From an uncultured Bacilli bacterium (GTDB lineage: Bacteria; Bacillota_I; Bacilli_A; RF39; UBA660): a stretch of 64,000 bases of DNA. The stretch lies in contig CAJTIX010000005.1 in NCBI GenBank assembly GCA_910576795.1, positions 6,804 through 70,803 on the forward strand. Reading direction: 5' to 3'. Positions 1 through 64,000 of the stretch are shown here, in pieces. A program made the position numbers and the translations under genes. The notes beneath the pieces were generated by a model. That model was not told the origin of the DNA and ran no database searches. It saw nothing but the letters and a program-made list of their open reading frames with translations. Position 1 is the stretch's first letter; every line of letters starts with the position of its first letter.

Positions 1-25
1 AAAATTACACACGAATATTTTCTTA

Positions 26-1096
26 ATGAGAGAAAACTATAGGCAAGGAAAGATAGAAGAAATCATGAATCAAATAGATACTATGATAAACAAAGAAAAG
101 CGATTACTTTCCGATATACAATTGATTGATATTACACGTAAGAAAACAGAACCTCCAAAATCTAAAAACGATTATAGAAAAAGCCTGTATATCGTTGTAT
201 CATTATTGGAAGCGTTGTTACTGAGTCTCACCATACCCCAATTGATAAGAAAATCATCAAAATACCAAAATATTTCTTATTATGATATGGTTCAAATGTT
301 ATATGAAACACTAAAAAACAATCCCAATATTGATTCTAAATATTTTGAGTCAATGGAAAGATTACGTGATTTTTTTAAGAATACATCTGTAATTGATTAC
401 GAAATTATTGATAGTAAATTTGCAACTTTAAAAATAGAAGAATCTGATGATGTTAAAATTTATGAAAATGGATCTATGGTACTTGCAAGTTATAAACATT
501 GGATAAATACCATTACCATATATCCAAATGCTGGTGGAAGCGAAAAAGATATTACACATGAAATGTTTCATATGATAGGTAGACTAGATGATTATCATTA
601 TCTAAATGAAGGAATTACAGAACTACTGGATAGAGAGTTTTGTGGAGAAGATGATGAGAAATATTATCCACAACAAGTTAATTGCGTGAAAATTCTATGT
701 GAGTTAATTCTACCAGAAGTGATTTTAGAAGCATATTGTAGTTATGATGCGACTCCAATTATAGAGGCATTGACACCCCTTTGTAATGACCAAGACACTG
801 CTAGGTTATTACTACAAGAAATGGAATATTATTGTGAGAAAAGTGCAATCGGAACACCCACATACAAAGATGTCATTCGGTTTAGAACCGCTATTTATGA
901 TTTGATTGATCAACAGAAAATTGTAGACAAGAATATAAAACAAATAGAAACTTATTTAGAATATATTGCAAACCCATCATGGGAAACAGACGCTGAACCA
1001 ATATTGTACTGGAATAATTCTGATATGAATTTAGGATTTACTAAAAGAAAAGTATTTTCAAGCCATACAAAATCAGATATAATATATGATAGGTGA
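26..1096 (+). CDS. hypothetical membrane-anchored protein with HExxH metallopeptidase-like motif
   Basis: 356-aa ORF with hydrophobic helix LYIVVSLLEALLLSLTIPQL and motif ITHEMFHMIG. The frame stays open back to base 2, so the true start may lie upstream of the window. Confidence 0.45.
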   Translation: MRENYRQGKIEEIMNQIDTMINKEKRLLSDIQLIDITRKKTEPPKSKNDYRKSLYIVVSLLEALLLSLTIPQLIRKSSKYQNISYYDMVQMLYETLKNNPNIDSKYFESMERLRDFFKNTSVIDYEIIDSKFATLKIEESDDVKIYENGSMVLASYKHWINTITIYPNAGGSEKDITHEMFHMIGRLDDYHYLNEGITELLDREFCGEDDEKYYPQQVNCVKILCELILPEVILEAYCSYDATPIIEALTPLCNDQDTARLLLQEMEYYCEKSAIGTPTYKDVIRFRTAIYDLIDQQKIVDKNIKQIETYLEYIANPSWETDAEPILYWNNSDMNLGFTKRKVFSSHTKSDIIYDR

Positions 1097-1100
1097 GATA

Positions 1101-1760
1101 ATGAAACTTTTAGATAAAATGAAGATTATTCCAAATCATATAGATTTATATGAAACCGCTTTTACCCATACTTCATTTGCAAACGAAGAAAACACTGTAA
1201 GCTATGAACGCTTGGAATATTTAGGTGATGCAGTTTTAGAGTTGATTATTAGTGAATATTTATATCAAAATACTACCTATGAAGAAGGCATGATGACCAA
1301 ATTACGTGCTCATTATGTATGTGAAACCGCTCTTTATGAATATTCAATTAGACTCGGATTAAATGAATATTTGAAATTAGGTCATGGAGAAGAACAAACA
1401 GGAGGAAAATATCGTAAAGCTATTGTTGCTGATATCTTTGAATCCTTTGTTGGTGCTTTATTCTTAGATCAAGGAATAGAAGTTGCAAAACAATTTATTT
1501 ATGATACTGTAATTCCTTGTATTGAACATCAAGAATTTGACTTTTTTAGTGACTATAAATCCCAATTACAAGAGTTGGTTCAAACCGATCAACGTAGTTT
1601 AACATACCATATTATCAAAGAAGAGGGACCTGCCCATAATAGAACCTTTACTGCTACTGTCGAAATCGATGGTATTGTCTATGGAACTGGAATTGCCCAT
1701 AGTAAAAAAGAAGCAGAACAAGAAGCAGCAAAAGATGCTCTCAAAAAAAGTGTAAAATGA
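1101..1760 (+). CDS. rnc: ribonuclease III
   Basis: ERLEYLGDAVLE RNase III signature and C-terminal dsRNA-binding-like tail (KKEAEQEAAKDAL). ATG 1101 follows an AGGTGAG RBS and is preferred over track start 1086. Confidence 0.93.
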   Translation: MKLLDKMKIIPNHIDLYETAFTHTSFANEENTVSYERLEYLGDAVLELIISEYLYQNTTYEEGMMTKLRAHYVCETALYEYSIRLGLNEYLKLGHGEEQTGGKYRKAIVADIFESFVGALFLDQGIEVAKQFIYDTVIPCIEHQEFDFFSDYKSQLQELVQTDQRSLTYHIIKEEGPAHNRTFTATVEIDGIVYGTGIAHSKKEAEQEAAKDALKKSVK

Positions 1761-1786
1761 AAGAGACTTGTGTGGTCTCTTTTATA
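1760..1786. terminator. bidirectional rho-independent terminator between rnc and sspI
   Basis: AAAGAGAC / GTCTCTTT 8-bp stem with a 7-nt loop, followed by a T-run. Confidence 0.6.
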
Positions 1787-1985
1787 AATGGCTTTGAATG
1801 GTTTCTAATATTGTTTCTTTTAAGTTATCATCGCTACCATTCCATAAAATTTCAAAAAATACACCAAGTCCTGGTAGGACGACTTCATCCTTAGATTCAA
1901 TCGAAGCCACAATGGATTCCTTGATTTCTGCTTGATCAGAATCTTTGAAATTTTTTCGAATATGTTCCCTAATTTTGATATCCAT
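1782..1985 (-). CDS. sspI: small acid-soluble spore protein SspI-like
   Basis: MDIKIREHI...LPGLGVFFEILW resembles the B. subtilis SspI core (LPGLGVLFEVIW, recalled from memory). The internal ATG at 1985 gives a typical ~67-aa product. Confidence 0.65.
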   Translation of the reverse strand: MDIKIREHIRKNFKDSDQAEIKESIVASIESKDEVVLPGLGVFFEILWNGSDDNLKETILETIQSHL

Positions 1986-2103
1986 ATAATCTGTCCTTTC
2001 CTTTCTAGTTTGTAAAAAAATCATATATTTATACAATTTATTCAAAATTTATTTCTTTTTTTAATAAAAAACGGTATAATGGAAATAGAGTAGGAGGAAT
2101 AAA

Positions 2104-2652
2104 ATGGTATGGATTATCATTGCAGTAGTAGTTGTACTTCTCATTTTATATGTAATGGGGACTTATAACACGCTGGTAAGATTACGCAATAGGGTAAAGG
2201 ATCAATGGGCACAAATTGAAGTGTTATTGAAAAGAAGAGCTGATTTAATACCAAATTTAGTAGAAACTGTAAAGGGATATGCAAGTCATGAAAAGACGAC
2301 ACTAGAAGGTGTGATTGAAGCCAGAAACAAGGCAATTTCTGCAACAACACCAGAAGCAGAAATGAAAGCGAGTGGAGAACTTTCACAAGCAATCAGTCGT
2401 TTATTCGCACTGACAGAAGCCTATCCTGATTTAAAGGCCAATACCAATTTTGTAGATTTACAAAATAATCTAAAAGAAACAGAAGACAAAATATCATTTG
2501 GCAGACAATTTTATAATGATACAGTTCTAAAATACAAAGATAAATTAGAAATGTTTCCATCTAATATAATTGCCAGTATATTTGGATTCAAACCAGAACT
2601 ATTCTTTGAGGCAAGTGAAGCCGATAGAGAAGTTCCAAAGGTTCAATTTTAG
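2104..2652 (+). CDS. lemA: LemA family membrane protein
   Basis: N-terminal TM helix, then YNTLVRLRNRVKDQWAQIEVLLKRRADLIPNLVETVKGYASHE, typical of LemA. Strong RBS GGAGGA. Confidence 0.9.
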   Translation: MVWIIIAVVVVLLILYVMGTYNTLVRLRNRVKDQWAQIEVLLKRRADLIPNLVETVKGYASHEKTTLEGVIEARNKAISATTPEAEMKASGELSQAISRLFALTEAYPDLKANTNFVDLQNNLKETEDKISFGRQFYNDTVLKYKDKLEMFPSNIIASIFGFKPELFFEASEADREVPKVQF

Positions 2653-2691
2653 GCTTACATCAGTAAGTCTTTTTTGAAAAAGGAGTGTACA

Positions 2692-4587
2692 ATGAAAAAA
2701 GGTCTACAAATTATAATTTTAACAATATTATTATGCTTACCAATTAGAGTATGTGCCAAAGATGGAATTTCCAATTATTATATTGATTTAACTGTTGAAA
2801 AAAACGGAGATGTAACAGTTGAAGAGTTATTTGTGCTAGAAGGTAGTTACAATGGATACGAACGTATTATTAATTATAGTGGGGCCTCTAATACTTTCAA
2901 TGGAAATTTAGAATCCTTTAATGGAAGTCGTATATATAATGGGGATTCTGTAGAAATAGAAGAAGTGAAAAGTATTGCCATTTCTTCTAATAGTACCTTT
3001 TCAGATTTGAAAAAAGAAGGAACGCTATTTCAGAAAAGTACCAATGTATCCACTGGTGAATTTGGTAAGTATAAGGTAAATAATACAAATAAAGGAAAAA
3101 CTATTCGTATATATAATCCTTCTTCTAAAAAACAAAGAGGTTTCTATATTAAGTATAGGATTACCAATATGGCTGTAGTTCATAATGATATTGCAGAAGT
3201 TGGGTTCAATTTATTTTCAGATGAGCAATTAGAAAATATTGATTCATTAGAAATGCATATTCATATTCCAGAAAATCAAACTGAGTTAAGAGCTTGGGCA
3301 CATGGACCTTTATGGGGAGAAACAAAAAATATAAGCAAAAAAGAAATGCAATTAAATATTACATCATTAGATGCACAACAAGCAGTCGATATTCGTTTTG
3401 TATTTGATAAAAATGTAGTTCCTTATAGTGTCAAAAAAAGTGGAGTAAACGGGCTCAATTCCATTTTAACAGTGGAAGATAAAAAGGCAAAAGAGGCCAA
3501 TGCGGCTCGTGAACAAGCGCGAGAAGATGAAAAATATAAAAAAATGATTGGGAATATTTTCTTTGTTTGTGGAATTCTTTGGCTCATTGGTCTTATCGTT
3601 ATAATCATTTATGTATATCGTAAGCATGATAGGGAATATAAAAATACTTTGCCTTCCAAATATTATAGAGAATTTCCAGATACCTATGGACCAGAAGTAG
3701 TAGGCTATTTATTGCATAAACAAATTTCCAATAATGATTTATCGGCCTCTATTCTAAATTTAATATATAAAAAGGCTATCTCTTATGAACCACTAGAAAA
3801 AGACAATTATAAATTAACCAATTTACATGCAACTGATGTAACTGAAACAGAACAAAAATTACTAGATTGGTTGTTCCATGATCAAGAAGAGATTACTTTG
3901 TCACAACTAAAAAAAGAAGCTAGGTCATCATATGAACCATTTTTAAATCGTTATAATACTTGGCGTGAAAAAGCCAAAAGACAAGGTGAAAGCTATCACT
4001 TCTATGAATCTTCTACAAAGAGTAAAGTGCTTTCTATCTTATATTGCGTACTCGGTTTAGTAATACCGCTATCATTTATGCTAATTGGTATGGTCAATAT
4101 ATGCATCATTTTATTGGCTACTTTTATTCAATTTGCAGCAATTTGTTCCATTATTTATTTTGCAGCTTATACCAAGCGTTCAAAAGAGGGAAACGAAGCT
4201 TATCATAAATGGATTGGACTTAAAAATTTTATGAATGATTTTGGTAACTTTGACGAAAAAGAACTTCCTGAAATCGCATTATGGGAAAAATATTTAGTAT
4301 ATGCAGTGAGTTTAGGATGTGCTAAAAAACTAATCAAAACGATGGAAATTAAGGTACGAGACTTAGAAGTTGCAGGTCAATCAATTGATACTACATTAAT
4401 TGATCTTTCTCGTATGCATTTATGGATATCATTGAATCAAAATTTATCTAGTACAGTCACTTCTGCCATTAGTTCCGCTCAATCTAGGGTAGCAAGTAGT
4501 AGTAATTCATCCTCTGGTGGTTTTGGAGGAGGATTCTCTGGAGGAGGAGGCTCTTTCGGTGGTGGAGGCGGAGGAGGCCGCTTTTAG
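2692..4587 (+). CDS. DUF2207 domain-containing membrane protein
   Basis: Signal peptide, large ectodomain, several TM helices and a Gly-rich tail (GGFGGGFSGGGGSFGGGGGGGRF). Shows the usual pairing downstream of lemA. ATG 2692 follows an AAGGAG RBS. Confidence 0.8.
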   Translation: MKKGLQIIILTILLCLPIRVCAKDGISNYYIDLTVEKNGDVTVEELFVLEGSYNGYERIINYSGASNTFNGNLESFNGSRIYNGDSVEIEEVKSIAISSNSTFSDLKKEGTLFQKSTNVSTGEFGKYKVNNTNKGKTIRIYNPSSKKQRGFYIKYRITNMAVVHNDIAEVGFNLFSDEQLENIDSLEMHIHIPENQTELRAWAHGPLWGETKNISKKEMQLNITSLDAQQAVDIRFVFDKNVVPYSVKKSGVNGLNSILTVEDKKAKEANAAREQAREDEKYKKMIGNIFFVCGILWLIGLIVIIIYVYRKHDREYKNTLPSKYYREFPDTYGPEVVGYLLHKQISNNDLSASILNLIYKKAISYEPLEKDNYKLTNLHATDVTETEQKLLDWLFHDQEEITLSQLKKEARSSYEPFLNRYNTWREKAKRQGESYHFYESSTKSKVLSILYCVLGLVIPLSFMLIGMVNICIILLATFIQFAAICSIIYFAAYTKRSKEGNEAYHKWIGLKNFMNDFGNFDEKELPEIALWEKYLVYAVSLGCAKKLIKTMEIKVRDLEVAGQSIDTTLIDLSRMHLWISLNQNLSSTVTSAISSAQSRVASSSNSSSGGFGGGFSGGGGSFGGGGGGGRF

Positions 4588-4635
4588 CCTGTATAAAAAC
4601 CATATAACATGTTAAACTATAATTGAGGTGAAACA

Positions 4636-4851
4636 ATGGAATTTCATAAAAATCAGTTTTTTAAAAATGAACCCACCAAATTGGCAGGAAACAAGGTACT
4701 TGCTAAAAGTAGTCCTTTTGAATTATCCAAACGTTTTCTTCAACAAAGTAAAAAAAATGTGATAGAAGAAAAACCAATGACGCCAGAGCGTAGATTGGAA
4801 GAACAGCGCAATCAAAAGCATTTTCTAAAACAGAACCCTTTTCAAAAATAA
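4636..4851 (+). CDS. hypothetical small basic protein
   Basis: 71-aa ORF with a GAGGTG RBS. No recognisable family. Confidence 0.35.
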   Translation: MEFHKNQFFKNEPTKLAGNKVLAKSSPFELSKRFLQQSKKNVIEEKPMTPERRLEEQRNQKHFLKQNPFQK

Positions 4852-4913
4852 TCGCGTTTTCCTATAACTTGTGATATAATGAATAAAGTAAAAGAATAAT
4901 TGGTGGTGATAAA

Positions 4914-5333
4914 GTGGATATAAACGAAGATATTCCAACAAATATTGAAGAAAAGATGAGACAAGATTCACTGGACCGAGATCGTATTATGGAAGAGGTA
5001 AATCGTAATTTAGATAGCCATAGCCGTAGAATTGTAGAATACGATCAAAAAGCCAAAACATTGGATATACTAGAAGTAAAATATAACAGTTTGGAACGTG
5101 AAAGCAAAGAAACCATCACTACAATGCAAAAAAAAATAGAAATACTGACTGAAGAAAATGCCAATTTAGAAAATGAAGTGATGATATTAAGAAGAACTGT
5201 TTTGAATTATAAAAGTAAAACGACTGGTCTTCAATCTGTTGTAGAATTAATGATCAATGATTTTGGAATCGATCAAGTTGTTTTAGCAACAGGAATTGAT
5301 AAAGATAAATTAAAGGATTTTTTGAAAAATTAA
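4914..5333 (+). CDS. hypothetical coiled-coil protein
   Basis: 139-aa ORF with a GTG start after GGTGGTGA. Heptad-rich (LERESKETITTMQKKIEILTEENANLENEVMILRR). Confidence 0.45.
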   Translation: MDINEDIPTNIEEKMRQDSLDRDRIMEEVNRNLDSHSRRIVEYDQKAKTLDILEVKYNSLERESKETITTMQKKIEILTEENANLENEVMILRRTVLNYKSKTTGLQSVVELMINDFGIDQVVLATGIDKDKLKDFLKN

Positions 5334-5380
5334 GAACATTGTAATTGACAAAATATGCGAATTCATTTTTAAGTAATATA

Positions 5381-5405
5381 AAAACTCACAAATAGTGAGT
5401 TTTTT
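5381..5405. terminator. bidirectional terminator
   Basis: AAAACTCAC / GTGAGTTTT stem with loop AAATA, flanked by A and T runs. Confidence 0.65.
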
Positions 5406-5724
5406 ACATCATTTGATAATTGGAACTATTATATTTAGTATTAGAATAATTAATAGAATTAGAACTATTATACATGTTTTCTAGATTCGTAATTCGTTTA
5501 TCTAAAAGTACCATTTGTTGTTCTAAATTATTGATTTGTTGTTCAATGGTATTAGAAGATACAGTATTAGATGGTACATTGTTCATCATTGGATATCCTT
5601 GCATTGGCATACTTGGCGCCATAGGTGGTTGCATAGGCATTGGATATCCCATAGGGGCTCCCATTCCTGGATATTGTGGATAAACTGGATAAGAAGGGCC
5701 ACCACATTGTCTATCTTTTTTCAT
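5404..5724 (-). CDS. Pro/Met/Tyr-rich low-complexity protein, possibly spore-coat-like
   Basis: MKKDRQCGGPSYPVYPQYPGMGAPMGYPMPMQPPMAPSMPMQGYPMM followed by a short coiled coil. ATG 5724 follows an AGGAGTG RBS. Confidence 0.5.
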   Translation of the reverse strand: MKKDRQCGGPSYPVYPQYPGMGAPMGYPMPMQPPMAPSMPMQGYPMMNNVPSNTVSSNTIEQQINNLEQQMVLLDKRITNLENMYNSSNSINYSNTKYNSSNYQMM

Positions 5725-5798
5725 ATTTTCAACACTCCTATCTAACATAAGTATATGCATTTATCCATAATGTGTGTTACAATAAAGATGGTGAAAGT

Positions 5799-6422
5799 AT
5801 GGTAGATTTATATCAGTATGAAAAAGAATTATATCAACAAAATATTTATTACATAGGTGGAGTAGATGAAGTAGGAAGAGGCCCTTTGATAGGACCCGTG
5901 GTAGCAGCCTGTTGTGTATTACCTGAAAACTTTGTATTAGAAGGACTTACCGATTCCAAAAAATTAACCGAAAAGAAAAGAGAACAATTTTATCCTTACA
6001 TTATAGAACATTGTCTTGCATATGGGATTGGTATTATCTCTCCAGAAGTAATTGATGAAGTTAACATTTATGAAGCAACCAAACTTGCAATGAAAAAAGC
6101 CATTGAGGAAGTACAAAAGAAACTTCCATTGGAACATGTGTTGATTGATGCGATGAAATTAGAATTAAATATTCCAAGTACTTCCATCATCAAAGGAGAT
6201 GCGAAAAGTATTTCGATTGCGGCCGCAAGTGTGATTGCTAAAGTGACAAGAGATCATATGATGATGGAACTGGATCAAGAATATCCAATGTATGGATATA
6301 AAAATCATAAAGGATATCCAACCAAAAAACATATTGAAGCAATCCATCAATATGGATTAATTGAAGGGTACCGAAAAACATATGGACCTATTAAAGATTA
6401 TATAGAGGGAGTGCAATTATGA
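5799..6422 (+). CDS. rnhB: ribonuclease HII
   Basis: GGVDEVGRGPLIGPVVAA catalytic motif and SIAAASVIAKVTRD. ATG 5799 is preferred over the track start. Confidence 0.92.
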   Translation: MVDLYQYEKELYQQNIYYIGGVDEVGRGPLIGPVVAACCVLPENFVLEGLTDSKKLTEKKREQFYPYIIEHCLAYGIGIISPEVIDEVNIYEATKLAMKKAIEEVQKKLPLEHVLIDAMKLELNIPSTSIIKGDAKSISIAAASVIAKVTRDHMMMELDQEYPMYGYKNHKGYPTKKHIEAIHQYGLIEGYRKTYGPIKDYIEGVQL

Positions 6423-7339
6423 ACCAATATTGTTTAATTACACACATTGCAGATCCAGATGGAGCTTTTCCAATTATTTTAATGAAATTGGTATTTTCTA
6501 ATACGGATTTTTATTCTTGTGAAGTAAAAGAAGTTGATGATATCTTAAAAGAAGCATTACAGAAAGAATATGAAAAAATTTATATTGTGGATTTAAATAT
6601 ATCAAAGGAAATGGCTGCATTTGTAGATCAAATAGCAAAAGAAAAAGTAGAAGTTTATGATCATCATGAAAGTAATCTTGAATTAAACCAATATGCATTT
6701 GAACATGTCGTCGTAAACAGTGGAAAACGAAAAGAGTGTGGGACTACTTTATTTTACGAATATTTAAAACAACATACCAAACATCCAGTACTTGAAAATA
6801 ATGCACTAAAACAAATGATTGAATTTGTAAGAGAAAATGATACCTTTGACTTTATAGACGCCTATAGACAAGATGCGATTCATTTCCGTATGCTTTATGA
6901 TATCTATGGTAGAGAGACCTATATCGAACATTTTTTAAACTATATTATTGAAAACGATACATTTCAGTTTACAGAAACAGAAAAGGCGATTATAGATGTG
7001 TTAGAAGAACAAACAGAACGTTATATTACTGAAAAGCTAGAACATGTTCAATTTGGAACTATCGATGGTGTAAAAGTGGGAATTGTCTTTGCAGAACAAC
7101 ATAGAAGTTACCTTGGAAATCGTATGGCAGAACTTTACAAAGATAAGATTGATATTGCCATCATCATTAATGTGGATAGAAGTGTTTCTTATAGGGCCAT
7201 CAAACCAGACATAAATATCAATATACTTGCTCAGAAATATAATGGTGGCGGTCATAAACATGCAGGCGGAAGTCCATTACCAAGTGATCTTCAAAAGCAA
7301 ATTATAGGTCTTTTATTTGAAGAAAGTGAGATTTTATAA
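6419..7339 (+). CDS. DHH/DHHA1 family phosphoesterase (NrnA-like)
   Basis: ADPDGAF, DHHES and GGGHKHAGG motifs. ATGA overlap with rnhB. Confidence 0.85.
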   Translation: MNQYCLITHIADPDGAFPIILMKLVFSNTDFYSCEVKEVDDILKEALQKEYEKIYIVDLNISKEMAAFVDQIAKEKVEVYDHHESNLELNQYAFEHVVVNSGKRKECGTTLFYEYLKQHTKHPVLENNALKQMIEFVRENDTFDFIDAYRQDAIHFRMLYDIYGRETYIEHFLNYIIENDTFQFTETEKAIIDVLEEQTERYITEKLEHVQFGTIDGVKVGIVFAEQHRSYLGNRMAELYKDKIDIAIIINVDRSVSYRAIKPDININILAQKYNGGGHKHAGGSPLPSDLQKQIIGLLFEESEIL

Positions 7340-7858
7340 ATGGAATTTGTAGATGTATTAGATGAAAACGGAGAAAAAACAGGTATTATAAAAGAACGTT
7401 CCCTTGCGAAAAAAGATAAAGATTATACCCTTGGTGTTCATGTATGGATTCAAAATAGTAAGGGTGAAATCTTACTACAAAAACGTAGTATGGAAAAGCA
7501 TTCTTTTGCGGGAATGTGGGATACAACAGGTGGAAGAGCACGTGCGAAAGAAAGTAGTAAAGAATCTATGCAAAGAGAATTGAAAGAAGAACTTGGAATT
7601 GAAATATCAGCTTCTGATTTACAATTTCTATTCCGCTTTCCTGCACAAAAGAATAGTAAACCCATGTTTTTGGATGTTTATTTTTTAAAAAAGGATATTG
7701 ACTTAAAGACACTTACACTCCAAAAAGAAGAAGTAGAAGATGTTTGTTATGTCCCACTATCGATTGTGAAAAAGTGGTATTTAGAAAATCCAAATTTTGT
7801 AAAACAACCTTATTTTATGGATGTATTAAAGCGATTGGAGAACACATATGAATGTTAG
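7340..7858 (+). CDS. NUDIX hydrolase
   Basis: Nudix box GGRARAKESSKESMQRELKEELGI. Confidence 0.85.
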   Translation: MEFVDVLDENGEKTGIIKERSLAKKDKDYTLGVHVWIQNSKGEILLQKRSMEKHSFAGMWDTTGGRARAKESSKESMQRELKEELGIEISASDLQFLFRFPAQKNSKPMFLDVYFLKKDIDLKTLTLQKEEVEDVCYVPLSIVKKWYLENPNFVKQPYFMDVLKRLENTYEC

Positions 7859-8387
7859 AAAAATTCAAGTAGGTTACCTATCTTGTAACTGTTATATTCT
7901 AGAACAGAAAGGAACTTGCCTTGTAATTGATCCAGGAGATGAACTTTATTCTATTGAAAAACAAATTGGAGACAATCAGTTACTTGCAGTGTTGATTACG
8001 CATCACCATGAAGATCATGTTGGAGCTTTAAAACCATTACTTCAAAAATATAATGTTCCTGTATATGATTTTCACACAACAAAGGAACAACAGTATAAAG
8101 TGGGTCCCTTTGATTTTGAAGTGATTCATACGCCAGGACATACCAGTGATTCTATTACCTTCTATTTTTATTTATATCAACTGATATTTGTAGGAGACTT
8201 TATTTTTAAAGGGTCTATTGGTAGAACTGATTTGGAAACTGGAAATGCACTTACGATGAATGAAAGTATCGACAAAATAAAGAAATATCCTGAAATAATT
8301 AAATGTTATCCTGGACATGGGGAAAATACAAGTTTAAAAGAAGAGAAAGAAAATAATTATTTCTTTCTTCACAATGACTTGTCATGA
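7848..8387 (+). CDS. MBL-fold metallo-hydrolase
   Basis: THHHEDHVGA metal-binding motif, HTPGHT and a GDF motif. Confidence 0.85.
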   Translation: MNVRKIQVGYLSCNCYILEQKGTCLVIDPGDELYSIEKQIGDNQLLAVLITHHHEDHVGALKPLLQKYNVPVYDFHTTKEQQYKVGPFDFEVIHTPGHTSDSITFYFYLYQLIFVGDFIFKGSIGRTDLETGNALTMNESIDKIKKYPEIIKCYPGHGENTSLKEEKENNYFFLHNDLS

Positions 8388-8503
8388 TATACTATTATAG
8401 TAAGTATGCAATTAAATCATAAGAAAGTTGCAAATTACAAATCAAGAAAATATAAATTTATAAACAGGGAAAAAGAACAAATTTTATATGAAGGAGTGAA
8501 AAT

Positions 8504-9430
8504 ATGAAAAAACAAGGATTTACATTAGTGGAATTATTAGCAGTCATTGTAATATTAGCAGTTATTGCAGTCATTACAGTTCCTCTAATTGGAGATATAA
8601 TTGAAAAGAGTAAAAAAGGATCATTGGAAGATAGTGCATATGGTTTAGTGGAGGCTGCAGGTTTATATTACACTACAGGAAACATCATTGAAGGGGCACA
8701 AGAACCTATCACATTTGACTTTGAGGGTGGAAAACAAATAAGTGAACACAAATTAGAATATAAAGGAAAAGTAGAAGAGGGAAAAGTAATTCTAAATACC
8801 AATGGGAAGGTAGTACTTTGTATCAGTGATGGAAAATACTATGCCTATAAAAACCAAGAAGAAAGTAAAATAACAAGTGGAATAGGAAGCTGTAGTTATA
8901 ATGGAGAAACAGGAGATTTTGATATTATAAGCGATGTCGATACATTGAATGCACGTATTGCCGCTTTACAGGAAGAAATCAATAAGGGGAAAACTGTTTT
9001 AGCAGAAGCCATAACAGGTAAAGGGATTACGACTTCTACTACAAATTCTTTTGAAGAAATGGCAACAAATATTAGTCAGTTATCTTCAGAAGTTGGAAAT
9101 ATGGTTTTGAAACAAAGTGTTGAAGGAAATGTGAATTTAACTGGAGATAATAAAGTAAAGGAACAAACTGTAACCGCAACTTATACAACTGAAAAAGATT
9201 GTCATTATACCTGTCATGCATATATTAGTCAAGGAGCACCTGCCTATATAGCCAATAATTATGCAACAATGCCTGGCTCTCAAATAATTGCTAAACCAGA
9301 TGCTTCATGGCCAGAATTTATGAATATTGGTACTGCTAGAGCAGGGGAAACTATCACATGTAGTTATTACGTTGCAATTAATGCAAGCTGGGAAAAATTT
9401 TATGTAGACATTTATACAGATGAAAAATAA
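8504..9430 (+). CDS. prepilin-type N-terminal cleavage/methylation domain protein (308 aa)
   Basis: MKKQG|FTLVELLAVIVILAVIAVI class-III signal peptide with Glu at +5. Confidence 0.8.
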   Translation: MKKQGFTLVELLAVIVILAVIAVITVPLIGDIIEKSKKGSLEDSAYGLVEAAGLYYTTGNIIEGAQEPITFDFEGGKQISEHKLEYKGKVEEGKVILNTNGKVVLCISDGKYYAYKNQEESKITSGIGSCSYNGETGDFDIISDVDTLNARIAALQEEINKGKTVLAEAITGKGITTSTTNSFEEMATNISQLSSEVGNMVLKQSVEGNVNLTGDNKVKEQTVTATYTTEKDCHYTCHAYISQGAPAYIANNYATMPGSQIIAKPDASWPEFMNIGTARAGETITCSYYVAINASWEKFYVDIYTDEK

Positions 9431-9445
9431 AAATCGATAAAACGG

Positions 9446-9489
9446 AAAGACTGAGTGAAAATAAGAACTTTTCATTTAGTCTTTTTTTT
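9446..9489 (+). terminator. rho-independent terminator after the prepilin-like gene
   Basis: 16-bp stem (AAAGACTGAGTGAAAA / CTTTTCATTTAGTCTTT, two G-U pairs) followed by T8. Confidence 0.7.
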
Positions 9490-9506
9490 ATTTTCTATAA
9501 AAACTA

Positions 9507-9535
9507 TTTACAAAAACCAAATTAAATAGTAGAAT
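9507..9535 (+). promoter_or_regulatory. sigma-A-type promoter of the dcw operon
   Basis: TTTACA-17 nt-TAGAAT. Confidence 0.55.
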
Positions 9536-9536
9536 A

Positions 9537-9570
9537 GTGGTAGTGAGTGGTTAAAAGTGGAGAGATGTGG
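9537..9570 (+). promoter_or_regulatory. putative MraZ operator (four phased GTGG boxes)
   Basis: GTGG at 9537, 9547, 9557 and 9567 with exact 10-bp spacing, between the -10 box and the mraZ start. Confidence 0.6.
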
Positions 9571-9578
9571 GTGATTTT

Positions 9579-10010
9579 ATGTTCATGGGAGAATATCATC
9601 ATACCATTGATGACAAAGGAAGGTTAACCCTTCCTGCCAAAATCAGAGAACAATTAGGCAACGAATTTGTCGTTACAAGAGGACTTGATAACTGCTTATT
9701 TGTATACCCACAAGAAGAATGGAATCGGGTAATTGCGAAATACAAGGAATTACCCAATACCAAAGATGCTCGAAACTTTATGCGATTCTTTCTATCAGGA
9801 GCGACACTTACCAATTTTGATAAACAAGGAAGAATCAATATTCCAATACCACTTAGCAAATATGCAGCATTAGAAAAAGACTGTGTAATCATTGGTGTAA
9901 ACGATCGATTGGAAATTTGGAGTCAAACTGCTTGGGACCAATTTATCGATACCAATGAAGAAAATTTTTCCGATATTGCAGATAAATTATTTTCAGCAGA
10001 ACTTGGGTGA
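9579..10010 (+). CDS. mraZ: transcriptional regulator MraZ
   Basis: MFMGEYHHTIDDKGRLTLPAKIR and a second DKQGRINIP SpoVT/AbrB-like repeat. ATG 9579 is preferred over GTG 9567. Confidence 0.93.
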   Translation: MFMGEYHHTIDDKGRLTLPAKIREQLGNEFVVTRGLDNCLFVYPQEEWNRVIAKYKELPNTKDARNFMRFFLSGATLTNFDKQGRINIPIPLSKYAALEKDCVIIGVNDRLEIWSQTAWDQFIDTNEENFSDIADKLFSAELG

Positions 10011-10933
10011 ATGAAGTGCATAAAAGTGTTTTATTAGAAGAATGTTTGAAGTATTTAAACCTAAAAGAAAATAGTGTGATCGTAGACTGTACATTAGGGT
10101 ATGGTGGACATAGTAGTGAAATTCTAAAAAAAATTCCTACAGGATTTCTCTATGCCTTTGATCAAGATGAAGAAGCGATTACCTACAGTCAAAATCGTTT
10201 ACATGCTGTTGCATCCAATTATGAAATCATTAAAAGCAATTTTGTACACCTTAAACAAGAATTACAAAAAAGGAATATAGAAGAAGTCGATGGAATCTTA
10301 TTTGATTTGGGTGTTTCTAGCCCACAATTGGATGAAGATTATCGAGGTTTCAGTTTTCATAAAGATGCACCCCTAGATATGCGTATGGATAGAGAAAATC
10401 GGGTCTCTGCTTATGATGTAATCAATACCTATTCCTGTGATGATTTAACTCGTATCTTCCAAACCTATGGAGAAGAAAAATATGCATATCGTATTGCTTC
10501 TGCAATTGTAAAGGCAAGAACACAAAAACCAATTCAAACTACATTGGAATTGGTAGAAATCATTAAAGCAAGCGTTCCTGAAAAATACAAACGTGAAAAA
10601 CATCCTGCTCGTAAAGTATTTCAAGCCATTCGTATAGAAGTTAATCACGAATTGGAAGTATTTGAAAGTGCTTTAGAACAGGCTTTGTCTCAAATCAAAG
10701 TAGGTGGAAGAATCTGTGTGATTACATTCCATTCCTTAGAAGATCGTATTTGTAAAAATAAATTCAAAGAAGTAAGTCAAATAGAACCTGCATTAGAAAA
10801 ATTACCTGTGATTCCAGATGAATACTTACCAAATTACAAATACATTGCTACCAAAGAGGCAAATAAAAAAGAATTAGAAGAAAACAATCGTGCACGTAGT
10901 GCGAAGTTGAGAGTAATAGAAAGAATAAAATAA
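10007..10933 (+). CDS. rsmH: 16S rRNA (cytosine1402-N4)-methyltransferase
   Basis: HKSVLLEE, DCTLGYGGHS, FDLGVSSPQLD and ITFHSLEDR motifs. Confidence 0.95.
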   Translation: MNEVHKSVLLEECLKYLNLKENSVIVDCTLGYGGHSSEILKKIPTGFLYAFDQDEEAITYSQNRLHAVASNYEIIKSNFVHLKQELQKRNIEEVDGILFDLGVSSPQLDEDYRGFSFHKDAPLDMRMDRENRVSAYDVINTYSCDDLTRIFQTYGEEKYAYRIASAIVKARTQKPIQTTLELVEIIKASVPEKYKREKHPARKVFQAIRIEVNHELEVFESALEQALSQIKVGGRICVITFHSLEDRICKNKFKEVSQIEPALEKLPVIPDEYLPNYKYIATKEANKKELEENNRARSAKLRVIERIK

Positions 10934-10945
10934 GGGAGAAGAATT

Positions 10946-11242
10946 ATGGCAAAAAGAAAAGTAAGAAGAATGCGTATTACAAAAGGTGAAAAATTATTAT
11001 ATGGAACAGCGATACTTTGCTTTTCTTTGACTGTGCTATTAAAAATATTTTGTGGTGCTGGCACCCAACATTTGAGTATGAGTGTTGAAAAAGTCCGTTA
11101 TGAAATTAATAGTCAGGAAAAACGAAATGAAAGTTTAACAATGCAAGTAAATGAATTAACAGCATTTGATAAAATCAAAGATGTTGTAAAAGATATGGGG
11201 CTTGCTTATAACAATGAAAATATCATGGTAATCAATGATTGA
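10946..11242 (+). CDS. ftsL: cell division protein FtsL-like
   Basis: 98 aa with a basic N-terminus, one TM helix and a coiled coil. Canonical position after rsmH. Confidence 0.65.
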   Translation: MAKRKVRRMRITKGEKLLYGTAILCFSLTVLLKIFCGAGTQHLSMSVEKVRYEINSQEKRNESLTMQVNELTAFDKIKDVVKDMGLAYNNENIMVIND

Positions 11243-11250
11243 GGTGTAAA

Positions 11251-13449
11251 ATGAATACAAAGAAAAGAATTAAAAAAACATGGAGTTTACCAAAATTTGT
11301 TTTTTACTTCTTTTTTCTTTGTCTTTTTTTATTGTATCTCCAATTTGGATATCTATCTTTATCCAAAAAAGTGTATGGAAAAGATATGGATGCATTTGCT
11401 GAGACGAGAAATACCGTACATAAAACCATCAAAGCAACCCGTGGACGTATTTTTGATAGCAATCAAAACATTTTAGCTCTCAATGTCAGTTCCTATACCA
11501 TTGTAGCGCACTTAGAACGTAGTAAAGTCTATATGGGGGACTATTATATCAAAGACAGTGAAACCGATTTGGTTGCAGAAAAACTTGCTCCTGTTTTGGA
11601 AGTAGAAGTAGAAACATTAAAAGGGTACTTTGATAGAGGAAAAGCAAACAATGTCTATCAAATTGAATTGGGACGTGCTGGAAAAGGAATTACTGAATTA
11701 AAAAAAGAAGAAATTGAAAATTTAGGAATTACAGGAATTGATTTTATAGAAAGTCAAAAAAGGTATTATCCAAATGGTGATTTTGCTTCTTATGTTATTG
11801 GGTATGCAAAGGATACTGAAGTCACAGAAACAGACGAAAGTGGAAATACATCTACTATCACAGAAATCATAGGAGAACTTGGAATTGAATCCAAATACAA
11901 TGATCTGCTGAAAGGAAAAGATGGATATATTGAATATCAACAAGATCGTTATGGATATAAAATTGCAGGGACCAAAGAAACCTCTGTTGCGAGTGAAGAC
12001 GGGTATGATGTATATTTGACAATCGATGCGAATATTCAAAGATTTATTGAAACTGCAATTAAGGATGCCCAAAATATCTATGATCCAGAATGGTTGATGA
12101 TTACAGCCATGGATGCCAAAACAGGCGATATATTAGGCACAAGTGCAACTCCATCATTTGATCCCAATATCCGTGAAATTGTCAATTATGAAAATCCTCT
12201 TATTTCACAGCCATTTGAACCAGGATCTACTATGAAAACATATACGTACATGTGTGCTTTAGAAAACAATAAATATGATGGAAATGAAACCTTTTTATCA
12301 GGGAATTATCAAATGGGAGAGGATACCATCAATGACTGGAATAGTGGAATTGGATGGGGAACCATTACTTTTGATAAAGGATATGAGTATTCTAGTAATG
12401 TTGGAATTGTAAATCTAATAGAACGACATCTTTCTCGTAAGGAATTACAAGAATGTTTTGAAAAATATGGGTTTGGAAAAAATACAGGAATTGAGTTATC
12501 TCGTGAACAGCCAGGAACTCTACGCTTTACTTATCCAATCGAAGTTGCAACTGCTGGTTTCGGGCAAGGGATTACAACCACGGCTATTCAACAATTACAG
12601 GCTTTGACACTCATTTCCAATGATGGAAAAATGTTAACACCTCATATTGTAAGTAAAATAGTCAATCCCAATACAGGTGAAGTTTATTATGAACGACAAA
12701 AAGAAGAAAGTGAACAACTAGTCAAAACTTCAACTGTCAAAAAAATGAAAGAATTGATGTATAATACTGTTCATGGAAGAGATTCAGGTTCTACAGGATA
12801 TTTTTATGACATTGAAGGCTTTGACATTATTGGAAAAACAGGAACTTCACAAATATTCAATAACGCGACAGGAAAGTATTTAACAGGTGCGAACTCCTAT
12901 ATTTTCTCCTTTGCAGGAATGTATCCAAATGATAATCCTGAAATTATTATTTATTCCGCAATGAAATTACCAAAGCATGGAACCAGTACAGGACTTGCGA
13001 ATGCAACCAAAGCAGTAATGGAAAGTATTGCAAAATATAAAAATATGTTTGGTACTACAAATGAGGTAGTAGAACAACAAAGTTATTATGTATCTTCTTA
13101 TTACAATAAATCTGTTCAGACCGTAATAGAAGAATTACAACAAAATAAAATTGATGTAATAGTAGTGGGAACAGGCGATAAGATTATCAAACAATCTATA
13201 AAATCAGGAACAAGATTAGTAGAAGGAGATCGTTTAATTTTAGTGACCAATCAAAACAATTATCAACTGCCTAATATGTATGGATGGAGCCGAAAAGACG
13301 CAATTGCTTTTTTGGAATTATTACAGATTCCATATCAAATAGATGGATACGGTTTTGTGGTAGAACAAAGCATTCCAGCGGGAACCGTTTTATCAGTTGA
13401 TACAACAATTACACTTAAATTACAATCCAAATTAAATCCAACAACTTAG
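11251..13449 (+). CDS. pbpB: penicillin-binding protein 2B (class B transpeptidase with PASTA domains)
   Basis: TM anchor, dimerisation domain, transpeptidase motifs STMK and KTGT, and two C-terminal PASTA-like repeats. ATG 11251 follows a GAGGTG RBS. Confidence 0.9.
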   Translation: MNTKKRIKKTWSLPKFVFYFFFLCLFLLYLQFGYLSLSKKVYGKDMDAFAETRNTVHKTIKATRGRIFDSNQNILALNVSSYTIVAHLERSKVYMGDYYIKDSETDLVAEKLAPVLEVEVETLKGYFDRGKANNVYQIELGRAGKGITELKKEEIENLGITGIDFIESQKRYYPNGDFASYVIGYAKDTEVTETDESGNTSTITEIIGELGIESKYNDLLKGKDGYIEYQQDRYGYKIAGTKETSVASEDGYDVYLTIDANIQRFIETAIKDAQNIYDPEWLMITAMDAKTGDILGTSATPSFDPNIREIVNYENPLISQPFEPGSTMKTYTYMCALENNKYDGNETFLSGNYQMGEDTINDWNSGIGWGTITFDKGYEYSSNVGIVNLIERHLSRKELQECFEKYGFGKNTGIELSREQPGTLRFTYPIEVATAGFGQGITTTAIQQLQALTLISNDGKMLTPHIVSKIVNPNTGEVYYERQKEESEQLVKTSTVKKMKELMYNTVHGRDSGSTGYFYDIEGFDIIGKTGTSQIFNNATGKYLTGANSYIFSFAGMYPNDNPEIIIYSAMKLPKHGTSTGLANATKAVMESIAKYKNMFGTTNEVVEQQSYYVSSYYNKSVQTVIEELQQNKIDVIVVGTGDKIIKQSIKSGTRLVEGDRLILVTNQNNYQLPNMYGWSRKDAIAFLELLQIPYQIDGYGFVVEQSIPAGTVLSVDTTITLKLQSKLNPTT

Positions 13450-13494
13450 TTTACGATTTCAATAGATTGTGTTACAATGAAAATAGGTGATAGA

Positions 13495-14667
13495 ATGAAA
13501 AAAGGATTTACATTAGTAGAATTACTTGCAGTTATTGCAATTATTGGTGTAGTTGCTTTAATTGTATTTCCAACAATTATGGATAGCATCAAAAAATCCA
13601 AACAAAACTTATATGAAATCCAAATAAGAGATATTGAAGAAACAGGGAAAAAGTGGGCAAGTGACCATATGGAATTACTAGATTCTACGCATTTAAATGC
13701 GGTTGCGGTTCCCTTAAGTTCTTTGATATCAGCTCAGTATTTACAGAAAAGTAACATACAAGATCCAAGAGATAAATCTGAAATGAATGGTTGTGTAACC
13801 ATTACATATGATGATGCACTTGCACAATATCAATATCGATATATCGAGTCTGCTTGTCAAAATGCAATCATGAATGGATTTATATATCAGTTTGAGAATG
13901 ATACTTGGAACAAGACAGAACAAAATATAATAGTTTCTTCTGCAAATGCAATTATTGAAACATATGCAAGTCATAATCTAATTAAAACAGAAGGACAAAC
14001 AACAGCTGGTTTTTATGATGAAGGAGAACGTTATGTTTATAGGGGAAGTGATGTAGATAATTATGCAAAATTAAGTGTTGGAAATGAAGTATACCGGATT
14101 TTAAGTATTGATAAAACAAGCGGAAATATAAGAATGATGGGAACCACCCCAATTCCAAATGCCTGGGATAATAATAATGGAACTATTTTTGAAAATGCCA
14201 GTGTAGCAACCACTCAATTGGAAAATTACTATAATAGTAGCGCAAATGGCATTATAGCCAATCAATCAAAAATAGAAAATGACAGTTTATGGAATGTAGG
14301 AATAGTAACCGAAGGGGTATCTTATTCTGTGTTAAAATCATTGGAAAGTGGCAGAACTGCATATGCTAAAATTGGACTACCATCGATTAGCGACTATATA
14401 GGGGCCTCTACTGACTTAGTTTGTCATGAAAATATATTCTCAGATACTTGTAAACAACAAAATTATTTATATGAATTATGGAAAGAAAAAAACACATGGA
14501 CCATTAATACAGATGGTGATAAAATATGGTATTTGAATGCAACTGGAATGTTAGATAAAGCTGCTTCTAATTCGATTTATTACATTTATCCTGTAATTGA
14601 AATCAAAGCAAGTACACATATTGTAAAAGGAGATGGAAAATCCATCAGCCCTTATGTTTTTGAATAA
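13495..14667 (+). CDS. prepilin-type N-terminal methylation domain protein with large C-terminal module
   Basis: MKKG|FTLVELLAVIAIIGVVALIVF. The C-terminal ~200 aa is homologous to the tail of the giant protein (YRILSI, IGLPSISDY, IYPVIEIK...GDGKSISPYVFE). Confidence 0.8.
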   Translation: MKKGFTLVELLAVIAIIGVVALIVFPTIMDSIKKSKQNLYEIQIRDIEETGKKWASDHMELLDSTHLNAVAVPLSSLISAQYLQKSNIQDPRDKSEMNGCVTITYDDALAQYQYRYIESACQNAIMNGFIYQFENDTWNKTEQNIIVSSANAIIETYASHNLIKTEGQTTAGFYDEGERYVYRGSDVDNYAKLSVGNEVYRILSIDKTSGNIRMMGTTPIPNAWDNNNGTIFENASVATTQLENYYNSSANGIIANQSKIENDSLWNVGIVTEGVSYSVLKSLESGRTAYAKIGLPSISDYIGASTDLVCHENIFSDTCKQQNYLYELWKEKNTWTINTDGDKIWYLNATGMLDKAASNSIYYIYPVIEIKASTHIVKGDGKSISPYVFE

Positions 14668-14676
14668 AAATCCAAT

Positions 14677-14707
14677 AAAAAATAAGCAATTTGATATGCT
14701 TATTTTT
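14677..14707. terminator. bidirectional terminator
   Basis: AATAAGCA / TGCTTATT stem flanked by A and T runs, between convergent genes. Confidence 0.6.
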
Positions 14708-15146
14708 ATTTACAGATATAAGATTGATTTTCAAAAGTTTTTTTCATGTCACTGTAGGTTGCCTTTGTATTAATGATATCTAAGCTTTCTTTTGCTTCGT
14801 CATCCATTTCCCCAAAATTAGCTACAATAGATATTTCAATGTTATGATTCTTTATTTCTGTATTCATAGAAATACCTTTTTTGTCTTGGTAATTAGCAAA
14901 TTGTCTTTCAAAGGAATTTTTTAAGTTTTCCATATAAGATATATAAGAATCATCTACTGCAATGATTTGAACAATTTTTGCTTTAGCAATATGCTCCTCC
15001 TCAAAATCAACATTTATACTCTCGTTGATTTCCATTCCAGTACTAGTGTCTTTTTTGGAACAGATCAATGTTTTATTTTTGCTACCACAACCAGTGAAAA
15101 TGCTAGTAGTGATCACAATCAAGCAAACCCCAATGTACTTTTTCAT
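14706..15146 (-). CDS. putative lipoprotein
   Basis: MKKYIGVCLIVITTSIFTGC lipobox with GGGAGG RBS. The internal start at 15146 is preferred. Confidence 0.65.
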   Translation of the reverse strand: MKKYIGVCLIVITTSIFTGCGSKNKTLICSKKDTSTGMEINESINVDFEEEHIAKAKIVQIIAVDDSYISYMENLKNSFERQFANYQDKKGISMNTEIKNHNIEISIVANFGEMDDEAKESLDIINTKATYSDMKKTFENQSYICK

Positions 15147-15332
15147 TTTTCTGCCTCCCACTTTAGGATAATAAAAAACTTTATTTTTGTCAATTAAATG
15201 TGTTATTTTCATATGAAAATCAATGGAATAAAATCATTTTGCCTATAAATAGATAAAAAAATAACATATGTTACTAGCCAAAAAAGTCGAATTGTGGTAT
15301 TCTATAAATAGAGGTAAATAGAAGGTGTCAGT

Positions 15333-15851
15333 ATGGATTTAAGAGATATTAAAGAATTCTTAAAAGATACAGCTAAATATATTGTAATTGCTGTTTTGGT
15401 CTTACTTTTAGTGATATATGTCGTATCTTTACAACAAGTAGTAGGACCTTCTATGTCTCCCAATTATCAAGATGGGGACATCTTAATTTTAAATAAATTA
15501 CATTATAAACTACATAAACCAAAACGATTTGAAGTAGTGGCCATAAAATATAAAGATACCAAATACTTTATCAAACGTGTTATAGGTCTTCCAGGAGAAA
15601 CCATTTCTTACAAAGATGGAATTCTGTATGTAAATGGAAAAGTAGTTGAAGAAAAATTTAAAACGACAACAACTGCAGACTTTTCTTTAGAAAGCCTAGG
15701 TTATGAAACCATTCCCGAAGATTATTATTTAGTAGTAGGTGATAATCGAGAGAACTCTTTAGATGGACGTTCTAAGGAAGTGGGACTTATCCATAAAAAG
15801 GATTTTATTGGCAAAGTTGTATTCCGAATTTGGCCTTTTAGAAGAAAGTAG
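15333..15851 (+). CDS. lepB: signal peptidase I
   Basis: TM anchor, catalytic GPSMSPN (Ser), KRVIGLPGE (Lys) and GDNRENSLDGR boxes. Confidence 0.9.
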   Translation: MDLRDIKEFLKDTAKYIVIAVLVLLLVIYVVSLQQVVGPSMSPNYQDGDILILNKLHYKLHKPKRFEVVAIKYKDTKYFIKRVIGLPGETISYKDGILYVNGKVVEEKFKTTTTADFSLESLGYETIPEDYYLVVGDNRENSLDGRSKEVGLIHKKDFIGKVVFRIWPFRRK

Positions 15852-15859
15852 GAGTAGAA

Positions 15860-16273
15860 ATGGCATATATTAAATATAAAGAGTTAACACAGTATTTTAA
15901 TTTTTATAAAGAACTAGATATTCAAAAATTACCAAATTATGTAACAGATTACTTAGAAGAAGGAGAAGTTCCATATGTTGCATATGGAACAGTGAGAGAT
16001 AAATTTGTTTTAACAGATCGTAAAATTATTTTATTTGATGTACGTGGATTTAGGGGAAAATGTAAACGGATTCACTTTTTCCCATTACTATCTATTTCTT
16101 CTACAGCTCTAGAATTTAAATCCAATCAGGTTGCCATTTTATTATCTATGGATAGTGGGTATCAATTGCGACTTAATTTTGTAAAAATGCTTGCACAGGA
16201 TAAAACAAAAATACGCTCTGTTTATATGCATTTAATCCATTGCATTAGTGAAAAAAGGATTTCATATGCATAA
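15860..16273 (+). CDS. bacterial PH-domain-like protein
   Basis: 137 aa. The VLTDRKIILFD pattern is typical of bacterial PH (YokE/bPH-like) domains. Assignment is tentative. Confidence 0.45.
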   Translation: MAYIKYKELTQYFNFYKELDIQKLPNYVTDYLEEGEVPYVAYGTVRDKFVLTDRKIILFDVRGFRGKCKRIHFFPLLSISSTALEFKSNQVAILLSMDSGYQLRLNFVKMLAQDKTKIRSVYMHLIHCISEKRISYA

Positions 16274-16347
16274 AATGATGAAATTTGACAAAAAAGAATT
16301 ACTGTGGTATATTATCAATCACAAATGTGAAGAGAGGGGAGACTAAT

Positions 16348-17988
16348 ATGATAGATAAGAGAGTAATTGCCGTTATTGTAATATTTATTCTTGGTGGGTT
16401 ATTTATATATTCATTTGCAAACCCACTCGATGATTCAGATGGTACAATGACAGAAAATAATGGGGGGGTTGTAACCCCACCTAGTCAAAATGATGATGAT
16501 AAAGACAAACCTGTTGAAGTCAATAAAGCAGGACTTGACGAGATTAAGTTACAATTAGAAGGTTTAAATAAAGAAGATTATACAGAGGAATCATGGAACT
16601 TGATCCAAAACTTAATTCAAGGTGCGAATGAATCTACTTCACAAGAAGAATTTGATTTGATTTTTTCACAAATTGATTTAGGAACCTTAGCTCCAAAACC
16701 AACAGATCCAGTTGTAGTCACTAATCCAAATCATGGAAGCTCAAATACAGTGAGACCAGGTGGAAGTGGCTCATCAACATCAAACAATGGAAATTCAGGT
16801 AGTACAATACAAATTGATAAAACGGCATTAAATAATATTAAAGCACAATTGGCCAAATTAAATAAAAATGATTATACAGAATCATCATGGAATATTGTGC
16901 AAGCACAAGTGAAAGTGGCAGAATTACAAACTACACAAGCGGGATTCAATGCAGCAGTATCTCAAATTAATTTAGGACTATTGCAGAAAAAACCAATTGC
17001 AGTGAACAAGACAGAACTAAATAATCTAAAAAATCAATTATCAAAATATAACAAGAATGATTACACAGAAGCCTCTTACAATAAATTAGAAGCAGCAGCT
17101 AATATGCCAGAGAATACACAAGATGAAGTAAATGCCAAGGTGGAGGCAATCAAAAATGCAATCAATGGATTACAAAAAAAGCCAATAACAATTGATAAAA
17201 CAACATTAAACAATTTAAAAAATCAATTATCAAAATATAACAAAAATGATTACACAGAAGCCTCTTACAATAAATTAGAAGCAGCAGCTAATATGCCAGA
17301 AAATACACAAAATGAAGTAAATGCCAAGGTGGAAGCAATCAAAAATGCAATCAATGGATTACAAAAAAAGCCAGGAAAACCAGTAGAAATTGATAAAACA
17401 GCATTAAATAATATAAAAGCACAATTGGCAAAATTAAAAGAAAGTAATTATACAGTAGCTTCATGGCAAGCAATTCAAAACCAAATTGCAGTGGCAGAAG
17501 CGCAAGCAACTCAAGAAAAATTTGATGCTGAAGTAGCTAAGATTAATTTGAATACATTACAATTGAGACCAACAGCTACACAAATTGGTGTAAGTCTTGA
17601 TAAAATGGGAGACAGTGCCAATATAAAAGTGGTAAAAGTAAATGATCATTATTATAGATATACAGGAACAATGAATACAAATACGCTAACAACAGAAGAT
17701 GGAACAACAATAAGAGACTTTATTGTAATGAGAATAGTTTCTCCAGAAGCTTTATCACAAACAGAAAAAGAGAACATCAAAATGGTATTTGAGGGTATGA
17801 CAATCGATGCGAGCGAATTCAAAACAGATGTAAATAATCGTTCATATGTCGAAATTTATCAACCATTCTCACGTGCCAATGATGGTAGTGGTTCTACGGA
17901 CAATTTAACAACAGTTAATTTCACCATTAATTGGGGGTACGGTGAAACAACACAATATACAGTAACAATAGATGTAGAAGTAAATTAA
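16348..17988 (+). CDS. membrane-anchored surface protein with FIVAR-like repeats
   Basis: N-terminal TM helix and six ~60-aa repeats with (N)DYTE.SW/Y..L....A motifs, then a ~150-aa C-terminal domain. ATG 16348 follows GGGGAG. Confidence 0.7.
   Translation: MIDKRVIAVIVIFILGGLFIYSFANPLDDSDGTMTENNGGVVTPPSQNDDDKDKPVEVNKAGLDEIKLQLEGLNKEDYTEESWNLIQNLIQGANESTSQEEFDLIFSQIDLGTLAPKPTDPVVVTNPNHGSSNTVRPGGSGSSTSNNGNSGSTIQIDKTALNNIKAQLAKLNKNDYTESSWNIVQAQVKVAELQTTQAGFNAAVSQINLGLLQKKPIAVNKTELNNLKNQLSKYNKNDYTEASYNKLEAAANMPENTQDEVNAKVEAIKNAINGLQKKPITIDKTTLNNLKNQLSKYNKNDYTEASYNKLEAAANMPENTQNEVNAKVEAIKNAINGLQKKPGKPVEIDKTALNNIKAQLAKLKESNYTVASWQAIQNQIAVAEAQATQEKFDAEVAKINLNTLQLRPTATQIGVSLDKMGDSANIKVVKVNDHYYRYTGTMNTNTLTTEDGTTIRDFIVMRIVSPEALSQTEKENIKMVFEGMTIDASEFKTDVNNRSYVEIYQPFSRANDGSGSTDNLTTVNFTINWGYGETTQYTVTIDVEVN
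16990..17367 (+). repeat. two near-identical 189-bp tandem copies inside the FIVAR protein gene
   Basis: AATCAATTATCAAAATATAAC recurs at 17032 and 17221. The encoded 63-aa units differ at only a few positions. Confidence 0.85.
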
Positions 17989-18009
17989 AAAACCCAAATG
18001 GGGTTTTTT
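17989..18009 (+). terminator. rho-independent terminator
   Basis: AAAACCC-AAATG-GGGTTTT followed by a T-run. Confidence 0.7.
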
Positions 18010-18044
18010 AATCCAATAAAACACGAACAAAATTTGACGAAAAA

Positions 18045-18072
18045 TTGACAAATTTCAAAAATATGATAAAAT
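18045..18072 (+). promoter_or_regulatory. promoter of the giant surface protein gene
   Basis: TTGACA-16 nt-TAAAAT with an extended -10 (TGA). Confidence 0.55.
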
Positions 18073-18097
18073 TGATATTAACCAAGGGGGAATTTAT

Positions 18098-21000
18098 ATG
18101 TTAAATAAGTTTAAGAATAGCAAAATTTCAACAAAAATAATATCTTTAACTGGATTAATTGTACTTACAATTTCTGGATTTTTTGGATATCAAAAAATAG
18201 ATAATTATTTCAAATTGGAAAACATGAAGCGTCTTGCAGTAAATGCAGCGCAACAATACCTAGAAGATAACGGGATCGTAACAGAAAAAGAATCTATTAC
18301 GACTTCTTTGGGTACTTTGGCAGCAGAGGGATATATTGATAGTGATCATATCAAAAATGATTATATTGATGAATCTTATGTAGTAACTTATCAAAACGAA
18401 TCTACTGCTTATATGGTTCGCTCAAATGGAACTTCACGTGGTGGTATTATTATCGGAAAGCAAGAAGTATCCGCAACATTTGTAAAACAACCAGCAGGTC
18501 CAACACGTGGAAATGTTGAAGTGACTATGACCGCAACAGAACCAATTGAAACACCAAATGGTTGGACACCTAAAAAAGTAACAGGTGAAGATGGTTCTTT
18601 AGTAGATAGTACAACTATATTTACAAAAACTTTCAGTGATAATGGAATCGAAAATATTGGATTGAATCCTGTAAATCCTGAAAATAAATCCGTATCAAAA
18701 CAATTGGTAATTGGTAATATTGATAGATTAGCTCCAACAATAACAGGCGTAAAAGAAGGAGAAATCTATGGACCAAACACTTTACCAACCATTACATACA
18801 GCGATGCAAATACAAATGCAGATAATGTTGTAACTGCAACACTTACAAATAATACAACAAATGAAGAAATAACAATTACTTCACCTTATACATTAAGTAT
18901 TAATGGGGAATATACATTGGTTGTATCTGATACAGCTGGAAATGAAGCTACTGTTCATTTTACAGTAGATTTAGAAGCTCCAACAATTACTTTGAATGAA
19001 GGAAATGCAACTGTATCTGTTCCAGCAGGAACAACAGACACTGCATATATTTTAGATGGTGTTGTATTCAGTGATAATATTGATGATGCAACTGTTTTAA
19101 AAAATAATGTAAAAGTAACAAATACTGTTAACACTAACATAACTGGTACTTATACCATTACTTATGTAGTAACTGATACAGCTGGAAATACTTCAGCTAC
19201 TGTTACAAGAAATGTAGTAGTAGAAGACACTTTAGCACCAGTATTAACAGTAGAATCACCAATTGTATTACAAGTAGGGGATTCTTACGATGAACTACAA
19301 GGTGTAAGTGCAATTGACCTTTATGATGGTGATATTACCGCAAATGTAAAAGTAACATATACAGGAATTTCATTAGATATCACTAAAAAAGGAACTTATT
19401 ATGCAACATATAAAGTAACAGATGCTGCTGGAAATGAAGCAACTGCACAAAGAATCATTACAGTAGTAGACAAAACTGAATTATTAAAACTAATCGCTCA
19501 AATTCAATCTTATGGATTGGTAGAAGATGATTATACAGAAGCATCATGGAATGCTTTACAAACTGCTTTAAATCAAGCAGAAACAACACAAGCACAAATT
19601 GATGCAAAAGTAACTGCTATTCAAAATGCATATGCTAAATTGGTAAAAGATTTAAATGCTGATTTTGTAGCACGCTTAGAAGCAGCAAAAACAAGTGTAG
19701 ATCAAACTGCTACAAATCCTAAATATATCGAAAGTGATTATACTGAGGAAGCATGGAAAGTAGTCACTGATGCTTTAGCCAAAGCAGAGGCAGCAAAAAC
19801 AGAAGGCTTAAATAGTAAATTATCTCCAGCATTAGATGCTCTTGAACAAGCAATTGCAGCATTAGAAGATGATGCCAATAAAGCTTCTATTGATTATACG
19901 AGATTAGCGGAATTATTAGAAGAATTAGCAACATTAGAAAAAACAGGAGATTATACAGAAGAATCAATTGGGGCAAAACGTACTGCCATTCAAAATGCAT
20001 ATAACATTAAATTACCTAGTGAATATGCAAAAGAATTAGCACGTATTGAAGCAATGACTTTAACACAAAAGGAACTTGCAAATAAAGATGTCTTAGATGC
20101 ATTAGAACAAGAATTTAACAATTTAACAAAATCTGATGACTATACACCAGATTCTATTCAAGCTGTAGAAGATGCGATTGCAGCCGCAAAACAAGATGGG
20201 TTAAAACAAAGTGAATTTGATGCAGCCTTAGATGCCATTAGAGATGCAATCGATGCATTAGCAAAATATCCAACTGTGAGTGTAGATGATAGTTCATTTA
20301 CCACAAACAATTCTGAACAAAAAGGATATGTAAAAGAATCTGATTCTATTACATTTGCATTTACAAGTACAGAAGAATTGAATACAACAAGTACAACTGT
20401 AACTGTTAAAATGGGTTCCAAAACATATAATGGTGCAACTATTTCTGAAGTAGGAAAAGTAGGAGATCAATATTTATATTTAGTAACCTTTACTGTTCCA
20501 GGAACTGATTCAGGTGCACTTATTTATACAATTCACCCTGTATCTACAAAAGGTGCTGAAAGAGAAGACAACAGTGATGATGCAACAGGGAATGTACCTT
20601 ATATTATGGATAATAACAAACCTTTGATTGCAACAGTAGATGATGTAACAATCAAGGTTGGTGAAACATATACAGATGTATTGCCAAGTGCATCCGATAT
20701 ATTCTTTGATAAATTATACGATGTAACAAGTCAAATTACATTAAATGGAGTAGTAGTATCTTCTATTAATACTTCTGCACCTGTCGTTTATGTAATTACA
20801 TATAATGTAAAAGACTTTGCAGGAAATGAAGCTGTTCAAAAAGTTACAAGAACAGTCAATGTAGTAGATACAACTGCATTAGAAACAGCTAGAGAAAAAG
20901 CAGGAAAGCTAACTGCATCAGATTATAAAAGTGATGCATGGAATGCTTTACAAACCGCATTAACAGGAATTGTGGATGAAACACAATTAACAGAAAAAAC

Positions 21001-24000
21001 ACAAGTGGAAATTGATACTTGGACAACAAATATTAATAATGCGCTTGATGCTTTAGAAAATGTTGAAAATAGAGAAGATGTAGACACAAGTGCTGTTGAT
21101 AATTATGTGGCTACATTAGTAGAAACAGATTATACGAACTGGGCCGACTTTATGGCATTAGTAAATTCTGTAAAATCAGAAACATTACAAACTGTTTTTG
21201 ATGATAGAGTATCAGAAGTAACAGGTTTTAACTTAATTCCTAACCCTCTTGTTAAGAGTGAATTAACTGAATATTTAGCTACTCTTGGAACGAAAGATGA
21301 CTATAGCAACTGGTCAGGCTTCCAAGATTTGATTGATGAAGCCAATGCACAGACATTACAAAGTAAGTTTGATCTTGCTGTAGATGCTGTGAAAGCTTAT
21401 GTATTACAAGCAAAAGGTATTGATACCACTGCATTAGATAAAATAGAAGCTCAAATTGATCCTTTAATTCCAACCGATTATTCAAATTGGAAAGATTTAC
21501 AAGATTTAATTGCATTAGCAAAAAAACAAACATTACAAAGTGAGTTTGACAAAATTGTAAATAATCAAATTCATGGATTTGAATTAAAAGAAAAACAATT
21601 TGCAAAAACGGAATTAGACGCTCTTCAAGCAGAATTAAATGAAGCTAAAAAACCAACAGTTGCAACTGGAGAATCTGATTATACAGATGAATCAATTGCA
21701 ACAAAACAAGCTTTAATTGATGCAGCATATGATATTACGTTATATAGTGATTATTTAGAAGCATTAAATGCAATTAGAGGAACATCTTTAGTATATAAAA
21801 CAATTGATAAAACTGAATTAGCAGATTATGAAGCCAAATATAATACTGCTTTAGCAAGTGGATTATATACTTCAGAATCATTACAAGCATTTAAAACTGC
21901 AATTAATGCGGCAAATGCTCAAATCGTACCTAGCTTATATGTAGCTGATTTTAAAGCAGTAGTTGATGCATTTACCAATTTGGATAAGTATCCAGAAATT
22001 GTAAATGTTGGTACAATTACAGCTTATGATAATTTAAATCATAAAGAACAAACAAATGGATTTATAAAAGCAGGAGATACAGTTTCTATACCATTTACAA
22101 GTGATGTAGAATTGGATTTAACAGAAGGAAAAACTACATTAACTTTAAGTAGAGGTAGTGTTACTGCTTCAGCAACATCTATTATTCCTTTAGGTGAAGA
22201 TGAAAATGGATATCAATATTTAGCAATTGTTACTGTTCCAACCTCTATGACTGGAACACCTGAATATAGAATTCATCCAGTATCTACAACTGGAGCATCA
22301 AAGGATGATAAAGTAGGAAATATTCCATTTACAATTGATAATATTAAACCAGTTATTTTACTTACACCTATTGAGATAGAAGTAGAAGTAGGAAACACTT
22401 ATACTGATGTAAATCCAGCTATTTATGAAGCTAATGGTTATAATGAAATTACAAAAATTGTAACCTTAAATGGTGTACCAGTTAATGCAGTAAATACTTC
22501 AGTAGTAGCTGATTATACAATTACTTATTATGTAACAGACTATGCAGGAAATGCTGCTACTCCAGTTACAAGAACAGTAAAAGTAGTAGATACTACAAAA
22601 CCAGTAATCACATTAACTGGAGAAGAAGAAGTAACAGTAGAAGTAGGCGGAAGCTATACAGACGCTGGAGCAACAGCTTCAGATAACTACGATGGAGATA
22701 TTACTGCAAATATAGTAACAGTAAATCCAGTAGATACTAAAACAGTAGGTACATATACAGTAACTTACAATGTAACAGATGCAAACGGAAACGCCGCAGT
22801 AGAAGTTACAAGAACAGTAAAAGTAGTAGATACCACAAAACCAGTATTTGATAAGACTCCAATTACAGTAATTTCAGAAGAAGATCAAAATGGTTGGTAT
22901 ACAATTCCATCATTACAACTTCAAGTAAATGGTAGTGATGCTGGAACTGGTATCAAAGAATACCGCTATAAAGTTCTAAATGGAGTTGCTGATACAGAAG
23001 ATACTGAATATACAGACGCAACAGGATATACAACATTAAAAGCTAACGAAGATGGTAACTATATTATTAACATTACAGAAAGTGGTAGTGATGTAAGAGT
23101 TAAAGTAGTTGCTGTTGATAATGCTGGAAATATTTCAGAACCTATCATAAGTGATTCTTATAAAGTTGATTTAGATCAACCTACAGTTGACTATAATGTT
23201 GCAGAAAGAACTGACAATCAACCAATTTCTGTAAATGTTTATACTACAAACTCAGTGGAAACTAGTGGAATTCATCATTATGAATTAGACTATAGCACAG
23301 ATGGTGGTAAAACATGGACATCATTAGATGCAAAACAACCTTCAGAAAATGGAAGTGCAAGCTTTACAATTGATGAAGAATCAGCCAATATTACATTCCG
23401 TGTAAGAGCACAGGATAATGCTGGAAACCTTGGAGATTATACTACAAGTAGAGAATCTTATGTATATGATGACACAGATCCAGTTATTACAGTAGTAGTA
23501 AATGGAGAAGAAAAAATATATACAGAAGATGGATTCTTCGAAATGACAGTACAAGCAAATAATAAAGGAGCATTTGTTTATCCAATCGCTAAAACAGAGG
23601 ATGGAGAACAAATTACTCCAGTAGGAACAGTTTCTTTAGGAAGTTTAACTACTCCAGAAACACCACAAGAAATTACCTATACAGCAATTGATGCCGCTGG
23701 AAATACAACAGTTGTAACTGGAAAGATTTATGTAATTGATACAACTGCACCAGTAATTACATTAACTGGAGAAGATCCACAAATCATTGAATTTGGAAAT
23801 GCTTATGTAGAATTAGGAGCAACTGTAACAGATAACTATGATACAGCTTTAGTTGCAATTCCTAATGTTACAAATGTTGATGTAACAAAAGTAGGTACAT
23901 ATACAGTAACTTACAATGCAGTTGATTCAGAAGGAAATACTGCAGCAGAAGTTACAAGAACAGTGCGTGTAGTAGATACAACCAAACCATTGTTGACAGT

Positions 24001-25993
24001 TATAGAGAAAAAAGATGGAAAAGAGATTCCACATTATAGTAATTTTGAAATGACAGTACAAGCAAATAGTGCGAAAGGTGCAGTATTTGATAACTTAATT
24101 GTAACTGCTACCGATAACTATGATGGAGACTTAATTCCAGCTATAATTGGAACAGTTGATTTGAGTAAACTTGGAACTTATACTTTAACATTTACTGCAA
24201 CAGATAGCTCATCTAATGCAAGTTTAATTAAAGTAACGGTAAAAGTAGTGGATACAAAAATTCCAGTGATTACTTTAAATGGTGGAGATGAAACAATTGA
24301 AGTACATACACCATACACAGATAAAGGAGCCACTGCAATTGATAACTTAGATGGAGATATTACATCTAAAATTAAAACTACAAATACAGTAAATACTGAA
24401 AAAGTAGGAACATATAAAGTAACTTACAATGTAACAGATGCTAATGGAAATAAGGCAGTAGCAGTAACAAGAACTGTAACAGTAGTGGATACAACTGCAC
24501 CAGTAATTACGTTAAAAGGAGACAATCCACAAATCATTAAATATGGAGATGCCTATACAGAGTTAGGTGCAACTGTAACAGATAACTATGATACAGGATT
24601 AACTGCAACACCAGATGCTTCCAAAGTAAATGTAAATGTTGTAGGAACTTATACAGTAACTTATAATGTAACAGATGCTGCTGGAAATAAAGCAGAAACA
24701 GTTACAAGAACAGTACAAGTCGTACCAGTTGAAAGTTCTGAATCATTCAGAGAAGCAAATAACTGTTCAGAAACAGGAATTTGCTACAACACAGTAGAAA
24801 AAGACAACTATATTTGGTACAGTGGATACTTATGGAGAGTGATCTCTATTGGTGAAGACAATACAATGAAATTGATTACAGAAGATTCCATTGCAGGATT
24901 CTCATATGATGATGCTACTAGTACATTCAAAGGTAGTATTGTAGAGGATTGGTTAATCAATGAATTCTATCCAACCTTAAATAATAGAACAACCATTGTA
25001 ACAACTGCACCTTATTGTAATCAAGGTACTAAAACAATGTCTGATAAACGTACAACTTGTGATCCAAATAGTATTGTATATAGTAAAGTCGGATTATTGA
25101 CGATGGATGAATACAATATTTTAGGAGCAGATAAAAGTTTCTTAAATACTGGTGATCAATTCTATACAATGACTATCACTGGTGGAAGAAATGTTTGGGT
25201 AATAGATTACCTAGGAATAGGTAAAACTGGATATCGTGTTAATGAAAGTACATTTGCAATTCGTCCAGTAATTACCGTTGCAAATACAACAAAAATTCGT
25301 TCTGGTAAAGGTACTGCAACTGATCCATATCGTTTTGAAGGAGATTACAGTGCAACGAGCGGAACAAAATTGAATACAAGAAATTCAGGAGAATACGTAA
25401 CATTTGCAAATCAAACTTGGCGTATCGTAAGAGCAGGAACTGATACAAAATTAGTTATGGATTCATTATATAAAGTAAATGGGGATGAACAAAAAGTAAT
25501 GTTTGAAACCGTTGGAAACTTTAATTTATCAAATGGAATTGGTAACTATTTAAATGATAAAGTATATAATGACTTATTTAAAGAAGCTGAACAAAAAGCT
25601 ATGACAAAAATAAGCTTATATAATGCACCATATCATTATGGAGCAGATCCAAGAAAAACTAGTATGATTGCTACAGGAACTCGTATTGAGGCATATGTAG
25701 GATTGAATACAGTAGGTGGTATTTTAAGTGGAAACTGGGATTCACCAAAAGAAAATGGAGAATCATCAAGGTTGAAAATAAAAGGAATCACTGCTTGGTT
25801 AATGAACTATAATGATACCTATAATGGTAGTGCTGAAGGACCTCGCGCTTGGTACACAAGTACAGCTGGATCAACATTATTTGCACCAGCTACCGATATT
25901 AGAGGTGTAAAACCTGTAATTGCATTAAGAAATTATGTAACAATTAAATCTGGTAGTGGAACAAGTACAGATCCATATGTATTAAACTATTAG
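18098..25993 (+). CDS. giant (2631 aa) membrane-anchored surface protein with Ig-like (DUF5011-type) and FIVAR-like repeats
   Basis: N-terminal signal-anchor IISLTGLIVLTISGFFGY. More than 12 ~80-aa repeats (PVITL.G...V..G..YTD.GATA.DN.DGDIT...GTYTVTYNVTD.AGN....TRTV.VVD). Two FIVAR-like blocks, two AGN-motif beta domains and two tandem C-terminal modules. No LPXTG. Confidence 0.85.
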   Translation: MLNKFKNSKISTKIISLTGLIVLTISGFFGYQKIDNYFKLENMKRLAVNAAQQYLEDNGIVTEKESITTSLGTLAAEGYIDSDHIKNDYIDESYVVTYQNESTAYMVRSNGTSRGGIIIGKQEVSATFVKQPAGPTRGNVEVTMTATEPIETPNGWTPKKVTGEDGSLVDSTTIFTKTFSDNGIENIGLNPVNPENKSVSKQLVIGNIDRLAPTITGVKEGEIYGPNTLPTITYSDANTNADNVVTATLTNNTTNEEITITSPYTLSINGEYTLVVSDTAGNEATVHFTVDLEAPTITLNEGNATVSVPAGTTDTAYILDGVVFSDNIDDATVLKNNVKVTNTVNTNITGTYTITYVVTDTAGNTSATVTRNVVVEDTLAPVLTVESPIVLQVGDSYDELQGVSAIDLYDGDITANVKVTYTGISLDITKKGTYYATYKVTDAAGNEATAQRIITVVDKTELLKLIAQIQSYGLVEDDYTEASWNALQTALNQAETTQAQIDAKVTAIQNAYAKLVKDLNADFVARLEAAKTSVDQTATNPKYIESDYTEEAWKVVTDALAKAEAAKTEGLNSKLSPALDALEQAIAALEDDANKASIDYTRLAELLEELATLEKTGDYTEESIGAKRTAIQNAYNIKLPSEYAKELARIEAMTLTQKELANKDVLDALEQEFNNLTKSDDYTPDSIQAVEDAIAAAKQDGLKQSEFDAALDAIRDAIDALAKYPTVSVDDSSFTTNNSEQKGYVKESDSITFAFTSTEELNTTSTTVTVKMGSKTYNGATISEVGKVGDQYLYLVTFTVPGTDSGALIYTIHPVSTKGAEREDNSDDATGNVPYIMDNNKPLIATVDDVTIKVGETYTDVLPSASDIFFDKLYDVTSQITLNGVVVSSINTSAPVVYVITYNVKDFAGNEAVQKVTRTVNVVDTTALETAREKAGKLTASDYKSDAWNALQTALTGIVDETQLTEKTQVEIDTWTTNINNALDALENVENREDVDTSAVDNYVATLVETDYTNWADFMALVNSVKSETLQTVFDDRVSEVTGFNLIPNPLVKSELTEYLATLGTKDDYSNWSGFQDLIDEANAQTLQSKFDLAVDAVKAYVLQAKGIDTTALDKIEAQIDPLIPTDYSNWKDLQDLIALAKKQTLQSEFDKIVNNQIHGFELKEKQFAKTELDALQAELNEAKKPTVATGESDYTDESIATKQALIDAAYDITLYSDYLEALNAIRGTSLVYKTIDKTELADYEAKYNTALASGLYTSESLQAFKTAINAANAQIVPSLYVADFKAVVDAFTNLDKYPEIVNVGTITAYDNLNHKEQTNGFIKAGDTVSIPFTSDVELDLTEGKTTLTLSRGSVTASATSIIPLGEDENGYQYLAIVTVPTSMTGTPEYRIHPVSTTGASKDDKVGNIPFTIDNIKPVILLTPIEIEVEVGNTYTDVNPAIYEANGYNEITKIVTLNGVPVNAVNTSVVADYTITYYVTDYAGNAATPVTRTVKVVDTTKPVITLTGEEEVTVEVGGSYTDAGATASDNYDGDITANIVTVNPVDTKTVGTYTVTYNVTDANGNAAVEVTRTVKVVDTTKPVFDKTPITVISEEDQNGWYTIPSLQLQVNGSDAGTGIKEYRYKVLNGVADTEDTEYTDATGYTTLKANEDGNYIINITESGSDVRVKVVAVDNAGNISEPIISDSYKVDLDQPTVDYNVAERTDNQPISVNVYTTNSVETSGIHHYELDYSTDGGKTWTSLDAKQPSENGSASFTIDEESANITFRVRAQDNAGNLGDYTTSRESYVYDDTDPVITVVVNGEEKIYTEDGFFEMTVQANNKGAFVYPIAKTEDGEQITPVGTVSLGSLTTPETPQEITYTAIDAAGNTTVVTGKIYVIDTTAPVITLTGEDPQIIEFGNAYVELGATVTDNYDTALVAIPNVTNVDVTKVGTYTVTYNAVDSEGNTAAEVTRTVRVVDTTKPLLTVIEKKDGKEIPHYSNFEMTVQANSAKGAVFDNLIVTATDNYDGDLIPAIIGTVDLSKLGTYTLTFTATDSSSNASLIKVTVKVVDTKIPVITLNGGDETIEVHTPYTDKGATAIDNLDGDITSKIKTTNTVNTEKVGTYKVTYNVTDANGNKAVAVTRTVTVVDTTAPVITLKGDNPQIIKYGDAYTELGATVTDNYDTGLTATPDASKVNVNVVGTYTVTYNVTDAAGNKAETVTRTVQVVPVESSESFREANNCSETGICYNTVEKDNYIWYSGYLWRVISIGEDNTMKLITEDSIAGFSYDDATSTFKGSIVEDWLINEFYPTLNNRTTIVTTAPYCNQGTKTMSDKRTTCDPNSIVYSKVGLLTMDEYNILGADKSFLNTGDQFYTMTITGGRNVWVIDYLGIGKTGYRVNESTFAIRPVITVANTTKIRSGKGTATDPYRFEGDYSATSGTKLNTRNSGEYVTFANQTWRIVRAGTDTKLVMDSLYKVNGDEQKVMFETVGNFNLSNGIGNYLNDKVYNDLFKEAEQKAMTKISLYNAPYHYGADPRKTSMIATGTRIEAYVGLNTVGGILSGNWDSPKENGESSRLKIKGITAWLMNYNDTYNGSAEGPRAWYTSTAGSTLFAPATDIRGVKPVIALRNYVTIKSGSGTSTDPYVLNY
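22585..24720 (+). repeat. array of diverged ~240-bp coding repeats (DUF5011-type Ig-like domains); coordinates approximate
   Basis: The strings ACAAGAACAGTAAAAGTAGTAGATAC(T/C)ACAAAACCAGTA and GTAGGTACATATACAGTAACTTACAATG recur. Confidence 0.7.
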
Positions 25994-25995
25994 TA

Positions 25996-26019
25996 AAAAA
26001 CTCCTATTGGAGTTTTTTT
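25996..26019 (+). terminator. rho-independent terminator
   Basis: AAAACTCC-TATT-GGAGTTTT followed by a T-run. Confidence 0.75.
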
Positions 26020-26032
26020 ACCCAATAGGGAT

Positions 26033-26060
26033 TTGACAAATTATATATTTATGTTATAAT
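26033..26060 (+). promoter_or_regulatory. promoter with extended -10
   Basis: TTGACA-16 nt-TGTTATAAT. Confidence 0.55.
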
Positions 26061-26086
26061 ATCACTCATATGAAGGGGGAAAAAAT

Positions 26087-27121
26087 ATGTCAAATAACAA
26101 CAGAAAAACGGCAAGAAACTTAGAAAATTCACCATATAATGGCCAAACTACAAAAATAGAAAATAAAGAGAAAAAAGGCAATCCAATACGTTATATAATA
26201 GGTGGACTTGTAGGCGTAGTGTGTTTATTATCACTACATGACTGTAATTGTCTAGGTTGTAGTGGAGAATCTGAAATTGATAATGGTAAAGAAAACGACC
26301 TAGATGTTAGTGGTGATGATGCAGAACTTCTCGAAGATATGGAAGATGTTGCTCAAAAATTGGCAAATGATTTAGTAAACAAAATCACAGAACCTACGAT
26401 TGATACGGTAAAGGAAATCGTAAAGGAAACGAATTTAAAAATAGCTAGTACTTTAGTAGAAGATGCGAATGATTGGAAAGAACAATTAGAAAATCAAGAA
26501 ACAGAACCAGAAATCATTGATGGGGAAACAGATTTAGAAGATTCTAAAGAAGATGACAATCAAAAAGAAAATTCAAATAATTCAAATTCCAACAAACCAT
26601 CTTCGAATACAAGACCTAGTGGTGGTAGTTCAAATGATGCAACGATAGAATCACCAGAAATGGGAGAAACAACACCAACGCCACCACCTGCGACACCAAC
26701 ACCAACGCCGCCACCTGCGACACCAACGCCACCACCTGCGACACCAACACCAACGCCGCCACCTGCGACACCAACGCCGCCACCTGATAAAATTGACGGA
26801 TCAACAACGGACGGGGATGGTCAAACAGATATTGGTGAAGGGGAAACTGATGAAATTGTATTCCCATCAGATCCTACAGATAATATGGGAGAACAACAAA
26901 ACAGTTCATCTATGCCAAATGATGCAGAACCAACACAAGATGAAATTGTATCCCCAATGGGAACTCCAAAAGTATCTAGTGGAGATGCAAATGATATTTC
27001 TAGTAGAAAAAATATCCTAATGGAAATGAAAATGTTCTGTCAGAGAATTTCTATGTATCAGAGCTCATTGGAAGATTCTATGGTAGAATCAATAGGAACT
27101 GTAAAACAATATTATTTATAA
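26087..27121 (+). CDS. acidic, Pro/Thr-rich membrane-anchored protein
   Basis: TM helix IIGGLVGVVCLLSL, an Asp/Glu-rich region and a TPTPPPATPTPTPPPA repeat. No family recognised. Confidence 0.55.
   Translation: MSNNNRKTARNLENSPYNGQTTKIENKEKKGNPIRYIIGGLVGVVCLLSLHDCNCLGCSGESEIDNGKENDLDVSGDDAELLEDMEDVAQKLANDLVNKITEPTIDTVKEIVKETNLKIASTLVEDANDWKEQLENQETEPEIIDGETDLEDSKEDDNQKENSNNSNSNKPSSNTRPSGGSSNDATIESPEMGETTPTPPPATPTPTPPPATPTPPPATPTPTPPPATPTPPPDKIDGSTTDGDGQTDIGEGETDEIVFPSDPTDNMGEQQNSSSMPNDAEPTQDEIVSPMGTPKVSSGDANDISSRKNILMEMKMFCQRISMYQSSLEDSMVESIGTVKQYYL
26672..26786 (+). repeat. GC-rich tandem coding repeat (Pro-Thr linker)
   Basis: ACACCAACGCC(A/G)CCACCTGCG units are reiterated about five times. 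Confidence 0.85.
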
Positions 27122-27202
27122 CATACAAAGGACTTTATTAAGTTCTTTTTATGTGGTTCTTTTTAATAGAGGTTGTACATATATTTTCTTAGAGGTGCTG
27201 CT

Positions 27203-29110
27203 ATGTTTTTTAAAGGAATCCACACACGTATTAAAATTGTATTACTGGTACTTATTTGTATTTTTATACTCATCATTGGGAAAGTATTCTATACACAAGT
27301 AATTGATTATAAAAAATTAAATCATTTAGCATCCAGTTTATGGAGTAGAAATTTACCAATAGAAGCAGATCGTGGTCGAATTTATGATCGTAATGGAGTT
27401 GTACTTGCGGATAATAAAACAACAACCTCTCTTGTCTTGATACCCAATCAAATCAAGGACAAAGAAACCACAGCCCAAAAATTGAGTGAAATTCTAAATG
27501 TTAGCTGTGAAGATATGTATAAACATGTTAGTAAAAAAACATCAATAGAAAGAGTTCATCCTGAAGGAAGAAGACTATCTTATGAAATTGCAGATAAAAT
27601 CAATGCACTTGGATTAGACGGTGTTTACTTAATCAAAGAATCTCAAAGATATTATCCCTATGATACTATGATGTCTCATACACTAGGATTTGTAGGAATT
27701 GATAACCAAGGATTAAGTGGTTTGGAATTGATGTACAATGATTATTTAACTGGAGAATATGGTGCAATTAAATACCTATCAGATGCAAAAGGAAATAAAT
27801 TAGAATTGACAGAAATATATGAAGAACCACAAGATGGAGTCAATATTACACTTACCATTAATTATGAATTGCAATCGGTATTAGAAAGGGAACTTGATAA
27901 TGCTGTATTAAAATATAACCCTGATCAAGCCCTTGGAATTGCAATGGATCCTAATACTGGTGAAATTTTAGCTATTTCCTCAAGACCCAATTTTTCACCA
28001 AGCCACTACCAAGAATACACAACAGAACAAATCAATCGTAATTTACCAATATGGGCTACCTATGAACCAGGTTCTACCTTCAAAGTAATTACACTCGCAA
28101 CTGCTTTAGAAGAAAAACTAGTAGATTTACAAAAAGATAACTTCTTTGATGGAGGTAGTATTACTGTTGAAAATGCACGCATTCGATGTTGGAAACATGG
28201 TGGACACGGTTCACAAACATATTTACAAGTAGTTGAAAATTCATGTAACCCTGGATTTGTTGCTTTGGGACAGAAAATTGGAAAAGAAACATTATTTAAA
28301 TATATCCGTAATTTCGGATTTGGAACTCCTACTGGAATTGACTTAAATGGAGAAAGTTCTGGAATCCTATTTTCACTCGACAAAGTAGGACCTGTTGAAC
28401 TGGCAACTACTGCCTTTGGGCAAGGAGTCTCTGTAACTCCAATTCAACAAATTACAGCAGTTTCTGCCGCTATTAATGGTGGATATCTAAATACACCCTA
28501 TATCGTAAAAAGCTTAAATGAACCAGAAACCAATACTGTAATTCAACAAATAAATACCAAAACCAAACGGAAAGTCATCAGTAATGAAACCAGTGAACAA
28601 GTAAGATATGCCTTAGAAAGTGTCGTAACCAATGGAAGTGGAAGAAATGCATTTATTGAAGGATATCGTGTAGGTGGAAAAACAGGAACAGCCCAAAAAG
28701 TAGAAAATGGTTCCTATATGGTTGGAAATTATATTACCTCCTTTATGGGATTTATGCCAGCTAATGATCCAAAAATCATTGTTTACATTGCGATAGATAA
28801 CGCAAAAGGAATTACACAATATGGTGGGACAGTAGCAGCACCAATCGCAAGAAACGTATTACTATCCGCGATTGATATTTTAAATATAGAAAAACCAGAA
28901 GGAAGTAGTGAGAAAAATTATCAATATTATGAAAAAAAATATGCGACAGTTCCAGATGTTACTGGAAAACCTCTTCAAGAGGCAATGCAGGAATTAAAAC
29001 AATTTAAAGTAGAATACACAGGAACTGGGAATACCGTTTACTATCAATCTCCTAGTGCGAATACTCGTATTTTCGAAGGTGAAACGGTACGTTTATTAAT
29101 ACAAGAATAG
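27203..29110 (+). CDS. spoVD: class B penicillin-binding protein, SpoVD/FtsI-like, one PASTA domain
   Basis: TM anchor, STFK, SCN and KTGT transpeptidase motifs and a C-terminal PASTA (VPDVTGKPLQEAMQELK). ATG 27203 follows an AGAGGTG RBS. Confidence 0.85.
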   Translation: MFFKGIHTRIKIVLLVLICIFILIIGKVFYTQVIDYKKLNHLASSLWSRNLPIEADRGRIYDRNGVVLADNKTTTSLVLIPNQIKDKETTAQKLSEILNVSCEDMYKHVSKKTSIERVHPEGRRLSYEIADKINALGLDGVYLIKESQRYYPYDTMMSHTLGFVGIDNQGLSGLELMYNDYLTGEYGAIKYLSDAKGNKLELTEIYEEPQDGVNITLTINYELQSVLERELDNAVLKYNPDQALGIAMDPNTGEILAISSRPNFSPSHYQEYTTEQINRNLPIWATYEPGSTFKVITLATALEEKLVDLQKDNFFDGGSITVENARIRCWKHGGHGSQTYLQVVENSCNPGFVALGQKIGKETLFKYIRNFGFGTPTGIDLNGESSGILFSLDKVGPVELATTAFGQGVSVTPIQQITAVSAAINGGYLNTPYIVKSLNEPETNTVIQQINTKTKRKVISNETSEQVRYALESVVTNGSGRNAFIEGYRVGGKTGTAQKVENGSYMVGNYITSFMGFMPANDPKIIVYIAIDNAKGITQYGGTVAAPIARNVLLSAIDILNIEKPEGSSEKNYQYYEKKYATVPDVTGKPLQEAMQELKQFKVEYTGTGNTVYYQSPSANTRIFEGETVRLLIQE

Positions 29111-29119
29111 AGGTGCTTT

Positions 29120-30112
29120 ATGTTAATACTTACAAAATCGGTTTTAGCAGTTATGATTGGACTTATCTTTTCTGTATGCACAGCTTGCGTTATCATACCT
29201 TTACTTCGAAAGTTCAAAGCGTCACAATCCTTAAGCGTTTACTTAGATGAACGACACAAAGAAAAAAAAGGGACACCCACTATGGGAGGACTTATTTTTA
29301 TACTACCAACATTACTTATAATGTTATTGTTGTTTTACTTTAAAAAAATTACATTTTCCTATAATTTAGGGATTGTCTTATTCACTTTCTTTGGATATGG
29401 TTGTATTGGATTCTTAGATGATTTTCTCATTATTTTAAGACATAACAACAAAGGACTTAGTGAAAATGCCAAACTGATTCTTCAAATTTTCATTGCCATT
29501 GTCTTCTTCTATTTATTTATGGTTGCGAATAATGAACCTTTATTATGGATTCATTCATTCAAAATCAAATGGGATATTGGATGGTTTTATGGATTATTCA
29601 TATTGTTTGTCTTAGTCGCCAGTAGCAATGCTGTGAACCTAACAGATGGGCTAGATGGACTTGCTGGAGGATTATCGGCAATTGCTTTTGGAACATTTGG
29701 TATCATTACTTGGGCAACTGGATGGTTGGAAGGGTATGAAGCCATCGCATTATTCTGTTTTGTTTTACTTGGTAGTATTCTTGGATTTCTGATATTTAAT
29801 GTCAAACCAGCAAAAGTATTTATGGGGGATACTGGGTCTTTGGCACTTGGAGCAACTTTAGGAACAATTGCTATTTTAACGAGACATGAACTCTTACTCA
29901 TAGTCATTGGAATTGTATTTGTAATAGAAACAACCACTTGTATTATTCAAAGATATTATTATAAATTGACACATAAACGAATTTTTCCTATGACACCGAT
30001 TCATCATACATTCGAAAAATTAGGCTGGAAAGAACAAGATATTGTAAAATTGTTTTGGATTGTTGGACTACTTGGATCCATGCTCGCGATTATATATGGA
30101 GTGTGGTTCTAA
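29120..30112 (+). CDS. mraY: phospho-N-acetylmuramoyl-pentapeptide transferase
   Basis: KKGTPTMGGLIF, NAVNLTDGLDGLA and MGDTGSLALG motifs. Confidence 0.95.
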   Translation: MLILTKSVLAVMIGLIFSVCTACVIIPLLRKFKASQSLSVYLDERHKEKKGTPTMGGLIFILPTLLIMLLLFYFKKITFSYNLGIVLFTFFGYGCIGFLDDFLIILRHNNKGLSENAKLILQIFIAIVFFYLFMVANNEPLLWIHSFKIKWDIGWFYGLFILFVLVASSNAVNLTDGLDGLAGGLSAIAFGTFGIITWATGWLEGYEAIALFCFVLLGSILGFLIFNVKPAKVFMGDTGSLALGATLGTIAILTRHELLLIVIGIVFVIETTTCIIQRYYYKLTHKRIFPMTPIHHTFEKLGWKEQDIVKLFWIVGLLGSMLAIIYGVWF

Positions 30113-30114
30113 CC

Positions 30115-31203
30115 ATGAAAAAACGAATGGATTATGGTTTATTCATTGCGATTCTTATCATTTCTATTTTTGGTATTATCATGGTGTATTCAGCTTCTTA
30201 TATTTGGGCCGAATACAAGTTTGATGACCCATTTAAATTTGTCAAACACCAAGCACTTTTCTTTTGTATTGGTATCGTTATTTTATATATTGTAAGTAAA
30301 ACAGATTATAAAATTTATTATGAAAAAGCCAATATCATTTTGATTGCTTGTATTTCTTTACTTGCTTTGGTAATCATTCCTGGAATTGGAACCGTTCGTA
30401 ATGGGAGTAGAAGTTGGTTCGGTATTGGTTCCTTTGGAATACAACCAAGTGAATTTGCAAAATTATCACTCATTATTTTTACCTCTAAATATTTGTGTAA
30501 AAATGAACGTGATTTAAAAAGTATTCGAAAAGGTGTACTTCCTATTTTAGGAATTGTTTTTCTTGTTTTTGGACTTATTATGTTACAACCAGATTTTGGA
30601 ACAGGTGTCATCATCGTCATGAGTATTATTGGACTTTTATTTGTGGCGGGGGTCAATTTTAAGTTTTTCATTCGTTTGGGATTACTTGGTGTGATAGGAG
30701 TAGTAGGGTTAATTGCAATCGCACCTTATCGTTTACAAAGGATATTGTCATTTTTAAATCCTTGGAGTGATCCTTTGGGTAGTGGTTTTCAGATTATCCA
30801 ATCGTTATATGCAATTGGACCTGGTGGATTATTTGGATTTGGTTTCCTGAATTCAAGACAGAAACATTTTTATTTGCCAGAGCCACAAACTGATTTTATT
30901 TTTTCGATTATCAGTGAAGAATTTGGATTTATGGGAATTTTAATTGTCAGTAGTCTTTTCCTATTTATTATTATAAAAGGATTTCAAATAGCGAGAAAAG
31001 CAAATGATACTTTTTCCAAATATTTGGCATTTGGAATTACTTTTCAGATTGCTTTTCAGGCAGTATTGAACTTAATGGTTGTGGTAGGATTAATTCCAGT
31101 TACAGGTGTAACTTTACCATTTTTAAGTTATGGGGGTTCTAGTTTAATGATTACATTACTAGAGATTGGTATAGTGTTGAATATCAGTAGATATCAAAAA
31201 TAA
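30115..31203 (+). CDS. ftsW: FtsW/SpoVE (SEDS family) peptidoglycan polymerase
   Basis: Ten predicted TM helices, QPSEFAKL, PEPQTDFIF and LPFLSYGGSS motifs. ATG 30115 lies just after the mraY stop. Confidence 0.9.
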   Translation: MKKRMDYGLFIAILIISIFGIIMVYSASYIWAEYKFDDPFKFVKHQALFFCIGIVILYIVSKTDYKIYYEKANIILIACISLLALVIIPGIGTVRNGSRSWFGIGSFGIQPSEFAKLSLIIFTSKYLCKNERDLKSIRKGVLPILGIVFLVFGLIMLQPDFGTGVIIVMSIIGLLFVAGVNFKFFIRLGLLGVIGVVGLIAIAPYRLQRILSFLNPWSDPLGSGFQIIQSLYAIGPGGLFGFGFLNSRQKHFYLPEPQTDFIFSIISEEFGFMGILIVSSLFLFIIIKGFQIARKANDTFSKYLAFGITFQIAFQAVLNLMVVVGLIPVTGVTLPFLSYGGSSLMITLLEIGIVLNISRYQK

Positions 31204-31225
31204 AAGGCATCTTAGGATACCTTTT
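31202..31225. terminator. terminator between ftsW and pepF
   Basis: AAAAGGCATC / GATACCTTTT stem with one mismatch. Confidence 0.5.
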
Positions 31226-31249
31226 ATAGTGCTATGACAAAAACTTAGA

Positions 31250-32947
31250 TTACATTATTTTCTTTTTAAAATAATGTAATATTTTTTCTAATTTTTCAGA
31301 AGTTGTTTGAATCGTTTTTTCATCAAATGGATTTGGCATATTGTACTGTTGAATGAGTTCATGTAAAGAATAATATGATGCAACTGAACCAACTGTCTGA
31401 AATAGGTGCATATCATTTTGACATCCATCCCAAATTGCAAATGCACCAAAAGAAGAAAGTGCATAATCAATATAATAAAACGGTTTTAAATAAATATGAG
31501 ATTGACGATAGAAAAAGCCACCAGAATCTAGGTTGATATGACCTGTATTAGAAGTTTCTAAATGATATTTTTTAACCAGTTCCATCCATGTAATTCGAAT
31601 ATCTTCTACTTTTAAGTGATGATTGGAATATATTTTCTCTTGAAATTCGTCTACTAAACAGATATATGGAAGATTTTGTATCATATGATAGATTTTCATA
31701 AAACAGTACTTGTAATAATCTTTTTCCTGAAATAAATTATCGAAATAAGGAATGGAAATCAGTTCCATAGCATGAGAGAACATTTCTGCAATTTCCATAG
31801 TAGGATATTTTAGTAATGCAGAAACAATATGATTTTTATCTTGTATAGAAGCACAATATTTCTGAAATGCATGACCCATTTCATGTGCAGTAGTTTGAAT
31901 ATCCAAATAGTTATTTTTAAAGTTACCTGTGATGACTGGATAACCAGTTTCAGTAAGGTAATTGGTAATCGTAAAGTTAATTTTATGATCTCTTTGAAGT
32001 AAGTCAATATAATCATAGCATACCATATCATGAAATAGGGAAGATAAAGAAGAATCAATTTTTGCAAATGAATTTTCAAGCTCTTGTATTAATTTATTTC
32101 CACAATATTTTGATTCTGGCATTTCTGAAAATAATATTTTATCATCAAAATATTCTAATTTTTCTAAGCAAAGAGTTGTCTTCTGCCAACCAGATATTTT
32201 TTCACAAAGTGGAATGATATATTGAATGATATGATCTCGAAATTGATGAATATGTGTATAATCATATCCGAATCTTCTCATCTTGTATAAACTATAAGTT
32301 CCATAGTGATCAAATCCGAGTTTATTTGCTATCGCATTTCGGACACTCACCAAATCATATAATAGAGAGTCATATTCCTTTTGTTTCTTGTAGTAATAGT
32401 CATTAATAGTATCATGTGCTTTTTTTCTCACCAATCTATCTGGATGTGTAAAGTATCCAGATATATAGGGAATACTTCTGTCTTCACCATCGTACATGAT
32501 TTTATTTTTGGATAAGTCTCGATATTTTTTCATGAGTTCTTTTTCTTGTTGTTGTAATTCTATTGTTTCTTCTGAGGAAATTTTAAGTTGGTAGGTTATG
32601 GTATCAAAAAAGTTTTTAGGCATTTTTTCTAACAATTTTGTATAATAATCTGAATCTAAAATTTTTTGATAAAAAGGAATGAACAATAGGTCAAATTTTG
32701 GCTTATATGTATTCCAAAAGAGCATTTGTTCTTGAAAAAATGTATCATTACAATCTCGCATATTTCTAATATCAGCATAATCACACATTTCTTCAATATG
32801 GTTTTGTATAGAAATGATTTTTTCACAAATAGAAAGAAAGGTATCAAAATCATCTGCTTGATTGAGTGTATCAAGTAATCTACTGATTTCTTGTTTTGTT
32901 TTTTGATAGGAGATAGTTTCATATGTAATATCATTAAAATTTTTCAT
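31250..32947 (-). CDS. pepF: M3B oligoendopeptidase F
   Basis: HEMGHAF zinc motif in a 565-aa protein of M3 architecture. Confidence 0.88.
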   Translation of the reverse strand: MKNFNDITYETISYQKTKQEISRLLDTLNQADDFDTFLSICEKIISIQNHIEEMCDYADIRNMRDCNDTFFQEQMLFWNTYKPKFDLLFIPFYQKILDSDYYTKLLEKMPKNFFDTITYQLKISSEETIELQQQEKELMKKYRDLSKNKIMYDGEDRSIPYISGYFTHPDRLVRKKAHDTINDYYYKKQKEYDSLLYDLVSVRNAIANKLGFDHYGTYSLYKMRRFGYDYTHIHQFRDHIIQYIIPLCEKISGWQKTTLCLEKLEYFDDKILFSEMPESKYCGNKLIQELENSFAKIDSSLSSLFHDMVCYDYIDLLQRDHKINFTITNYLTETGYPVITGNFKNNYLDIQTTAHEMGHAFQKYCASIQDKNHIVSALLKYPTMEIAEMFSHAMELISIPYFDNLFQEKDYYKYCFMKIYHMIQNLPYICLVDEFQEKIYSNHHLKVEDIRITWMELVKKYHLETSNTGHINLDSGGFFYRQSHIYLKPFYYIDYALSSFGAFAIWDGCQNDMHLFQTVGSVASYYSLHELIQQYNMPNPFDEKTIQTTSEKLEKILHYFKKKIM

Positions 32948-32952
32948 AGTTT

Positions 32953-34560
32953 TTAATAAAGCCCCCTAATATTTCCATTGGCATCAATTGACATTTGTAA
33001 ATAGGCAGGTTCTTTAGATAGACCCGGCATAGTCAAAATGTTTCCAAGGTACACAATGATGAAGCCTGCTCCAGCTGCAACTTTAATATTGGTAACACGT
33101 ATGACTTGGTGTTTTGGATAACCCAATTGTTTTGGACTATCTCCAATCGCATATTGTGTTTTGGCGATACAAATCGGTAAATTGTTGTAACCCATTTCTT
33201 CTAGATGGGTGATTTCATATCTGACTTTTTCTTCAATTAATACCATATCCGCTTGATAGAAATCTTTTAAAATATGTCCTATTTTTTCTAAAATAGGAGT
33301 ATCTAATGAATAGGGAAGTGTAATGGTATTTTCTTGTTTGCATAATTGAATAACTGTTTGCGCAAGCTCTAAAGCACCTTTACCGCCTAGTTTATAGGCA
33401 TTACAGATGGAAAAAGGAAATCCTTGTTTTTCTACATAATTTTTTACAAATGCGATTTCTTCATTTGTGTCTGTATCAAATTGATTCAAACAAATAAGAA
33501 TATTGGTAGATAACTTTCGCATCATATCCATATGTGCCTGTAAATTACAAATACCATTTTCTAAAATACCATCTCCATTGTGTTTTAAAGAACGAATGGT
33601 AGTATTGATAATGACTAAGTCAGGATAGGTCTTCATTTTGCGGCATTTAATATCCATAAATTTAATTGCACCCAAATCACTTCCAAATCCAGCTTCAGTC
33701 ACTACATAGTCTGCTAAGGAAAGCGCCATATTGGTTGCAATAATTGAATTACATCCATGAGCAATGTTTGCAAAAGGACCACCATGTATCAAAACGGGAT
33801 TATGTTCTAAACTTTGTACCAAATTGGGTTTGATGGCATCTTTTAAAAGGATGGTTAAAGCTTCTTCTCCATGTAAATCAGAAACATAAACTGGTTGTTT
33901 ATGAATTGTATATCCAATTAAAATATGACTTAAATTTTTCTTTAAATCCATCAAATTTTCAGAAAGGCATAAGATAGCCATGATTTCTGAAGCAGTTGAA
34001 ATAACAAATGATTCGTCCCGTTCATAATTGCTTTTTAAACAAATCTGTCGTAATGCACGATCATTGACATCTAAACATCTAGAAACCTGAATAGTAGTTG
34101 GATCTATCTTTAAAGTGTTTCCTTGAAAAATATGATTGTCAATCATTGCACATAATAAATTATTACAAGCAGTTACTGCATGAATATCTCCTGTAAAATG
34201 CAGATTGATGTCCTCCATTGGAACGACCTGTGCATAACCTCCTCCAGTAGCGCCTCCTTTGATACCAAAAACAGGACCAAGTGAGGGTTCCCTTAAAGTA
34301 GCAATACTTTTGTTCCCAAGTGAGCATAAAGCATCGTTAAGTCCAATTGTTACTGTTGTTTTTCCTTCTCCATAGGGAGTTGGATTCGTAGAAGTTACCA
34401 AAATCAGTTTTCCTTTTTTTTCGTTTTTTTCGTCTATATTTAATTTTGCTTTGTATGTTCCATAACATTCTAAATGATTTTCCGAAATACTAAGTTTAGC
34501 TGCTATTTCTACAATTGGTTTCATTGGAATGCTATGTGCAATTTCGATATCTGAATTCAT
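32953..34560 (-). CDS. fhs: formate--tetrahydrofolate ligase
   Basis: TPYGEGKTTVTIGL P-loop and VTEAGFGSDLG. Confidence 0.95.
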   Translation of the reverse strand: MNSDIEIAHSIPMKPIVEIAAKLSISENHLECYGTYKAKLNIDEKNEKKGKLILVTSTNPTPYGEGKTTVTIGLNDALCSLGNKSIATLREPSLGPVFGIKGGATGGGYAQVVPMEDINLHFTGDIHAVTACNNLLCAMIDNHIFQGNTLKIDPTTIQVSRCLDVNDRALRQICLKSNYERDESFVISTASEIMAILCLSENLMDLKKNLSHILIGYTIHKQPVYVSDLHGEEALTILLKDAIKPNLVQSLEHNPVLIHGGPFANIAHGCNSIIATNMALSLADYVVTEAGFGSDLGAIKFMDIKCRKMKTYPDLVIINTTIRSLKHNGDGILENGICNLQAHMDMMRKLSTNILICLNQFDTDTNEEIAFVKNYVEKQGFPFSICNAYKLGGKGALELAQTVIQLCKQENTITLPYSLDTPILEKIGHILKDFYQADMVLIEEKVRYEITHLEEMGYNNLPICIAKTQYAIGDSPKQLGYPKHQVIRVTNIKVAAGAGFIIVYLGNILTMPGLSKEPAYLQMSIDANGNIRGLY

Positions 34561-34687
34561 TCTATCACCTCTAATACCATTATATCATGAGTTTCACTTA
34601 GTTTATAAAAATCTATATCATATATTGATTCTATTTAAAATAAGTATAAATATTCTCTGTTATCCATACTAAATAATGGTGAAACAT

Positions 34688-35473
34688 ATGAAAATAATTC
34701 TTTTTACAGGTGCTCGTAGTGGAATACAAGCAGCCGTAATCGAACAATTAAAAAAGAAAAACTATCATATTTATTTGACAGTACATAATGAAAAACAATT
34801 GAAACTAGTCCAAAAATATTATTCAGACAATAAAAATATAACCTGTTTGAAATTGGATGTTACAAACAAAGAGGATTTGAAACAATTAGAATTACTTGAT
34901 ATTGATATATTAGTCAGTAATGCTGCCATTGGAGAAGGGGGAAGCATGGCGGAAATTCCAATGCGACTGGTACGCTCTAATTTTGAAACCAATGTTTTTT
35001 CTTATTTCACAGTCATTCAAATAGTTCTCAAAAAAATGATACAAAAGAAAACTGGGAAAATCATCAATATGGCATCACTCGCAGGTTTGGTTCCCATTCC
35101 TTATTTGGGAAGTTATTCAGCGACCAAAGCAAGCATCATCAAAATGACGGAAGCACTGAAATTGGAATTAAAGGATCTACAAACCAATATTCAAGTTTGT
35201 TTGATAGAACCAGGTCTTTATGATACTGGATTTAATCAAGTCATGCTGGAAAATAAATACACATGGATGGAGATAGATTCTTATTTCCAACATCAAATTT
35301 CTAAAATTCAAAAACGAGAAAACTTAGTTTGCCAAATCATGGAAAAGAAAAATCTAAATAGTATTGTAAAACAAATTCTAAAAGCCATTGAAGCAAAAAA
35401 AGTAAAAGCCATTTATCGTGCTCCATTACTTCAAGTAGTTGGAGCAAAATTATATTTAATTTTCCTTGAATAA
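34688..35473 (+). CDS. SDR family oxidoreductase
   Basis: TGARSGIQ cofactor motif, NAAIG and YSATKAS catalytic YxxxK. Confidence 0.85.
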   Translation: MKIILFTGARSGIQAAVIEQLKKKNYHIYLTVHNEKQLKLVQKYYSDNKNITCLKLDVTNKEDLKQLELLDIDILVSNAAIGEGGSMAEIPMRLVRSNFETNVFSYFTVIQIVLKKMIQKKTGKIINMASLAGLVPIPYLGSYSATKASIIKMTEALKLELKDLQTNIQVCLIEPGLYDTGFNQVMLENKYTWMEIDSYFQHQISKIQKRENLVCQIMEKKNLNSIVKQILKAIEAKKVKAIYRAPLLQVVGAKLYLIFLE

Positions 35474-35521
35474 ACTTTAGTTTACTCTTTTTTTTTGTTA
35501 TAATGAAAGTGGTGATTTGGG

Positions 35522-37219
35522 ATGGGGCAAAAGGGAAGTTTGAAGGACCGTATTCGGTCTTGGAAATATCGAAGAAAAGTGCAAAAAGAAATGAGAAAAC
35601 GAAAAGAACAGGAAGAATGGAATTGTTATGTTAAGCAAAAACAAAACCAAGGTATTTATATCAATCCAACTCCTAAAAAATATAATTTTCTTCAAATCTT
35701 CTTTTATTCTATATTTGGTCTTTTTTTAGGAGTTTTTGATTCTAAGAAAAATGAAAAAATAACCTCACCATCCCAACTTTTGGAAGAAGTAATAGAATTA
35801 CAAGAAAAAATAGAAACCTTGGAAGAACCAGCTCAGATTTTATCTTATACAAATCAAATACAACAAAAAGAAACATCTCTTGAAGAACTGCTTCGAAAAC
35901 AACCAGCAACAAAAAATCCAGCTATAAAAGAATGTGTGGAGAGAATCGATTCTATTAAAAAACAGTTACAAAAAATAGATACACAAGAAAATCATCAAGA
36001 AAAGGACATCTTATCTCCAATGGAATCATTTCAAAAACAAGTAACATCGTCATTCCCAGAAACAAAGACAACTACTTTCGAAAATCAAAGCAAAGAAGAT
36101 ATCATCCATATGTTGATGAAAGAACCAATCTTACATGAACAAGGGGTCAAAGAAAAACCGAAAACACCTGTATTGGAGTCAAATAAAGATATAGTCAAAG
36201 ATATAGTAAATGAAGAAACAAAAGCAGTTACAGTCAAAGAAGAAAAATTAGATGAAAATGAAATCAAAGAAAATCCATATAAAATATATCTTGTAAGTAC
36301 CAATCAAAAATTAAAAAAGCAGCATAAAGAATTAACAAAAATCAAAGAAGATATCAAACAAGCTAAGACCCCGAATGCACTTTATAAATTAGAAGCTTCT
36401 ATTTTATGGATTCAAAATCAATTGTTTTTAATGGCAAAAGAATATGAAGAAATCACAAAAGATAAAGAATTTCAGTATTTAAAAAATCAATATGAATATT
36501 ATCGATTGGATGAAAATGAATTACTTAAGAGTAACCAAGCAATTCAAGAATTATTATCAGAATGTCAAAAGAGTATAGATATTATTGATAATTGTATCAA
36601 AATACCACAAAAAGAACTTAAAAAAACGCAAAAAAAAGAACAAAAGCAAGAAAAAAAAGAACAAAAGAAACCGTTTTATTTGGATGTTGATGACTTTAAA
36701 CGATTGTGTTTCCAAATTATGACCGATTTAAGTAGACAGATAGAAGAGATTGGACAATTGAAAGAACCGTTCAAACCAAGTTTTTTTGAAAAGACAAAAA
36801 GATTTTTATCCAATACCATGATGGTACTAACACCAATGGTATGCTTCAAAAATCCATTAACTGGGATGTTAGCGGGTTCTATATTAGCCCATAATCGTAT
36901 TCGTTCTATGCGTCAAATGGTGAACAAAAAAGAGGCAATCTATGAAACCTGTGAAAATTTATTTGATGAAATTCGAAGTAAGCAAGATTGTATCAATATG
37001 ATTTATTCTCATTTGAATGCTTCTTTATGTGAATTACAACAAATCAAGCAAGATGTGATACAAAAATATCAAAATATTTACCCAGAAGAGGTGGAAATGT
37101 TTTTATCTCAATTAAGGATGTTGGAAAACCAAGTTATGGAAAAAAGTATGTCATTACAAATGAATCAACAAAAATTAATACGTATTAAACAGGGATATCA
37201 GAAAACATTAAAAAAATAA
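35522..37219 (+). CDS. hypothetical Lys/Glu/Gln-rich coiled-coil membrane protein
   Basis: 565 aa with hydrophobic segments near both ends and long charged helical stretches. No family recognised. Confidence 0.5.
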   Translation: MGQKGSLKDRIRSWKYRRKVQKEMRKRKEQEEWNCYVKQKQNQGIYINPTPKKYNFLQIFFYSIFGLFLGVFDSKKNEKITSPSQLLEEVIELQEKIETLEEPAQILSYTNQIQQKETSLEELLRKQPATKNPAIKECVERIDSIKKQLQKIDTQENHQEKDILSPMESFQKQVTSSFPETKTTTFENQSKEDIIHMLMKEPILHEQGVKEKPKTPVLESNKDIVKDIVNEETKAVTVKEEKLDENEIKENPYKIYLVSTNQKLKKQHKELTKIKEDIKQAKTPNALYKLEASILWIQNQLFLMAKEYEEITKDKEFQYLKNQYEYYRLDENELLKSNQAIQELLSECQKSIDIIDNCIKIPQKELKKTQKKEQKQEKKEQKKPFYLDVDDFKRLCFQIMTDLSRQIEEIGQLKEPFKPSFFEKTKRFLSNTMMVLTPMVCFKNPLTGMLAGSILAHNRIRSMRQMVNKKEAIYETCENLFDEIRSKQDCINMIYSHLNASLCELQQIKQDVIQKYQNIYPEEVEMFLSQLRMLENQVMEKSMSLQMNQQKLIRIKQGYQKTLKK

Positions 37220-37258
37220 TATCACTCAAAAATTGATATAAATAATTGGAGGTAGGAT

Positions 37259-37681
37259 ATGAAAGTGATAACGATTCAGCAACCATGGGCAACATTAATT
37301 GCAGAAGGTTATAAAGAATACGAATTCAGAACTTGGAAAACGAAATATCGTGGCGAGATATTAATTCATGCAGGTAAAGGAATAGACAAAAAAGCAATAG
37401 AGAGATTTGAACATTTGAATTTAGAATACCCTGTTGGACAAATAATTGCAAAGGCTAATATTACTGATTGTGTTAAAGTAGATGATAAATTAAGAGAAGA
37501 ACTAAAGGAAAAAGATCCAATCGTATATAAAGGAGTTATCAATAAGACGTCTAATAATTGGGATGGCTATGGATTTAAATTAGAAAATGTAGAAAAGATA
37601 GAACCGATTGAAATAAATGGCAAATTGAGTTTATGGGATTATGATTATAAAAATAATTATGGAGAAAATAAGGAACAGTAA
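37259..37681 (+). CDS. ASCH domain protein
   Basis: ITIQQPWATLIAEGYKEYEFRTW...ILIHAGK is typical of PUA-like ASCH domains. Confidence 0.7.
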   Translation: MKVITIQQPWATLIAEGYKEYEFRTWKTKYRGEILIHAGKGIDKKAIERFEHLNLEYPVGQIIAKANITDCVKVDDKLREELKEKDPIVYKGVINKTSNNWDGYGFKLENVEKIEPIEINGKLSLWDYDYKNNYGENKEQ

Positions 37682-37703
37682 TCTGTTGATTGGAGGCTTG
37701 AAT

Positions 37704-38618
37704 ATGAAAAAGAAATTCATTCTAGCATGCATTTCTATTGTATTAATAATAGGTGTAGTAGTATTGATGAACATAGAAAAGAAGTATCCTTATGAAGATG
37801 AGAATACACTATATTATATTGAATTCAATCATGAAATCTTAAGATTTGAAAGATATGATTACTCTTTAGGTCAAAATCAAATTGTCGAGGTACAAAAAAG
37901 TGTAAATAAAGGTAGAACTTTTGAAAGCATAACCGAAGAAAATATTATTGTTAGTATGGAACCTAAATTCATATTTTTAAATGAAAACTTAGGGTTTGCA
38001 ATTTCTAAGCCCAATTTGACTAAAAATAATAATTATATGGGAATTCAAGTGACCCAAGATGGTGGTAAAACATTTACTAATGGAAAAATTAATTACGATA
38101 ATCCTAAAGTTGAAATTTTGACAGTTGAAGATGTTCCATACTTTGAGAATAATGAATTGAAACTGAAATGTTCTATCTATCAAATAAAAGAAGATCATAC
38201 TGGTTATGAAGATGTAGAATTGATTTTTGTTAGTATAGATGATGGATTAACATGGAATTTAAGTAATAATAAAATTTCTATGATTATAAAAGAAAATACT
38301 TTAACAGATAGTGGAATGATACTAATTATGAAAAATAATGCTGAACAAACATACCATTATGGGGATCAATATTCATTAGAAAAATATGAAAGTGGAAAGT
38401 TTATACCCTATGAACCAAAAAAGATTCTAAATTGGAATTCTATGTTGTATCGCATAAAAGCAAATGAAGAACAAGAAGAAATAATTGAATGGGAATATGG
38501 TTATGATACATTAAAAAGTGGTAAATATAGATTGATAAGATATTTTATATCAGAAGAGAATCTTCTATATTCTTCAAATGTTGCTGAAAAATTTTATGTT
38601 GAATTTGAGGTAAAATAA
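37704..38618 (+). CDS. membrane-anchored protein with BNR/Asp-box motifs
   Basis: TM helix and Asp-box-like motifs VTQDGGKTF and SIDDGLTWN. ATG 37704 follows GGAGG. Confidence 0.5.
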   Translation: MKKKFILACISIVLIIGVVVLMNIEKKYPYEDENTLYYIEFNHEILRFERYDYSLGQNQIVEVQKSVNKGRTFESITEENIIVSMEPKFIFLNENLGFAISKPNLTKNNNYMGIQVTQDGGKTFTNGKINYDNPKVEILTVEDVPYFENNELKLKCSIYQIKEDHTGYEDVELIFVSIDDGLTWNLSNNKISMIIKENTLTDSGMILIMKNNAEQTYHYGDQYSLEKYESGKFIPYEPKKILNWNSMLYRIKANEEQEEIIEWEYGYDTLKSGKYRLIRYFISEENLLYSSNVAEKFYVEFEVK

Positions 38619-38643
38619 TTATAATTTAGAAGGGACAAATAAT

Positions 38644-38910
38644 ATGTTCAATTTAAAGAAAGAAAAGATGAAAAAGAATATATTTTTAACTTTATCAATT
38701 ATTTTTGCATTTGTATTTATTGCAGGAGTGATGTGTACTGTAATGGGAGACTCAAGCCCTGTAAAATTTATAATCAATGAGTGTCCTATAAAAATGGTAG
38801 TACCACCTGCACTGATATTTTTTGTAACATTTGCATTATATAAAAATAGCAAAAAGGCAATAGAGGAAAATACTAATTTAAAAGAAGATGATTGTTTGAT
38901 TAGGTTTTAA
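38644..38910 (+). CDS. small membrane protein
   Basis: 88 aa with two hydrophobic helices. Confidence 0.4.
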   Translation: MFNLKKEKMKKNIFLTLSIIFAFVFIAGVMCTVMGDSSPVKFIINECPIKMVVPPALIFFVTFALYKNSKKAIEENTNLKEDDCLIRF

Positions 38911-38940
38911 AAAAATTTGTATAGATAAAGGAGTGAATAT

Positions 38941-39750
38941 ATGAAAGATAGTCATGTTCATACAAATATATCACATGATGGTATATCTTCCATTTCAGAA
39001 TATATTAAAATAGCAAAAGAAAAAAATGTTGATGAAATAACATTTACTGAACATTGGGATGATTATACAGGATTAGAAACCCAATTAAAAACATTAGATA
39101 TATCAAAGTACAGGGAAAAATACTTGCAATACAAAGATGATTATATATTAAAAACAAATTTTGGAATTGAGATAGGATTACAACCTGATATTGTAAAAAA
39201 AATTGAAAATATTATAAAACAATATCCATTTGATTTTATTATAGGTTCATCACATATTACTTGTAAAAAAGATATGGCGATGGATAAAAGCTTTTTTGAA
39301 GGATTTACAAGAAAAGAAGCATATTTAAGATATTTTAAAGAAGTATTAGAAAATGTAAAATTATATAATGAATTTGATGTATACGGACATATTGATTATG
39401 TTGTTAGATATGGAGGATATGCAGAGAAGAAAATAGATTATACAGAATTCAAAGAAATACTAGATGAAATATTAGTTACTTTAATAACTAAAGATAAAGG
39501 CATAGAAATAAATACATCGGGAATTAGATATGGATTAGATAATCCACACCCAAATATTGAAATATTAAAAAGATATAAAGAATTAGGTGGAAAAATAATA
39601 ACAATGGGTTCTGATGCACATAAAATTGATGACCTTGCTAGAAACTTTAACATGGCTTTTGATATACTTGAAAATATAGGCTTTGAAGAAATTGCAGTTT
39701 ATCATAACAGAGTACCCAATTTTGTGAAAATAAAAAACATTAAAATTTAA
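38941..39750 (+). CDS. PHP-family histidinol-phosphatase-like protein
   Basis: DSHVHTNISHDG N-terminal motif, EHWD, GSSH, GHIDY and GSDAH metal ligands. Confidence 0.8.
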   Translation: MKDSHVHTNISHDGISSISEYIKIAKEKNVDEITFTEHWDDYTGLETQLKTLDISKYREKYLQYKDDYILKTNFGIEIGLQPDIVKKIENIIKQYPFDFIIGSSHITCKKDMAMDKSFFEGFTRKEAYLRYFKEVLENVKLYNEFDVYGHIDYVVRYGGYAEKKIDYTEFKEILDEILVTLITKDKGIEINTSGIRYGLDNPHPNIEILKRYKELGGKIITMGSDAHKIDDLARNFNMAFDILENIGFEEIAVYHNRVPNFVKIKNIKI

Positions 39751-39753
39751 TAT

Positions 39754-39812
39754 AGGACAACTACTTCAAACACTTATAAATAAAATATATTACACATTTT
39801 GCTAAAAATAAT
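39754..39812 (+). repeat. junction motif, copy i (partial)
   Basis: AGGACAACTACTTCAAACACTTATAAATAAA..ATATTACAC closely matches 44532-44604. Confidence 0.7.
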
Positions 39813-39829
39813 GGAAAAGTGGTGAAAAA

Positions 39830-40852
39830 ATGAATGATTTAAAAGAACAAAATGATCTATTAATTTATAAAAATAAAGATGGAGATATAGTAGTTGATGC
39901 AATATATAAAGATGATACTTTGTGGTTAACACAAAAGGCTATGTCAAAAGTTTTTGATTGTAGTGTTGATAATATTTCCTTACATTTAAAAAATATTTTT
40001 AAAGATAAAGAATTAGATGAAATCTCAGTTGCCGAGGAATCCTCGATAACTGCTTCTGATGGAAAAAAATATAGAACTAAGATGTATAATTTAGATGCTA
40101 TTATTGCAGTTGGTTATAGAATTAATTCAAAAAAAGCAACAGAGTTTAGAATATGGGCAACAAAGATACTAAAAGATTATATAACTAAGGGGTTTGCTTT
40201 AAATGATGAAAGATTTATCAAAGGCAATAAATATGATATGAAATATTTCGATGAATTACTTGAAAGAATAAAAACTATTCGAGTAAGTGAAAGAATGGCC
40301 TATCAAAAAATAACAGATTTATTTATTGCAACATCAACAGATTATAATCCATATGCAGAGGAAGCCTATACTTTTTTCAAAATTGTGCAAAACAAACTTC
40401 ATTATGCCATTTCTGGACATACAGCAGCGGAACTTATATATAGTCGAGCTGACTCTAATAAAGAACACATGGGACTTACAAATTGGAAAAATTCACCTGA
40501 TGGACTAATATATAAATATGATGTATCAATCGCTAAAAATTATTTAAATGAAGAAGAATTAAATAAGTTAAATGATTTAACGAATATGTTTTTAGTTTTT
40601 GCAGAAGATGAAGCAAAGGAAAAACATATTATGACAATGCAAGATTGGATTAATGCTACTGATGATTTATTAAAATTTAGAAGAAAAAATATTTTGAAAA
40701 GTTCTGGAAATATTTCCCATAAACAAGCAGTGGAAAAAGCAGAATGTGAATATGAAAAGTACAGAATAATTCAAGATCAAAAATATATTTCTTCTATGGA
40801 TGAATTCTATAATAAATATTTAGAAGAAAGTAAGAAGATTAACAATGGATAA
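39830..40852 (+). CDS. rhuM: RhuM family protein (paralog 1)
   Basis: LWLTQKAMSKVF, YNLDAIIAVGYRINSKKATEFRIWATKILKDYITKGFALNDERF and HTAAELIYSRAD. Confidence 0.85.
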   Translation: MNDLKEQNDLLIYKNKDGDIVVDAIYKDDTLWLTQKAMSKVFDCSVDNISLHLKNIFKDKELDEISVAEESSITASDGKKYRTKMYNLDAIIAVGYRINSKKATEFRIWATKILKDYITKGFALNDERFIKGNKYDMKYFDELLERIKTIRVSERMAYQKITDLFIATSTDYNPYAEEAYTFFKIVQNKLHYAISGHTAAELIYSRADSNKEHMGLTNWKNSPDGLIYKYDVSIAKNYLNEEELNKLNDLTNMFLVFAEDEAKEKHIMTMQDWINATDDLLKFRRKNILKSSGNISHKQAVEKAECEYEKYRIIQDQKYISSMDEFYNKYLEESKKINNG

Positions 40853-40892
40853 GTATAATGTTGAAGAAATCAAAGAAAAATTAGAAAGGTGA
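40845..40892 (+). pseudogene. 15-codon remnant of a gene homologous to 41784-42071
   Basis: MDKYNVEEIKEKLER* versus MMTNSKYNIEEIKEKLDRC.., about 80 percent nucleotide identity over 39 nt. Confidence 0.6.
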
Positions 40893-40899
40893 TTACGAC

Positions 40900-40923
40900 A
40901 TTGAAACCCCTACAATAAAATAA
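40900..40923 (+). repeat. junction motif, copy ii (core only)
   Basis: TTGAAACCCCTACAATAAAATAA resembles CGAAAACCCCTATAAAATAAG at 42921. Confidence 0.5.
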
Positions 40924-40951
40924 TTTTAAAATATAGAAAAGAGGCGAATAT

Positions 40952-41797
40952 ATGGCAAATAAAATGATTGAAGTTCAAACTATTAAAGTTAATATTTCAA
41001 GTATAAATGAAGATGATTATATATGTATTTCAGATATAGCAAAGGCTAAAAGTGATAAATCTCGTGCTGCTGATGTTATTAGAAACTGGTTAAGAAACAG
41101 AAGTACTTTGGATTTTTTAACTGCTTGGGAACAGATTTATAATCCAAATTTTAAAGTGTTCGAATCTGAACACTTTAGAAAACAAGTTGGCTTATTAACA
41201 TTTACTCCTAGTGTTAGTGAATGGTGTGAGAGGACAAGTGCTATTGGCATATATTCAAAATCTGGTAAATATGGCGGTACATATGCACATAAAGATATAG
41301 CATTTGAATTCGCTGCTCAAATTAGTCCTATTTTTAAATTATATTTAATAAAGGAATTTGAAAGATTAAAACAGTTAGAAAATCAAAATAGAGAATGGGA
41401 TGTAAAAAGAATATTAACAAAGAATAATTATTTAATTCATACTGACGCTATTAAAAATTATATATTACCAGATAATAATTATTTCAAAGATAGAGAGTGG
41501 CTTAAATATGCAGAAGAAGCAGATATTTTAAATGTAGCATTATTTCATACGACTGCTAAGAAATGGAGAGAACTAAATCCTGATTTAGCAAAAAATTCTA
41601 ATATTAGAGATTATGCTTCGATAAATGAATTGACTGTTTTATCTAATTTAGAATCACATAATGCAGAGTTAATTAAAGAAGGAAAAGAAAAAACAGAAAG
41701 ATTTGAAATATTAAGCGAAATTGCTAAGTATCAATTAGATATACTTAATAATGCAGAAAAGATAAAATTATTAGGAGATAAAAATGATGACGAATAG
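40952..41797 (+). CDS. KilA-N domain-containing protein
   Basis: ISDIAKAK...NWLRNRSTLDFLTAWEQIYNPNFK, GKYGGTYAHKDIAFEFA, IHTDAIKNYILP and ALFHTTAKKWRELNP. Confidence 0.8.
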   Translation: MANKMIEVQTIKVNISSINEDDYICISDIAKAKSDKSRAADVIRNWLRNRSTLDFLTAWEQIYNPNFKVFESEHFRKQVGLLTFTPSVSEWCERTSAIGIYSKSGKYGGTYAHKDIAFEFAAQISPIFKLYLIKEFERLKQLENQNREWDVKRILTKNNYLIHTDAIKNYILPDNNYFKDREWLKYAEEADILNVALFHTTAKKWRELNPDLAKNSNIRDYASINELTVLSNLESHNAELIKEGKEKTERFEILSEIAKYQLDILNNAEKIKLLGDKNDDE

Positions 41798-42071
41798 TAA
41801 ATATAATATTGAAGAAATAAAAGAAAAGCTGGATAGGTGCAAAAATATGAAACTTGAAGATGTTACTTTAGATGATGTAGATGAAATAAGTTCTATAAAA
41901 AGTGATAGGAGGAAATCAAGTGAAGAAAGAATATTAGATTTTTTAACAAAAGTTAAAAATCCATATATATTTAAAGTAAATGGAAAGTTAGTAAGAATGA
42001 GGTTTTCGGAAAATCCTGATTTAACAGCAGAAGATTGCTTAACAAGGGTATTAGAAAATTTATATAGATAG
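41784..42071 (+). CDS. small conserved mobile-element-associated protein (DUF6870-like, tentative)
   Basis: 95 aa, overlaps the kilA-N stop. The KNPYIFKVNGKLVRMRF pattern was recalled from clostridial MGE proteins. Confidence 0.45.
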   Translation: MMTNSKYNIEEIKEKLDRCKNMKLEDVTLDDVDEISSIKSDRRKSSEERILDFLTKVKNPYIFKVNGKLVRMRFSENPDLTAEDCLTRVLENLYR

Positions 42072-42083
42072 TGAGGAATTTAT

Positions 42084-42858
42084 ATGATTAATATAAGAGC
42101 GATAATTTTAGATGTTGATGGAACACTATTAAATGATAATAAAAAAATAGGTGAAAAAACTATTAGTATTTTAAAGCAAGTCAAAAATGATATTAAAATA
42201 ATCCTCGCAAGTGCTAGACAATTTTATACTATAAAACCATATTTAGAAGAATTGGATTTGCTAGATAATGATAATTATACTATTAGTTTTAATGGAGCAC
42301 TGATAGTTGATAACAAAGAAAATCAATTATTTTCCTCCCGTATTAGTCCAAAAGTATTGATTGAAATAGATTTTTATTTTAAATAATAGTATTAATTGGA
42401 CTTATTATTTATATGATAGTAGACTATTAAGAAATGAAATTAATAATATTAAAGAATTTGTGTGTAAAAATACGATATATAAAATAGTTGGTATAGCAAC
42501 TCCTAATGAAATAGAACAAATTAGAAAAAATCTACCTAAATGTATATTAGATAATTTAGAAATAACAAGCAGTGAATTAAATAGAATAGAATTTGTTAAT
42601 AAAGGTATGACTAAACTTAAGGCAATAGATTTATTATTAAATAGATTAAATATTGATAAAGATAATACTGTAGCAATTGGTGACGGGGAAAATGATATAG
42701 ATATGATAAAATATGTTGGATGTGGAATTGCCATGTTAAATTCACCTCAAATAGTGAAAGAAAATGCTGATATTGTCACCAAGTTCTCTAATAATGAAGA
42801 TGGGATTTATTATGTAATTAATGACTTATTGAATAAAGAGGGTGCAGAAAATGAATAA
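42084..42858 (+). pseudogene. Cof-type HAD-IIB hydrolase, frameshifted
   Basis: N-terminal half ILDVDGTLLN (42084-42386) and C-terminal half GDGENDIDM (42460-42858) lie in different frames. The second frame is open from 42370, so the shift falls in a T-run near 42371-42384. Confidence 0.75.
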
Positions 42859-42958
42859 TGACAATCGACAAAATTCGACAAATAATATAAATTGGGATAT
42901 CCAGATTTATGGAAACACTTCCGAAAACCCCTATAAAATAAGAAAAATTAATATGTAA
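42851..42958 (+). CDS. 35-codon small ORF A (speculative)
   Basis: MNNDNRQNSTNNINWDIQIYGNTSENPYKIRKINM. Overlaps the HAD stop and is paralogous to ORF B at 44470. Confidence 0.25.
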   Translation: MNNDNRQNSTNNINWDIQIYGNTSENPYKIRKINM

Positions 42959-43000
42959 TATAATACATATTTTGATAAAATTAAGAAAGAAGGTGTAATT

Positions 43001-44005
43001 TTGGAAAATAAAAACGAAATAATGATTTATGAAGATAAAGATGGAATTACTAAAGTTAATGTAAAGTTCAATGATGAAGATATTTGGGTATCTAAATATC
43101 AAATTGCTGATTTGTATAACACAACTAGGCAAAATATAGAACAGCATATTAAGAATATTTATAATGATAAAGAATTAGAAGAAAATTCAACTTGCAAGAA
43201 TTTCTTGCAAGTTCAAAAAGAAGGTAATCGAGAAGTTAAAAGAAATATTGATCATTATAATTTAGATATGATAATTGCTTTAGGATATCGAGTTCAATCA
43301 GATGTTGCGGTAAGATTTAGAATATGGGCAACAAAAAGATTACACGAATACATCCAGAAGGGCTTTGCTTTAGATGATGAAAGACTAAAGCAAGGGGGCA
43401 ATAGATACTTTAAAGAATTACTACAAAGAATTAGAGATATTCGTTCTAGTGAAAGAAATTTTTATCAACAAGTAACGGATATATATGCAACAAGCATTGA
43501 CTATAATCCAAGAAGTGATATCACAAAAAAGTTTTTTGCTACAGTACAAAATAAATTACACTTTGCAGTTCATGAACATACAGCAGCAGAACTTATTTAT
43601 GAAAGAGTTGATAATAAAAAGCCTTATGTTGGAATGACTAATTTTAAAGGAGATTATGTTACAATAGATGATGTAAAAATTGCTAAAAATTATTTATCTG
43701 AAATTGAACTTCAAAGATTAAATCTATTAGTATCACAATTTTTAGATTTTGCTGAGTTACAAGCATTAGAACAAAGAACAATGAGAATGCAAGATTGGGT
43801 AGAAGAATTAGATAATCAAATACTTCTAAATAGAAGAAAAATACTAGAAGGTAATGGTAAAATTTCACATGATGAAGCAATAGAAAAGGCTGAAAAAGAA
43901 TTTAATATATATCGTGAAAGAGAAATGAAAGAATTACAAAGTGATTTTGATTTATTAATGAAATCACTACCAAGCCATAATAAAAAAGGTGATGAAAATG
44001 AATAA
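43001..44005 (+). CDS. rhuM: RhuM family protein (paralog 2)
   Basis: YNLDMIIALGYRVQSDVAVRFRIWATKRLHEYIQKGFALDDERL and HTAAELIYERVD. TTG start after a GAAGGTG RBS. Confidence 0.85.
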   Translation: MENKNEIMIYEDKDGITKVNVKFNDEDIWVSKYQIADLYNTTRQNIEQHIKNIYNDKELEENSTCKNFLQVQKEGNREVKRNIDHYNLDMIIALGYRVQSDVAVRFRIWATKRLHEYIQKGFALDDERLKQGGNRYFKELLQRIRDIRSSERNFYQQVTDIYATSIDYNPRSDITKKFFATVQNKLHFAVHEHTAAELIYERVDNKKPYVGMTNFKGDYVTIDDVKIAKNYLSEIELQRLNLLVSQFLDFAELQALEQRTMRMQDWVEELDNQILLNRRKILEGNGKISHDEAIEKAEKEFNIYREREMKELQSDFDLLMKSLPSHNKKGDENE

Positions 44006-44480
44006 GTTATTATTTACTGCCTTTAATGGAAAAAGAAATTCCTCAAAAATATTGTTAGATAATATTATTACAGAAAATAAGTTATATTTAAAAAATAGTT
44101 TTGAAACATCTGTAAAACAATTTATAAAGGAAATTACCAATATAGACTACGATTTTATTATTTCTTTCGGACAAGCGCCTCTTGAAAAAGATAATTTAAA
44201 AATAGAAATTATGGCTAGTGGGGAGGATATTTATAAAACTGAATTTGATTATCTTGGATTGCAAAAAATATTCGAAAAAAGTAAATTCAAAGTATTAATC
44301 TCTAACAATGCAGGTAATTATTTATGTAACAATATATATTATGAAGGTCTCAAATATATAAATAAAAATAGATTAAAAGCCAAAATGATATTTATACATA
44401 TACCAAATATAGAAAATATAAGTGATATTAATGAACTTACTATGTTATTAAATGAAGGAAGTGATATTTGTGTCAAATGA
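43989..44480 (+). CDS. peptidase C15 (pyroglutamyl-peptidase I)-like protein
   Basis: Alignable by eye to Pcp: LLFTAFNG..NSS, FGQA...EIMA (Glu), NNAGNYLCNNIYY (Cys) and IFIHIP (His). Overlaps the rhuM2 stop. Confidence 0.55.
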   Translation: MMKMNKLLFTAFNGKRNSSKILLDNIITENKLYLKNSFETSVKQFIKEITNIDYDFIISFGQAPLEKDNLKIEIMASGEDIYKTEFDYLGLQKIFEKSKFKVLISNNAGNYLCNNIYYEGLKYINKNRLKAKMIFIHIPNIENISDINELTMLLNEGSDICVK

Positions 44481-44577
44481 TGATAAAAAAGTGTTTCCAT
44501 CTGCCCAGATAAACTGGGATAACCCAACAAAAGGACAACTCACTTCAAACCTTTATAATAAAGAGCTTTTTTCTTAA
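44470..44577 (+). CDS. 35-codon small ORF B (speculative)
   Basis: GTG start. MSNDDKKVFPSAQINWDNPTKGQLTSNLYNKELFS. Overlaps the stop of the C15-like gene. Confidence 0.25.
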   Translation: MSNDDKKVFPSAQINWDNPTKGQLTSNLYNKELFS

Positions 44578-44604
44578 AAAGATATTACACTAATTGTAAA
44601 AAGG
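44532..44604 (+). repeat. junction motif, copy iv
   Basis: AGGACAACTCACTTCAAACCTTTATAATAAA..GATATTACAC. Confidence 0.7.
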
Positions 44605-44615
44605 AGACAAAAGTT

Positions 44616-45323
44616 ATGAAAGAATGTTTGATATTATTTTCTGGGGGAAAGGATTCATTACTGAGTGCTATATTATTGATAGAACAAGGCTATAAAATTA
44701 AATTGGTACACTATGATAATATGTGTACAGTAGGTTGTAGCAATATTAAAAATGGTTATAAAAGATTAGTAAAGAAATACGGCTCTGATAAGGTTGAATA
44801 TTTAGGAGTTAAAAATATTAGTTGTTTTTTTAGAAAATTTATTTGTGTAATGTATAACATGCAAATTGATGAAATTAAAGAAAAGTATGGAAATATATCT
44901 ATATCACAATTAAATTGCTTATCTTGTAGATTGTCTATGTATATTGCATCAATATTAATTTGTAAAAAATATAATATAAAATATGTTGCAGATGGAGCAA
45001 GAAATAGCCAATTATTTGCAATAGAACAAGACAAAATGTTAGACTTATTTAAAGATTTATTTAATCAATATAATATAGACTTATTATTACCTGTTAAAAA
45101 TATTACAGATGATTTTGATGAGAAAAATCAACTTCTCTTAAGAGGTATTATTCCAAAGGTAAAAGAATCACAATGTTTATTAGGAATGCCTCTTTTAAAT
45201 AATAAAGTAGATGAAGAATCGCTTGAAACTTGTACTAAAATTTACAAAAAATTATTTGAACATATGGCTCAAGATATGATTGAACAATTTTATAATATTG
45301 AAATAGGTGAGGTATTTATTTGA
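44616..45323 (+). CDS. PP-loop ATP pyrophosphatase, TtcA/TtuA/LarE-like
   Basis: ILFSGGKDSLLSA PP-loop. NCLSCRLSMYIASILICKKYNIKYVADGARN resembles the CxxC..R...L....G segment of Fe-S dependent thiolases. A further Cys lies in ESQCLLG. Confidence 0.65.
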   Translation: MKECLILFSGGKDSLLSAILLIEQGYKIKLVHYDNMCTVGCSNIKNGYKRLVKKYGSDKVEYLGVKNISCFFRKFICVMYNMQIDEIKEKYGNISISQLNCLSCRLSMYIASILICKKYNIKYVADGARNSQLFAIEQDKMLDLFKDLFNQYNIDLLLPVKNITDDFDEKNQLLLRGIIPKVKESQCLLGMPLLNNKVDEESLETCTKIYKKLFEHMAQDMIEQFYNIEIGEVFI

Positions 45324-45871
45324 TGTGTGATAATAGAAGTAAAAAATTTATTTTTGTTCCTTTTTGTTTGATGGCTCAAGCATATCAAGCTCAAGGAATA
45401 GTTAAATATGATTGGAAAGGAACAATAAAACCTATTATGCAATTACTAATAGATAATGAAATAAATATTATTCAAATGCCATGTGCAGAAAGTTTATATA
45501 AAAATAGTTTAATTAGAGAACCAAAAGGATTATCAAAATATAATACTATAGAATTTAATGAACATTGTAATGAGTTGGCAGAAAAAGTTTTTAAAGAAAT
45601 AAAAAATATAATTAATTCGGGTTATGAAGTACTTGCAATACTAGGTATTGAGCATTCTCCGTCTTGTTGTGTAAATTATATATATACTAATAAGGGAATG
45701 GAAAAGAGAAAAGGATTGTTTATAGAAAAAATATATGATAAATTACAAAAGGAAAATATAAATATTCCTATTATTGGTATTAATAGAAAATATATAAATA
45801 AAACAATAAAAGAGTTAAAAACATTTATAGAAAATGGAAGTGGTTTTAATGAGAAAAAAAGAAGAAAATAA
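45323..45871 (+). CDS. DUF523/TudS-related putative [4Fe-4S] desulfidase-like protein
   Basis: Three Cys in TudS-like contexts: FVPFCLM, QMPCAES and EHSPSCC. TGATG overlap with the PP-loop gene. Confidence 0.5.
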   Translation: MCDNRSKKFIFVPFCLMAQAYQAQGIVKYDWKGTIKPIMQLLIDNEINIIQMPCAESLYKNSLIREPKGLSKYNTIEFNEHCNELAEKVFKEIKNIINSGYEVLAILGIEHSPSCCVNYIYTNKGMEKRKGLFIEKIYDKLQKENINIPIIGINRKYINKTIKELKTFIENGSGFNEKKRRK

Positions 45872-46742
45872 AAGTTGTCCATTTGTAGGGATAAACTGGT
45901 ATCCCGGCCATATGGCCAAAACCAAAAGACTAATTTCAGAAAAAATAAATCAAATTGACATTGTATATGAAGTAATAGATGCTAGAATTCCGTATTCCTC
46001 AAAAATTACAGATATTGATCAATACATTAAAAATAAACCTAGTATTTTAATCTTTACGAAAATGGATTTATGTGATTTGAAAGAAACTAAAAAATGGATG
46101 GAATATTATGAAAAAAAGGGGTATACGGTTCTTGGCGTTGATTTAACAACAACCAATTGTACCAAGCAAATTATAGATATGACAATAAAAATTTTAGAGG
46201 GACAAGCTATCAAAAGAGAACAAAAAGGTCTACAAAAACGTAAAGCAAGAGTATTAGTTGTTGGAATTCCAAATGCAGGAAAATCGACTTTAATCAATCG
46301 ATTGGTTGGTAAAAAAGCAGTAGTGGTTGGTAATAAACCAGGTGTAACTAAAAATTTAGATTGGATACGAATTAATGAATCCATAGAATTACTTGATTCT
46401 CCAGGAATTCTGTGGCCTAAATTTGAATCAAATGAAGTTGCCTTCAATTTAGCGAGTCTTACTGCCATCAAAGAAGAGGTACTACCTTTAGATGAAGTAG
46501 TAATCTATATTTTAGAGACCTTAGAAACCTATTATCCAGAAATTCTAAAAGCACGTTATGGAATAGAAAAACTGAATGAGGATATTATAGAAACACTAGA
46601 ATTCATTGGGAAAAAAAGAGGATGTCTTATTCGTGGTGGCGAAATTGATTATGAAAAAGTATATACTGTTATTTTAAATGATATCAAAGATGGTAGTATC
46701 AAAGGTATTACCTTTGATCGGATGGACAATCATGGAAAATAA
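45849..46742 (+). CDS. rbgA: ribosome biogenesis GTPase A (YlqF/RbgA)
   Basis: INWYPGHMAKTKR, circularly permuted GTPase motifs (TKMDL, GIPNAGKST, DSPG). Confidence 0.9.
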   Translation: MRKKEENKSCPFVGINWYPGHMAKTKRLISEKINQIDIVYEVIDARIPYSSKITDIDQYIKNKPSILIFTKMDLCDLKETKKWMEYYEKKGYTVLGVDLTTTNCTKQIIDMTIKILEGQAIKREQKGLQKRKARVLVVGIPNAGKSTLINRLVGKKAVVVGNKPGVTKNLDWIRINESIELLDSPGILWPKFESNEVAFNLASLTAIKEEVLPLDEVVIYILETLETYYPEILKARYGIEKLNEDIIETLEFIGKKRGCLIRGGEIDYEKVYTVILNDIKDGSIKGITFDRMDNHGK

Positions 46743-47100
46743 AAATGTCCTAGCTTTGGCTTATTTAGGAGACGCCATTTATGAATGTTATATCAGGGAG
46801 TATCTACTCAAAAAAGGAACCGAGAAAGTAAAAGAATTACAAGCACTTGCAGTTTCTTATGTCAGTGCAAAAAGCCAATGTCAATTTGTGAAGGCAATGA
46901 TAGAACAGAAGTTTTTATCAGAAAAAGAATTGGATGTTGTATTACGTGCTCGTAATCATAAAAGCCATAAAAGCCCTAAAAATACAGATGTTGCAACCTA
47001 TAAATATGCAACTGGATTAGAAGCATTAATTGGATTTCTATATTTGGAACAAAATAAAACAAGAATTGATGAAATTATGAAATGGATTACAGGTGAATAA
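46732..47100 (+). CDS. mrnC: mini-ribonuclease III
   Basis: LALAYLGDAIYECYIREYLL and ATGLEALIGFLYL. Confidence 0.85.
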   Translation: MENKNVLALAYLGDAIYECYIREYLLKKGTEKVKELQALAVSYVSAKSQCQFVKAMIEQKFLSEKELDVVLRARNHKSHKSPKNTDVATYKYATGLEALIGFLYLEQNKTRIDEIMKWITGE

Positions 47101-47101
47101 T

Positions 47102-47797
47102 ATGTATATATATGGAAAAAATGTAGTAACAGAATATATTAAAAATAATAAAAAAATCAAAAAAGTCTATATTTATAAGAATTTCAATGATGAATTTATT
47201 CTTTCTGCTATACAAAAAAAGAATATTGAAGTCAAATTCCTAGAAAAATTTGAATTAGATAAACTTGCAAATGGAATGCATCAAGGTATAATATTGAGTG
47301 TACCTGATTATGTGTATACACCATTAGAAGAATTATTATCCAAAGAAAATCCTGTTTTGGTTATTTTAGATCACTTAGAAGATCCCCACAATTTTGGAGC
47401 AATCATTCGGACATGTGAAGCTGCAGGTGTTGATGGTATTATCATTCCAAAAGATCGTAGCGTAGAAGTCAATTCTACTGTGATTAAAGTCAGTACTGGG
47501 GCTATAGATCACATGAAAATTGCATGTGTAACCAATTTAAGTCAAACCATTCGCACACTCAAAGAAAAAGGATTTTGGGTGATTGGAACGGATATGGAAG
47601 GAACTGATTATGATAAACTGGATTATACTGGACGAATTGCACTAATCATAGGCAATGAAGGAAGCGGAATGAGTAGACTGGTCCAAGAATCTTGTGATTT
47701 TATAGCTAAAATCCCAATGCAAGGAACTGTAAATAGTTTAAATGCTTCCGTTGCAACTGGTATAGTAGTATTTGAAGCAATGTTAAAAAGAAAGTAG
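47102..47797 (+). CDS. rlmB: 23S rRNA (guanosine-2'-O)-methyltransferase RlmB (SpoU/TrmH family)
   Basis: DPHNFGAIIRT, IIGNEGSGMS and SLNASVATGI motifs. Position after mrnC matches Bacillus. Confidence 0.85.
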   Translation: MYIYGKNVVTEYIKNNKKIKKVYIYKNFNDEFILSAIQKKNIEVKFLEKFELDKLANGMHQGIILSVPDYVYTPLEELLSKENPVLVILDHLEDPHNFGAIIRTCEAAGVDGIIIPKDRSVEVNSTVIKVSTGAIDHMKIACVTNLSQTIRTLKEKGFWVIGTDMEGTDYDKLDYTGRIALIIGNEGSGMSRLVQESCDFIAKIPMQGTVNSLNASVATGIVVFEAMLKRK

Positions 47798-47806
47798 GTA
47801 GGTATT

Positions 47807-48427
47807 ATGAATTATAAAGAATATAACGATTATGAACTTTTAAGTTATGTCAGTGAAAACCATGAAGATGCGAGTAATATTCTTTATCAAAAATATCAAC
47901 CATTTATTGAAAAATTAGCTTATAAATTATACCCATATGTGAAGTATGCAGGGTTAGAAATTAACGATTTAATACAAGAAGGATTAATGGGACTAATGAA
48001 CGCTATTGATCATTTTAAAGAACAAAAAGATACCACTTTTTATACATTTGCAATTACCTGTATTAAGCACAAAATGATTAGTACAGTTGTTGCAACCAAA
48101 CGTTTAAAAAATAGGATTTTAAATGAATCTATTCCGATTGATGCAGTTGCAGATGGAGGCGAATCCTATTCATTAGAATATTTATTTGGGGATGATACTA
48201 CCAATCCAGAAACTGTTCTAATGAATCATGAATATGAAAATCAAATGATTGGCATTGCCAAAGATAAACTAACTGCCTTTGAAAGTATGGTATTTGATCT
48301 AAAAATGAGTGGATTTGAATACAAAGAAATTTCGGAGATTCTTGATAAAGAACCAAAGGCCGTAGACAATGCCTTGCAGAGAATTAGAAGTAAACTAAAA
48401 GAGATAAAACATCAGAAAGAAGTCTAG
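47807..48427 (+). CDS. sigH: sigma-70 family sigma factor, SigH-like
   Basis: Region 2 (DLIQEGLMGLMNAIDHF) and region 4 HTH (YKEISEILDKEPKAVDNALQR). Synteny mrnC-rlmB-sigH. Confidence 0.7.
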   Translation: MNYKEYNDYELLSYVSENHEDASNILYQKYQPFIEKLAYKLYPYVKYAGLEINDLIQEGLMGLMNAIDHFKEQKDTTFYTFAITCIKHKMISTVVATKRLKNRILNESIPIDAVADGGESYSLEYLFGDDTTNPETVLMNHEYENQMIGIAKDKLTAFESMVFDLKMSGFEYKEISEILDKEPKAVDNALQRIRSKLKEIKHQKEV

Positions 48428-48443
48428 AAAAGACCGAGAACAG

Positions 48444-48468
48444 AAATCCAAAATTTGGATTTTTTTTA
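48444..48468 (+). terminator. rho-independent terminator after sigH
   Basis: AAATCCA-AAATT-TGGATTT followed by T7. Confidence 0.7.
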
Positions 48469-48518
48469 ATTGTCAATAAAAGAACTATATGTTATTATTA
48501 ATAATAGGAGTGTGTAGT

Positions 48519-49505
48519 ATGTTGGAGTTTGTTGTAGTGGATGACAATTTATTTTTTCAGTTAGAAATTAAAAAAATGATACAAAATTGTATGAAGCGTA
48601 AAAACGTTAGTTATCAAATTTTTGTTTATGATGACTATACAAAAGGTGCATATGAGTTGACATCAAAAAATAAAAGAAATATGAGAATATATCTTTTGGA
48701 TACGGAAACACCTTCTAAAAAAATCCAAGACTATGTACAAAAAATTAGAAAATATGATTTTTCAAGCTATATGATTGGATTGGGTGGAGAAGAAAATCTG
48801 TTTCTCGCTCTTAGAAATATGTTTACGGATTATATTAATTACCATCAACCACAATGGAAACGAAAATTAAAAGAAAGTATAGAATTTTTATTAGAGTATG
48901 AAGTCAAAAGAGAAATATTACGATTTATAGAAAATGATGTTCAGTATACGATTCATATAGATGACATCCATTTTCTCGAACGATATAAAAGAAAAAAGAC
49001 TATTATTCAAACAGAATCTTGTAGTTACCTTATTTCTTACACATTAGAAGAATTAAAATATAAATTACCTTCTTACTTTGTTTATAAAAATCCTGCTTGC
49101 ATTTATAATTACAATCATTTGGTTATTTCTTCTGCATCAAATGTGAACGATGAGAGAACGAGAAATCATCAACCACAAAAAGGAAAACGATATTCTAAAA
49201 AAGATCGTCAAAAGGCACTTTATATGTATTATAGTGGAATATCAGAAGAACAAATTATTCGGAAATTTGGAATGCATATTAATACGTTACGTATTTGGAT
49301 TGCAAAAGATAAAACATATAAATATCAAAAAAGTGAATTTGAAAATTTGAATCTACAAAATCAAATCACAACCTTACATTCTAAAAATATGAAACTTAAA
49401 ATGGAAAATCAAAATTTAAAAAGAGAAAAAATAAAAGCAGACGCAACTTGTGAACGCTTTCGAAAAGCGGTTCATATTTTATCAGAATCTGGGGATGAAA
49501 CCTAA
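48519..49505 (+). CDS. LytTR-type response regulator with C-terminal IS3 OrfA-like HTH/leucine-zipper extension
   Basis: Receiver (VVVDDN, LLDTETP Asp61), LytTR-like region (IHIDDIHFLERYKRKKTIIQTE) and a ~115-aa tail (KRYSKKDRQKALYMYYSGISEEQIIRKFGMHINTLRIWI...LKMENQNLKREK). Confidence 0.7.
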   Translation: MLEFVVVDDNLFFQLEIKKMIQNCMKRKNVSYQIFVYDDYTKGAYELTSKNKRNMRIYLLDTETPSKKIQDYVQKIRKYDFSSYMIGLGGEENLFLALRNMFTDYINYHQPQWKRKLKESIEFLLEYEVKREILRFIENDVQYTIHIDDIHFLERYKRKKTIIQTESCSYLISYTLEELKYKLPSYFVYKNPACIYNYNHLVISSASNVNDERTRNHQPQKGKRYSKKDRQKALYMYYSGISEEQIIRKFGMHINTLRIWIAKDKTYKYQKSEFENLNLQNQITTLHSKNMKLKMENQNLKREKIKADATCERFRKAVHILSESGDET

Positions 49506-50380
49506 TGATTTTGACATGTATGATGACATCAATTACCTGTTTGGTTTCACTACATATGGTTTCTAGCATACTGAGTCAAGGAATATATTATCATAAATGG
49601 AAATATTGGATGTGTTATATATTATTGGTATGTTGTACTTTTATCTTATCCTATTTTTCAAATGATCTATTTTTATTATCTTTAGGAATTGTATGGATCT
49701 TATCCAAAATTATTTGGAACCAAAAAATGAGTCAAACTGGTCTGGCAGTTATTTTTAGTTTCTTTTCTCTTATGTTAGCAGATATTCTTGTTACGATTGT
49801 AATGATATCACTTGGAGTATCTACAAGCGAAATAACAGATGTCATTCGTTTAATTTGTAGCATAATCACTTCACTTATCTCTCTATTCTTTTTTCATCTA
49901 TTTCATTTCAAAAATCTATATAAAATGGTAATAGAAACATGTAGTAAAAAAATATCTGATTATTATATTTTGATTGGTATTGTCATTTGTATGTTTCTAT
50001 TTTATATCTATCATTTCCTTTTTTCACTTGTTGGCTATCTCTTTTTACTAGTTTTTAGTATTATTCTAATAGAATATTTCAAAGAAAAAGTAGAATCCAA
50101 ACGTCTTTTAAAAGACTATCAAGACTTAATGGTTCGTATTGAAACAAATTCTCAGCTTATCTTAGAAAAGGAATCCCATTTAAATAAATATCGTAATCAA
50201 CTTTCCTTATTACGACAAATGATGGAAGGATCAGAAGATGGAATTCATTCCTATATAGATCAAATATTAGAAGAAGAAAGCAGTCCTTATTTTGACAGTT
50301 ATATATGGAAAGAAATTCAAAAATTACCAAAAAATGGATTAGCTGGATTATTCTGTTTCAAAAGTTATATAGTTTTTTGA
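49505..50380 (+). pseudogene. AgrC-type (HPK10) sensor histidine kinase, N-terminal fragment interrupted by the integrative element
   Basis: About six TM helices and an H-box-like ESHLNKYRNQLSLLRQMM, with no ATPase domain. The last six codons plus stop (50363-50380) appear element-derived. Confidence 0.6.
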
Positions 50381-50397
50381 CTATCTTTTTATAAGTT

Positions 50398-50436
50398 CTT
50401 AAATGTCTTTATAACCTTTATTTATAAGCATTTAAG
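50398..50436 (+). terminator. hairpin plus T-run at the left end of the element (possible insulator/terminator)
   Basis: CTTAAATG..TTATAA / TTATAAG..CATTTAAG stem with one bulge, followed by ACATTTTTATTTTT. Overlaps the int stop codon. Confidence 0.4.
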
Positions 50437-51721
50437 ACATTTTTATTTTTGGAAGATGTTCACATATATTTTTATAATTTCTTATATTTTCGCTTTCAAA
50501 AGTAGTAAATTCGTAGTAAAATTGCTTTTGCTTGATTATTCTTTCCATCTCTGCTTGTGCCGATGTATAAGTAGGGTGTGTATAATACTTCAATGTCATT
50601 TCAATATTTTTATGTCCCATAATGTATTGAAGTGTACGAGGGTTCATTCCATCGTTAGCCCAATTAGTACAAAAAGTATGCCTTAATGTATGGGGTGTCA
50701 TTTTTTTAGGAAGTTTTTCCTCATGACATTTATTATATTTTTTTACAATTCGATTAAAAATACCATCGTACTCTATATTTGTTCTTGGGTTACCATTTCT
50801 ATTTATAAATAAAAACCCACTATAACCATCAATAACAATAGTCTTTGAACTTTTACGATTTTCTATTATACACTTAAAAATTTCATACGCTTTGTCGCTC
50901 ATAGGTACTTTCCTAACTCCATTATCGGTTTTAGTATCGTCAATATAATAACCTCGTTCACTATTTTTTAAAAGTTGATGGTCTATATTGATTAGTCTAT
51001 TTTCAAAATCTAGGTCGGTTTCTATTAGTCCGCAAAATTCCGATATACGAAGTCCCGTTTCTCTTATTAAAATAATTTCGTCATAATATTTAGAACAAGT
51101 TTTATCACTTTCTATAAAAGAATATAGGCTTTTTTCTTGTTCTAATGTAAGGGGTATATTCTTCTCGGTGTCATTTTCTATTACATCGTCAATTTTAAAC
51201 TCAAAAGGGTTTTTCCTTATATAGTCGTCTTGTATAGCCATTTGAAACGCCGAATATAAAGAACGCTTATCATTTTTTATAGTTTGGTAGGCTATTCCTT
51301 TTTCTTTCATTCGTATAACCCATTCTTTGGCGTCCGACATCTTAATGTTTTCAATAGAACAAGCACCAATTTTATCTTCTTCTAGGTATCTCATAAGTCT
51401 ATTTCGTCCTTTTTTTGTTTTATCTTTAACATTTGGTCGTTGATTATTCTTTTTAGCGTATAATTGACATACACTTATTTTTTTACCTATGGTGTCGATT
51501 CCATCACTAATGTCTTTTAAAATCTCTTGTTCCTTTTCTCTTAAAGATTTATCGTCGCGTTTCCCATTTGGTGTTTTATCGGTTGGTACTAACTTCCAAG
51601 CATATATAAATTGTGGTTTACCGAAACTATCGGTATATTTGTAAACATATCTTCCATCTTTTCGTTGGCTCTCTCCGTTATGTAAAATACGATTTTTTTT
51701 ATCGCGTCTTTTTTCTATCAT
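50432..51721 (-). CDS. int: tyrosine integrase, Tn916 Int family
   Basis: N-terminal arm-binding domain RRDKKNRILHNGESQRKDGRYVYKYTDSFGKPQFIYAWKL, plus catalytic TPHTLRHTFCT, IMGHKNIEMTL and YYTH. Confidence 0.93.
   Translation of the reverse strand: MIEKRRDKKNRILHNGESQRKDGRYVYKYTDSFGKPQFIYAWKLVPTDKTPNGKRDDKSLREKEQEILKDISDGIDTIGKKISVCQLYAKKNNQRPNVKDKTKKGRNRLMRYLEEDKIGACSIENIKMSDAKEWVIRMKEKGIAYQTIKNDKRSLYSAFQMAIQDDYIRKNPFEFKIDDVIENDTEKNIPLTLEQEKSLYSFIESDKTCSKYYDEIILIRETGLRISEFCGLIETDLDFENRLINIDHQLLKNSERGYYIDDTKTDNGVRKVPMSDKAYEIFKCIIENRKSSKTIVIDGYSGFLFINRNGNPRTNIEYDGIFNRIVKKYNKCHEEKLPKKMTPHTLRHTFCTNWANDGMNPRTLQYIMGHKNIEMTLKYYTHPTYTSAQAEMERIIKQKQFYYEFTTFESENIRNYKNICEHLPKIKMS
50491..50527 (+). 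repeat. left sub-terminal direct repeat with Tn916 DR2-like arm site
   Basis: CGCTTTCAAAAGTAGTAAATTCGTAGTAAAATTGCTT. 33 of 37 nt identical to 58743-58779. Contains AGTAGTAAATT. Confidence 0.75.
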
Positions 51722-51798
51722 ATTTTTTTGCTCCTTTCAATAATAGAAAGAGCCTTGATATGCAATAACATTATATCACATATAAGGCTCGATTTTCA

Positions 51799-52035
51799 TT
51801 AAATTACATTTAAAGTATCAATAATTTTTTCAAATTGTTTTCTTTTTATTTGAATTCGGTTGCCGTTCATTAAAACCCAACTTGCGTTTAAATTTTCTTC
51901 TGCTAATTTACGAAGTTTATTTTCGCCGATACGGAAATACTTTGACGCTTCTTCAATAGTTAGTGTATATTTTTCACTTATGGGGACATACACCATATTT
52001 TTACAAAATTCTTGATAGTTGATATTATCCACCAT
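51799..52035 (-). CDS. xis: excisionase, Tn916 Xis family
   Basis: [45 protein letters not shown] is nearly colinear with Tn916 Xis as recalled. Confidence 0.9.
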
Positions 52036-53250
52036 TTAAACCATCTTACTACTTATAATATTGTCAATGTCTTCTTTGTCCTTTTGTGAAATTTCGGCTA
52101 CTTTAATACGCGTAACTTTCATTTTTCCATCTTCACAAAGGTATCCGTATCCTCTTGGGTTTATTTCTTTAAATTGTTTTCGTTTTCTTTCGTCTACAAG
52201 CATTTTCATTTGAGTATCTGAAATTTCGCCCATCAATATTATTTTTTTAAATTGTTCTCTTGCACCTCTTACAAAGTATTCTGCATCTGCTCTTTGTAGA
52301 CTTACTATTGTTATTATTTTTTTACTACGCCCAGCAAACAATAAATCTGCAACCATATCTTTAAGTTTTTCTTTATCACTTTTATCCTTTATTGAATTGA
52401 TAAGCACTGCATATTCTTCAATTAAAAGAATAATTGTTTCTTTATCTTCGTTGTCTTCGTCATTTTCCATACGCTCCTCAAATATTTTATGAACTTCTTT
52501 AATTCCATCTACTGCATTGATACCATAATAATTAGGACGATTTTTAAATTGTCTAAAATCTTCATTTTTAATATCACTTATAAAGACTCGTACATCTTCA
52601 CCATTACAAGATTTATTTAAGACTATTTTTCCTAGTAATTGATGTGTAAAATATGTTTTACCACTTCCCGTACTTCCAACTACTAAAGCCGTTAAAAAGT
52701 CGTCTAGTAAGTTGTCATTTAAGGTTACTTGGAATAGTTTAGGGTGTAATAAATCTCTAGGCGTTGCATAAATATTTATGTATTTTGTTGGTATTCTTGG
52801 TGTCATATAATGTATATCTATATGATAAGCCGTTTCTACATCGTCTTGTCTAGCCCTTAATTTTTCAATAGAAAGATTTTTAGGGTCTACAACAAGTATA
52901 CATTCGTTTTCTTCTTCGCCATCTAAAATCTCAACTATTTCTATGAATTCGCCACTTTCATTTTTTAAGCCAACATCTTGAACATTTTTTTGTTCTTCTT
53001 CTTTGTCTTTATTGTGTCTTTTAAGAGTTATAATTAAAGCGATTAAAATTATTGATAAAATTATTACAAGTCCAATATTAACTACTGCATTTATCATTTT
53101 TATTTGTAATTCGGTAGTGGTTTTTGAAACCATGTAATCTATTGCATAGACTCTTAAGTGCCATATTAATTGTGCTAATACTAGGTATAATTCTACAATT
53201 AAAACCTTTATAATATTAATTTTTTTCATTATTCGTTTTATTTTCTTCAT
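52036..53250 (-). CDS. FtsK/SpoIIIE-family DNA translocase (coupling-protein-like)
   Basis: N-terminal TM helices, Walker A VVGSTGSGKT and Walker B-like IILLIEEYAVL. Confidence 0.8.
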   Translation of the reverse strand: MKKIKRIMKKINIIKVLIVELYLVLAQLIWHLRVYAIDYMVSKTTTELQIKMINAVVNIGLVIILSIILIALIITLKRHNKDKEEEQKNVQDVGLKNESGEFIEIVEILDGEEENECILVVDPKNLSIEKLRARQDDVETAYHIDIHYMTPRIPTKYINIYATPRDLLHPKLFQVTLNDNLLDDFLTALVVGSTGSGKTYFTHQLLGKIVLNKSCNGEDVRVFISDIKNEDFRQFKNRPNYYGINAVDGIKEVHKIFEERMENDEDNEDKETIILLIEEYAVLINSIKDKSDKEKLKDMVADLLFAGRSKKIITIVSLQRADAEYFVRGAREQFKKIILMGEISDTQMKMLVDERKRKQFKEINPRGYGYLCEDGKMKVTRIKVAEISQKDKEDIDNIISSKMV

Positions 53251-54226
53251 TTTCTAATTCCTCCAATTTTTTAGTCATTTTATGTACTATAATTGAGCCA
53301 TCACTTTTGTACTCAATTATGTTATGAATTCTACGCAAAAACGCGTCCCAAACTGCTCTATACTTTAAACCACATCGTAAGTCATAATATTGCTCCTCTA
53401 GGGGAACATTTGAAGTTATATAGACATAAGTGTAACAAGCCACCTTATCACTATATCTCGCGGGTAGCATAAGGGGATATATATCGGTATAATTAAGCAT
53501 ATCACCGATGGGTATTTGACTATGAAATTCCTCAAATACTAGGGTATTCATAGTGCTTTTATATGAGTCAAAATTTACGCCTCTACTACTTGCATAATTC
53601 GTGATACGACATATATTTTTAGCACCATGTCTTTTGTATATATCTCGTGTCTTACCAACGCCTGTATGCCCAAAGACATATGTACAAACTATATCTCGGT
53701 TTTCTCTCATGTACTTATCGGCTAGATAAGTTTCTCTTATCAAGTCTATATCTCGTATTTTTAAAGCCCATTGTGGGTTATTTTCTATAATCTCGATGTT
53801 TGACTTACCATCTTTTATATCTTCTAATAATTGCCCTATAACGGGGTCTTTTTCTTGTAATTCCGATGGTATCGTTCCGTATTCTTCAAAACTGCCCTCA
53901 ACAGATGTTTCGGCTTTGTCGGTATTTTCAAACTTGCCCGTTTTTCTCACATAGTCAATATTATCTTGTATAGTCCCATAGGCTTTTTCTATATGTGCTA
54001 TTTTGTTAAAGCGACTCTGTATCGTTGTAAAGCGAATCGGCGATTTTGAATAAATAAAGATATGGATATGTAGCGTTTGTGTTTCGTTGCCGATTTCCTT
54101 ACACATACAATAGTAGTCAAGAGCGAATTTTTGCAAAGTTTCTTTTATTACTTCGTCCGTAAAGCCGTGTTCTAGTGGGTTGTTAATCGTTAAAGCCCAT
54201 TTACGACTTTGGCTATTATCTGCCAT
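53216..54226 (-). CDS. rep: replication/transfer initiator, HUH endonuclease plus SF3 helicase (CRESS-virus-type Rep)
   Basis: Motif I WALTINNP, motif II LHIHIFIY, motif III DYVRKTG, Walker A GHTGVGKT, Walker B LVFEEF and motif C YITSN. Confidence 0.85.
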   Translation of the reverse strand: MADNSQSRKWALTINNPLEHGFTDEVIKETLQKFALDYYCMCKEIGNETQTLHIHIFIYSKSPIRFTTIQSRFNKIAHIEKAYGTIQDNIDYVRKTGKFENTDKAETSVEGSFEEYGTIPSELQEKDPVIGQLLEDIKDGKSNIEIIENNPQWALKIRDIDLIRETYLADKYMRENRDIVCTYVFGHTGVGKTRDIYKRHGAKNICRITNYASSRGVNFDSYKSTMNTLVFEEFHSQIPIGDMLNYTDIYPLMLPARYSDKVACYTYVYITSNVPLEEQYYDLRCGLKYRAVWDAFLRRIHNIIEYKSDGSIIVHKMTKKLEELENEENKTNNEKN

Positions 54227-54320
54227 GTTATCACTCCTATTTTTAAAAGTTTAGATTATTATTAAATTTTCAAAGAACTAATGCGCTAATACATATACTA
54301 GTTAATACACGCCCATGAGT

Positions 54321-54349
54321 GGGGCGAGTGGCGTAGCCACTTTAGCCCC
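54321..54349. other. GC-rich imperfect hairpin in the Rep upstream region
   Basis: GGGGC-G-AGTGGC-GTA-GCCACT-TTA-GCCCC. Unusually GC-rich for this sequence. Confidence 0.5.
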
Positions 54350-54353
54350 CCAC

Positions 54354-54383
54354 CATATAAGGGCTAGTATTACCCCTTATATG
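54354..54383 (+). promoter_or_regulatory. putative origin (ori/oriT) stem-loop displaying TAGTATTAC
   Basis: Perfect 10-bp stem CATATAAGGG / CCCTTATATG with 10-nt loop CTAGTATTAC. Confidence 0.65.
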
Positions 54384-54401
54384 TAGCATGTAGCATGTAG
54401 C
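54381..54401 (+). repeat. three tandem heptamer iterons ATGTAGC
   Basis: ATGTAGCATGTAGCATGTAGC abuts and overlaps the right arm of the origin hairpin. Confidence 0.7.
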
Positions 54402-54431
54402 AATAATTTTTATAAATTTACCTTAATGTTA

Positions 54432-54462
54432 ATCTTGCTACTATTTAAAACAATAGCAAGAT
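54432..54462. other. second hairpin in the origin region
   Basis: ATCTTGCTA / TAGCAAGAT 9-bp stem with a 13-nt loop. Confidence 0.5.
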
Positions 54463-54497
54463 GTAACAAATCGGTAGTCAATAAGTCAATAAGTAAC

Positions 54498-54785
54498 TTA
54501 TTTTTTGCTTGTTTCGGTAGAGTCAGCAAATTCAACATAACTAACATTTCTATATCTATCGTATAGGAATTCTTCTATATATTTACCTACAAGACTTTTA
54601 ATTTCTGATGTAGTTAATTCTTTCCCAAAAGTTTTGGTTAAGACATCATATCTTACTTTAACTACTGAAACCTTAAGTCCTTCGCTTTTATCGTTGTTAA
54701 ACTCTTCCGCACAATGAAAATTAACATTATGAAATGGCTTATCTTCATACACGCCAATTCTTTCTTCAATACCTATAATTTTCAT
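54498..54785 (-). CDS. hypothetical protein (element cargo)
   Basis: 95 aa with a GAAAGGAG RBS. Confidence 0.5.
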   Translation of the reverse strand: MKIIGIEERIGVYEDKPFHNVNFHCAEEFNNDKSEGLKVSVVKVRYDVLTKTFGKELTTSEIKSLVGKYIEEFLYDRYRNVSYVEFADSTETSKK

Positions 54786-54903
54786 GACCTTAATTTTCTC
54801 CTTTCGTTAGATTTTGTGTAATTTTAGTTGGCGCCTTTCAAATTACAAGTTCATTAAAACACAATTTTTTAAAATCTCTAAAACACGCCATGTGGCTAAA
54901 ATC

Positions 54904-54960
54904 AAAGAAAAAAAGGCTAAAATTATAACCCTTAAACTAGTAAATTATAATTTTAACCTT
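54904..54960 (-). terminator. rho-independent terminator (minus strand)
   Basis: 16-bp stem AAGGCTAAAATTATAA / TTATAATTTTAACCTT with one mismatch, followed by a T-run on the minus strand. Confidence 0.6.
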
Positions 54961-55026
54961 TATATACAAGTGATTTTAATTCCACACGGAAGTTGGAGTT
55001 TTATTAAGTTTTTATAAAAGTTTTCG

Positions 55027-55473
55027 TTATTTTTGCGTTTTTTTATTGCGAGCAAGTAGTAATTCGCTATCTTCTAAACCTATTTTTTTTAAAAGTATAT
55101 TACATTCTTTTATAGACATACCAATACAATTAGTAATTAGGAAGTTATAAGCGCAGTCTCTTCTTTTAGAAAAGTTCATTGTATAACCACCAGCGCGTAG
55201 TAATTCAGTAAAAGAATTTATATCAATTTCAAAAAATATACAAAATGCTACTAAATTTTGTAATGATGGGTCTATTAGTCCTTTTTTCCATCTTCTAAAT
55301 GTTTCACCACTTAAACCTAACTCGTCCTCAAATTCTGTAGGTTCTATTGCTTTTAATTCAACCAACTTATTAAATTTTTCTGCAAAACTTTGACTTATTT
55401 CCCCCGAACAATAATAACTATCTTCAAATTGAAACGCTAATGCGTCTATTTTCTCTTCTAAATCACTTTCCAT
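55027..55473 (-). CDS. putative HTH (XRE-like) regulator of the element
   Basis: LGLSGETFRRWKKGLIDPSLQNLVAFCIFFEID helix-turn-helix-like segment with an AAGGAG RBS. Confidence 0.5.
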   Translation of the reverse strand: MESDLEEKIDALAFQFEDSYYCSGEISQSFAEKFNKLVELKAIEPTEFEDELGLSGETFRRWKKGLIDPSLQNLVAFCIFFEIDINSFTELLRAGGYTMNFSKRRDCAYNFLITNCIGMSIKECNILLKKIGLEDSELLLARNKKTQK

Positions 55474-55498
55474 ATTTTCGCTCCTTTTATTAGTTTAA

Positions 55499-55927
55499 TT
55501 ATATTTTTTCCTCATTTATATACTCAAACAAATCGTTATAATGACACTTTGGTTGTCCGTCCCATAAATAAGCATTGATATTTATAGGCTCTTTATTTTT
55601 AAATGTAAGAGGGGACATAATTATATAAGGTGTATTATCTTTACTATTGACATCATATTCTATTGATTTTACTATCCCAATGTTATTGTCCTCTATAAAG
55701 ACGCTACTTTCTTTAAATTGATTTTTAGATGGAATAACAAGTGCTTTATTTTCCTCGTTATGTGAATCAAGTATTTGTTTAACTTCCCTTAATATAACTT
55801 GGTTATTTTCTTTTACATCGACAACTTGGAAAAATTGTATATAGTGTCCTTTTACGCCACAATGTCTATCAGTATAAAAAATATCGTCAATTTTGATACT
55901 ATCTTGATTTTTTATTTCATTAACCAT
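55499..55927 (-). CDS. hypothetical protein (element cargo)
   Basis: ORF 55499-55984. The internal ATG at 55927 (MVNEIKNQ) is preferred over the TTG start. Confidence 0.45.
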   Translation of the reverse strand: MVNEIKNQDSIKIDDIFYTDRHCGVKGHYIQFFQVVDVKENNQVILREVKQILDSHNEENKALVIPSKNQFKESSVFIEDNNIGIVKSIEYDVNSKDNTPYIIMSPLTFKNKEPININAYLWDGQPKCHYNDLFEYINEEKI

Positions 55928-56023
55928 AAAGCCCGTCCTTTCATTACAATTATACCATTTATTACCAATATAATATAGACTCAAACAAAAAATAATTTTG
56001 GATCACAATTATTTGTACCAAAA

Positions 56024-56320
56024 TTATTTTGATGTATTATCAATGTTATTTTGCATTTCAATTATAAAATTAAATTCTTCTTCTATTTTCCTATATGCAT
56101 CAAAAATTTTTTGCTCGTATTCTTCAATTTTTTTATTATGTTCTTCTAATTTCTTCTTTTGGAAGAAAAAAGGTTTACTATCTTCTAAAAAATTTAATTC
56201 AGTTCTATAGAATTTTATTTGATTATCTAAAAATTCCATATAAAGTTGTGAGTCCTTTATTCCATATATCAAACATAAATCTATTACTTTATTAGCTAAT
56301 TCTTTATTACTTATTGTCAT
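56024..56320 (-). CDS. hypothetical coiled-coil protein (element cargo)
   Basis: 98 aa with a GGTGGT RBS. Confidence 0.45.
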   Translation of the reverse strand: MTISNKELANKVIDLCLIYGIKDSQLYMEFLDNQIKFYRTELNFLEDSKPFFFQKKKLEEHNKKIEEYEQKIFDAYRKIEEEFNFIIEMQNNIDNTSK

Positions 56321-56405
56321 TTCATTACCACCATTTTATCCATTATAAAAGTAGTATCTAAAATCTTTTAAAAATTTATAAATACTACTTTTCATTTTAA
56401 ATTAT

Positions 56406-57209
56406 TTAATTGTTATTTTCGTTTTCTTCAATAAAAGTAAGAGCATTTTTTTGTATTGTTATAACTGGGCGAATTCCACTTCTACCATTTTCAAAAGATA
56501 ACTGACCACCACAAAGGATATCTTGATTAAATCCTGGACTAATACGATATGCACTATATTCATCCCTAGCTGTATCAGTCCAATATCCTAATGCATCTTT
56601 TGTTGCATTATTCAAACAACCATATTTTTCACAATAATTAGATGTTCTATCATACAACCAATTATATTTATTTGATGAATTAGTATCTAAACACGTATTA
56701 TCTATATTACCAGCTATTTCTTTTATTTCAGAAACTTTAATTAATCTAGCATTTAAACTTTTTTCCCAATATGATGTGTCACTTTCTAATTGTTTTTGGG
56801 CTGTTATAGGACCTTTATCAGTTTTCAAATTAGGGTCGCCAAATTGATTATATGTAACATTCCCTCCTGCTTTTTCATAATCTTCTAGAGACAACCAATA
56901 AACAAGATTTGTTGTATTGTGGTCTAATATCATTGTATAAGTGTCTTTATCTTCCTTATATGCATACCATTTCATACAACCACTTCTTGTTTCATCATCA
57001 CTTTTTACATCGCTTTCAGTACATTTTTTGTTTAAATTAGTAGGGTCTAAATATACTATCTTTTTAACACCCTTATAATTCGTTTCACTAGGTGGGTTAA
57101 CTGCTATAGGTTTATTATCATCTTTCTTCTCATTATTTGTAGTTGACCCACACCCAGTTAGCATAAATGCTATTATCATAATTAAACTTAAATATTTTAT
57201 TTTTTTCAT
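56406..57209 (-). CDS. lipoprotein carrying the same C-terminal module as the giant surface protein
   Basis: MKKIKYLSLIMIIAFMLTGC lipobox. ARLIKVSEIKEIAG, GYWTDT and GIRPVITIQK match the module at 13495-14667 and 24730-25993. Confidence 0.7.
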   Translation of the reverse strand: MKKIKYLSLIMIIAFMLTGCGSTTNNEKKDDNKPIAVNPPSETNYKGVKKIVYLDPTNLNKKCTESDVKSDDETRSGCMKWYAYKEDKDTYTMILDHNTTNLVYWLSLEDYEKAGGNVTYNQFGDPNLKTDKGPITAQKQLESDTSYWEKSLNARLIKVSEIKEIAGNIDNTCLDTNSSNKYNWLYDRTSNYCEKYGCLNNATKDALGYWTDTARDEYSAYRISPGFNQDILCGGQLSFENGRSGIRPVITIQKNALTFIEENENNN

Positions 57210-57225
57210 TTTACATTTTCCTTTC

Positions 57226-57834
57226 CTATAATTCCTTTGTAATAATTGTTCCATCTGAATTTGTATTAATTACCTCATAAATATTTAAAATCGAATAGTC
57301 TTTGTCATAATTATCCATAAAAAGTATTTGAGTAGTTTGTTTATCACAATCATCATCACACCATATACTAGATATCTTTATTTTCTTTTTTTCTCCTGCC
57401 TTTAAAGTTATTGGGTCTTTACTTCTTATAACAAATGGTCTGTTATTTGTATCTCTAACGAAAAAAGTATAGCCAATATTATCAAGTGTTTCTTTAGAAG
57501 TATTTTTTATAGTAAATACATATTCAACATCTCCTGCTAGTGTTTGATTATTATTTACTTTATTTTCTTTATGCTTTAATTTAATTCCACTAACATTTAC
57601 CTTATTATAATTTTTGACTTCATTAAATGTATAATAGGGATAGTCTGTTGATGTAGGATGTACTACATTTGCTAAAACCACTTTATCGCTACTTCCACCA
57701 CTTAATAAAGCGATTCCAGTTATACCAACTATAACAATAACTCCACCAATAGCCACTTTTTTAATTCCTATTTTTATAACTTGATTTTTAATCTTTATAA
57801 AAATATCCTTTCCTTTTTCTAGTAGATTACTCAT
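57226..57834 (-). CDS. membrane-anchored beta-rich protein (DUF4352-like, tentative)
   Basis: TM helix VAIGGVIVIVGITGIALL. YVFTIKNTSKETLDNIGYTFFVRD...ITLKAGEKKKIKIS pattern. ATG 57834 follows GAGGTG. Confidence 0.55.
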   Translation of the reverse strand: MSNLLEKGKDIFIKIKNQVIKIGIKKVAIGGVIVIVGITGIALLSGGSSDKVVLANVVHPTSTDYPYYTFNEVKNYNKVNVSGIKLKHKENKVNNNQTLAGDVEYVFTIKNTSKETLDNIGYTFFVRDTNNRPFVIRSKDPITLKAGEKKKIKISSIWCDDDCDKQTTQILFMDNYDKDYSILNIYEVINTNSDGTIITKEL

Positions 57835-57969
57835 TTTTTCACCTCTCAATTTCTAAACTCCACCAGTTCAATATAATTATATCACTATTTTTTAAAAAAT
57901 ACACCAGAATTTTCTAATTTATCTTTTATTTTATTAACAAGTTAAAATTATAATGGGTGGTGGTGATAA

Positions 57970-58143
57970 ATGAATTTTGTACCTAAAAAGACAAAAAAGA
58001 AAATAGTATCAGTATATAAGACTTTATATATAAAGGAAGAGTTAGTAAAACAAATAGAAAAAATTGCAAAAGACAATGATACATCTTTTAATAATGTTAT
58101 TATAAGTATGATAGAGGCTTGTCTTAATGATAATAAAAAATAA
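57970..58143 (+). CDS. ribbon-helix-helix (CopG/Arc-like) protein, 57 aa, absent from the ORF track
   Basis: MNFVPKKTKKKIVSVYKTLYIKEELVKQIEKIAKDNDTSFNNVIISMIEACL shows a beta-strand then helix-helix pattern. RBS GGTGGTGGTGA. Confidence 0.55.
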   Translation: MNFVPKKTKKKIVSVYKTLYIKEELVKQIEKIAKDNDTSFNNVIISMIEACLNDNKK

Positions 58144-58215
58144 TCAAATTTTTATAGAATATTGATATTTTTTTGGAAATATTAAAAAAGCAATTAGCAT
58201 ATAACTAATTGTTTT

Positions 58216-58641
58216 TTAAGATATTCTAATTAAATTACCATCTACTGAATTTACTTTTACGAAACTTAACTCGGGATAATTTGGACTACCAAGTTCATAA
58301 CTGCGTATATATACTTCATTATCTTTTGATAATCTTTCATTTTCCCAATCTTCTTTATATTGTCCAACATAAAATATATTTAGTATCTCTAAATTATAAC
58401 CCTCTATATTTACATCAATAATAAAATAGTAATAAACTATTGAATTATATTTATTTTGACATTCTGCTATAATACTAGAAATCAATTTATTCCTATCTTT
58501 TATTTTACTATCTTCTACATAATCAAGTCCATAAATTTTTCCATTTTCAAAAAAGTCTAACATGTTTGAATTAAGATTAAATTTTTTAGTTAATTCTTTT
58601 ATTCTATAAATTGCCTCGTTTCTTTGTTCTTCTTTTGTCAT
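58216..58641 (-). CDS. hypothetical protein (element cargo)
   Basis: 141 aa from ATG 58641, after a GAGGTG RBS. Confidence 0.5.
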   Translation of the reverse strand: MTKEEQRNEAIYRIKELTKKFNLNSNMLDFFENGKIYGLDYVEDSKIKDRNKLISSIIAECQNKYNSIVYYYFIIDVNIEGYNLEILNIFYVGQYKEDWENERLSKDNEVYIRSYELGSPNYPELSFVKVNSVDGNLIRIS

Positions 58642-58742
58642 ATATAACACCTCACTAATAAATATTATACCATTATTAGGAAAATTAAAAAACGACTTTC
58701 CATCGTTTCTTTAAAATAACATATCAAGACTCTTTATCAAAA

Positions 58743-58779
58743 CTCTTTCTAAAGTAGTAAATTAGTAGTAAAATTACTT
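58743..58779 (+). repeat. right sub-terminal direct repeat with Tn916 DR2-like arm site
   Basis: CTCTTTCTAAAGTAGTAAATTAGTAGTAAAATTACTT. Confidence 0.75.
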
Positions 58780-58843
58780 CTAATTTTCATATTTGCGCCT
58801 TAAAATAAAGGCTTTTTATCAAAAACTAAACTTTTATTATAAA

Positions 58844-59215
58844 ATCAATTTATTACATGAAAAGGGAATTGAAACAACTGTAAGTATTGATTTTCAAGAA
58901 GATCATAATGTACTTCAGTTTTTAAAAGACAGAAACTTAAGAGATTTGACAGCTTGTTTAAGTTGCATGTTTGAATATACAACAGATTTGATGACAAAAG
59001 AAAAAACAGAACGGATGGGACTTCATGTTTATTATGACACACAAAATATTTATTTTGCATTGACACATCCTATTGGAAAAACCAATTTGCATTATATTAA
59101 ACCAAACAATTTAAGTTCTGCTATAAAAGATATGGTGCGTGAAAACTACCACTTAAGTCGAAAAGAAGAAATTATAGATGGAGTCTATACACAGATTTTG
59201 ACTGTCCATATATAG
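58844..59215 (+). pseudogene. AgrC-type histidine kinase, C-terminal (degenerate ATPase domain) fragment
   Basis: INLLHEKGIETTVSIDFQED... aligns by eye with the AgrC segment ILRAQEMNIPISIEI. In frame with codon 286 of the N-terminal fragment. N and G boxes are not recognisable. Confidence 0.55.
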
Positions 59216-59235
59216 TTCTTTTTTTTTGATCTTTT

Positions 59236-59262
59236 TTAGCACTCGATATTGACAAGTGCTAA
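59236..59262. promoter_or_regulatory. CIRCE (HrcA operator) upstream of clpB
   Basis: TTAGCACTC-N9-AAGTGCTAA, one mismatch to the consensus TTAGCACTC-N9-GAGTGCTAA. Confidence 0.75.
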
Positions 59263-59276
59263 AAAAGTGATATAAT
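59249..59276 (+). promoter_or_regulatory. clpB promoter overlapping CIRCE
   Basis: TTGACA-16 nt-TATAAT. Confidence 0.6.
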
Positions 59277-59322
59277 GAATACAATGATGAAGGAATCATC
59301 ATAAGAAAAGGGAGGGATACGA

Positions 59323-61419
59323 ATGAATCAAAATGAGCAAGAAGAAAATGTCCTTGAAAAATATGGGCGTGACATTACAGAAAGTGTAAAACTTGGTAAA
59401 GTAGACCCTGTCATTGGACGTGATGAAGAAGTCAGAAGTATTACAAGAATATTGTCTAGAAAAACGAAAAACAATCCTGTTTTAATAGGAGAACCAGGAG
59501 TTGGAAAAACAGCTATTGTAGAAGGACTTGCAAGTCGTATTATCAAAGGAGATGTTCCAAATAGTTTAAAAGGGAAAACCATTTGGGAACTGGATATGGG
59601 AGCATTGATTGCAGGTGCCAAATATCGTGGAGAATTTGAAGAAAGACTAAAAGCTGTTCTCAAAAGAATCAAAGAAAGTGAAGGCGGAATTATCCTATTT
59701 ATCGATGAAATTCACATGATTGTAGGTAGCGGTGCGGAAGGGGCAATTGATACCAGTAATATGCTAAAACCTATGCTTGCTAGAGGCGAAATCAAAGTCA
59801 TTGGAGCAACTACTTTAAATGAATATCGAAAATACATTGAAAAAGATGGTGCTCTAGAAAGAAGATTTCAACGTGTGCAAGTGGGTCAACCAACTGTACT
59901 AGATACCATTACCATTTTAAGAGGTCTAAAATCAAGATTTGAAGTATTTCATGGAGTGAATATCAAAGACAAAGCCCTAATTGCAGCGGCGACCTTATCA
60001 GACCGTTATATTACAGATCGTTTTTTACCAGATAAAGCGATTGATTTGGTGGATGAGGCATGTGCAACTATTAAAGTACAAATGGATTCTGTTCCAACAG
60101 ATTTAGATGTATTGACACGAGAAATTATGCAGCTAGAAATTGAACTAGAAGCCATCAAAAAAGACAAAGATGAAATATCCAGAGCAAGAGTAGAAGAACT
60201 CAAAGAGAAAATTACAGCTTTAAAGGAAAAAGAATCTAAATTAAGAAGTGATTGGGAAACAGAAAAGAAAATCAATGAACGTATTAGTGCAAAAAAAGAT
60301 GAAATTGAAAAATGTCGTTTCTCTTTAGAACAAGCAGAAAATAACTATGATCTGGAAACAGCCGCAAAACTAAGACATGGAACATTACCAAATTTAGAAA
60401 AGGAATTAGAAGAATTGAAAGCCCAAAATACGTCTCAAATTTTAAGTGATGTGGTAGATGAGGAAGATATTGCGGGCATTATATCCAAATGGACCAATAT
60501 ACCAATTCAAAAATTAGTAGGTGGAGAAAGAGAAAAATTAATTCATTTGGAAGAAAATATGAAAAAACGTGTCAAAGGACAAGAAGAAGCTTTACGACTA
60601 GTGAGTGAAGCAATTATCAGGGCTCGAGCTGGAATCAAAGATCCCAAACGTCCAATTGGTTCTTTTATTTTTCTAGGGCCAACAGGAGTTGGAAAAACAG
60701 AAGTTGCAAAAACACTTGCCTATGAATTATTTGATGACGAACGCCATATGGTCAGAATCGATATGAGTGAATACATGGAAGCACATTCAGTATCTAGACT
60801 GGTGGGGGCTCCTCCTGGATATGTCGGGTATGACGAAGGGGGACAATTGACAGAGGCTGTCAGAAGAAATCCTTATAGCATTGTCTTATTTGATGAAATT
60901 GAAAAAGCACACAGAGATGTATTTAATATTTTATTACAAATCTTGGATGATGGTAGAATTACAGACTCTCAAGGAAGAACGGTTGATTTTAAAAATACCA
61001 TTATCATTATGACCTCAAATTTAGGAAGTAATCATATTTTAGAAAACAATGAAGATAGCGAATCATTGGTCATGAAAGAATTGAAACAGACATTTAAACC
61101 TGAATTTATCAACCGTATTGATGAAATCATCATCTTCAATGCTTTAAGCAAAGAAGTGGTATATGACATTTTAGACCGTATGATAAAAGAAATAGAAGTG
61201 CGTTTACAAGATCAAAAAATTCAAATTGCGTTAACAGAAAAAGCTCGTGATTTTATTATTGAGAATTCTTATGACGAAGTATATGGAGCACGACCTATCA
61301 AGCGATATATCAGCCGCAATTTAGAAACATTGTTAGCTACTTCCATTTTGATGGAACAAATAGGACCTAATGCCAAAGTAATTGTTGATGTAGAAGATGA
61401 AAAACTCGTATTAAAATAA
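59323..61419 (+). CDS. clpB: ATP-dependent chaperone ClpB lacking the N-terminal domain (698 aa)
   Basis: Starts at the equivalent of E. coli residue ~149 ([26 protein letters not shown]). Two AAA+ modules ([18 protein letters not shown]) and a long middle coiled coil. Confidence 0.93.
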
Positions 61420-61421
61420 AG

Positions 61422-61442
61422 AATCCTACTAGGGATTTTTTT
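61422..61442 (+). terminator. terminator after clpB
   Basis: AATCCT-ACTA-GGGATT followed by T7. Confidence 0.55.
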
Positions 61443-61493
61443 CAAAATAGAACCTGAATAACAAACTCGCATACGATACATTAGAGGTGCGTT

Positions 61494-62846
61494 ATGTTAA
61501 GAAGTGATTCAAAAAAAATACAAAAAGGAGATTCCTTTATTGCCATTCGTGGTGAAGGGAAGGATGGTCATCAATATATAGAAGAGGCCATTCGTGCTGG
61601 GGCAACTCAAATTATTGCTGAACATGGTTCCTATGAAGTAAAGACCATTATTGTTCCCGATACCAAAGAATATCTAAAACAATATATAGGTCAGTATCAA
61701 GAACAATTACATGATTTACACATCATTGGAATGACTGGAACCAATGGAAAAACTACAACTTGTTTTCTATTGTATCAGGCACTCAATCAAATTGGAAAAA
61801 AATGTGCGTATATTGGAACTATCGGATTTTATATTGACCAAAAAGTACGAGACTTAAACAATACAACTCCAGGTGTATTAGAATTATATGAGATGCTATT
61901 AGAGGCCAAAAAAGAGGGCTGTACTTTTGTGGTTATGGAAGTGAGTAGTCATGCATTACAACAAGAACGAATTTATGGTTTACAATATGATGTGACTATC
62001 ATTTCTAATATTACAAGAGAACATTTGGACTACCATAAAACAATGGAAGATTATGCTCTTGCCAAACAAAAATTATTTTATCAGTTAAAAGAAGATGGAA
62101 TTGCAATAATTCCAACCACAATTGACTTTTATTCTAAATTTGCCTTACCAAATAATCATAATATTACCTATGGAGAAGAAGGCGACTATCAAATAAAAGA
62201 TATACAATTATATAAAGATAAAAGTATATTTACATTACAACACCAAGGAAAAGAGAAAACATATGAAATGCATTTGATTGGTGAATACAATGTTTACAAT
62301 ATGATCAATGTGATTATTGCGTTAGAACATTTCAATATTCCCAATATAGAAGAAATCATTTTGTCTTTAACTCCACCTACTGGAAGAATGGAACAAATTT
62401 CTTATCAAAATAATTTAGTAATTATTGATTATGCACATACTCCAGATGCTGTTGAAAAGGTATTAAAGTTGGTTCGTCAAATATCCACTCATCACATATA
62501 TGTTGTAATTGGTTGTGGTGGAAATCGTGACAAAGAAAAAAGACCTTTGATGGCAGAAATCGCAACTTCCTTAGCGGATTATGCTATTTTTACCTTAGAT
62601 AACCCAAGATATGAAGATCCCAAAGATATTATTCAAGATATGATCCAAAATTTAAAAACTACCAATTATGAAATTGAACTAGACCGTCGTCTTGCAATTC
62701 AAAAAGGAATGGATCGCTGTGTACAAAATGATATTTTATTGATTCTAGGAAAAGGACATGAAAATTATCAAATTATCAAAGGAGAAAAATTGTTTTTTGA
62801 TGACAGGTTAGAAGTCGATCAATATAAAAAAATCAAAGGAGAATAA
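61494..62846 (+). CDS. murE: UDP-N-acetylmuramoyl-L-alanyl-D-glutamate--2,6-diaminopimelate (or L-lysine) ligase
   Basis: SDSKKIQKGDSFIAIRGEGKDGHQYI, GMTGTNGKTTT and GCGGNRD. The amino-acid specificity motif was not examined. Confidence 0.9.
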   Translation: MLRSDSKKIQKGDSFIAIRGEGKDGHQYIEEAIRAGATQIIAEHGSYEVKTIIVPDTKEYLKQYIGQYQEQLHDLHIIGMTGTNGKTTTCFLLYQALNQIGKKCAYIGTIGFYIDQKVRDLNNTTPGVLELYEMLLEAKKEGCTFVVMEVSSHALQQERIYGLQYDVTIISNITREHLDYHKTMEDYALAKQKLFYQLKEDGIAIIPTTIDFYSKFALPNNHNITYGEEGDYQIKDIQLYKDKSIFTLQHQGKEKTYEMHLIGEYNVYNMINVIIALEHFNIPNIEEIILSLTPPTGRMEQISYQNNLVIIDYAHTPDAVEKVLKLVRQISTHHIYVVIGCGGNRDKEKRPLMAEIATSLADYAIFTLDNPRYEDPKDIIQDMIQNLKTTNYEIELDRRLAIQKGMDRCVQNDILLILGKGHENYQIIKGEKLFFDDRLEVDQYKKIKGE

Positions 62847-62929
62847 AGGGAAAAATTTCCAAAAATTCTTCTTTTATTCTTGCTTGCATGAAAAGAAGTA
62901 TTGTATAATACAAACGTAAGGTGAGGAAA

Positions 62930-64000
62930 ATGAAGAAAAAAATAGGTATTGTCATAATTAGCATTTTGCTAACACTTATTTTAGTAGTACTGGGTTATAT
63001 GGGAATGAAGTATATCCAAAAACAAAAAGCAGATAAAAAATTACTAGAAGATATTAAGTCACACTATAGTGAATATGTAACTTTAGAATCTGCAAATATC
63101 TATTGTAAAAATGAAGACAAATATGAAGTTTGTGGGACAATTGAAAATTCCACTGTAATGCCCCTTAATTCAGAAGAAATTACAACCATTCAAAATCAAT
63201 ATTTTAACATCAAAAATACAAACTATTTTCTTTTTTATACAGATGTTATACCTGCAAATAAAAATGAAGTAACATTTCCTAATTATATTGATTTTAACAA
63301 CAATCTTCATACAAAAGAGGAAACACATTTATACCAAAATGGTACATTAGTAATGTCATTTCATCAAGAGATGGATTTTGTAATCTTTTATCAAGATGCA
63401 GAAAATTATTATGTCAAATATTTAGAACAGATTTTTGCAATTCCAAAAACAGAAAATATAGAAGTAATTGATAATTTAAATACCGAAGAAGTAGTAGCTG
63501 AACAAATTCCTGTTTTATATTTTGACAATATAGAGACTTGGAAAGAAACAGATAATGGGAAAGAACAGATTGCACTTTTAAAAGAACAAGGATTTTATAC
63601 AGTCGCATTATCAGATTATGAAGCTTGGTTTTATGGAAATGTTCGATTAAAAGATAAGGCAATCCTATTGTTGTCACAAAGTGAAGGGATAGTAGAGGAA
63701 TATTCATTTTATAATAAAGCTACTTCATCTATTTCTTTTTCTCCAACGAATTCTGTTTCAAGAGTAAATAGTGCTAATATGTATCAAGTAAAAACAACGA
63801 CAACCAAAGAACAATTTCAAACTATGTTAGCAGGGAATCCGATTATTATCCCAAAACAGGAGCAGAAAGTAGCAGTATTAAACTATCACTTTTTCTATAA
63901 TCCAGATGCTGGAGAAGCTTGTAATGAAAATATTTGTTTGGCAACTAGTAAATTTGAAGAACAACTACAATATTTAAAAAATAATGGTTACTATACATTA
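62930..64000 (+). CDS. membrane-anchored protein, probable polysaccharide deacetylase family (partial, runs off the window)
   Basis: Open frame of 357 codons with no stop and absent from the ORF track. RBS GGTGAGG, TM helix IGIVIISILLTLILVVLGY. VLNYHFF...FEEQLQYLKNNGYYTL resembles the start of NodB-type deacetylase domains. Confidence 0.55.
   Translation, partial: MKKKIGIVIISILLTLILVVLGYMGMKYIQKQKADKKLLEDIKSHYSEYVTLESANIYCKNEDKYEVCGTIENSTVMPLNSEEITTIQNQYFNIKNTNYFLFYTDVIPANKNEVTFPNYIDFNNNLHTKEETHLYQNGTLVMSFHQEMDFVIFYQDAENYYVKYLEQIFAIPKTENIEVIDNLNTEEVVAEQIPVLYFDNIETWKETDNGKEQIALLKEQGFYTVALSDYEAWFYGNVRLKDKAILLLSQSEGIVEEYSFYNKATSSISFSPTNSVSRVNSANMYQVKTTTTKEQFQTMLAGNPIIIPKQEQKVAVLNYHFFYNPDAGEACNENICLATSKFEEQLQYLKNNGYYTL

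Follow-up and report, generated by a model that had tools for sequence, protein, structure and literature searches.

A conserved two-gene unit of a YcfA-like PP-loop protein and a TudS-related protein: a possible thio-nucleotide synthase

We asked whether three consecutive genes on the forward strand of a 64,000-nucleotide stretch of DNA from a gut bacterium (the window) form one sulfur-transfer module, and what reaction such a module would carry out. The original prediction grouped a short C15 (pyroglutamyl-peptidase-like) gene (43989-44480, 163 aa), a PP-loop ATPase gene (44616-45323, 235 aa) and a TudS-like gene (45320-45871, 183 aa, or 182 aa from the ATG at 45323), all partly coupled in translation. 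The list of forward-strand open reading frames and a reading of the sequence contain all three genes, their motifs and the TGATG overlap (45321-45325, forward strand), in which the stop TGA of the PP-loop gene and an ATG of the TudS-like gene have one base in common. However, the coupling holds only for the second and third genes, whose TGATG-type overlap recurs in related loci, whereas the C15-like gene is set off by a 135-bp gap. This gap contains a Shine-Dalgarno sequence (AAGGAG, 44602-44607, forward strand), 8 nt 5' of the PP-loop ATG, and one promoter-like site, a weak consensus match on the same strand (AGGACA and TATAAT 16 nt apart, 44532-44559). The site is possibly the pair's own promoter; it carries no statistical weight, since the scan returned 31 sites where shuffles predict 34 by chance.

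The outer genes also overlap their neighbours. The C15-like gene starts, at 43989, before the upstream RhuM gene has ended (44005), and the forward-strand ylqF gene for a ribosome biogenesis GTPase (45834-46742; NCBIfam TIGR03596, 339.6 bits) begins while the TudS-like gene is still being read; the same junction is seen in locus L005. We take ylqF to be a housekeeping gene that is probably co-transcribed but lies outside the module. The G+C content is 24-28% at 37-46 kb and about 30-33% in most other parts of the window, which fits an accessory islet.

We interrogated the C15-like gene in order to understand whether it belongs with the other two. Cys113 and His137 of its product align with solved pyroglutamyl peptidases (6ltq, E 3.1e-7), and Glu73 stands at the expected place, although its alignment rests solely on a non-significant stretch; the proposed Glu/Cys/His triad is thus borne out for two residues and present, but not significantly aligned, for the third. 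The protein matches Pfam C15 with 39.4 bits over profile positions 124-172 of 204 only and reaches 48.9 bits against an NCBIfam cut-off of 199. Unlike pyroglutamyl peptidase I, which has about 210 aa, it lacks about 20 residues after the Glu, as judged by eye, and falls in a family of its own, made up of 355 clusters of short proteins (about 150-160 aa). Relatives elsewhere lie in defence or mobile contexts, one of them fused to DUF5677 (L037) and another adjoining AbiEii (L039). A module in which all three proteins act jointly, for example in peptide thioamidation, is suggested by the adjacency of the genes on one strand in the window. Against it stand the 135-bp gap with its own ribosome-binding site, the large and independent C15-like family and, above all, co-occurrence: the C15-like gene adjoins the pair in one of 94 loci, the window itself, and in none of the 93 others, and was found in none of 24 same-family genomes. 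Lack of co-occurrence elsewhere is what the original prediction named as refuting it; the three-gene proposal is therefore largely refuted and hardly credible, and we judge the C15-like gene to be an unrelated islet neighbour. Nothing favours the earlier suggestions of peptide thioamidation or of DNA modification of the DndC/SspD type either, as the neighbourhoods scanned contained no precursor peptide, YcaO-type gene or Dnd/Ssp partner.

Only two of the three genes make up the conserved unit. Using the TudS-like protein as bait, we found a PP-loop gene directly upstream in 68 of 83 loci, or 48 of 59 groups made non-redundant at 90% identity, and two of the 15 remaining loci are artefacts (a truncated copy in L003 and an open reading frame lost to the gene filter in L096). 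In each of the 12 genome loci whose PP-loop protein shares 49% identity or more with the window's, the TudS-like gene begins before the PP-loop gene has ended, and this is also true of L044. A natural fusion of 411 aa (P0371) joins a PP-loop domain (32-227) to a TudS-like domain (250-388; i-E 3.8e-11). This adjacency is far above chance. A full-text literature search returned no description of the pair, which is a widely conserved and so far undescribed two-gene unit. Nine metagenome loci with ample upstream sequence have the TudS-like gene but no PP-loop gene beside it, and a nested PP-loop subclade lacks the TudS-like gene in eight of nine genomes, indicating that the partner is not obligatory for the PP-loop protein. 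Judging from linkage and conserved residues, the original call of an uncharacterised sulfur-chemistry module appears to be right for these two genes. In our preferred reading, to which we give a probability of roughly 0.45, the pair acts as a thio-nucleotide synthase that uses ATP and Fe-S chemistry, with the TudS-like protein supplying or handling the sulfur.

The PP-loop protein (motifs SGGKDS at 9-14, NCLSCR at 100-105 and DGARN at 126-130) had been likened to TtcA/TtuA, LarE and CtaC. Among solved proteins, however, YcfA is nearest to it in both sequence profile and fold. In a profile search against PDB, the best match is YcfA (9kq6, E 7.2e-14, residues 4-184), followed by MJ0690 (E 1.1e-3), and the top-ranked Foldseek matches of an AF2 model (pLDDT 88.4) are all YcfA chains (E about 1e-12, TM 0.73-0.81); QueC comes next (TM 0.54), and TtuA and ThiI reach 0.43 and 0.51-0.59. 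YcfA of the Erwinia amylovora YcfA-YcfC system (PDB 9KQ6, 9KQ7, 9KQ9, 9KQD), the best whole-length match and the counterpart of staphylococcal TgsB, is the GTP-adenylating enzyme of 6-thioguanine synthesis. Like the window's protein, it is a single-domain PP-loop protein of about 235 aa, but the identity is only 20-21%. We also considered housekeeping roles. QueC, TilS and ThiI are rejected: the window's own genome (G000) encodes a separate full ThiI (223.8 bits) as well as MnmA, IscS and IscU, and the PP-loop gene was found in 4 of 41 related genomes, so the QueC/TilS-type identity that could have undone the original prediction does not apply.

The likeness to YcfA extends to its ATP-, Mg- and nucleotide-binding residues. 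Mutagenesis of YcfA assigned ATP or GTP binding to Asp19, Gln129, Glu134, Gln135, Lys169, Lys180 and Glu183 (PMC12494993), which correspond in the profile alignment to Asp13, Gln132, Glu137, Gln138, Lys170, Lys181 and Glu184 of the PP-loop protein. In 51 unique relatives, Lys170, Lys181 and Glu184 are invariant (51/51 each), Asp13 is kept in 48, Gln132 in 49, Glu137 in 47 and Gln138 in 32. Two lysines of YcfA grip the GTP triphosphate (PMC12494993), and their invariance in the PP-loop family points to a free nucleotide, not RNA, as substrate. Other positions differ. Tyr128 of YcfA, which positions L-cysteine, is replaced by Ser, Asp or Asn, and Phe132, which stacks on guanine, by Ala or Val. 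YcfA also has Leu and Gly where the PP-loop family has the first two cysteines of an invariant CXXC+C motif, and its system partner is a PLP C-S lyase rather than a predicted Fe-S protein of the TudS type.

The CXXC+C motif of the PP-loop protein consists of Cys101, Cys104 and Cys187, found in 51, 50 and 51 of the 51 unique relatives, respectively, and, when the wider family is counted, in 128, 128 and 123 of its 131 full-length representatives. The CxxC originally noted is thus near-universal among relatives. Cys187 lies within a flexible, low-confidence loop of the AF2 model (pLDDT <50 at 184-188). The three cysteines could bind zinc instead of an Fe-S cluster, as do those of QueC. We infer from the conserved motif that they bind a [4Fe-4S] cluster. 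The motif is shared with the [4Fe-4S] tRNA sulfurtransferases TtuI/ThiI, TtuA, NcsA and TtcA, PP-loop enzymes for which the same chemistry is proposed, namely carbonyl adenylation followed by attack of cluster-bound sulfide. In M. maripaludis TtuI, the motif is Cys265/Cys268/Cys348 and sulfuration requires a [4Fe-4S] cluster (PMC9825150); its third cysteine, in a flexible active-site loop, follows the CXXC by 80 residues, compared with 83 in the PP-loop protein.

This resemblance raises the question of whether the pair could be an RNA modification writer and eraser, with a minimal ThiI-like s4U or s2U synthase and a RudS/TudS-like de-modifier acting on tRNA. The PP-loop protein matches Pfam ThiI (28.7 bits), the CXXC+C corresponds to that of the tRNA sulfurase TtuI (PMC9825150), RudS is an example of a TudS domain that works on tRNA (PMC11417400), and tRNA or rRNA enzymes lie near the pair in some loci (MnmA in L012, RumA-like in L063 and L082, TrmD in L132). 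However, Pfam and NCBIfam scans of both proteins detected no THUMP, zinc-finger, DUF1722 or other RNA-binding domain, and the fold is far closer to YcfA than to TtuA or ThiI. The triphosphate-binding lysines are invariant, the genome already has a full ThiI and MnmA, and NUDIX fusions of the PP-loop domain point, like the lysines, to free nucleotides as the likely substrate. We therefore regard action on RNA as very unlikely.

The TudS-like protein carries Cys16 (PFCLM), Cys55-x-Glu57 (MPCAE) and Ser113-Pro-Ser115-Cys116-Cys117 (SPSCC), and so retains the full TudS signature (three cysteines, a glutamate and two serines), equivalent to Cys10, Cys43/Glu45 and Ser101/Ser103/Cys104 of TudS, a desulfidase of thiouracil and 4-thio-UMP (PMC10611767). 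Among 80 relatives, Cys16, Cys55, Glu57, Ser113 and Cys116 are kept in all and Ser115 in 79, confirming the TudS-type cysteine positions first noted. The spacing between the second and third Cys, 61 residues, is the same as in TudS (DUF523; PDB 6Z92-6Z96). A second look with VIA-align placed TudS in all top four chains (Z 8.5-9.0, 128-136 residues), the best structural match, although with Foldseek alone nothing reached E <= 0.001. A profile-profile comparison with canonical TudS neighbours gave a probability of 1.7% and E 0.028, with the three motifs aligned in register. The protein matches NCBIfam NF045597, 'CD3072 family TudS-related putative desulfidase' (E 3.4e-30, 104.7 bits), and Pfam PF04463 (20.3 bits), below the respective cut-offs of 130 and 34.7 bits. 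We thus describe it as a TudS-related (CD3072-like) protein with a putative [4Fe-4S] desulfidase fold. It differs from TudS in its sequence (about 15% identity), in a near-invariant extra Cys83, in about 30 additional residues and in its link, in one case by fusion, to a PP-loop enzyme, which we did not see described for TudS or RudS in PMC10611767 and PMC11417400.

Since every residue used for desulfuration by TudS is kept, the simplest activity of the TudS-like protein would be sulfur removal, the opposite of the reaction proposed for the PP-loop enzyme. The main rival of the synthase reading is therefore thio-nucleotide salvage or detoxification: the TudS-like protein would strip sulfur from thio-nucleotides that come from tRNA turnover or are imported as antimetabolites of the thiouracil or thiopurine type, and the PP-loop enzyme would re-use the cluster sulfide or process the oxo product, for a net effect of house-cleaning and sulfur recycling rather than synthesis. 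The complete, invariant catalytic set fits this scheme, and stand-alone TudS recycles 4-thio-UMP (PMC10611767). Solo TudS-like genes lie in ordinary salvage settings: two follow thymidylate synthase directly (L102, L113), and one has Ham1 and PNP/UDP phosphorylase as neighbours (L085). In an environmental subclade, canonical TudS (PF04463, 83-165 bits) follows the pair, as seen in 10 of 62 scanned neighbour proteins representing 12 non-redundant groups; this arrangement looks more like a catabolic set, and it shows that TudS and the TudS-like protein are not redundant. However, TudS desulfuration needs neither ATP nor a partner, so salvage gives no task to the PP-loop enzyme, an ATP-dependent adenylating protein with linkage in 48 of 59 groups and a fusion in P0371. 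The enzyme also retains YcfA's machinery for carbonyl-oxygen activation, which indicates the thiolation direction. We consider salvage possible but doubtful.

Nucleotide house-cleaning enzymes often adjoin the PP-loop/TudS-like pair. In related loci, the neighbours include Ham1, YjjX-type NTPase, guanylate-kinase-like and dCTP-deaminase-like proteins, as well as NT5C, HAD, HD, NUDIX and PNP/UDP phosphorylase; Ham1, YjjX, NUDIX, NT5C and HD proteins are classical house-cleaning enzymes and also speak for salvage. Three representatives (P0330, P0379, P0380) fuse the PP-loop domain to NUDIX, paralleling YcfA-YcfB and TgsB-TgsC/E, where the PP-loop protein works with a NUDIX partner (PMC7994395). 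In L012, the pair lies between IscS-IscU and MnmA. Of the roles originally suggested, the evidence points to 'nucleobase or nucleotide thiolation and salvage'.

The same context resembles the layout of 6-thioguanine clusters, with NUDIX fusions and pyrophosphatase or phosphatase neighbours, and together with the homology to YcfA it suggests another scheme, in which the PP-loop enzyme makes a toxic thio-nucleotide or thio-base, as ycf and tgs make 6-thioguanine, and the TudS-like protein shields the producer's own pool. L077 has an MFS transporter gene not far from the pair, and close linkage is typical for toxin-immunity pairs. However, a maker and an eraser that are fused (P0371) or produced 1:1 by translational coupling would run a futile, ATP-burning cycle, the pair has no conserved exporter, unlike 6-thioguanine systems, and a clade of solo PP-loop proteins has no supposed protector. 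Self-protection is thus improbable.

The islet setting brings in anti-phage defence, by which the pair would alter the nucleotide pool upon infection, for example with a thio-NTP that poisons phage replication. Pairs of gut lineages often share a variable islet with genes linked to defence or mobility: RhuM (PADLOC candidate PDC-S05) in the window and seven other loci, KilA-N (PDC-S22) in the window and L003, ToxN (L083), Bro-N (L064), Fic (L008), an integrase and resolvase (L023) and, by eye, an IS200-type transposase-like ORF (L044), with tRNA genes just 5' in L003, L008 and L044. However, PADLOC matched the pair only through a 17.5-bit PP-loop-motif hit to QatC, PHROGs gave no match, and a search of viral contigs found no close relatives. 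No sensor or regulator gene is conserved, and many loci, including environmental ones, lie in ordinary metabolic contexts (L012, L063, L093, L132). We find a defence role quite improbable.

Under the synthase reading, the two genes form an operon whose PP-loop enzyme would bind a free nucleotide along with ATP. This nucleotide is most likely a nucleoside triphosphate, and our leading guess is a purine with a C6 carbonyl, such as GTP. The enzyme would adenylate the base carbonyl and then swap oxygen for sulfur, with the sulfide delivered from the free iron of the predicted [4Fe-4S] cluster, in the manner of archaeal ThiI/TtuI and TtuA. YcfA draws its sulfur from free L-cysteine with a PLP-dependent lyase. 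The TudS-like protein, as putative sulfur-handling partner, may stand in for YcfC and TgsA, the PLP enzymes of known thioguanine systems, accepting sulfur from a thio-compound or sulfide as [4Fe-5S] and handing it on; alternatively, it may act on the adenylated intermediate. In a derived PP-loop subclade without a TudS-like partner, a gene of the PF06838 PLP lyase family overlaps (L017) or just precedes (L021) the PP-loop gene, consistent with a slot for a sulfur donor. The two-gene unit would yield a thio-nucleotide, open to trimming by pyrophosphatases or nucleotidases encoded nearby.

The original prediction named three consecutive genes, and all three were found on the forward strand (+) of the window: a C15-like ORF (43989-44480, 163 aa), a PP-loop ORF (44616-45323, 235 aa), and a TudS-like ORF (45320-45871, 183 aa). 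The TGATG at 45321-45325, which joins the stop of the PP-loop gene to an ATG of the TudS-like gene, also reads as described, and the TudS-like gene ends (45871) within the start of ylqF. The C15-like and PP-loop genes are set 135 bp apart; this gap contains a good Shine-Dalgarno sequence ahead of the PP-loop gene (44602-44607) and a single promoter-like site that is statistically uninformative, the scan having given 31 sites where 34 were expected. The three genes form the end of a low-G+C stretch (24-28% at 37-46 kb) that also carries two RhuM genes, KilA-N, DUF6870, and a split Cof-type HAD gene, and they are followed on the 3' side by the housekeeping genes ylqF, mini-RNase III, rlmB, and a sigma factor.

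Within this stretch, an islet of 24-28% G+C at 39830-44005 holds the two RhuM-family genes (PADLOC candidate PDC-S05), KilA-N (PDC-S22), and DUF6870, and the RhuM-DUF6870 arrangement is seen again upstream of the PP-loop and TudS-like genes (hereafter the pair) in a related locus, L005. The Cof-type HAD-IIB phosphatase occupies two ORFs (42084-42386 and 42460-42858), one encoding 100 aa of the N-terminal part (profile positions 1-87) and the other 132 aa of the C-terminal part (positions 140-255). It is probably a disrupted gene within the islet, and another locus, L077, carries an intact relative 5' of the pair. Cumulative GC skew across the window peaks near 49-50 kb, declines to about 59 kb, and then rises again, a turn (about 49000-59000) that coincides with a switch of coding strand.

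The PP-loop and TudS-like genes are tightly linked. Species-representative genomes provided 19 loci with true PP-loop relatives. The TudS-like gene overlaps the PP-loop stop in the 12 genome loci with at least 49% identity to the window's PP-loop protein, counting a truncated copy in L003, and likewise in L044, while no TudS-like gene adjoins the PP-loop gene in nine loci at 40-47% identity. A TudS-like gene is missing altogether from eight of those nine genomes; in the ninth there is one copy, unlinked and next to an NT5C-like gene. In a maximum-likelihood tree, midpoint-rooted only, eight PP-loop forms found apart from the partner (solo forms) form a single clade on a long branch (support 100/97) inside the paired forms, a topology that suggests loss of the TudS-like partner. 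A metagenome search with the TudS-like protein as bait gave 80 loci from gut and environmental samples, 59 of which have the PP-loop gene directly upstream. In two more the genes are in effect neighbours (L096, where ORF calling produced an artefact; L091, beside a second TudS-like copy), and among the remaining loci ten have under 500 nt upstream and nine have room yet no PP-loop gene. Combined, the TudS-like gene has a PP-loop gene directly upstream in 68/83 loci, or 48/59 groups after de-duplication at 90% identity, which upholds the association of these two of the three genes proposed.

An exhaustive profile search further identified a 411-aa fusion (P0371) in which residues 32-227 form the PP-loop domain and residues 250-388 the TudS-like one (i-E 3.8e-11), the latter with Cys, Cys-Pro-Glu, and Ser-Pro-Thr-Cys motifs, together with three PP-loop-NUDIX fusions. 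A word-indexed search for longer or fused forms gave none, a blank that we attribute to its limited sensitivity, since the exhaustive search later produced these fusions. The archaeal PP-loop loci (L024-L035) have no TudS-like neighbour. Prediction of a complex between the two proteins (score 0.00, mark 0.32) has no bearing either way. In L003, from a genome of the same genus (G001), a 55-aa remnant of the PP-loop gene is left (1501-1668), its matched frame broken by two stop codons; the neighbouring TudS-like gene is intact, with an ADP-ribosylglycohydrolase gene after it.

The C15-like gene does not belong to this linkage. The prediction had combined an Fe-S thiolase, a TudS-like protein, and a C15 peptidase in one candidate sulfur-transfer or thio-modification module, and all three ORFs do stand together in the window. 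However, the C15-like gene accompanies the pair solely there (1/94 loci) and was not found in any of 24 same-family genomes searched (0/24), so the expected co-occurrence of the families fails for this member and the trio as first conceived is hardly credible. The protein itself matches Pfam Peptidase_C15 with 39.4 bits over profile positions 124-172 of 204 only, and NCBIfam with 48.9 bits against a cut-off of 199. Its Cys113 and His137 align with solved pyroglutamyl peptidases, and Glu73 aligns only in a non-significant stretch. It represents a separate family of about 150-160 aa with 355 clusters. In L037 (463-1992, genome G025) a 509-aa protein carries DUF5677 at its N-terminus and the short C15-like domain at its C-terminus, and in L039 (1504-1920, genome G033) the gene lies directly 3' of an AbiEii toxin gene and 5' of a Schlafen/AlbA_2 gene. 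This fusion and the AbiEii/Schlafen context suggest a defence-related role for the mini-peptidase family.

We then asked what the PP-loop protein is. Against Pfam it gives weak PP-loop-family matches only (ThiI at 28.7 bits, DUF7411 under its cut-off). A profile of 20 homologues (A1) searched against the PDB gave as its best match the Erwinia amylovora YcfA (9kq6; E 7.2e-14, residues 4-184), with the second-best match at E 1.1e-3. The AF2 model is a single 235-aa domain (pLDDT 88.4) for which the best-ranked Foldseek rows are all YcfA chains (TM 0.73-0.81, 20-21% identity), ahead of ThiI (0.51-0.59), QueC (0.54), LarE (0.46), and TtuA (0.43). We counted residue conservation in 51 unique PP-loop relatives and mapped YcfA positions via the profile A1/PDB alignment. 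The SGGKDS at 9-14 corresponds to the PP-loop SGGxDS, whose Asp is essential for adenylation; this Asp13 (YcfA Asp19) is kept in 48/51 relatives. YcfA Gln129, Glu134, and Gln135 correspond to Gln132 (49/51), Glu137 (47/51), and Gln138 (32/51), and YcfA Lys169, Lys180, and Glu183 to Lys170, Lys181, and Glu184, each kept in 51/51. According to the available text of the YcfA study, Lys169 and Lys180 hold the GTP triphosphate (PMC12494993), and the invariance of their counterparts argues for a free nucleotide as substrate.

YcfA/TgsB makes 6-thio-guanine nucleotides and forms a tetradecameric assembly. As described in the same study, guanine nucleotides are adenylated at the C6 carbonyl and joined to L-cysteine by YcfA, after which the PLP lyase YcfC cuts this adduct to give the thioamide (PMC12494993). 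The PP-loop protein differs at the cysteine-placing position: YcfA Tyr128, which places L-cysteine as sulfur donor, is Ser131 here, and the five commonest residues at this position among the 51 relatives (Ser 32, Asp 9, Asn 4, Ile 3, Cys 1) include none that is aromatic. The family instead carries a CXXC+C motif. Cys101, Cys104, and Cys187 are kept in 51/51, 50/51, and 51/51 relatives, and their counterparts occur in 128, 128, and 123 of 131 full-length representatives of the wider family; in YcfA, Leu and Gly stand in place of the first two cysteines. Cys116 (YcfA Cys113) is variable (31/51). Cys187 lies 83 residues beyond the CXXC, in a low-confidence loop of the model beside the Mg-binding Glu. 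In pattern, spacing, and placement of the last Cys, the motif resembles Cys265/Cys268/Cys348 of Methanococcus maripaludis TtuI, whose [4Fe-4S] cluster is needed for tRNA sulfuration as far as the available text of that work describes (PMC9825150). The CXXC+C is thus predicted to bind a [4Fe-4S] cluster, a zinc site being the alternative. Sequence and model together make the protein a YcfA relative with an added Fe-S-type motif. The likeness to a tRNA enzyme would also fit a pair that writes and erases an RNA modification; Pfam and NCBIfam scans of the protein found no RNA-binding module (THUMP, zinc fingers), and with the invariant lysines as they are we regard such a pair as a long shot.

Other identities were considered for the PP-loop protein. 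The genome has a separate ThiI and QueC-family scores fall under their cut-offs, and we therefore reject housekeeping ThiI, QueC, or TilS, including the standard QueC/TilS-type enzyme that had been named as the outcome that would overturn the prediction. The suggested LarE- or CtaC-type sulfur inserter is not borne out, given the low fold similarity to LarE, nor is a DndC/SspD-type modification, which has no partners in any neighbourhood scanned. A Qat/CBASS QueC-like defence protein was likewise discarded (PADLOC QatC at 17.5 bits over residues 3-65 only; PDB QatC and Cap9 at E above 0.5).

The PP-loop family comprises 626 representative clusters at E <= 0.001 among 1.84 billion in the exhaustive profile search, and the protein was found in 4/41 related genomes. 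Seven relatives of 360-400 aa (P0297, P0305, P0310, P0321, P0325, P0327, P0340) have an N-terminal extension of about 150-175 aa; these extensions have no Pfam match and are, by eye, apparently akin to each other. The Atlas lists a 380-aa cluster with few labelled members, half of them viral.

The TudS-like protein matches NCBIfam NF045597 (CD3072 family TudS-related putative desulfidase) over profile positions 1-146 of 148 (E 3.4e-30) with 104.7 bits against a cut-off of 130, and Pfam 2-thiour_desulf (PF04463, DUF523) with 20.3 bits against a gathering score of 34.7. In alignment A2, twelve orthologues share 64-85% identity with the window's protein. Across 80 unique relatives, Cys16, Cys55, Glu57, Arg66, Ser113, and Cys116 are invariant, with Ser115 in 79/80 and Cys83 in 78/80. 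TudS has cluster ligands Cys10, Cys43, and Cys104 and catalytic Glu45, Ser101, and Ser103 in the available text of its description (PMC10611767), and Cys16/Cys55/Cys116 and Glu57/Ser113/Ser115 reproduce these ligands and catalytic residues. The two proteins share Cys-x-Glu and Ser-Pro-Ser-Cys contexts and a 61-residue spacing, and the TudS-type ligand positions of the original prediction are borne out in 80/80 relatives.

Searching the PDB by sequence with the TudS-like protein or its profile gave nothing meaningful. With its model (pLDDT 77.8), Foldseek alone gave no match at E <= 0.001; TudS ranked 42 (E 0.039), yet with the highest TM in the list. In a second look with VIA-align, four TudS entries came on top (Z 8.5-9.0, rmsd 3.1-4.4, 128-136 residues), the next row having Z 7.5, and hhalign against nine canonical TudS from related loci placed the three motifs in register at a probability of 1.7% (E 0.028). 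Statistical support for a link with TudS is mixed; we class the protein as its divergent sister and not as a member, and by sequence it is likewise a sister group of NF045597, not a member. The subfamily is rare, with strong matches in 2/399 genomes sampled across the phylum.

Neighbourhoods of the pair have no universal third gene. Genes found there include Ham1 (L006, L064, L085), a YjjX-type NTPase overlapping the pair (L135), a guanylate-kinase-like gene overlapping the PP-loop gene (L087), dCTP-deaminase-like (L123), NT5C (L012), HAD (L077), HD (L022, L084), and PNP/UDP phosphorylase (L085) genes, and a NUDIX plus a queuosine-salvage-type gene lie 3' of a solo PP-loop gene (L013). A canonical TudS lies immediately 3' of the pair in 12 groups of one environmental clade. 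A solo TudS-like gene lies directly 3' of thymidylate synthase in L102 (4156-5567, overlapping) and L113 (3-1025), which hints that the family can act on deoxy-uridine-type nucleotides. Such salvage contexts, the canonical TudS neighbours, and the intact desulfidase residues all favour the main rival reading, in which the pair serves salvage or detoxification of thio-nucleotides. It leaves no role, however, for an ATP-dependent PP-loop enzyme, and we consider it unlikely.

In L012 (4123-8379) IscS-IscU and MnmA flank the pair, with IscS two genes upstream; a SAM riboswitch and metK lie downstream. In the window, the pair has no PLP-dependent C-S lyase or desulfurase of the YcfC/TgsA type next to it. 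A PLP enzyme gene of PF06838 (Met_gamma_lyase family) precedes the PP-loop gene in L017 (4746-6699, overlapping) and L021 (4730-6708) only, both solo forms, an order that echoes the YcfA-YcfC arrangement. Neither the window (Rfam at E <= 1) nor 13 related loci (Rfam at gathering thresholds) have a riboswitch or leader match ahead of the pair; the matches found were confined to tRNA genes, one SAM riboswitch before metK (L012), and one STnc490 sRNA (L044). In L010 (4850-5884) a fusion of QueH (epoxyqueuosine reductase) and GNAT acetyltransferase lies directly upstream of the pair, and GNAT genes flank it in L005, L007, L018, L082, and L085.

In gut lineages the pair is often next to mobile or defence-associated genes. 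RhuM is near it in seven loci besides the window; other such neighbours are KilA-N, ToxN, Bro-N, Fic, an integrase or resolvase, and, by eye, an IS200-type transposase-like ORF, and tRNA genes lie just upstream in three loci. This company would suit anti-phage defence. On the other side, PADLOC gave no meaningful match for the PP-loop or TudS-like protein, PHROGs no match for any of the three proteins, and viral contigs no close PP-loop relative (seven loci match at the PP-loop-motif level, the two longest over query residues 5-107 at 30% identity). A role in defence seems highly improbable to us.

We conclude, with a probability of roughly 0.7, that the pair is a two-protein module for O/S exchange on free nucleotides. 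The basis is YcfA homology with the active site kept, a TtuI-type Cys motif, the TudS catalytic set, tight linkage, one PP-loop-TudS-like fusion, and the NUDIX fusions. The PP-loop enzyme would adenylate the base carbonyl of a free nucleotide, and the adenylated oxygen would then be replaced by sulfur from cluster-bound sulfide. The TudS-like protein would cooperate with the PP-loop enzyme and not oppose it, since to fuse a maker with an eraser, or to couple the two 1:1, would be futile; a producer plus its immunity is very unlikely. Most simply, the TudS-like protein may load or pass on the sulfur, taking the place that PLP enzymes have in the ycf and tgs systems according to PMC7994395. This specific synthetic, sulfur-relay reading is tentative, and we put it somewhat short of even odds.

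Distinctly unlikely, in our estimate, is its fullest form, a previously unrecognised, cysteine- and PLP-independent route to free thio-nucleotides via a relay of two [4Fe-4S] proteins, with a 6-thioguanine-type antimetabolite or an anti-phage nucleotide as product. Here the desulfidase chemistry of the TudS-like protein would be the sulfur loading, possibly from a thio-nucleotide such as tRNA-derived 4-thio-UMP, and the YcfA-like enzyme would set that sulfur on a second, ATP-activated nucleotide, in gut and sediment anaerobes.

To our knowledge, a single enzymatic route to free-nucleotide thiolation exists, YcfA/TgsB with a PLP enzyme leading to 6-thioguanine; we know of Fe-S-dependent thiolation only on tRNA so far, and of no Fe-S desulfidase for thio-nucleotides other than TudS. 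As judged from its motifs, the pair merges a free-nucleotide enzyme scaffold with the Fe-S motif of tRNA enzymes, and it couples that PP-loop enzyme, once by fusion, to a relative of the Fe-S thio-nucleotide desulfidase. We rate as its new element the combination of nucleotide thioamidation with Fe-S-dependent sulfur transfer, each known separately. Searches of open-access papers turned up no account of the pairing, DUF7411, or the CD3072 family, and the available text of the TudS and RudS papers mentions no PP-loop partner (PMC10611767, PMC11417400).

If the reading is true, the pair would be a new enzyme system making or exchanging thio-nucleotides, and two uncharacterised families would gain a function. 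Thioguanine, thiouracil, and similar thio-bases are natural antimetabolites and also drugs. The pair is found in gut bacteria, where a system that makes or destroys thio-bases could affect microbial competition and the fate of drugs.

Follow-up and report, generated by a model that had tools for sequence, protein, structure and literature searches.

Genes and features of the locus

The window (the whole stretch of DNA analyzed, 64,000 nt) comes from an uncultured small-genome Bacilli lineage of the mouse gut and holds an insert of 8,481 bp at positions 50354 to 58834 (exact borders from empty-site contigs, with a 1-nt ambiguity), which interrupts a gene for an AgrC-like histidine kinase (Table 1). 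From the letters alone, this region had been described as a chimeric element with a Tn916-type Int and Xis, a Rep of the CRESS-DNA virus type, an FtsK-like translocase and no T4SS. Every feature listed in this original prediction was present and the size of ∼8.5 kb was right, but the borders it gave (50363 to 58843) were ∼9 nt off.

Table 1. Features of the element and its insertion site (window coordinates)
Feature	Position	Strand	Evidence or remark
AgrC-like histidine kinase gene, 5′ part, 283 codons	49505..50353	+	ORF list, congener orthologues, empty site
TGTTTC, six foreign bases between target and element	50354..50359		Absent from empty site
Element proper, 8,475 bp	50360..58834	- (genes mostly minus strand)	blastn to related elements, empty site
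Int-proximal terminus AAAAGTTATATAGTTTTTTGAC	50360..50381		Imperfect inverted repeat of far terminus (end alignments)
int, Tn916/Tn1549-family tyrosine recombinase, 429 aa	50432..51721	-	Pfam and PDB matches
DR2-like arm site, Int-proximal, in 3′ end of int	50493..50527		Two GTAGTAAA-type repeats
xis, Tn916-type excisionase, 78 aa	51799..52035	-	PF09035 3e-19; PDB 1y6u 6e-31
tcpA-like gene, membrane-anchored FtsK-superfamily ATPase, 404 aa	52036..53250	-	Overlaps rep by 35 nt
rep, HUH endonuclease plus SF3 helicase, 336 aa, pCRESS2 group	53216..54226	-	Profile, blastp, tree
Third conserved hairpin AACTAG...TTAGTT, between origin and rep	54276..54303	-	RNAalifold
G+C-rich hairpin beside origin	54319..54353	-	Compensatory double changes at five base pairs, 10 copies
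Origin hairpin, 10-bp stem CATATAAGGG/CCCTTATATG	54354..54383	+	Sequence; conserved in relatives
Three tandem GCTACAT iterons adjoining origin hairpin	54381..54401	-	Sequence; invariant in close relatives
95-aa ORF	54498..54785	-	No family match; often conserved just upstream of origin in relatives
148-aa protein	55027..55473	-	PHROG transcriptional-regulator matches 4e-4, NCBIfam RstR match; all weak
Two ORFs, 161 aa and 98 aa	55499..56320	-	No family match; 86-95% identity in some relatives
Lipoprotein, 282 aa (lipobox LTGC), overlapping 207-aa putative membrane protein	56406..57849	-	Signal and lipobox in sequence
57-aa Arc/ribbon-helix-helix-like repressor	57970..58143	+	Divergent from main operon; PHROG 582 1.6e-6
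144-aa ORF	58216..58650	-	No family match
DR2-like arm site, far end	58745..58779		Direct repeat family D4
Far terminus ...TTTTTATCAAAAACTAAACTTT	58813..58834		End alignments, empty site
Split kinase gene, 3′ part, 126 codons plus stop (ATPase domain)	58835..59215	+	ORF list, congeners, empty site

The recombination module belongs to the Tn916/Tn1549 family, as predicted for the arm-binding domain of Int, for Xis and for the DR2-like arm sites; Pfam, PDB and repeat evidence agree on this point. Int matched PF02920 (4e-33) and PF00589 (4e-36) and, in the PDB, Tn1549 Int (6en0; 2e-134) and the N-domain of Tn916 Int (1bb8; 3e-27), while Xis (PF09035) shares 52 of 63 aligned residues with Tn916 Xis 1y6u (manual count). 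The two arm sites are 91% identical to each other, and their motif occurs only 12 times genome-wide, always at the 8.5-kb element or at the mini-elements described below.

Among the other eight ORFs, no relaxase or T4SS component was found with Pfam, NCBIfam, PHROGs and PADLOC. The 95-aa ORF is 81 to 100% identical in seven of the related loci (tblastn), and the 148-aa protein is a possible regulator, judging by its weak matches to transcriptional regulators of phages. The lipoprotein gave weak, lipoprotein-leader matches only, and the hydrophobic stretch of the 207-aa protein was judged by eye; the two might form a surface or exclusion pair. No capsid or structural gene was matched by Pfam or PHROGs, neither SSB nor Sec10/PgrA genes were recognized, and neither an oriT nor a relaxase of a canonical family was found in the element.

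Insertion site and mobility

Conspecific strains with an empty site were present in four public runs, with contigs that join 50353 directly to 58835 (the one from X25 has 11,872 nt) and give back a kinase ORF of 409 aa. Three congeners (G001, G004 and G006) have the kinase orthologue unbroken (406 to 409 aa) and in the same synteny, i.e., sigma factor, LytTR regulator, kinase and ClpB. The empty site reads GGATTATTC followed directly by TATTATAAAATC, and the occupied one has the additional TGTTTC at its left junction. Thus, the insertion produced no target duplication and gained six foreign bases, as happens with Tn916 coupling sequences. End alignments showed that TGTTTC differs from the element ends of two related copies (L017 and L021), and we regard it as a putative, non-homologous coupling sequence of the Tn916 type that would have been brought from a previous site.

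Related copies occupy other loci, and their blastn homology ends at 50360 on one side and at 58835 to 58855 on the other. One of them (L021) lies between two UvrD-family ORFs of 280 and 444 aa, perhaps a single split helicase gene. In all, three different target sites were seen, which indicates low target specificity. Run X11 contains 50461 to 58835 with 0 to 1 differences and without the flanks of the window, i.e., in another context, and in X3 a single sample contains a polymorphic site. The element is real, discrete and recently mobile.

Rep and the replication origin

All the HUH endonuclease and SF3 helicase motifs predicted for Rep were located. The endonuclease domain has WALTINNP (residues 10 to 17), HIHIF (53 to 57) and YVRKTGK (92 to 98), and the helicase domain has GHTGVGKT (186 to 193), LVFEEF (229 to 234) and YITSN (269 to 273). 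Rep matched PF02407 (1.5e-6) and aligned end to end with the Rep of PCV2 (7lar; phmmer, query positions 7 to 304, E value of 5e-10). By the motif criteria of Kazlauskas et al. (2019, Suppl. Note), it carries the signatures of pCRESS2, namely, HUH rather than HUQ, a motif III without YLxH, Glu for Asp in Walker B and the Asn of motif C. Its blastp identity was 43 to 52% to six pCRESS2 references and no higher than 30% to the other groups (26 to 30% to pCRESS3 and 23 to 26% to pCRESS1). A phylogeny with Reps of pCRESS plasmids and CRESS viruses had been proposed along with the prediction; in a maximum likelihood tree with 16 reference sequences from Supplementary Data 3 of PMC6668415, Rep fell inside the pCRESS2 core clade together with five pCRESS2 references (support of 97/94).

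Upstream of rep lies an origin hairpin with the loop CTAGTATTAC on the plus strand, which contains the circovirus nonamer TAGTATTAC at 54365 to 54373, on the strand opposite to rep in this subgroup. All 13 close relatives whose upstream sequence extends far enough keep the hairpin, at -141 to -164 from rep (mostly -146), and in one of them (L048) the stem shows a compensatory change. Of 27 distant relatives, 21 carry (T/A)AGTATTAC upstream of rep. The adjoining iterons are presumed to be the Rep binding site. The G+C-rich hairpin is a candidate for a single-strand origin or a Rep loading site, and the third hairpin also has compensatory changes, at pairs 116-141 and 119-138 (RNAalifold on 10 origin regions).

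A TcpA-like ATPase next to Rep

The predicted membrane-anchored, FtsK-like ATPase beside Rep was recovered and can be refined to a TcpA-like protein. Its Pfam match was weak (PF01580, 5e-4). Walker A (GSTGSGKT) is invariant among 16 homologues. The best PDB profile match was TcpA (6o1x, 5e-4) versus 0.58 for FtsK. An AlphaFold2 model (mean pLDDT of 81.6) starts with two long helices (residues 2 to 41 and 45 to 93), which we read from their hydrophobic sequence as two transmembrane segments, followed by a RecA-like domain and, after this motor domain, a single C-terminal helix; no winged-helix DNA-recognition domain or FtsK gamma domain was seen at the C terminus of the model. In Foldseek, the best six hits were TcpA (6o1x of pCW3 at 9e-15), followed by FtsK motor domains, and the TM scores against TcpA 6o1z were 0.64/0.71. 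Hence, sequence profile and predicted fold both place the ATPase nearer to TcpA, the coupling protein of pCW3, than to FtsK (or VirD4). In relatives, rep and tcpA stay paired, also in cases in which the ATPase gene was exchanged.

Transfer route

As predicted, the element has no T4SS: four libraries gave no VirB4 or other T4SS gene among its 12 ORFs, and none adjoins it. Since the empty site gives the exact borders, neighboring genes are excluded from the element. Elsewhere in the genome, contig C29 holds a cluster with a VirB4-like gene (AAA_10, 1.5e-11), VirD4 (PF02534, 5e-56), a VirB6-like/TrbL_4 gene and a CHAP+SpoIID hydrolase gene. Throughout the host family this VirB4 is conserved, being found in 30 of 41 related genomes and with 92 to 96% identity within the genus, and the cluster is the best candidate for a resident channel. 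Its co-residence with the element in one cell is assumed, as C29 belongs to a metagenome bin. A Tn916-like helper, for which a search had been proposed along with the prediction, was not found; the whole genome gave no Rep_trans/MobT (PF02486) match and no second Tn916-type Int.

Of the two routes first proposed, we prefer the IME. The element is probably an IME of the pCRESS2 or "Rel_PF02407 + TcpA" type, mobilized through a resident T4SS, a reading that fits all the evidence: an integration and excision module of its own with defined ends (Int, Xis and the empty site), exact borders without a T4SS, the C29 cluster, and a PF02407 Rep, a putative relaxase, which has a hairpin with its cognate nick site and is accompanied by a TcpA-like ATPase. 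In streptococcal IMEs, putative relaxases of the PF02407 type are always paired with TcpA (PMC5357655), and MobT of Tn916 and ICEBs1 is both relaxase and initiator of rolling-circle replication (PMC5704250). Some points weigh against it, including the segregation role that Kazlauskas et al. give to the FtsK-like protein and the lack of any circle-junction contig in the assembled public runs. Guédon et al. predicted that helpers would combine a TcpA coupling protein with an FA-type T4SS (PMC5704250), while the resident cluster has VirD4 and no Rep_trans/MobT element was found; in addition, the order rep-tcpA is the reverse of the tcpA-relaxase order of streptococcal IMEs.

In such a cycle, Int and Xis would recognize the DR2-like arm sites and make cuts spaced by 6 bp in the coupling sequences on either side, which would yield a double-stranded circle. 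After excision the kinase gene would keep TATTAT (wild-type YY) or TGTTTC (CF), either of which preserves the frame. Rep would bind the three GCTACAT iterons, nick the loop of the hairpin at TAGTATT/AC, on the complement of the rep coding strand, and remain attached via Tyr92 while its SF3 helicase unwinds the DNA, leading to rolling-circle copying of the circle and to a strand for transfer. The membrane-anchored ATPase, presumably hexameric, would then bring the Rep-DNA complex to a T4SS not encoded by the element. In the recipient, Rep would rejoin the strand, and the complementary strand would be primed, for which the conserved G+C hairpin is a possible site. Int would then integrate the circle at an A+T-rich position, showing little preference for a particular sequence.

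Alternatively, the element could be an integrated rolling-circle plasmid in which Rep only replicates the circle, the ATPase segregates or resolves copies at division, and spread depends on transformation, transduction or chance co-transfer. The complete replication-type origin, with iterons and nonamer hairpin, and the missing oriT and canonical relaxase would suit such a plasmid, and Kazlauskas et al. annotate the shared protein as an FtsK-like DNA segregation ATPase (PMC6668415, Suppl. Note 1). We nevertheless consider it unlikely, given an ATPase nearer to conjugative TcpA than to FtsK, membrane anchored and without the gamma domain, and a rep-tcpA pairing that survives exchange of the ATPase gene. 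The near-identical 8.4-kb copy (0 to 1 differences) in another context and a different sample and the occurrence of the family in Bacilli and Clostridia also argue for efficient horizontal transfer.

The other route suggested originally, a self-transmissible element of the AICE type whose FtsK-like pump alone moves a double-stranded circle, with Rep for replication only, appears quite improbable. The absence of T4SS genes from the element would agree with it, and Int, Xis, a rolling-circle Rep, an FtsK-like ATPase and small regulators appear to parallel the pSAM2-type AICEs. It is less likely because the ATPase has its nearest structural match in TcpA, a protein that acts together with a T4SS, and because only a single helix follows the motor domain, in place of the C-terminal winged helix by which TraB recognizes clt repeats. 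Besides, the host lineage has an available T4SS and, to our knowledge, TraB-type transfer is restricted to mycelial actinomycetes. That the locus is a decaying or domesticated, immobile remnant, its presence or absence reflecting an old insertion only, we regard as very improbable; no circle-junction contig appeared among the assembled contigs of public runs, but all four core ORFs are intact, a near-identical copy exists elsewhere, the site is polymorphic within sample X3, and the 6-nt coupling sequence is still distinct.

Miniature single-gene cassettes

The same 1.3-Mb genome contains six small, non-autonomous single-gene cassettes that have their ends and origin in common with the 8.5-kb element. 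In each, a left end that bears an arm site is combined with a single cargo gene, a CRESS-type origin and ∼157 nt of the Int-proximal end; DnaJ-domain, NUDIX, histidine-phosphatase and HAD genes are among the cargo. One cassette could be delimited (1,413 bp) and shows a clean presence/absence polymorphism. We tentatively suggest that the 8.5-kb element may be their autonomous partner, although the odds are slightly against it. If so, Int and Xis would excise and insert cassettes in trans and Rep and TcpA would replicate and export them, giving a gene-cassette shuttle built of a transposon recombinase and a circovirus-like origin, and the TAGTATTAC hairpin would be a dual origin of replication and transfer in bacteria. 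No description of such a shuttle was found in the literature searched.

Comparison with known systems

The architecture itself is already known, since elements of this kind were described between 2017 and 2019. Coluzzi et al. (2017) described the IME class Rel_PF02407, with a PF02407 Rep-type relaxase, TcpA, Xis and a tyrosine integrase (PMC5357655), and Kazlauskas et al. (2019) reported integrated pCRESS1 to -3, -5 and -8 elements that combine a CRESS-like Rep with a tyrosine integrase and an FtsK-like ATPase (PMC6668415, Suppl. Note 1) and argued for the link from plasmids to CRESS viruses. The terms "chimeric" and "potential living link" used in the original prediction therefore overstated the novelty. 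Streptococcal Rel_PF02407 IMEs such as IME_SiniSF1_ebfC have the same putative relaxase, TcpA, excisionase and tyrosine integrase, lack a T4SS and are proposed to pirate a resident conjugative channel (PMC5357655, PMC5704250); apart from gene order, the present element differs in its Tn916/Tn1549-type integrase with low target specificity and in its uncultured mouse gut host.

With the integrated pCRESS2 elements (PMC6668415) it shares the Rep clade and motif signatures, the tyrosine integrase and the FtsK-like ATPase, and one of them, in Lachnospiraceae 6_1_63FAA, even has a Tn916-type Xis, although the SSB and Sec10/PgrA genes have no recognized counterpart here. In the main text of PMC6668415, there is no mention of a nonanucleotide, a stem-loop or iterons; the present element shows the canonical TAGTATTAC hairpin with iterons, and these are kept throughout the family.

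Tn916 and Tn1549 are alike in the arm-binding N-domain of Int, in Xis and in the DR2-type arm repeats; they, too, insert into A+T-rich targets, do not duplicate them and bring a 6-bp coupling sequence. However, the T4SS and the MobT (Rep_trans) relaxase are absent here, the ATPase is presumably no close homologue of Tn916 Orf21, and the size is 8.5 kb versus 18 to 34 kb for these conjugative transposons, so that the recombination module alone falls inside that family. The pSAM2-type AICEs, integrative elements of ∼10 kb, also combine Int and Xis with a rolling-circle Rep and a single FtsK-like ATPase; the differences are the TcpA-like ATPase without a recognizable C-terminal DNA-binding domain, the Bacillota host and the unrelated Rep families. 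Finally, the element is not a CRESS-DNA virus, as it is an 8.5-kb, double-stranded DNA integrated in a bacterium and has no capsid gene. In this subgroup the nonamer is also on the strand opposite to rep. The element resembles the Circoviridae and other CRESS-DNA viruses in its two-domain HUH+SF3 Rep, alignable over its full length with that of PCV2, and in an origin hairpin with TAGTATTAC in the loop and iterons adjoining it.

Boundaries and movement of the element

The two ORFs flanking the element are halves of a single AgrC-like histidine kinase gene, the orthologue of which is unbroken (406 to 409 aa) in three congeners that also share the order sigma factor, LytTR regulator, kinase and ClpB. 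In contigs of four public mouse-gut runs (X25, X26, X27 and X3), about 99% identical to the flanks and one of them 11,872 nt long, position 50353 is joined straight to 58835. This join leaves out 8,481 bp and gives the empty site GGATTATTC|TATTATAAAATC, which codes for GLFYYKI, the same as in the congeners, and restores a 409-aa ORF. Judging from relatives inserted elsewhere (L017 and L021), the conserved element sequence extends from 50360 to 58834, with six bases (TGTTTC) at its left that belong to neither target nor element, and the occupied and empty sites reveal no target duplication. Insertion in the Tn916 family, as known from Tn916 and Tn1549, carries along a 6-bp coupling sequence from the previous site. 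Six foreign bases without target duplication are the signature of such an insertion, and by analogy the same mechanism probably operated here. A T4SS encoded immediately adjacent in a larger composite element, a possibility raised in the original prediction, is ruled out, since the flanks are the split kinase gene in conserved synteny.

The element seems to have moved recently, as run X11 contains positions 50461-58835 with 0 to 1 differences and without the flanks, in run X3 the site is found occupied as well as empty, and relatives are found at other loci. One of these, L021, sits between two ORFs of the UvrD family (280 aa and 444 aa) that are perhaps one split helicase gene. An immobile remnant is accordingly placed last among the alternative explanations; no circle-junction contig was seen in 12 runs of Logan contigs, which are assembled and drop rare forms. 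Run X1 provided a 1,308-nt contig in which the Int-proximal end (identical over 50360-50407) continues into a flank absent from the host assembly, and this flank, left of 50360, may represent a second insertion in the same sample or another organism.

As for the neighboring genes, the LytTR-type response regulator adjoining the kinase has 338 aa and a long C-terminal extension, which is conserved, since the congeners carry the same form of 326 to 329 aa. ClpB (698 aa) begins at its first ATPase domain, without the N-terminal domain, and has the same start in the congeners.

Gene content and integration module

The 12 ORFs found within 50.4-58.7 kb are mostly on the minus strand, and the first four (int, xis, the ATPase gene and rep) form a tight module. 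The Tn916-like Int and Xis of the original prediction were recovered by profile search; moreover, Int residues 82-395 matched the crystallised Tn1549 Int (E value of 2e-134) and residues 3-73 the N-domain of Tn916 Int (3e-27), while Xis was identical to that of Tn916 (1y6u) in 52 of 63 aligned residues. The DR2-like arm sites are present as well, as two 35-nt direct repeats close to the ends, with DR2 units of the GTAGTAAA type; this motif was found just 12 times in the genome (1.3 Mb), in every case at the element or its small relatives. Excision by Int and Xis, followed by Tn916-type insertion, would thus be a well-supported part of the cycle.

Features of the element, its flanks and other loci of the host genome and a congener
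Feature	Location	Strand	Remarks
LytTR-type response regulator	48489-49505		adjoins split kinase
AgrC-like kinase, halves	49505-50380; 58793-59215
Six foreign bases	50354-59
Int	50432-51721	minus	PF02920 arm-binding domain, 4e-33; PF00589 catalytic domain, 4e-36
Xis	51799-52035	minus	PF09035, 3e-19
FtsK-like/TcpA-type ATPase	52036-53250	minus	404 aa; gene overlaps rep by 35 nt
Rep	53216-54226	minus	336 aa; full-length alignment with porcine circovirus 2 Rep
Third hairpin	54276-54303
G+C-rich hairpin	54319-54353
Origin hairpin	54354-54383		10-bp stem; loop CTAGTATTAC on plus strand, holding the circovirus/nanovirus nonamer
Three tandem GCTACAT iterons	54381-54401
148-aa ORF			weak similarity to phage transcriptional regulators
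Arc-like repressor			element ORF
Lipoprotein; putative membrane protein			element ORFs
Four further element ORFs			unknown function
ClpB	59323-61419
Cassettes (outside the window)	C2:~115.3-116.3 kb; C3:104551-105963; C6:~45.8-47.0 kb; C12:1-700; C14:~20.96-22.35 kb; C28:13.37-14.13 kb
T4SS-like cluster	C29:648-13840
Second VirD4-type coupling protein	C17:14211-19113		764 aa; PF02534, 1e-57
Rep with two in-frame stops (congener G001)	C4:25740-26750		65% identical

Among the remaining ORFs, searches of Pfam, NCBIfam, PHROGs and PADLOC gave zero matches to relaxase, VirB4, VirD4 or other T4SS families, in agreement with the predicted lack of T4SS components. A prophage or satellite was discarded, with zero structural, terminase or portal matches. 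PADLOC gave zero matches to the cargo ORFs, and a defence function is therefore not assignable to them.

A TcpA-type ATPase

Pfam returned an FtsK_SpoIIIE match below threshold for the ATPase and nothing more. A profile of 16 homologues had its best match in TcpA, the conjugation coupling protein of pCW3 (6o1x, 5e-4; FtsK, 0.58), and the AlphaFold model (mean pLDDT of 81.6) predicted two long helices, an alpha/beta domain and a RecA-like motor, with nothing beyond the motor. Foldseek placed six TcpA chains on top (9e-15; TM of 0.64/0.71 to 6o1z), with FtsK motors next. Profile, model and ranking together point to a TcpA-type coupling ATPase, not a cell-division FtsK. The FtsK/SpoIIIE assignment originally proposed holds insofar as FtsK motors match by Foldseek, but TcpA is better by both profile and fold. 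Some relatives, L042, L043 and L047 among them, have a different ATPase gene in the place between rep and xis (38% identical or without a tblastn match), with Rep still 84 to 93% identical and the spacing kept; a Rep identity of 92 to 96% also occurs among relatives with such a swap. This is an intramodular replacement of the kind reported for IMEs by Coluzzi et al. (PMC5357655).

Rep and its origin

All the predicted Rep motifs are present (positions 10-17, 53-57, 92-98, 186-193, 229-234 and 269-273), and the protein matched the PCV2 Rep 7lar over residues 7-304 (E value of 5e-10), with zero matches in NCBIfam and PHROGs. By blastp against the sequences in Supplementary Data 3 of Kazlauskas et al. 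2019 (PMC6668415), it was 43 to 52% identical to six pCRESS2 Reps, 35 to 38% to two basal pCRESS2 references, 26 to 30% to pCRESS3 and 23 to 26% to pCRESS1. The phylogeny suggested with the original prediction was run by maximum likelihood and nested the Rep within the pCRESS2 core clade (support of 97/94). The family is large, with 1,875 homologues found at an E value of ≤0.001 and 50 loci in species-representative genomes from Bacilli and Clostridia MAGs. One congener (G001) holds two Reps, the one with in-frame stops, located beside an L048-type origin, and another 43% identical; of these family members, the former is decaying and the latter divergent.

The 270-nt spacer upstream of rep contains the iterons, origin hairpin, G+C-rich hairpin and third hairpin in this order. 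Iterons and hairpin are kept in 13/13 close relatives with enough upstream sequence, the hairpin being located at -141 to -164 from rep, mostly at -146. The stem of L048 contains a compensatory change, and RNAalifold on ten copies detected compensatory changes at 8 pairs, of which five belong to the G+C hairpin. In a more distant branch (L049-L086, from Oscillospiraceae and other Clostridia; Rep 49 to 57% identical), (T/A)AGTATTAC was found at -50 to -74 upstream of rep in 21/27 loci. There the nonamer shares its strand with rep, and in the Bacilli branch it is on the opposite one; from one branch to the other, the origin has been turned around with respect to rep. Neither a nonanucleotide nor a stem-loop nor iterons are mentioned in the main text of Kazlauskas 2019 (PMC6668415), and a literature search for the nonamer TAGTATTAC in bacterial integrative elements returned virus papers only, which is not proof of absence. 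Homology and the conserved origin suggest that Rep would nick at the hairpin for rolling-circle copying.

Single-gene cassettes sharing ends and origin

Besides distant tyrosine recombinases, tblastn with Int on the host genome found only short C-terminal fragments on other contigs, which are the ends of six small, non-autonomous elements and not a helper Int. Where the assembly shows it, these cassettes have a DR2 arm at the left end, followed by a single cargo gene (DnaJ-domain, NUDIX, histidine phosphatase, HAD or one of two unknowns), the origin and an Int-proximal-type end of ~157 nt, 82 to 90% identical to that of the large element. The origin is made of iterons (GCTACAT-GCTTCAT-GCTACAT in most copies), a GTAATACTA hairpin (nonamer in the consensus) and two further hairpins. 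The left arm was found for C3 and C14 only; contig ends truncate C12 and C28, and the genome-wide search for the DR2 motif did not find it at C2 and C6. In runs X25 and X26 the C3 cassette is cleanly polymorphic, present or absent as a unit of 1,413 bp, and no empty site for that of C14 appeared among four runs examined. In a search of 41 relatives, the origin motif was confined to the host genome (7 copies), G001 (3), G006 (1) and G020 (1), with 0 occurrences in the reversed control. The complete element in the same genome could provide the cassettes with Int, Xis, Rep and TcpA.

Possible routes of transfer

The Tn916-like helper for which the original prediction suggested searching the genome was not found, with no Rep_trans/MobT and no second Tn916-type Int. 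There is, however, a T4SS-like cluster on contig C29, with a VirB6/TrbL-like protein, a VirB4-like ATPase, a CHAP+SpoIID wall hydrolase and VirD4 (the scan left out two small N-terminal hydrophobic proteins). Its VirB4 is present in 30/41 related genomes with an identity that follows kinship (92 to 96% in the genus and 69 to 87% across the family), which suggests a resident system common to the lineage and not an ICE of recent arrival. The VirD4-type gene on C17 is two genes away from a large serine recombinase and probably belongs to another integrated mobile element.

Export coupled by the TcpA-type ATPase via a resident T4SS may complete the cycle, although this is the weakest step of the proposed mechanism. 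The strongest competitor is a pure integrated plasmid in which the ATPase serves segregation, a role to be set against the TcpA-type profile and fold. It is followed by an AICE-like transfer with the ATPase acting as a single pump; the element encodes no recognizable T4SS component, and the genome does carry the C29 cluster.

Relation to described elements

Since its class has been described before, the element alone alters the picture little. With it, the range of the PF02407/TcpA IMEs (pCRESS2 integrated elements) comes to include an uncultured lineage of mouse-gut Bacilli with small genomes, with a low-specificity Tn916-type integration module driving such an element, and its value is that of a fully delimited example with empty site and visible coupling sequence. 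These bacterial Reps retain the exact circovirus origin (iterons and nonamer hairpin), making the plasmid-to-CRESS-virus scenario testable at the origin, beyond the protein alone. An autonomous element and six non-autonomous cassettes with shared ends and origin in one genome are a natural test system for trans-mobilization. A mouse-gut MAG (CATOJL01) carries two related elements (L037 and L076), in one of which Rep, ATPase, Xis and Int are 100% identical to those of the window and the accessory region differs (HTH, 28%; ORF161, 39%), indicating recent recombination between elements.

The layout is already known and has been published twice. The streptococcal IMEs defined by Coluzzi et al. 2017 (PMC5357655) and Guédon et al. 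2017 (PMC5704250) have as putative relaxase an RCR initiator, including PF02407 "Viral_Rep" in two elements that both carry TcpA, followed by excisionase and tyrosine integrase, so that PF02407 protein, TcpA, excisionase and tyrosine integrase are all shared with our element. Leaving aside groups 7 and 9, 97.5% of the pCRESS Reps are chromosomal, typically in integrated elements, and tyrosine integrases and FtsK-like ATPases are common to those of pCRESS1-3, 5 and 8 (PMC6668415); the pCRESS2 integrated elements share both proteins with the one described here, and one of them also has a Tn916-type Xis (PMC6668415).

Follow-up and report, generated by a model that had tools for sequence, protein, structure and literature searches.

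What does a hairpin that displays the circovirus nonanucleotide do in front of a rep gene in a bacterial genome? The locus that raises this question lies in a 64,000-nt (64-kb) stretch of DNA, referred to here as the ‘window’, from a gut Bacilli/‘Tenericutes’ MAG, and belongs to an integrated element that encodes its own Rep (Table 1). We propose that positions 54321-54401 are very probably the cognate origin of this Rep: a single strand-specific cassette in three parts (auxiliary hairpin, nick hairpin and iterons), which would serve in rolling-circle replication and probably also in transfer.

Table 1. Features of the integrated element and of the region upstream of its rep gene (positions in the window)
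Feature	Position	Strand	Description
Integrated element	about 50360..58850		~8.5 kb; core 50360-54468 (ori-rep-FtsK-like-Xis-Int), the rest variable cargo
Tn916-type tyrosine integrase (Int)	50432..51721	-	PF00589, E = 4e-36; PF02920, E = 4e-33
Tn916-type excisionase (Xis)	51799..52035	-	PF09035, E = 3e-19
FtsK/SpoIIIE-like ATPase	52036..53250	-	Overlaps the 3' end of rep by 35 nt
rep	53216..54226	-	336 aa; HUH endonuclease and superfamily-3 (SF3) helicase
Conserved block between rep and cassette	54283..54312	-	Two direct repeats, TGTATTA[A/G]C
Auxiliary GC-rich hairpin	54321..54349	+	Directly 5' of the nick hairpin, on the strand predicted to be nicked
Nick hairpin of the putative origin	54354..54383	+	Perfect 10-bp stem (arms 54354-54363 and 54374-54383); 10-nt loop CTAGTATTAC
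Nonanucleotide TAGTATTAC	54365..54373	+	In the loop of the nick hairpin
Three tandem heptamer iterons, ATGTAGC	54381..54401	+	Presumed dsDNA binding site of Rep
Third hairpin	54432..54462	+	9 perfect outer pairs; 15-nt arms 87% complementary

A preliminary description of this DNA had placed a hairpin-plus-iteron origin, nicked by Rep, in a non-coding region of about 270 bp upstream of rep. Checked against the sequence, its positions for stem, loop, nonamer and iterons were all correct, and the gap itself, from the rep start at 54226 to the stop of the next ORF at 54498, measures 271 nt. The left arm of the nick hairpin (CATATAAGGG) can be read directly as the full complement of the right arm (CCCTTATATG), and stem and nonamer together sit 138 nt upstream of the minus-strand rep gene, with the nonamer on the opposite strand. 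The overlap of the three iterons with the right arm, likewise described before, amounts to 3 nt, and the double iteron has no second occurrence in the window. By analogy with the biochemistry of circoviruses, nanoviruses and geminiviruses, cleavage by Rep is predicted to fall between T54371 and A54372 (TAGTATT/AC). When folded, the 271-nt spacer is far more stable than shuffled sequences, with z-scores of -4.3 for the plus strand and -6.5 for the minus strand.

Taken by itself, the nonamer is at chance level; the window contains two copies against 0.85 expected, which is not significant, and the second of these (at 28156) lies in coding sequence with no flanking inverted repeat or hairpin. This is the one observation that would suit a chance palindrome in an AT-rich spacer, or a dead relic of an origin. 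The assembly as a whole is far beyond chance, and here the comparative data are decisive. In 75 of 80 related loci NAGTATTAC is found in a hairpin no more than 700 nt upstream of rep, where base counts predict about 0.02 per locus. All 64 distinct homologous sequences form perfect stems of 8-15 bp, from 39 distinct stems, with compensatory changes in 13 of the 14 stem pairs; the covariation score of the stem is 0.391 as against 0.119 in shuffles, with none of 500 shuffles reaching the observed value. Given the number of loci, these compensatory changes and the presence of the identical sequence on eight further contigs alongside an intact Rep, we reject chance or decay as an explanation.

Conservation extends to the iterons, which nearly all loci carry in two or three copies at this position, and whose sequence follows the lineage of the Rep (TGTGTCA in locus L075, TGTATCG in L046, CATCGCA in L076 and GTACCA in plasmid p4M). 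A change of repeat thus goes along with a divergent Rep and a variant nonamer, which is what sites of Rep specificity should show. Further afield, a search of IMG/VR found seven full-length relatives of Rep at 42-56% identity, six of them with a nonamer hairpin upstream of rep; the origin core gave no exact match in the same collection. The preliminary description had named the lack of a conserved hairpin in homologous elements as grounds for giving up the origin; on that point the result is clearly negative, since stem-loop, nonamer and iterons recur both in the related loci and in distant relatives, with covarying stems and lineage-specific repeats.

Binding of Rep to iterons might also be read as autoregulation, with the site acting purely as a transcriptional operator or promoter for rep and no nicking taking place. 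In geminiviruses, iteron binding does also repress rep, and in the Clostridia the iterons adjoin the rep start. In the window's clade, however, they lie about 155-175 nt from the ATG, beyond two hairpins and inverted, and an operator leaves both the invariant loop nonamer and the covarying stem unexplained; we therefore regard this alternative as highly improbable. A possible candidate for a rep promoter or operator is the block of conserved sequence that separates rep from the cassette, with its direct repeats (54301-54309 and 54285-54293) on the rep-sense strand. It is kept in loci L012-L018 despite a Rep identity of just 63-66%, and forms a partial inverted repeat with the loop and right arm of the origin.

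The three parts of the cassette read in the sense of rep in 58 loci and against it in 17, and the split follows clade: the Clostridia have the sense arrangement, with the motif 40-65 nt upstream of the rep ATG, whilst in the Bacilli/Tenericutes clade of the window the cassette is flipped as a unit. The observation, made in the preliminary description, that the nonamer reads opposite to rep is correct, and reflects an inversion of the entire cassette that is specific to this clade. In both orientations the genes follow the order ori-rep-FtsK-Xis-Int. As the cassette flips whilst the gene order stays, what is conserved is a strand-specific property of the DNA that does not depend on transcription of rep. 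Upstream of the origin, the genes show no homology between clades, so that the conserved core begins at the origin.

These findings bear directly on an entry in Rfam. Positions 54353-54402 of the plus strand match RF03070 (‘ssNA-helicase’) with 57.4 bits over model positions 1-49 of 49, above a gathering score of 41.5, and the relatives score 44-70 bits. The consensus of the family, uucCaUAAGGGuUAGUAUUACCCUUAuGgaacuuaUGUAGCAUGUAGCA, comprises the hairpin, the nonamer and two iterons; the window copy differs in having three iterons, a slightly longer loop and a position antisense to the helicase (rep) gene. The family's name implies a motif that precedes a helicase gene on the same strand, which is what we found in the Clostridia but not in the window and 16 related loci. 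We take the source paper to be Weinberg et al. 2017 (NAR); the main text of PMC5737381 contains no discussion of the motif, and a literature search for ‘ssNA-helicase’ met the name in one unrelated paper only. Rfam types the family as ‘Gene; sRNA’, its function unstated.

Could the motif then be a structured RNA, either a small RNA gene or a 5'-UTR element that regulates the downstream helicase gene (rep) in cis? The score against the covariance model and the Rfam type would favour it, as would the position of the motif in the Clostridia, on the sense strand near the rep ATG, which fits a 5'-UTR element. But in 17 loci, including the window, the motif is on the strand opposite to rep and so cannot be in rep mRNA there, and its orientation relative to rep is not fixed but changes between clades. 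A scan of the spacer for promoters and terminators gave nothing convincing, the plus strand around the motif having neither a promoter-like nor a terminator-like site. Moreover, the loop is the cleavage consensus of CRESS Reps and the 3' tail consists of tandem iterons, both of them features of a DNA origin. The strand flip in particular argues against an RNA function for RF03070, and we consider an RNA here very improbable. The ‘ssNA’ of the name presumably leaves open whether RNA or single-stranded DNA is meant.

The preliminary description had also noted hairpins on either side of the nick hairpin. Both are present, but they differ in standing: the GC-rich one is a second hairpin common to the whole family, whereas the other is a feature of close relatives only. 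The GC-rich, or auxiliary, hairpin is built of two stems, GGGGC/GCCCC on the outside and GTGGC/GCCAC within. When 60-nt segments 5' of the origin stem were folded, 59 of the 60 distinct ones gave z < -2 (median -4.8), with the structure usually stopping 0-4 nt short of the stem. Its sequences are unrelated between subclades, such that it is kept as structure and not as sequence, and it always shares one strand with the nonamer. In rolling-circle plasmids a single-strand origin lies just upstream of the nick and is displaced last. On its position and structure, we suggest the auxiliary hairpin as a candidate single-strand origin or priming signal, albeit one much shorter than the classical ssoA. 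The third hairpin includes an iteron core in inverted form, TTGCTAC (GTAGCAA on the other strand), and closes the conserved core module, the homology of several related elements ending at 54468. It is present in loci L002, L009 and L013 and missing from L012 and L014-L018; no T-run follows it, and no terminator was called.

Rep carries the motifs WALTINNP, HIHIF, Y92-VRK, Walker A GHTGVGKT, Walker B LVFEEF and motif C ITSN, scores 28.8 bits against Pfam PF02407 (cut-off 26), and aligns full length to the Rep of PCV2 (7LAR, over 7-304; E = 5e-10). Searches found 1875 Rep homologues, and 14 homologues compared show no variation at H53, H55, Y92, K95, K192, E232/E233, N273 and R298/R299. Three features characteristic of a CRESS-type origin were found at this locus: an adjacent HUH-SF3 Rep with its catalytic tyrosine, a stem-loop presenting a NANTATTAC-type nonanucleotide, and short, putatively Rep-binding repeats beside the stem-loop that vary with the Rep. 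The earlier proposal of a Rep-nicked origin is in this way supported in silico, the Rep being, to judge by its sequence, a full-length protein of circovirus type with all catalytic motifs.

The product of the next gene downstream matches PHROG 1358 (FtsK/SpoIIIE-like; E = 7e-14), but falls below the cut-off for Pfam FtsK_SpoIIIE (20.1 vs 24); it is homologous to the protein of locus L039, which passes that cut-off, and appears by eye to have hydrophobic N-terminal segments. We regard it as a candidate coupling protein of TcpA type.

The limits of the element were set by loss of homology, together with a direct repeat of 35-38 nt near both ends (50491-50529 and 58743-58781). Against 12 related loci whose flanks differ, homology begins at 50356-50374 and extends at most to 58844-58855. 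A search for long att direct repeats at the ends gave only 9-mers, as expected for a Tn916-type integrase. All genes of the element are on the minus strand, and the flanks have the opposite GC skew. An identical Rep and an identical 54321-54462 are found on eight other contigs, in at least three settings that differ in flanks or cargo, so that recent movement of the element is evident. Terminal overlap, the sign of a circular or excised contig, was absent from all 18 whole-contig loci, exact searches with the left-flank protein and ClpB for an empty integration site gave only occupied or broken contigs, and the window has no tRNA to serve as integration target. Within the element we saw no SSB, no helper conjugation genes and no conjugation pore.

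The cassette closely resembles the origin of the circoviruses PCV1 and PCV2, which has the same nonamer, (T/A)AGTATTAC, in its loop, a stem of ~10-11 bp, and short tandem repeats directly 3' of the right arm, as in the window. The Reps are alike too, in joining an HUH nuclease to an SF3 helicase and in their alignment. Unlike a circovirus, however, the element resides in a bacterial host, as an 8.5-kb integrating dsDNA element that lacks a capsid gene and carries Int, Xis and an FtsK-like gene; its Rep has HIH in place of HLQ as motif II, its repeats are heptamers where those of PCV are hexamers, and its origin has the extra 5' hairpin. A nonamer antisense to rep is the cyclovirus-type orientation.

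Amongst bacterial elements, a close likeness is to the pCRESS2 integrated plasmids (Kazlauskas et al. 2019, PMC6668415), with the same viral-type HUH-SF3 Rep, a Firmicutes-type integrated element, an FtsK-like ATPase and Tn916-type Xis and Int. The features listed for that group are HUH rather than HUQ, a Walker B EE and an Asn in motif C (PMC6668415, Supplementary Note 1); the window has HIHIF, LVFEEF and ITSN, along with genes for the FtsK-like protein, Int and Xis. By these motifs the element is a pCRESS2 integrated plasmid, its assignment to group 2 being one of motifs only and not of a tree. It can equally be set beside the streptococcal IMEs that combine Rel_PF02407 with TcpA (Coluzzi et al. 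2017, PMC5357655; Guedon et al. 2017, PMC5704250), which share the PF02407 protein, the adjacent FtsK-like ATPase, the integrase and the lack of a pore; a PF02407 protein, an adjacent FtsK-family protein, an integrase and an element bounded within the chromosome, the contents expected of an IME (Coluzzi 2017), were all found here. In such IMEs and ICEs tcpA is described as coming before the relaxase gene, whereas rep precedes the FtsK-like gene in the window, and the passages retrieved define no origin of transfer for the class. The hosts also differ, streptococci there and a gut Bacilli/‘Tenericutes’ MAG here.

In a search of a plasmid collection, Bifidobacterium p4M (NC_003527) was the sole carrier of a relative. 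It follows the same three-part logic, with a stem GTGGGCGG/CCGCCCAC, a loop CATAGTGTTAC and then GTACCA twice, 46 nt before the ATG, between an FtsK/SpoIIIE gene and repA. It differs in being a free 4.5-kb plasmid with a Rep of 29% identity, the nonamer TAGTGTTAC, other iterons and the sense orientation. The double-strand origin of the pMV158 family and the oriT/ori of Tn916 and ICEBs1 likewise place a nick site in a hairpin loop with Rep-bound direct repeats nearby, but their Reps are of other families (Rep_2, without a helicase, and Rep_trans) and the nick sequence is different.

Synthesising these observations, we propose a model that follows the general rolling-circle plasmid scheme (PMC5714925). 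Int and Xis would excise the ~8.5-kb element as a circle, on which Rep would bind the ATGTAGC iterons in duplex DNA, the adjacent inverted repeat then being exposed as a hairpin. Tyr92 of the HUH domain is predicted to cut the plus strand at 54371/54372 and to stay linked to the 5' end, whilst the free 3'-OH primes rolling-circle synthesis with the assistance of the SF3 helicase; after one turn, Rep would re-cut and re-ligate, releasing a plus-strand circle. The auxiliary hairpin would be displaced last, and so be well placed to prime the complementary strand in the manner of a single-strand origin. With a helper conjugative element present, the same nick probably also serves as an origin of transfer, a role that we consider probable because an FtsK/TcpA-like ATPase, presumably anchored in the membrane, invariably comes after Rep and no conjugation pore is encoded. 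One prediction of the model counts against it: the fork, or the transferred strand, would run head-on to every gene of the element in the window's clade.

Two narrower accounts of the nick have to be weighed. In one, the site is a double-strand replication origin only, and the FtsK-like ATPase, unrelated to the nick, is a segregation pump or a TraB-like dsDNA transfer pump of the kind found with actinomycete rolling-circle plasmids (pIJ101 type). We know of no TraB-type dsDNA transfer in Firmicutes or Mollicutes-like hosts, which weakens the second version. Firmicutes FtsK-like TcpA proteins are instead coupling proteins of Tn916/ICEBs1-type systems that employ rolling-circle-type relaxases. 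T4SS genes are indeed lacking nearby, p4M, an actinobacterial plasmid, pairs an FtsK/SpoIIIE gene with its Rep, and Kazlauskas et al. name these proteins FtsK-like DNA segregation ATPases; on balance, we judge an origin confined to replication to be unlikely.

In the other, the site is an origin of transfer only, and Rep a pure conjugative relaxase feeding the FtsK/TcpA-like ATPase and a helper T4SS, with no vegetative replication. The overlap of rep with the FtsK-like gene, and the fact that the two always travel together, would be accounted for, as would the identical element in several contexts; with an integrase and excisionase of its own, the element has no need of autonomous replication. 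Coluzzi et al. and Guedon et al. also class the PF02407 proteins of IMEs as putative relaxases that always occur with TcpA, and there (PMC5357655, PMC5704250) the two are proposed as mobilization modules. The status of relaxase is, however, putative, and Rep retains a complete SF3 helicase (invariant Walker A/B, motif C and arginine finger), the replicative module of the Reps of CRESS-DNA viruses. Further, in Tn916 and ICEBs1 related relaxase-initiators act in transfer and in replication alike, with one nick site for the two (as cited in PMC5704250), and p4M, whose origin is laid out in the same way, exists as a free plasmid and has to replicate. Transfer without replication is accordingly a good deal less likely than replication without transfer, and an origin of the element's own Rep, serving in replication and probably in both, is the reading that we prefer.

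How much of this is new? The preliminary description had called it striking to find a eukaryotic-virus-type origin signature intact in a bacterial integrated element. The signature is real, but the word overstates its novelty, as viral-type Reps in such elements were described in 2017 and 2019 (PMC5357655, PMC6668415) and both the motif and the class of element are already catalogued, the former as RF03070 and the latter as pCRESS2 or as IMEs with a PF02407 ‘relaxase’. For the window alone, the finding is an ordinary one, a standard origin beside its Rep in a small mobile element. What is newly joined are RF03070, the pCRESS2 integrated plasmids and the IMEs with PF02407 ‘relaxases’, a link not found in the literature retrieved; our search of the literature likewise found no description of the nonanucleotide in pCRESS or IME elements.

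Should the cassette be the nick site of Rep, the putative PF02407 relaxase class would gain a defined nic site (54371/54372), and the RNA label of Rfam family RF03070 would be corrected. The circovirus nonamer and iteron layout would then already be present in bacterial elements, in keeping with a plasmid-to-virus scenario, pCRESS2 plasmids having been proposed as ancestors of the CRESS-DNA viruses. We also advance, tentatively and with rather more doubt than confidence, a joint reading: that RF03070 is a bacterial DNA origin of circovirus type, a portable, strand-specific and flippable cassette of priming hairpin, nick hairpin and iterons, and that its Rep doubles as a conjugative relaxase feeding the TcpA-like ATPase. 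If this were true, the cassette would flip relative to rep without loss of function, and the Rep would be the first of CRESS type shown to drive conjugative mobilization; the nonamer, stem and 3' iterons that form the complete origin ‘grammar’ of CRESS-DNA viruses of eukaryotes would, in turn, have been inherited ready-made from bacterial mobilizable elements.

The origin proposed in the preliminary description, a stem-loop with a circovirus-type nonamer, tandem iterons and flanking hairpins in non-coding DNA upstream of rep, is present in every part: CATATAAGGG (54354-54363) pairs perfectly with CCCTTATATG (54374-54383) over 10 bp, the loop CTAGTATTAC holds the nonamer, three ATGTAGC copies follow, both flanking hairpins are found, and the whole assembly sits within a 271-nt gap, from the start of the minus-strand ORF 53216-54226 to the next stop at 54498. 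The bare nonamer occurs at chance level: where 0.85 copies are expected, the window has 2, and there is no hairpin at the second copy (28156); the double iteron is found in one place only in the whole window, and the 271-nt spacer folds far more strongly than its shuffles on both strands (z of -4.3 and -6.5).

Features of the putative origin and of the adjoining rep gene in the window
Feature	Position	Strand	Basis or remark
Rep, 336 aa	53216-54226	-	above Pfam Viral_Rep (PF02407) cut-off; ORF downstream of spacer
GC-rich two-tier hairpin	54321-54349		repeat analysis
Nick hairpin	54354-54383	+	perfect 10-bp stem, nonamer in loop
Nonamer TAGTATTAC	54365-54373	+	sequence
Iterons ATGTAGC x3	54381-54401	+	sequence
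Third hairpin	54432-54462		repeat analysis

Rep has 1875 database homologues; our comparative set, scanned with one genome per species, comprised 80 rep loci, the majority belonging either to uncultured gut Bacilli/'Tenericutes', where Rep identity is 63-100%, or to Clostridia, where it is 53-60%. Of these 80, 75 have NAGTATTAC no more than 700 nt upstream of rep. As to the other five, the contig end falls inside the nonamer in L010 and short of its position in L011, L067 has no nonamer in the 159 nt of upstream sequence present, and the hairpin-plus-repeat layout is unchanged around loop variants GAGTACTAC (L046, TGTATCG repeats) and TAAGCATTG (L076, CATCGCA repeats). Stems around the nonamer are perfect, at 8-15 bp, in 64/64 distinct sequences, with 39 different stems among them; in a 38-sequence alignment, 13 of 14 stem pairs show changes on both sides, and covariation reaches 0.391, as against 0.119 when shuffled (0/500 reach 0.391) and at most 0.109 with the partners slid. 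In nearly all loci the right arm is followed by two or three tandem repeats, which differ in sequence in divergent lineages (TGTGTCA, TGTATCG, CATCGCA), and the Bifidobacterium plasmid p4M (NC_003527) shares the layout of the window's origin but has loop TAGTGTTAC and GTACCA repeats. Six of seven IMG/VR relatives (Rep identity 42-56%) keep the nonamer, on entirely different stems. Conservation of stem-loop, nonamer and iterons in homologous loci, on which the preliminary description had made its proposal depend, is thus borne out.

In L067 (1-159), a long hairpin in which no nonamer can be recognised precedes TGTAGCA; the atypical origins of L067, L076 and L046 are possible natural specificity variants for Rep-origin matching. 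The L010 contig (CAYTKH010000090, locus position 1) stops at the base that corresponds to window 54369, with the predicted nick two bases away; the likeliest cause is an assembly that broke off at the hairpin or at the core/cargo junction, though a nicked template is conceivable.

Rep itself carries the motifs WALTINNP, HIHIF and Y92VRK, Walker A GHTGVGKT, Walker B LVFEEF and motif C ITSN, and the PCV2 Rep structure 7LAR aligns to its residues 7-304 (E = 5e-10). Its gene overlaps by 35 nt that of an FtsK/SpoIIIE-like ATPase, whose N-terminal segments, judged by eye, are apparently hydrophobic; a Tn916-type excisionase and then a Tn916-type integrase follow, and every gene within 50432-58650 lies on the - strand, with the flanks on the + strand.

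The nick hairpin is preceded directly on its 5' side by a stable 'auxiliary' hairpin, usually stopping 0-4 nt from the origin stem: of 60 distinct 60-nt segments taken there, 59 have a folding z below -2, with a median of -4.8. Its sequences are unrelated between subclades, and the GC-rich hairpin is the window's version of this family-wide structure. Read along the rep-sense strand, 58 loci (Clostridia) have first the auxiliary hairpin, next the nick hairpin and last the iterons, which stand 40-65 nt before the ATG. The 17 loci of the window's clade have the whole cassette inverted, so that the auxiliary hairpin is the part closest to rep and a distance of 132-155 nt separates the nonamer from the ATG. 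Since the cassette flips between clades while one gene order is kept in both (HTH gene, small ORF, origin, rep, FtsK-like, Xis, Int), the conserved property is a strand-specific DNA signal, independent of the direction of rep transcription. Of all the rival explanations, the one that takes the site for a structured RNA is the most directly undermined by this strand flip.

The spacer holds further repeats. One of 27 nt (54239-54265 and 54406-54432, direct, 78% identical) flanks the inverted cassette on both sides, and could be a scar of inversion or insertion, or chance low complexity in AT-rich DNA. Between rep and the cassette, TGTATTA[A/G]C occurs twice in direct orientation with a spacing of 16 nt (54285-54309, - strand); the repeats are similar to the nonamer core GTATTA and partially complementary to the origin loop and right arm. 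This block, kept in L012-L018 although Rep identity is ~64%, could be a promoter/operator, or it could pair alternatively in the + strand fold and so sequester the nonamer. A tandem AGTCAATA x2 (54476-54491), partly kept in L002, L009 and L013, sits between a 95-aa ORF, just past its stop codon, and the third hairpin.

Judged from sequence, the most economical reading, and a supported one, is a standard HUH Rep origin, for which we take the general scheme (PMC8780604, PMC5714925) as a frame. Rep would bind the iterons, the inverted repeat would then be exposed as a hairpin, and Tyr92 would cut the + strand at TAGTATT/AC between 54371 and 54372, a position that we infer from the biochemistry of circoviruses, nanoviruses and geminiviruses. 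Rolling-circle synthesis would be primed by the 3'-OH, and after one turn Rep would re-join the displaced strand. On the nicked strand the auxiliary hairpin comes immediately before the nick, on its 5' side, and so would be displaced last; RCR plasmids have their single-strand origin there, and the hairpin is therefore a candidate priming signal. In the window's clade every element gene would be met head-on by the fork or transferred strand, whose movement in the Clostridia clade would be co-directional; both orientations exist among eukaryotic CRESS-DNA viruses (circovirus versus cyclovirus). By analogy, the site is likely to serve both replication and transfer, because Rep is always paired with an FtsK/TcpA-like ATPase, the element holds no conjugation pore genes, PF02407 + TcpA pairs are proposed in the IME literature as relaxase and coupling protein (PMC5357655, PMC5704250), and the Tn916 and ICEBs1 initiators are described as using a single site for transfer and replication (PMC5704250).

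Homology with 12 related loci that differ in their flanks begins at 50356-50374 and extends to 58844-58855 at most. A 35-38 nt direct repeat with 3 mismatches (50491-50529 and 58743-58781; two GTAGTAAA(A)TT units per copy) has its left copy ~130-170 nt inside the left end, within the 3' end of the integrase ORF, and its right copy ~70-110 nt inside the right end. Arm-type sites of a Tn916-type integrase are expected at such near-end positions, and the repeats look like binding sites of this kind; from these limits and repeats, the element measures ~8.5 kb. Most relatives share no more of it than 50360-54468, which comprises int, xis, the FtsK-like gene, rep and the spacer through the third hairpin, and genes upstream of the spacer show no homology between clades, so that the origin forms the edge of the conserved core. 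Eight further contigs carry an identical Rep protein and an identical 54321-54462, in no fewer than three settings of flank or cargo, one of them adjoining a MOBV-type element; this indicates recent movement. An empty integration site was looked for and not found.

The left end (50360-50380) overlaps the last ~20 nt of a flanking 291-aa ORF (49505-50380), and insertion may therefore supply that gene's C-terminus and stop codon. A ClpB homologue (59323-61419) matches the ClpB model only from position 148, its N-terminal domain missing; as gene calls of three further assemblies yield the same protein of 698 aa, the shortening is not an artefact of insertion. In another genome (L082, 12506-16848) an identical element lies head-to-tail with a second small one, which codes for its own integrase and for a MOBV relaxase (Mob_Pre), so that two mobilizable elements have accreted in tandem. 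In L083 the left end of the element is partly duplicated, adjoining the integrase end.

Rfam RF03070 ('ssNA-helicase'), whose consensus is a hairpin with the nonamer and two iterons, matches 54353-54402 (+) full length at 57.4 bits (gathering score 41.5); its matches are on the + strand in Clostridia loci and on the - strand in the window's clade. The motif's source, which we take to be Weinberg et al. 2017, does not discuss it in the main text. Among the integrated plasmids with viral-type Reps, pCRESS1-9, of Kazlauskas et al. 2019 (PMC6668415), where neither main text nor supplements mention a nonanucleotide or stem-loop, pCRESS2 is the group that agrees with the Rep motifs and gene set of the window; IMEs with a PF02407 'relaxase' plus TcpA are described by Coluzzi et al. 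and Guedon et al. 2017 (PMC5357655, PMC5704250). Our literature search found no published link between RF03070, pCRESS, PF02407 IMEs and p4M.

The earlier description of the site is therefore confirmed, and its interpretation as a hairpin-plus-iteron Rep origin supported. This is a textbook Rep origin, its sequence family already in Rfam and its element of described classes, and for these reasons we rate the system as already known; what is added here is that RF03070 is probably a CRESS-type origin, that the auxiliary hairpin is conserved and that the cassette is inverted in a clade-specific way.
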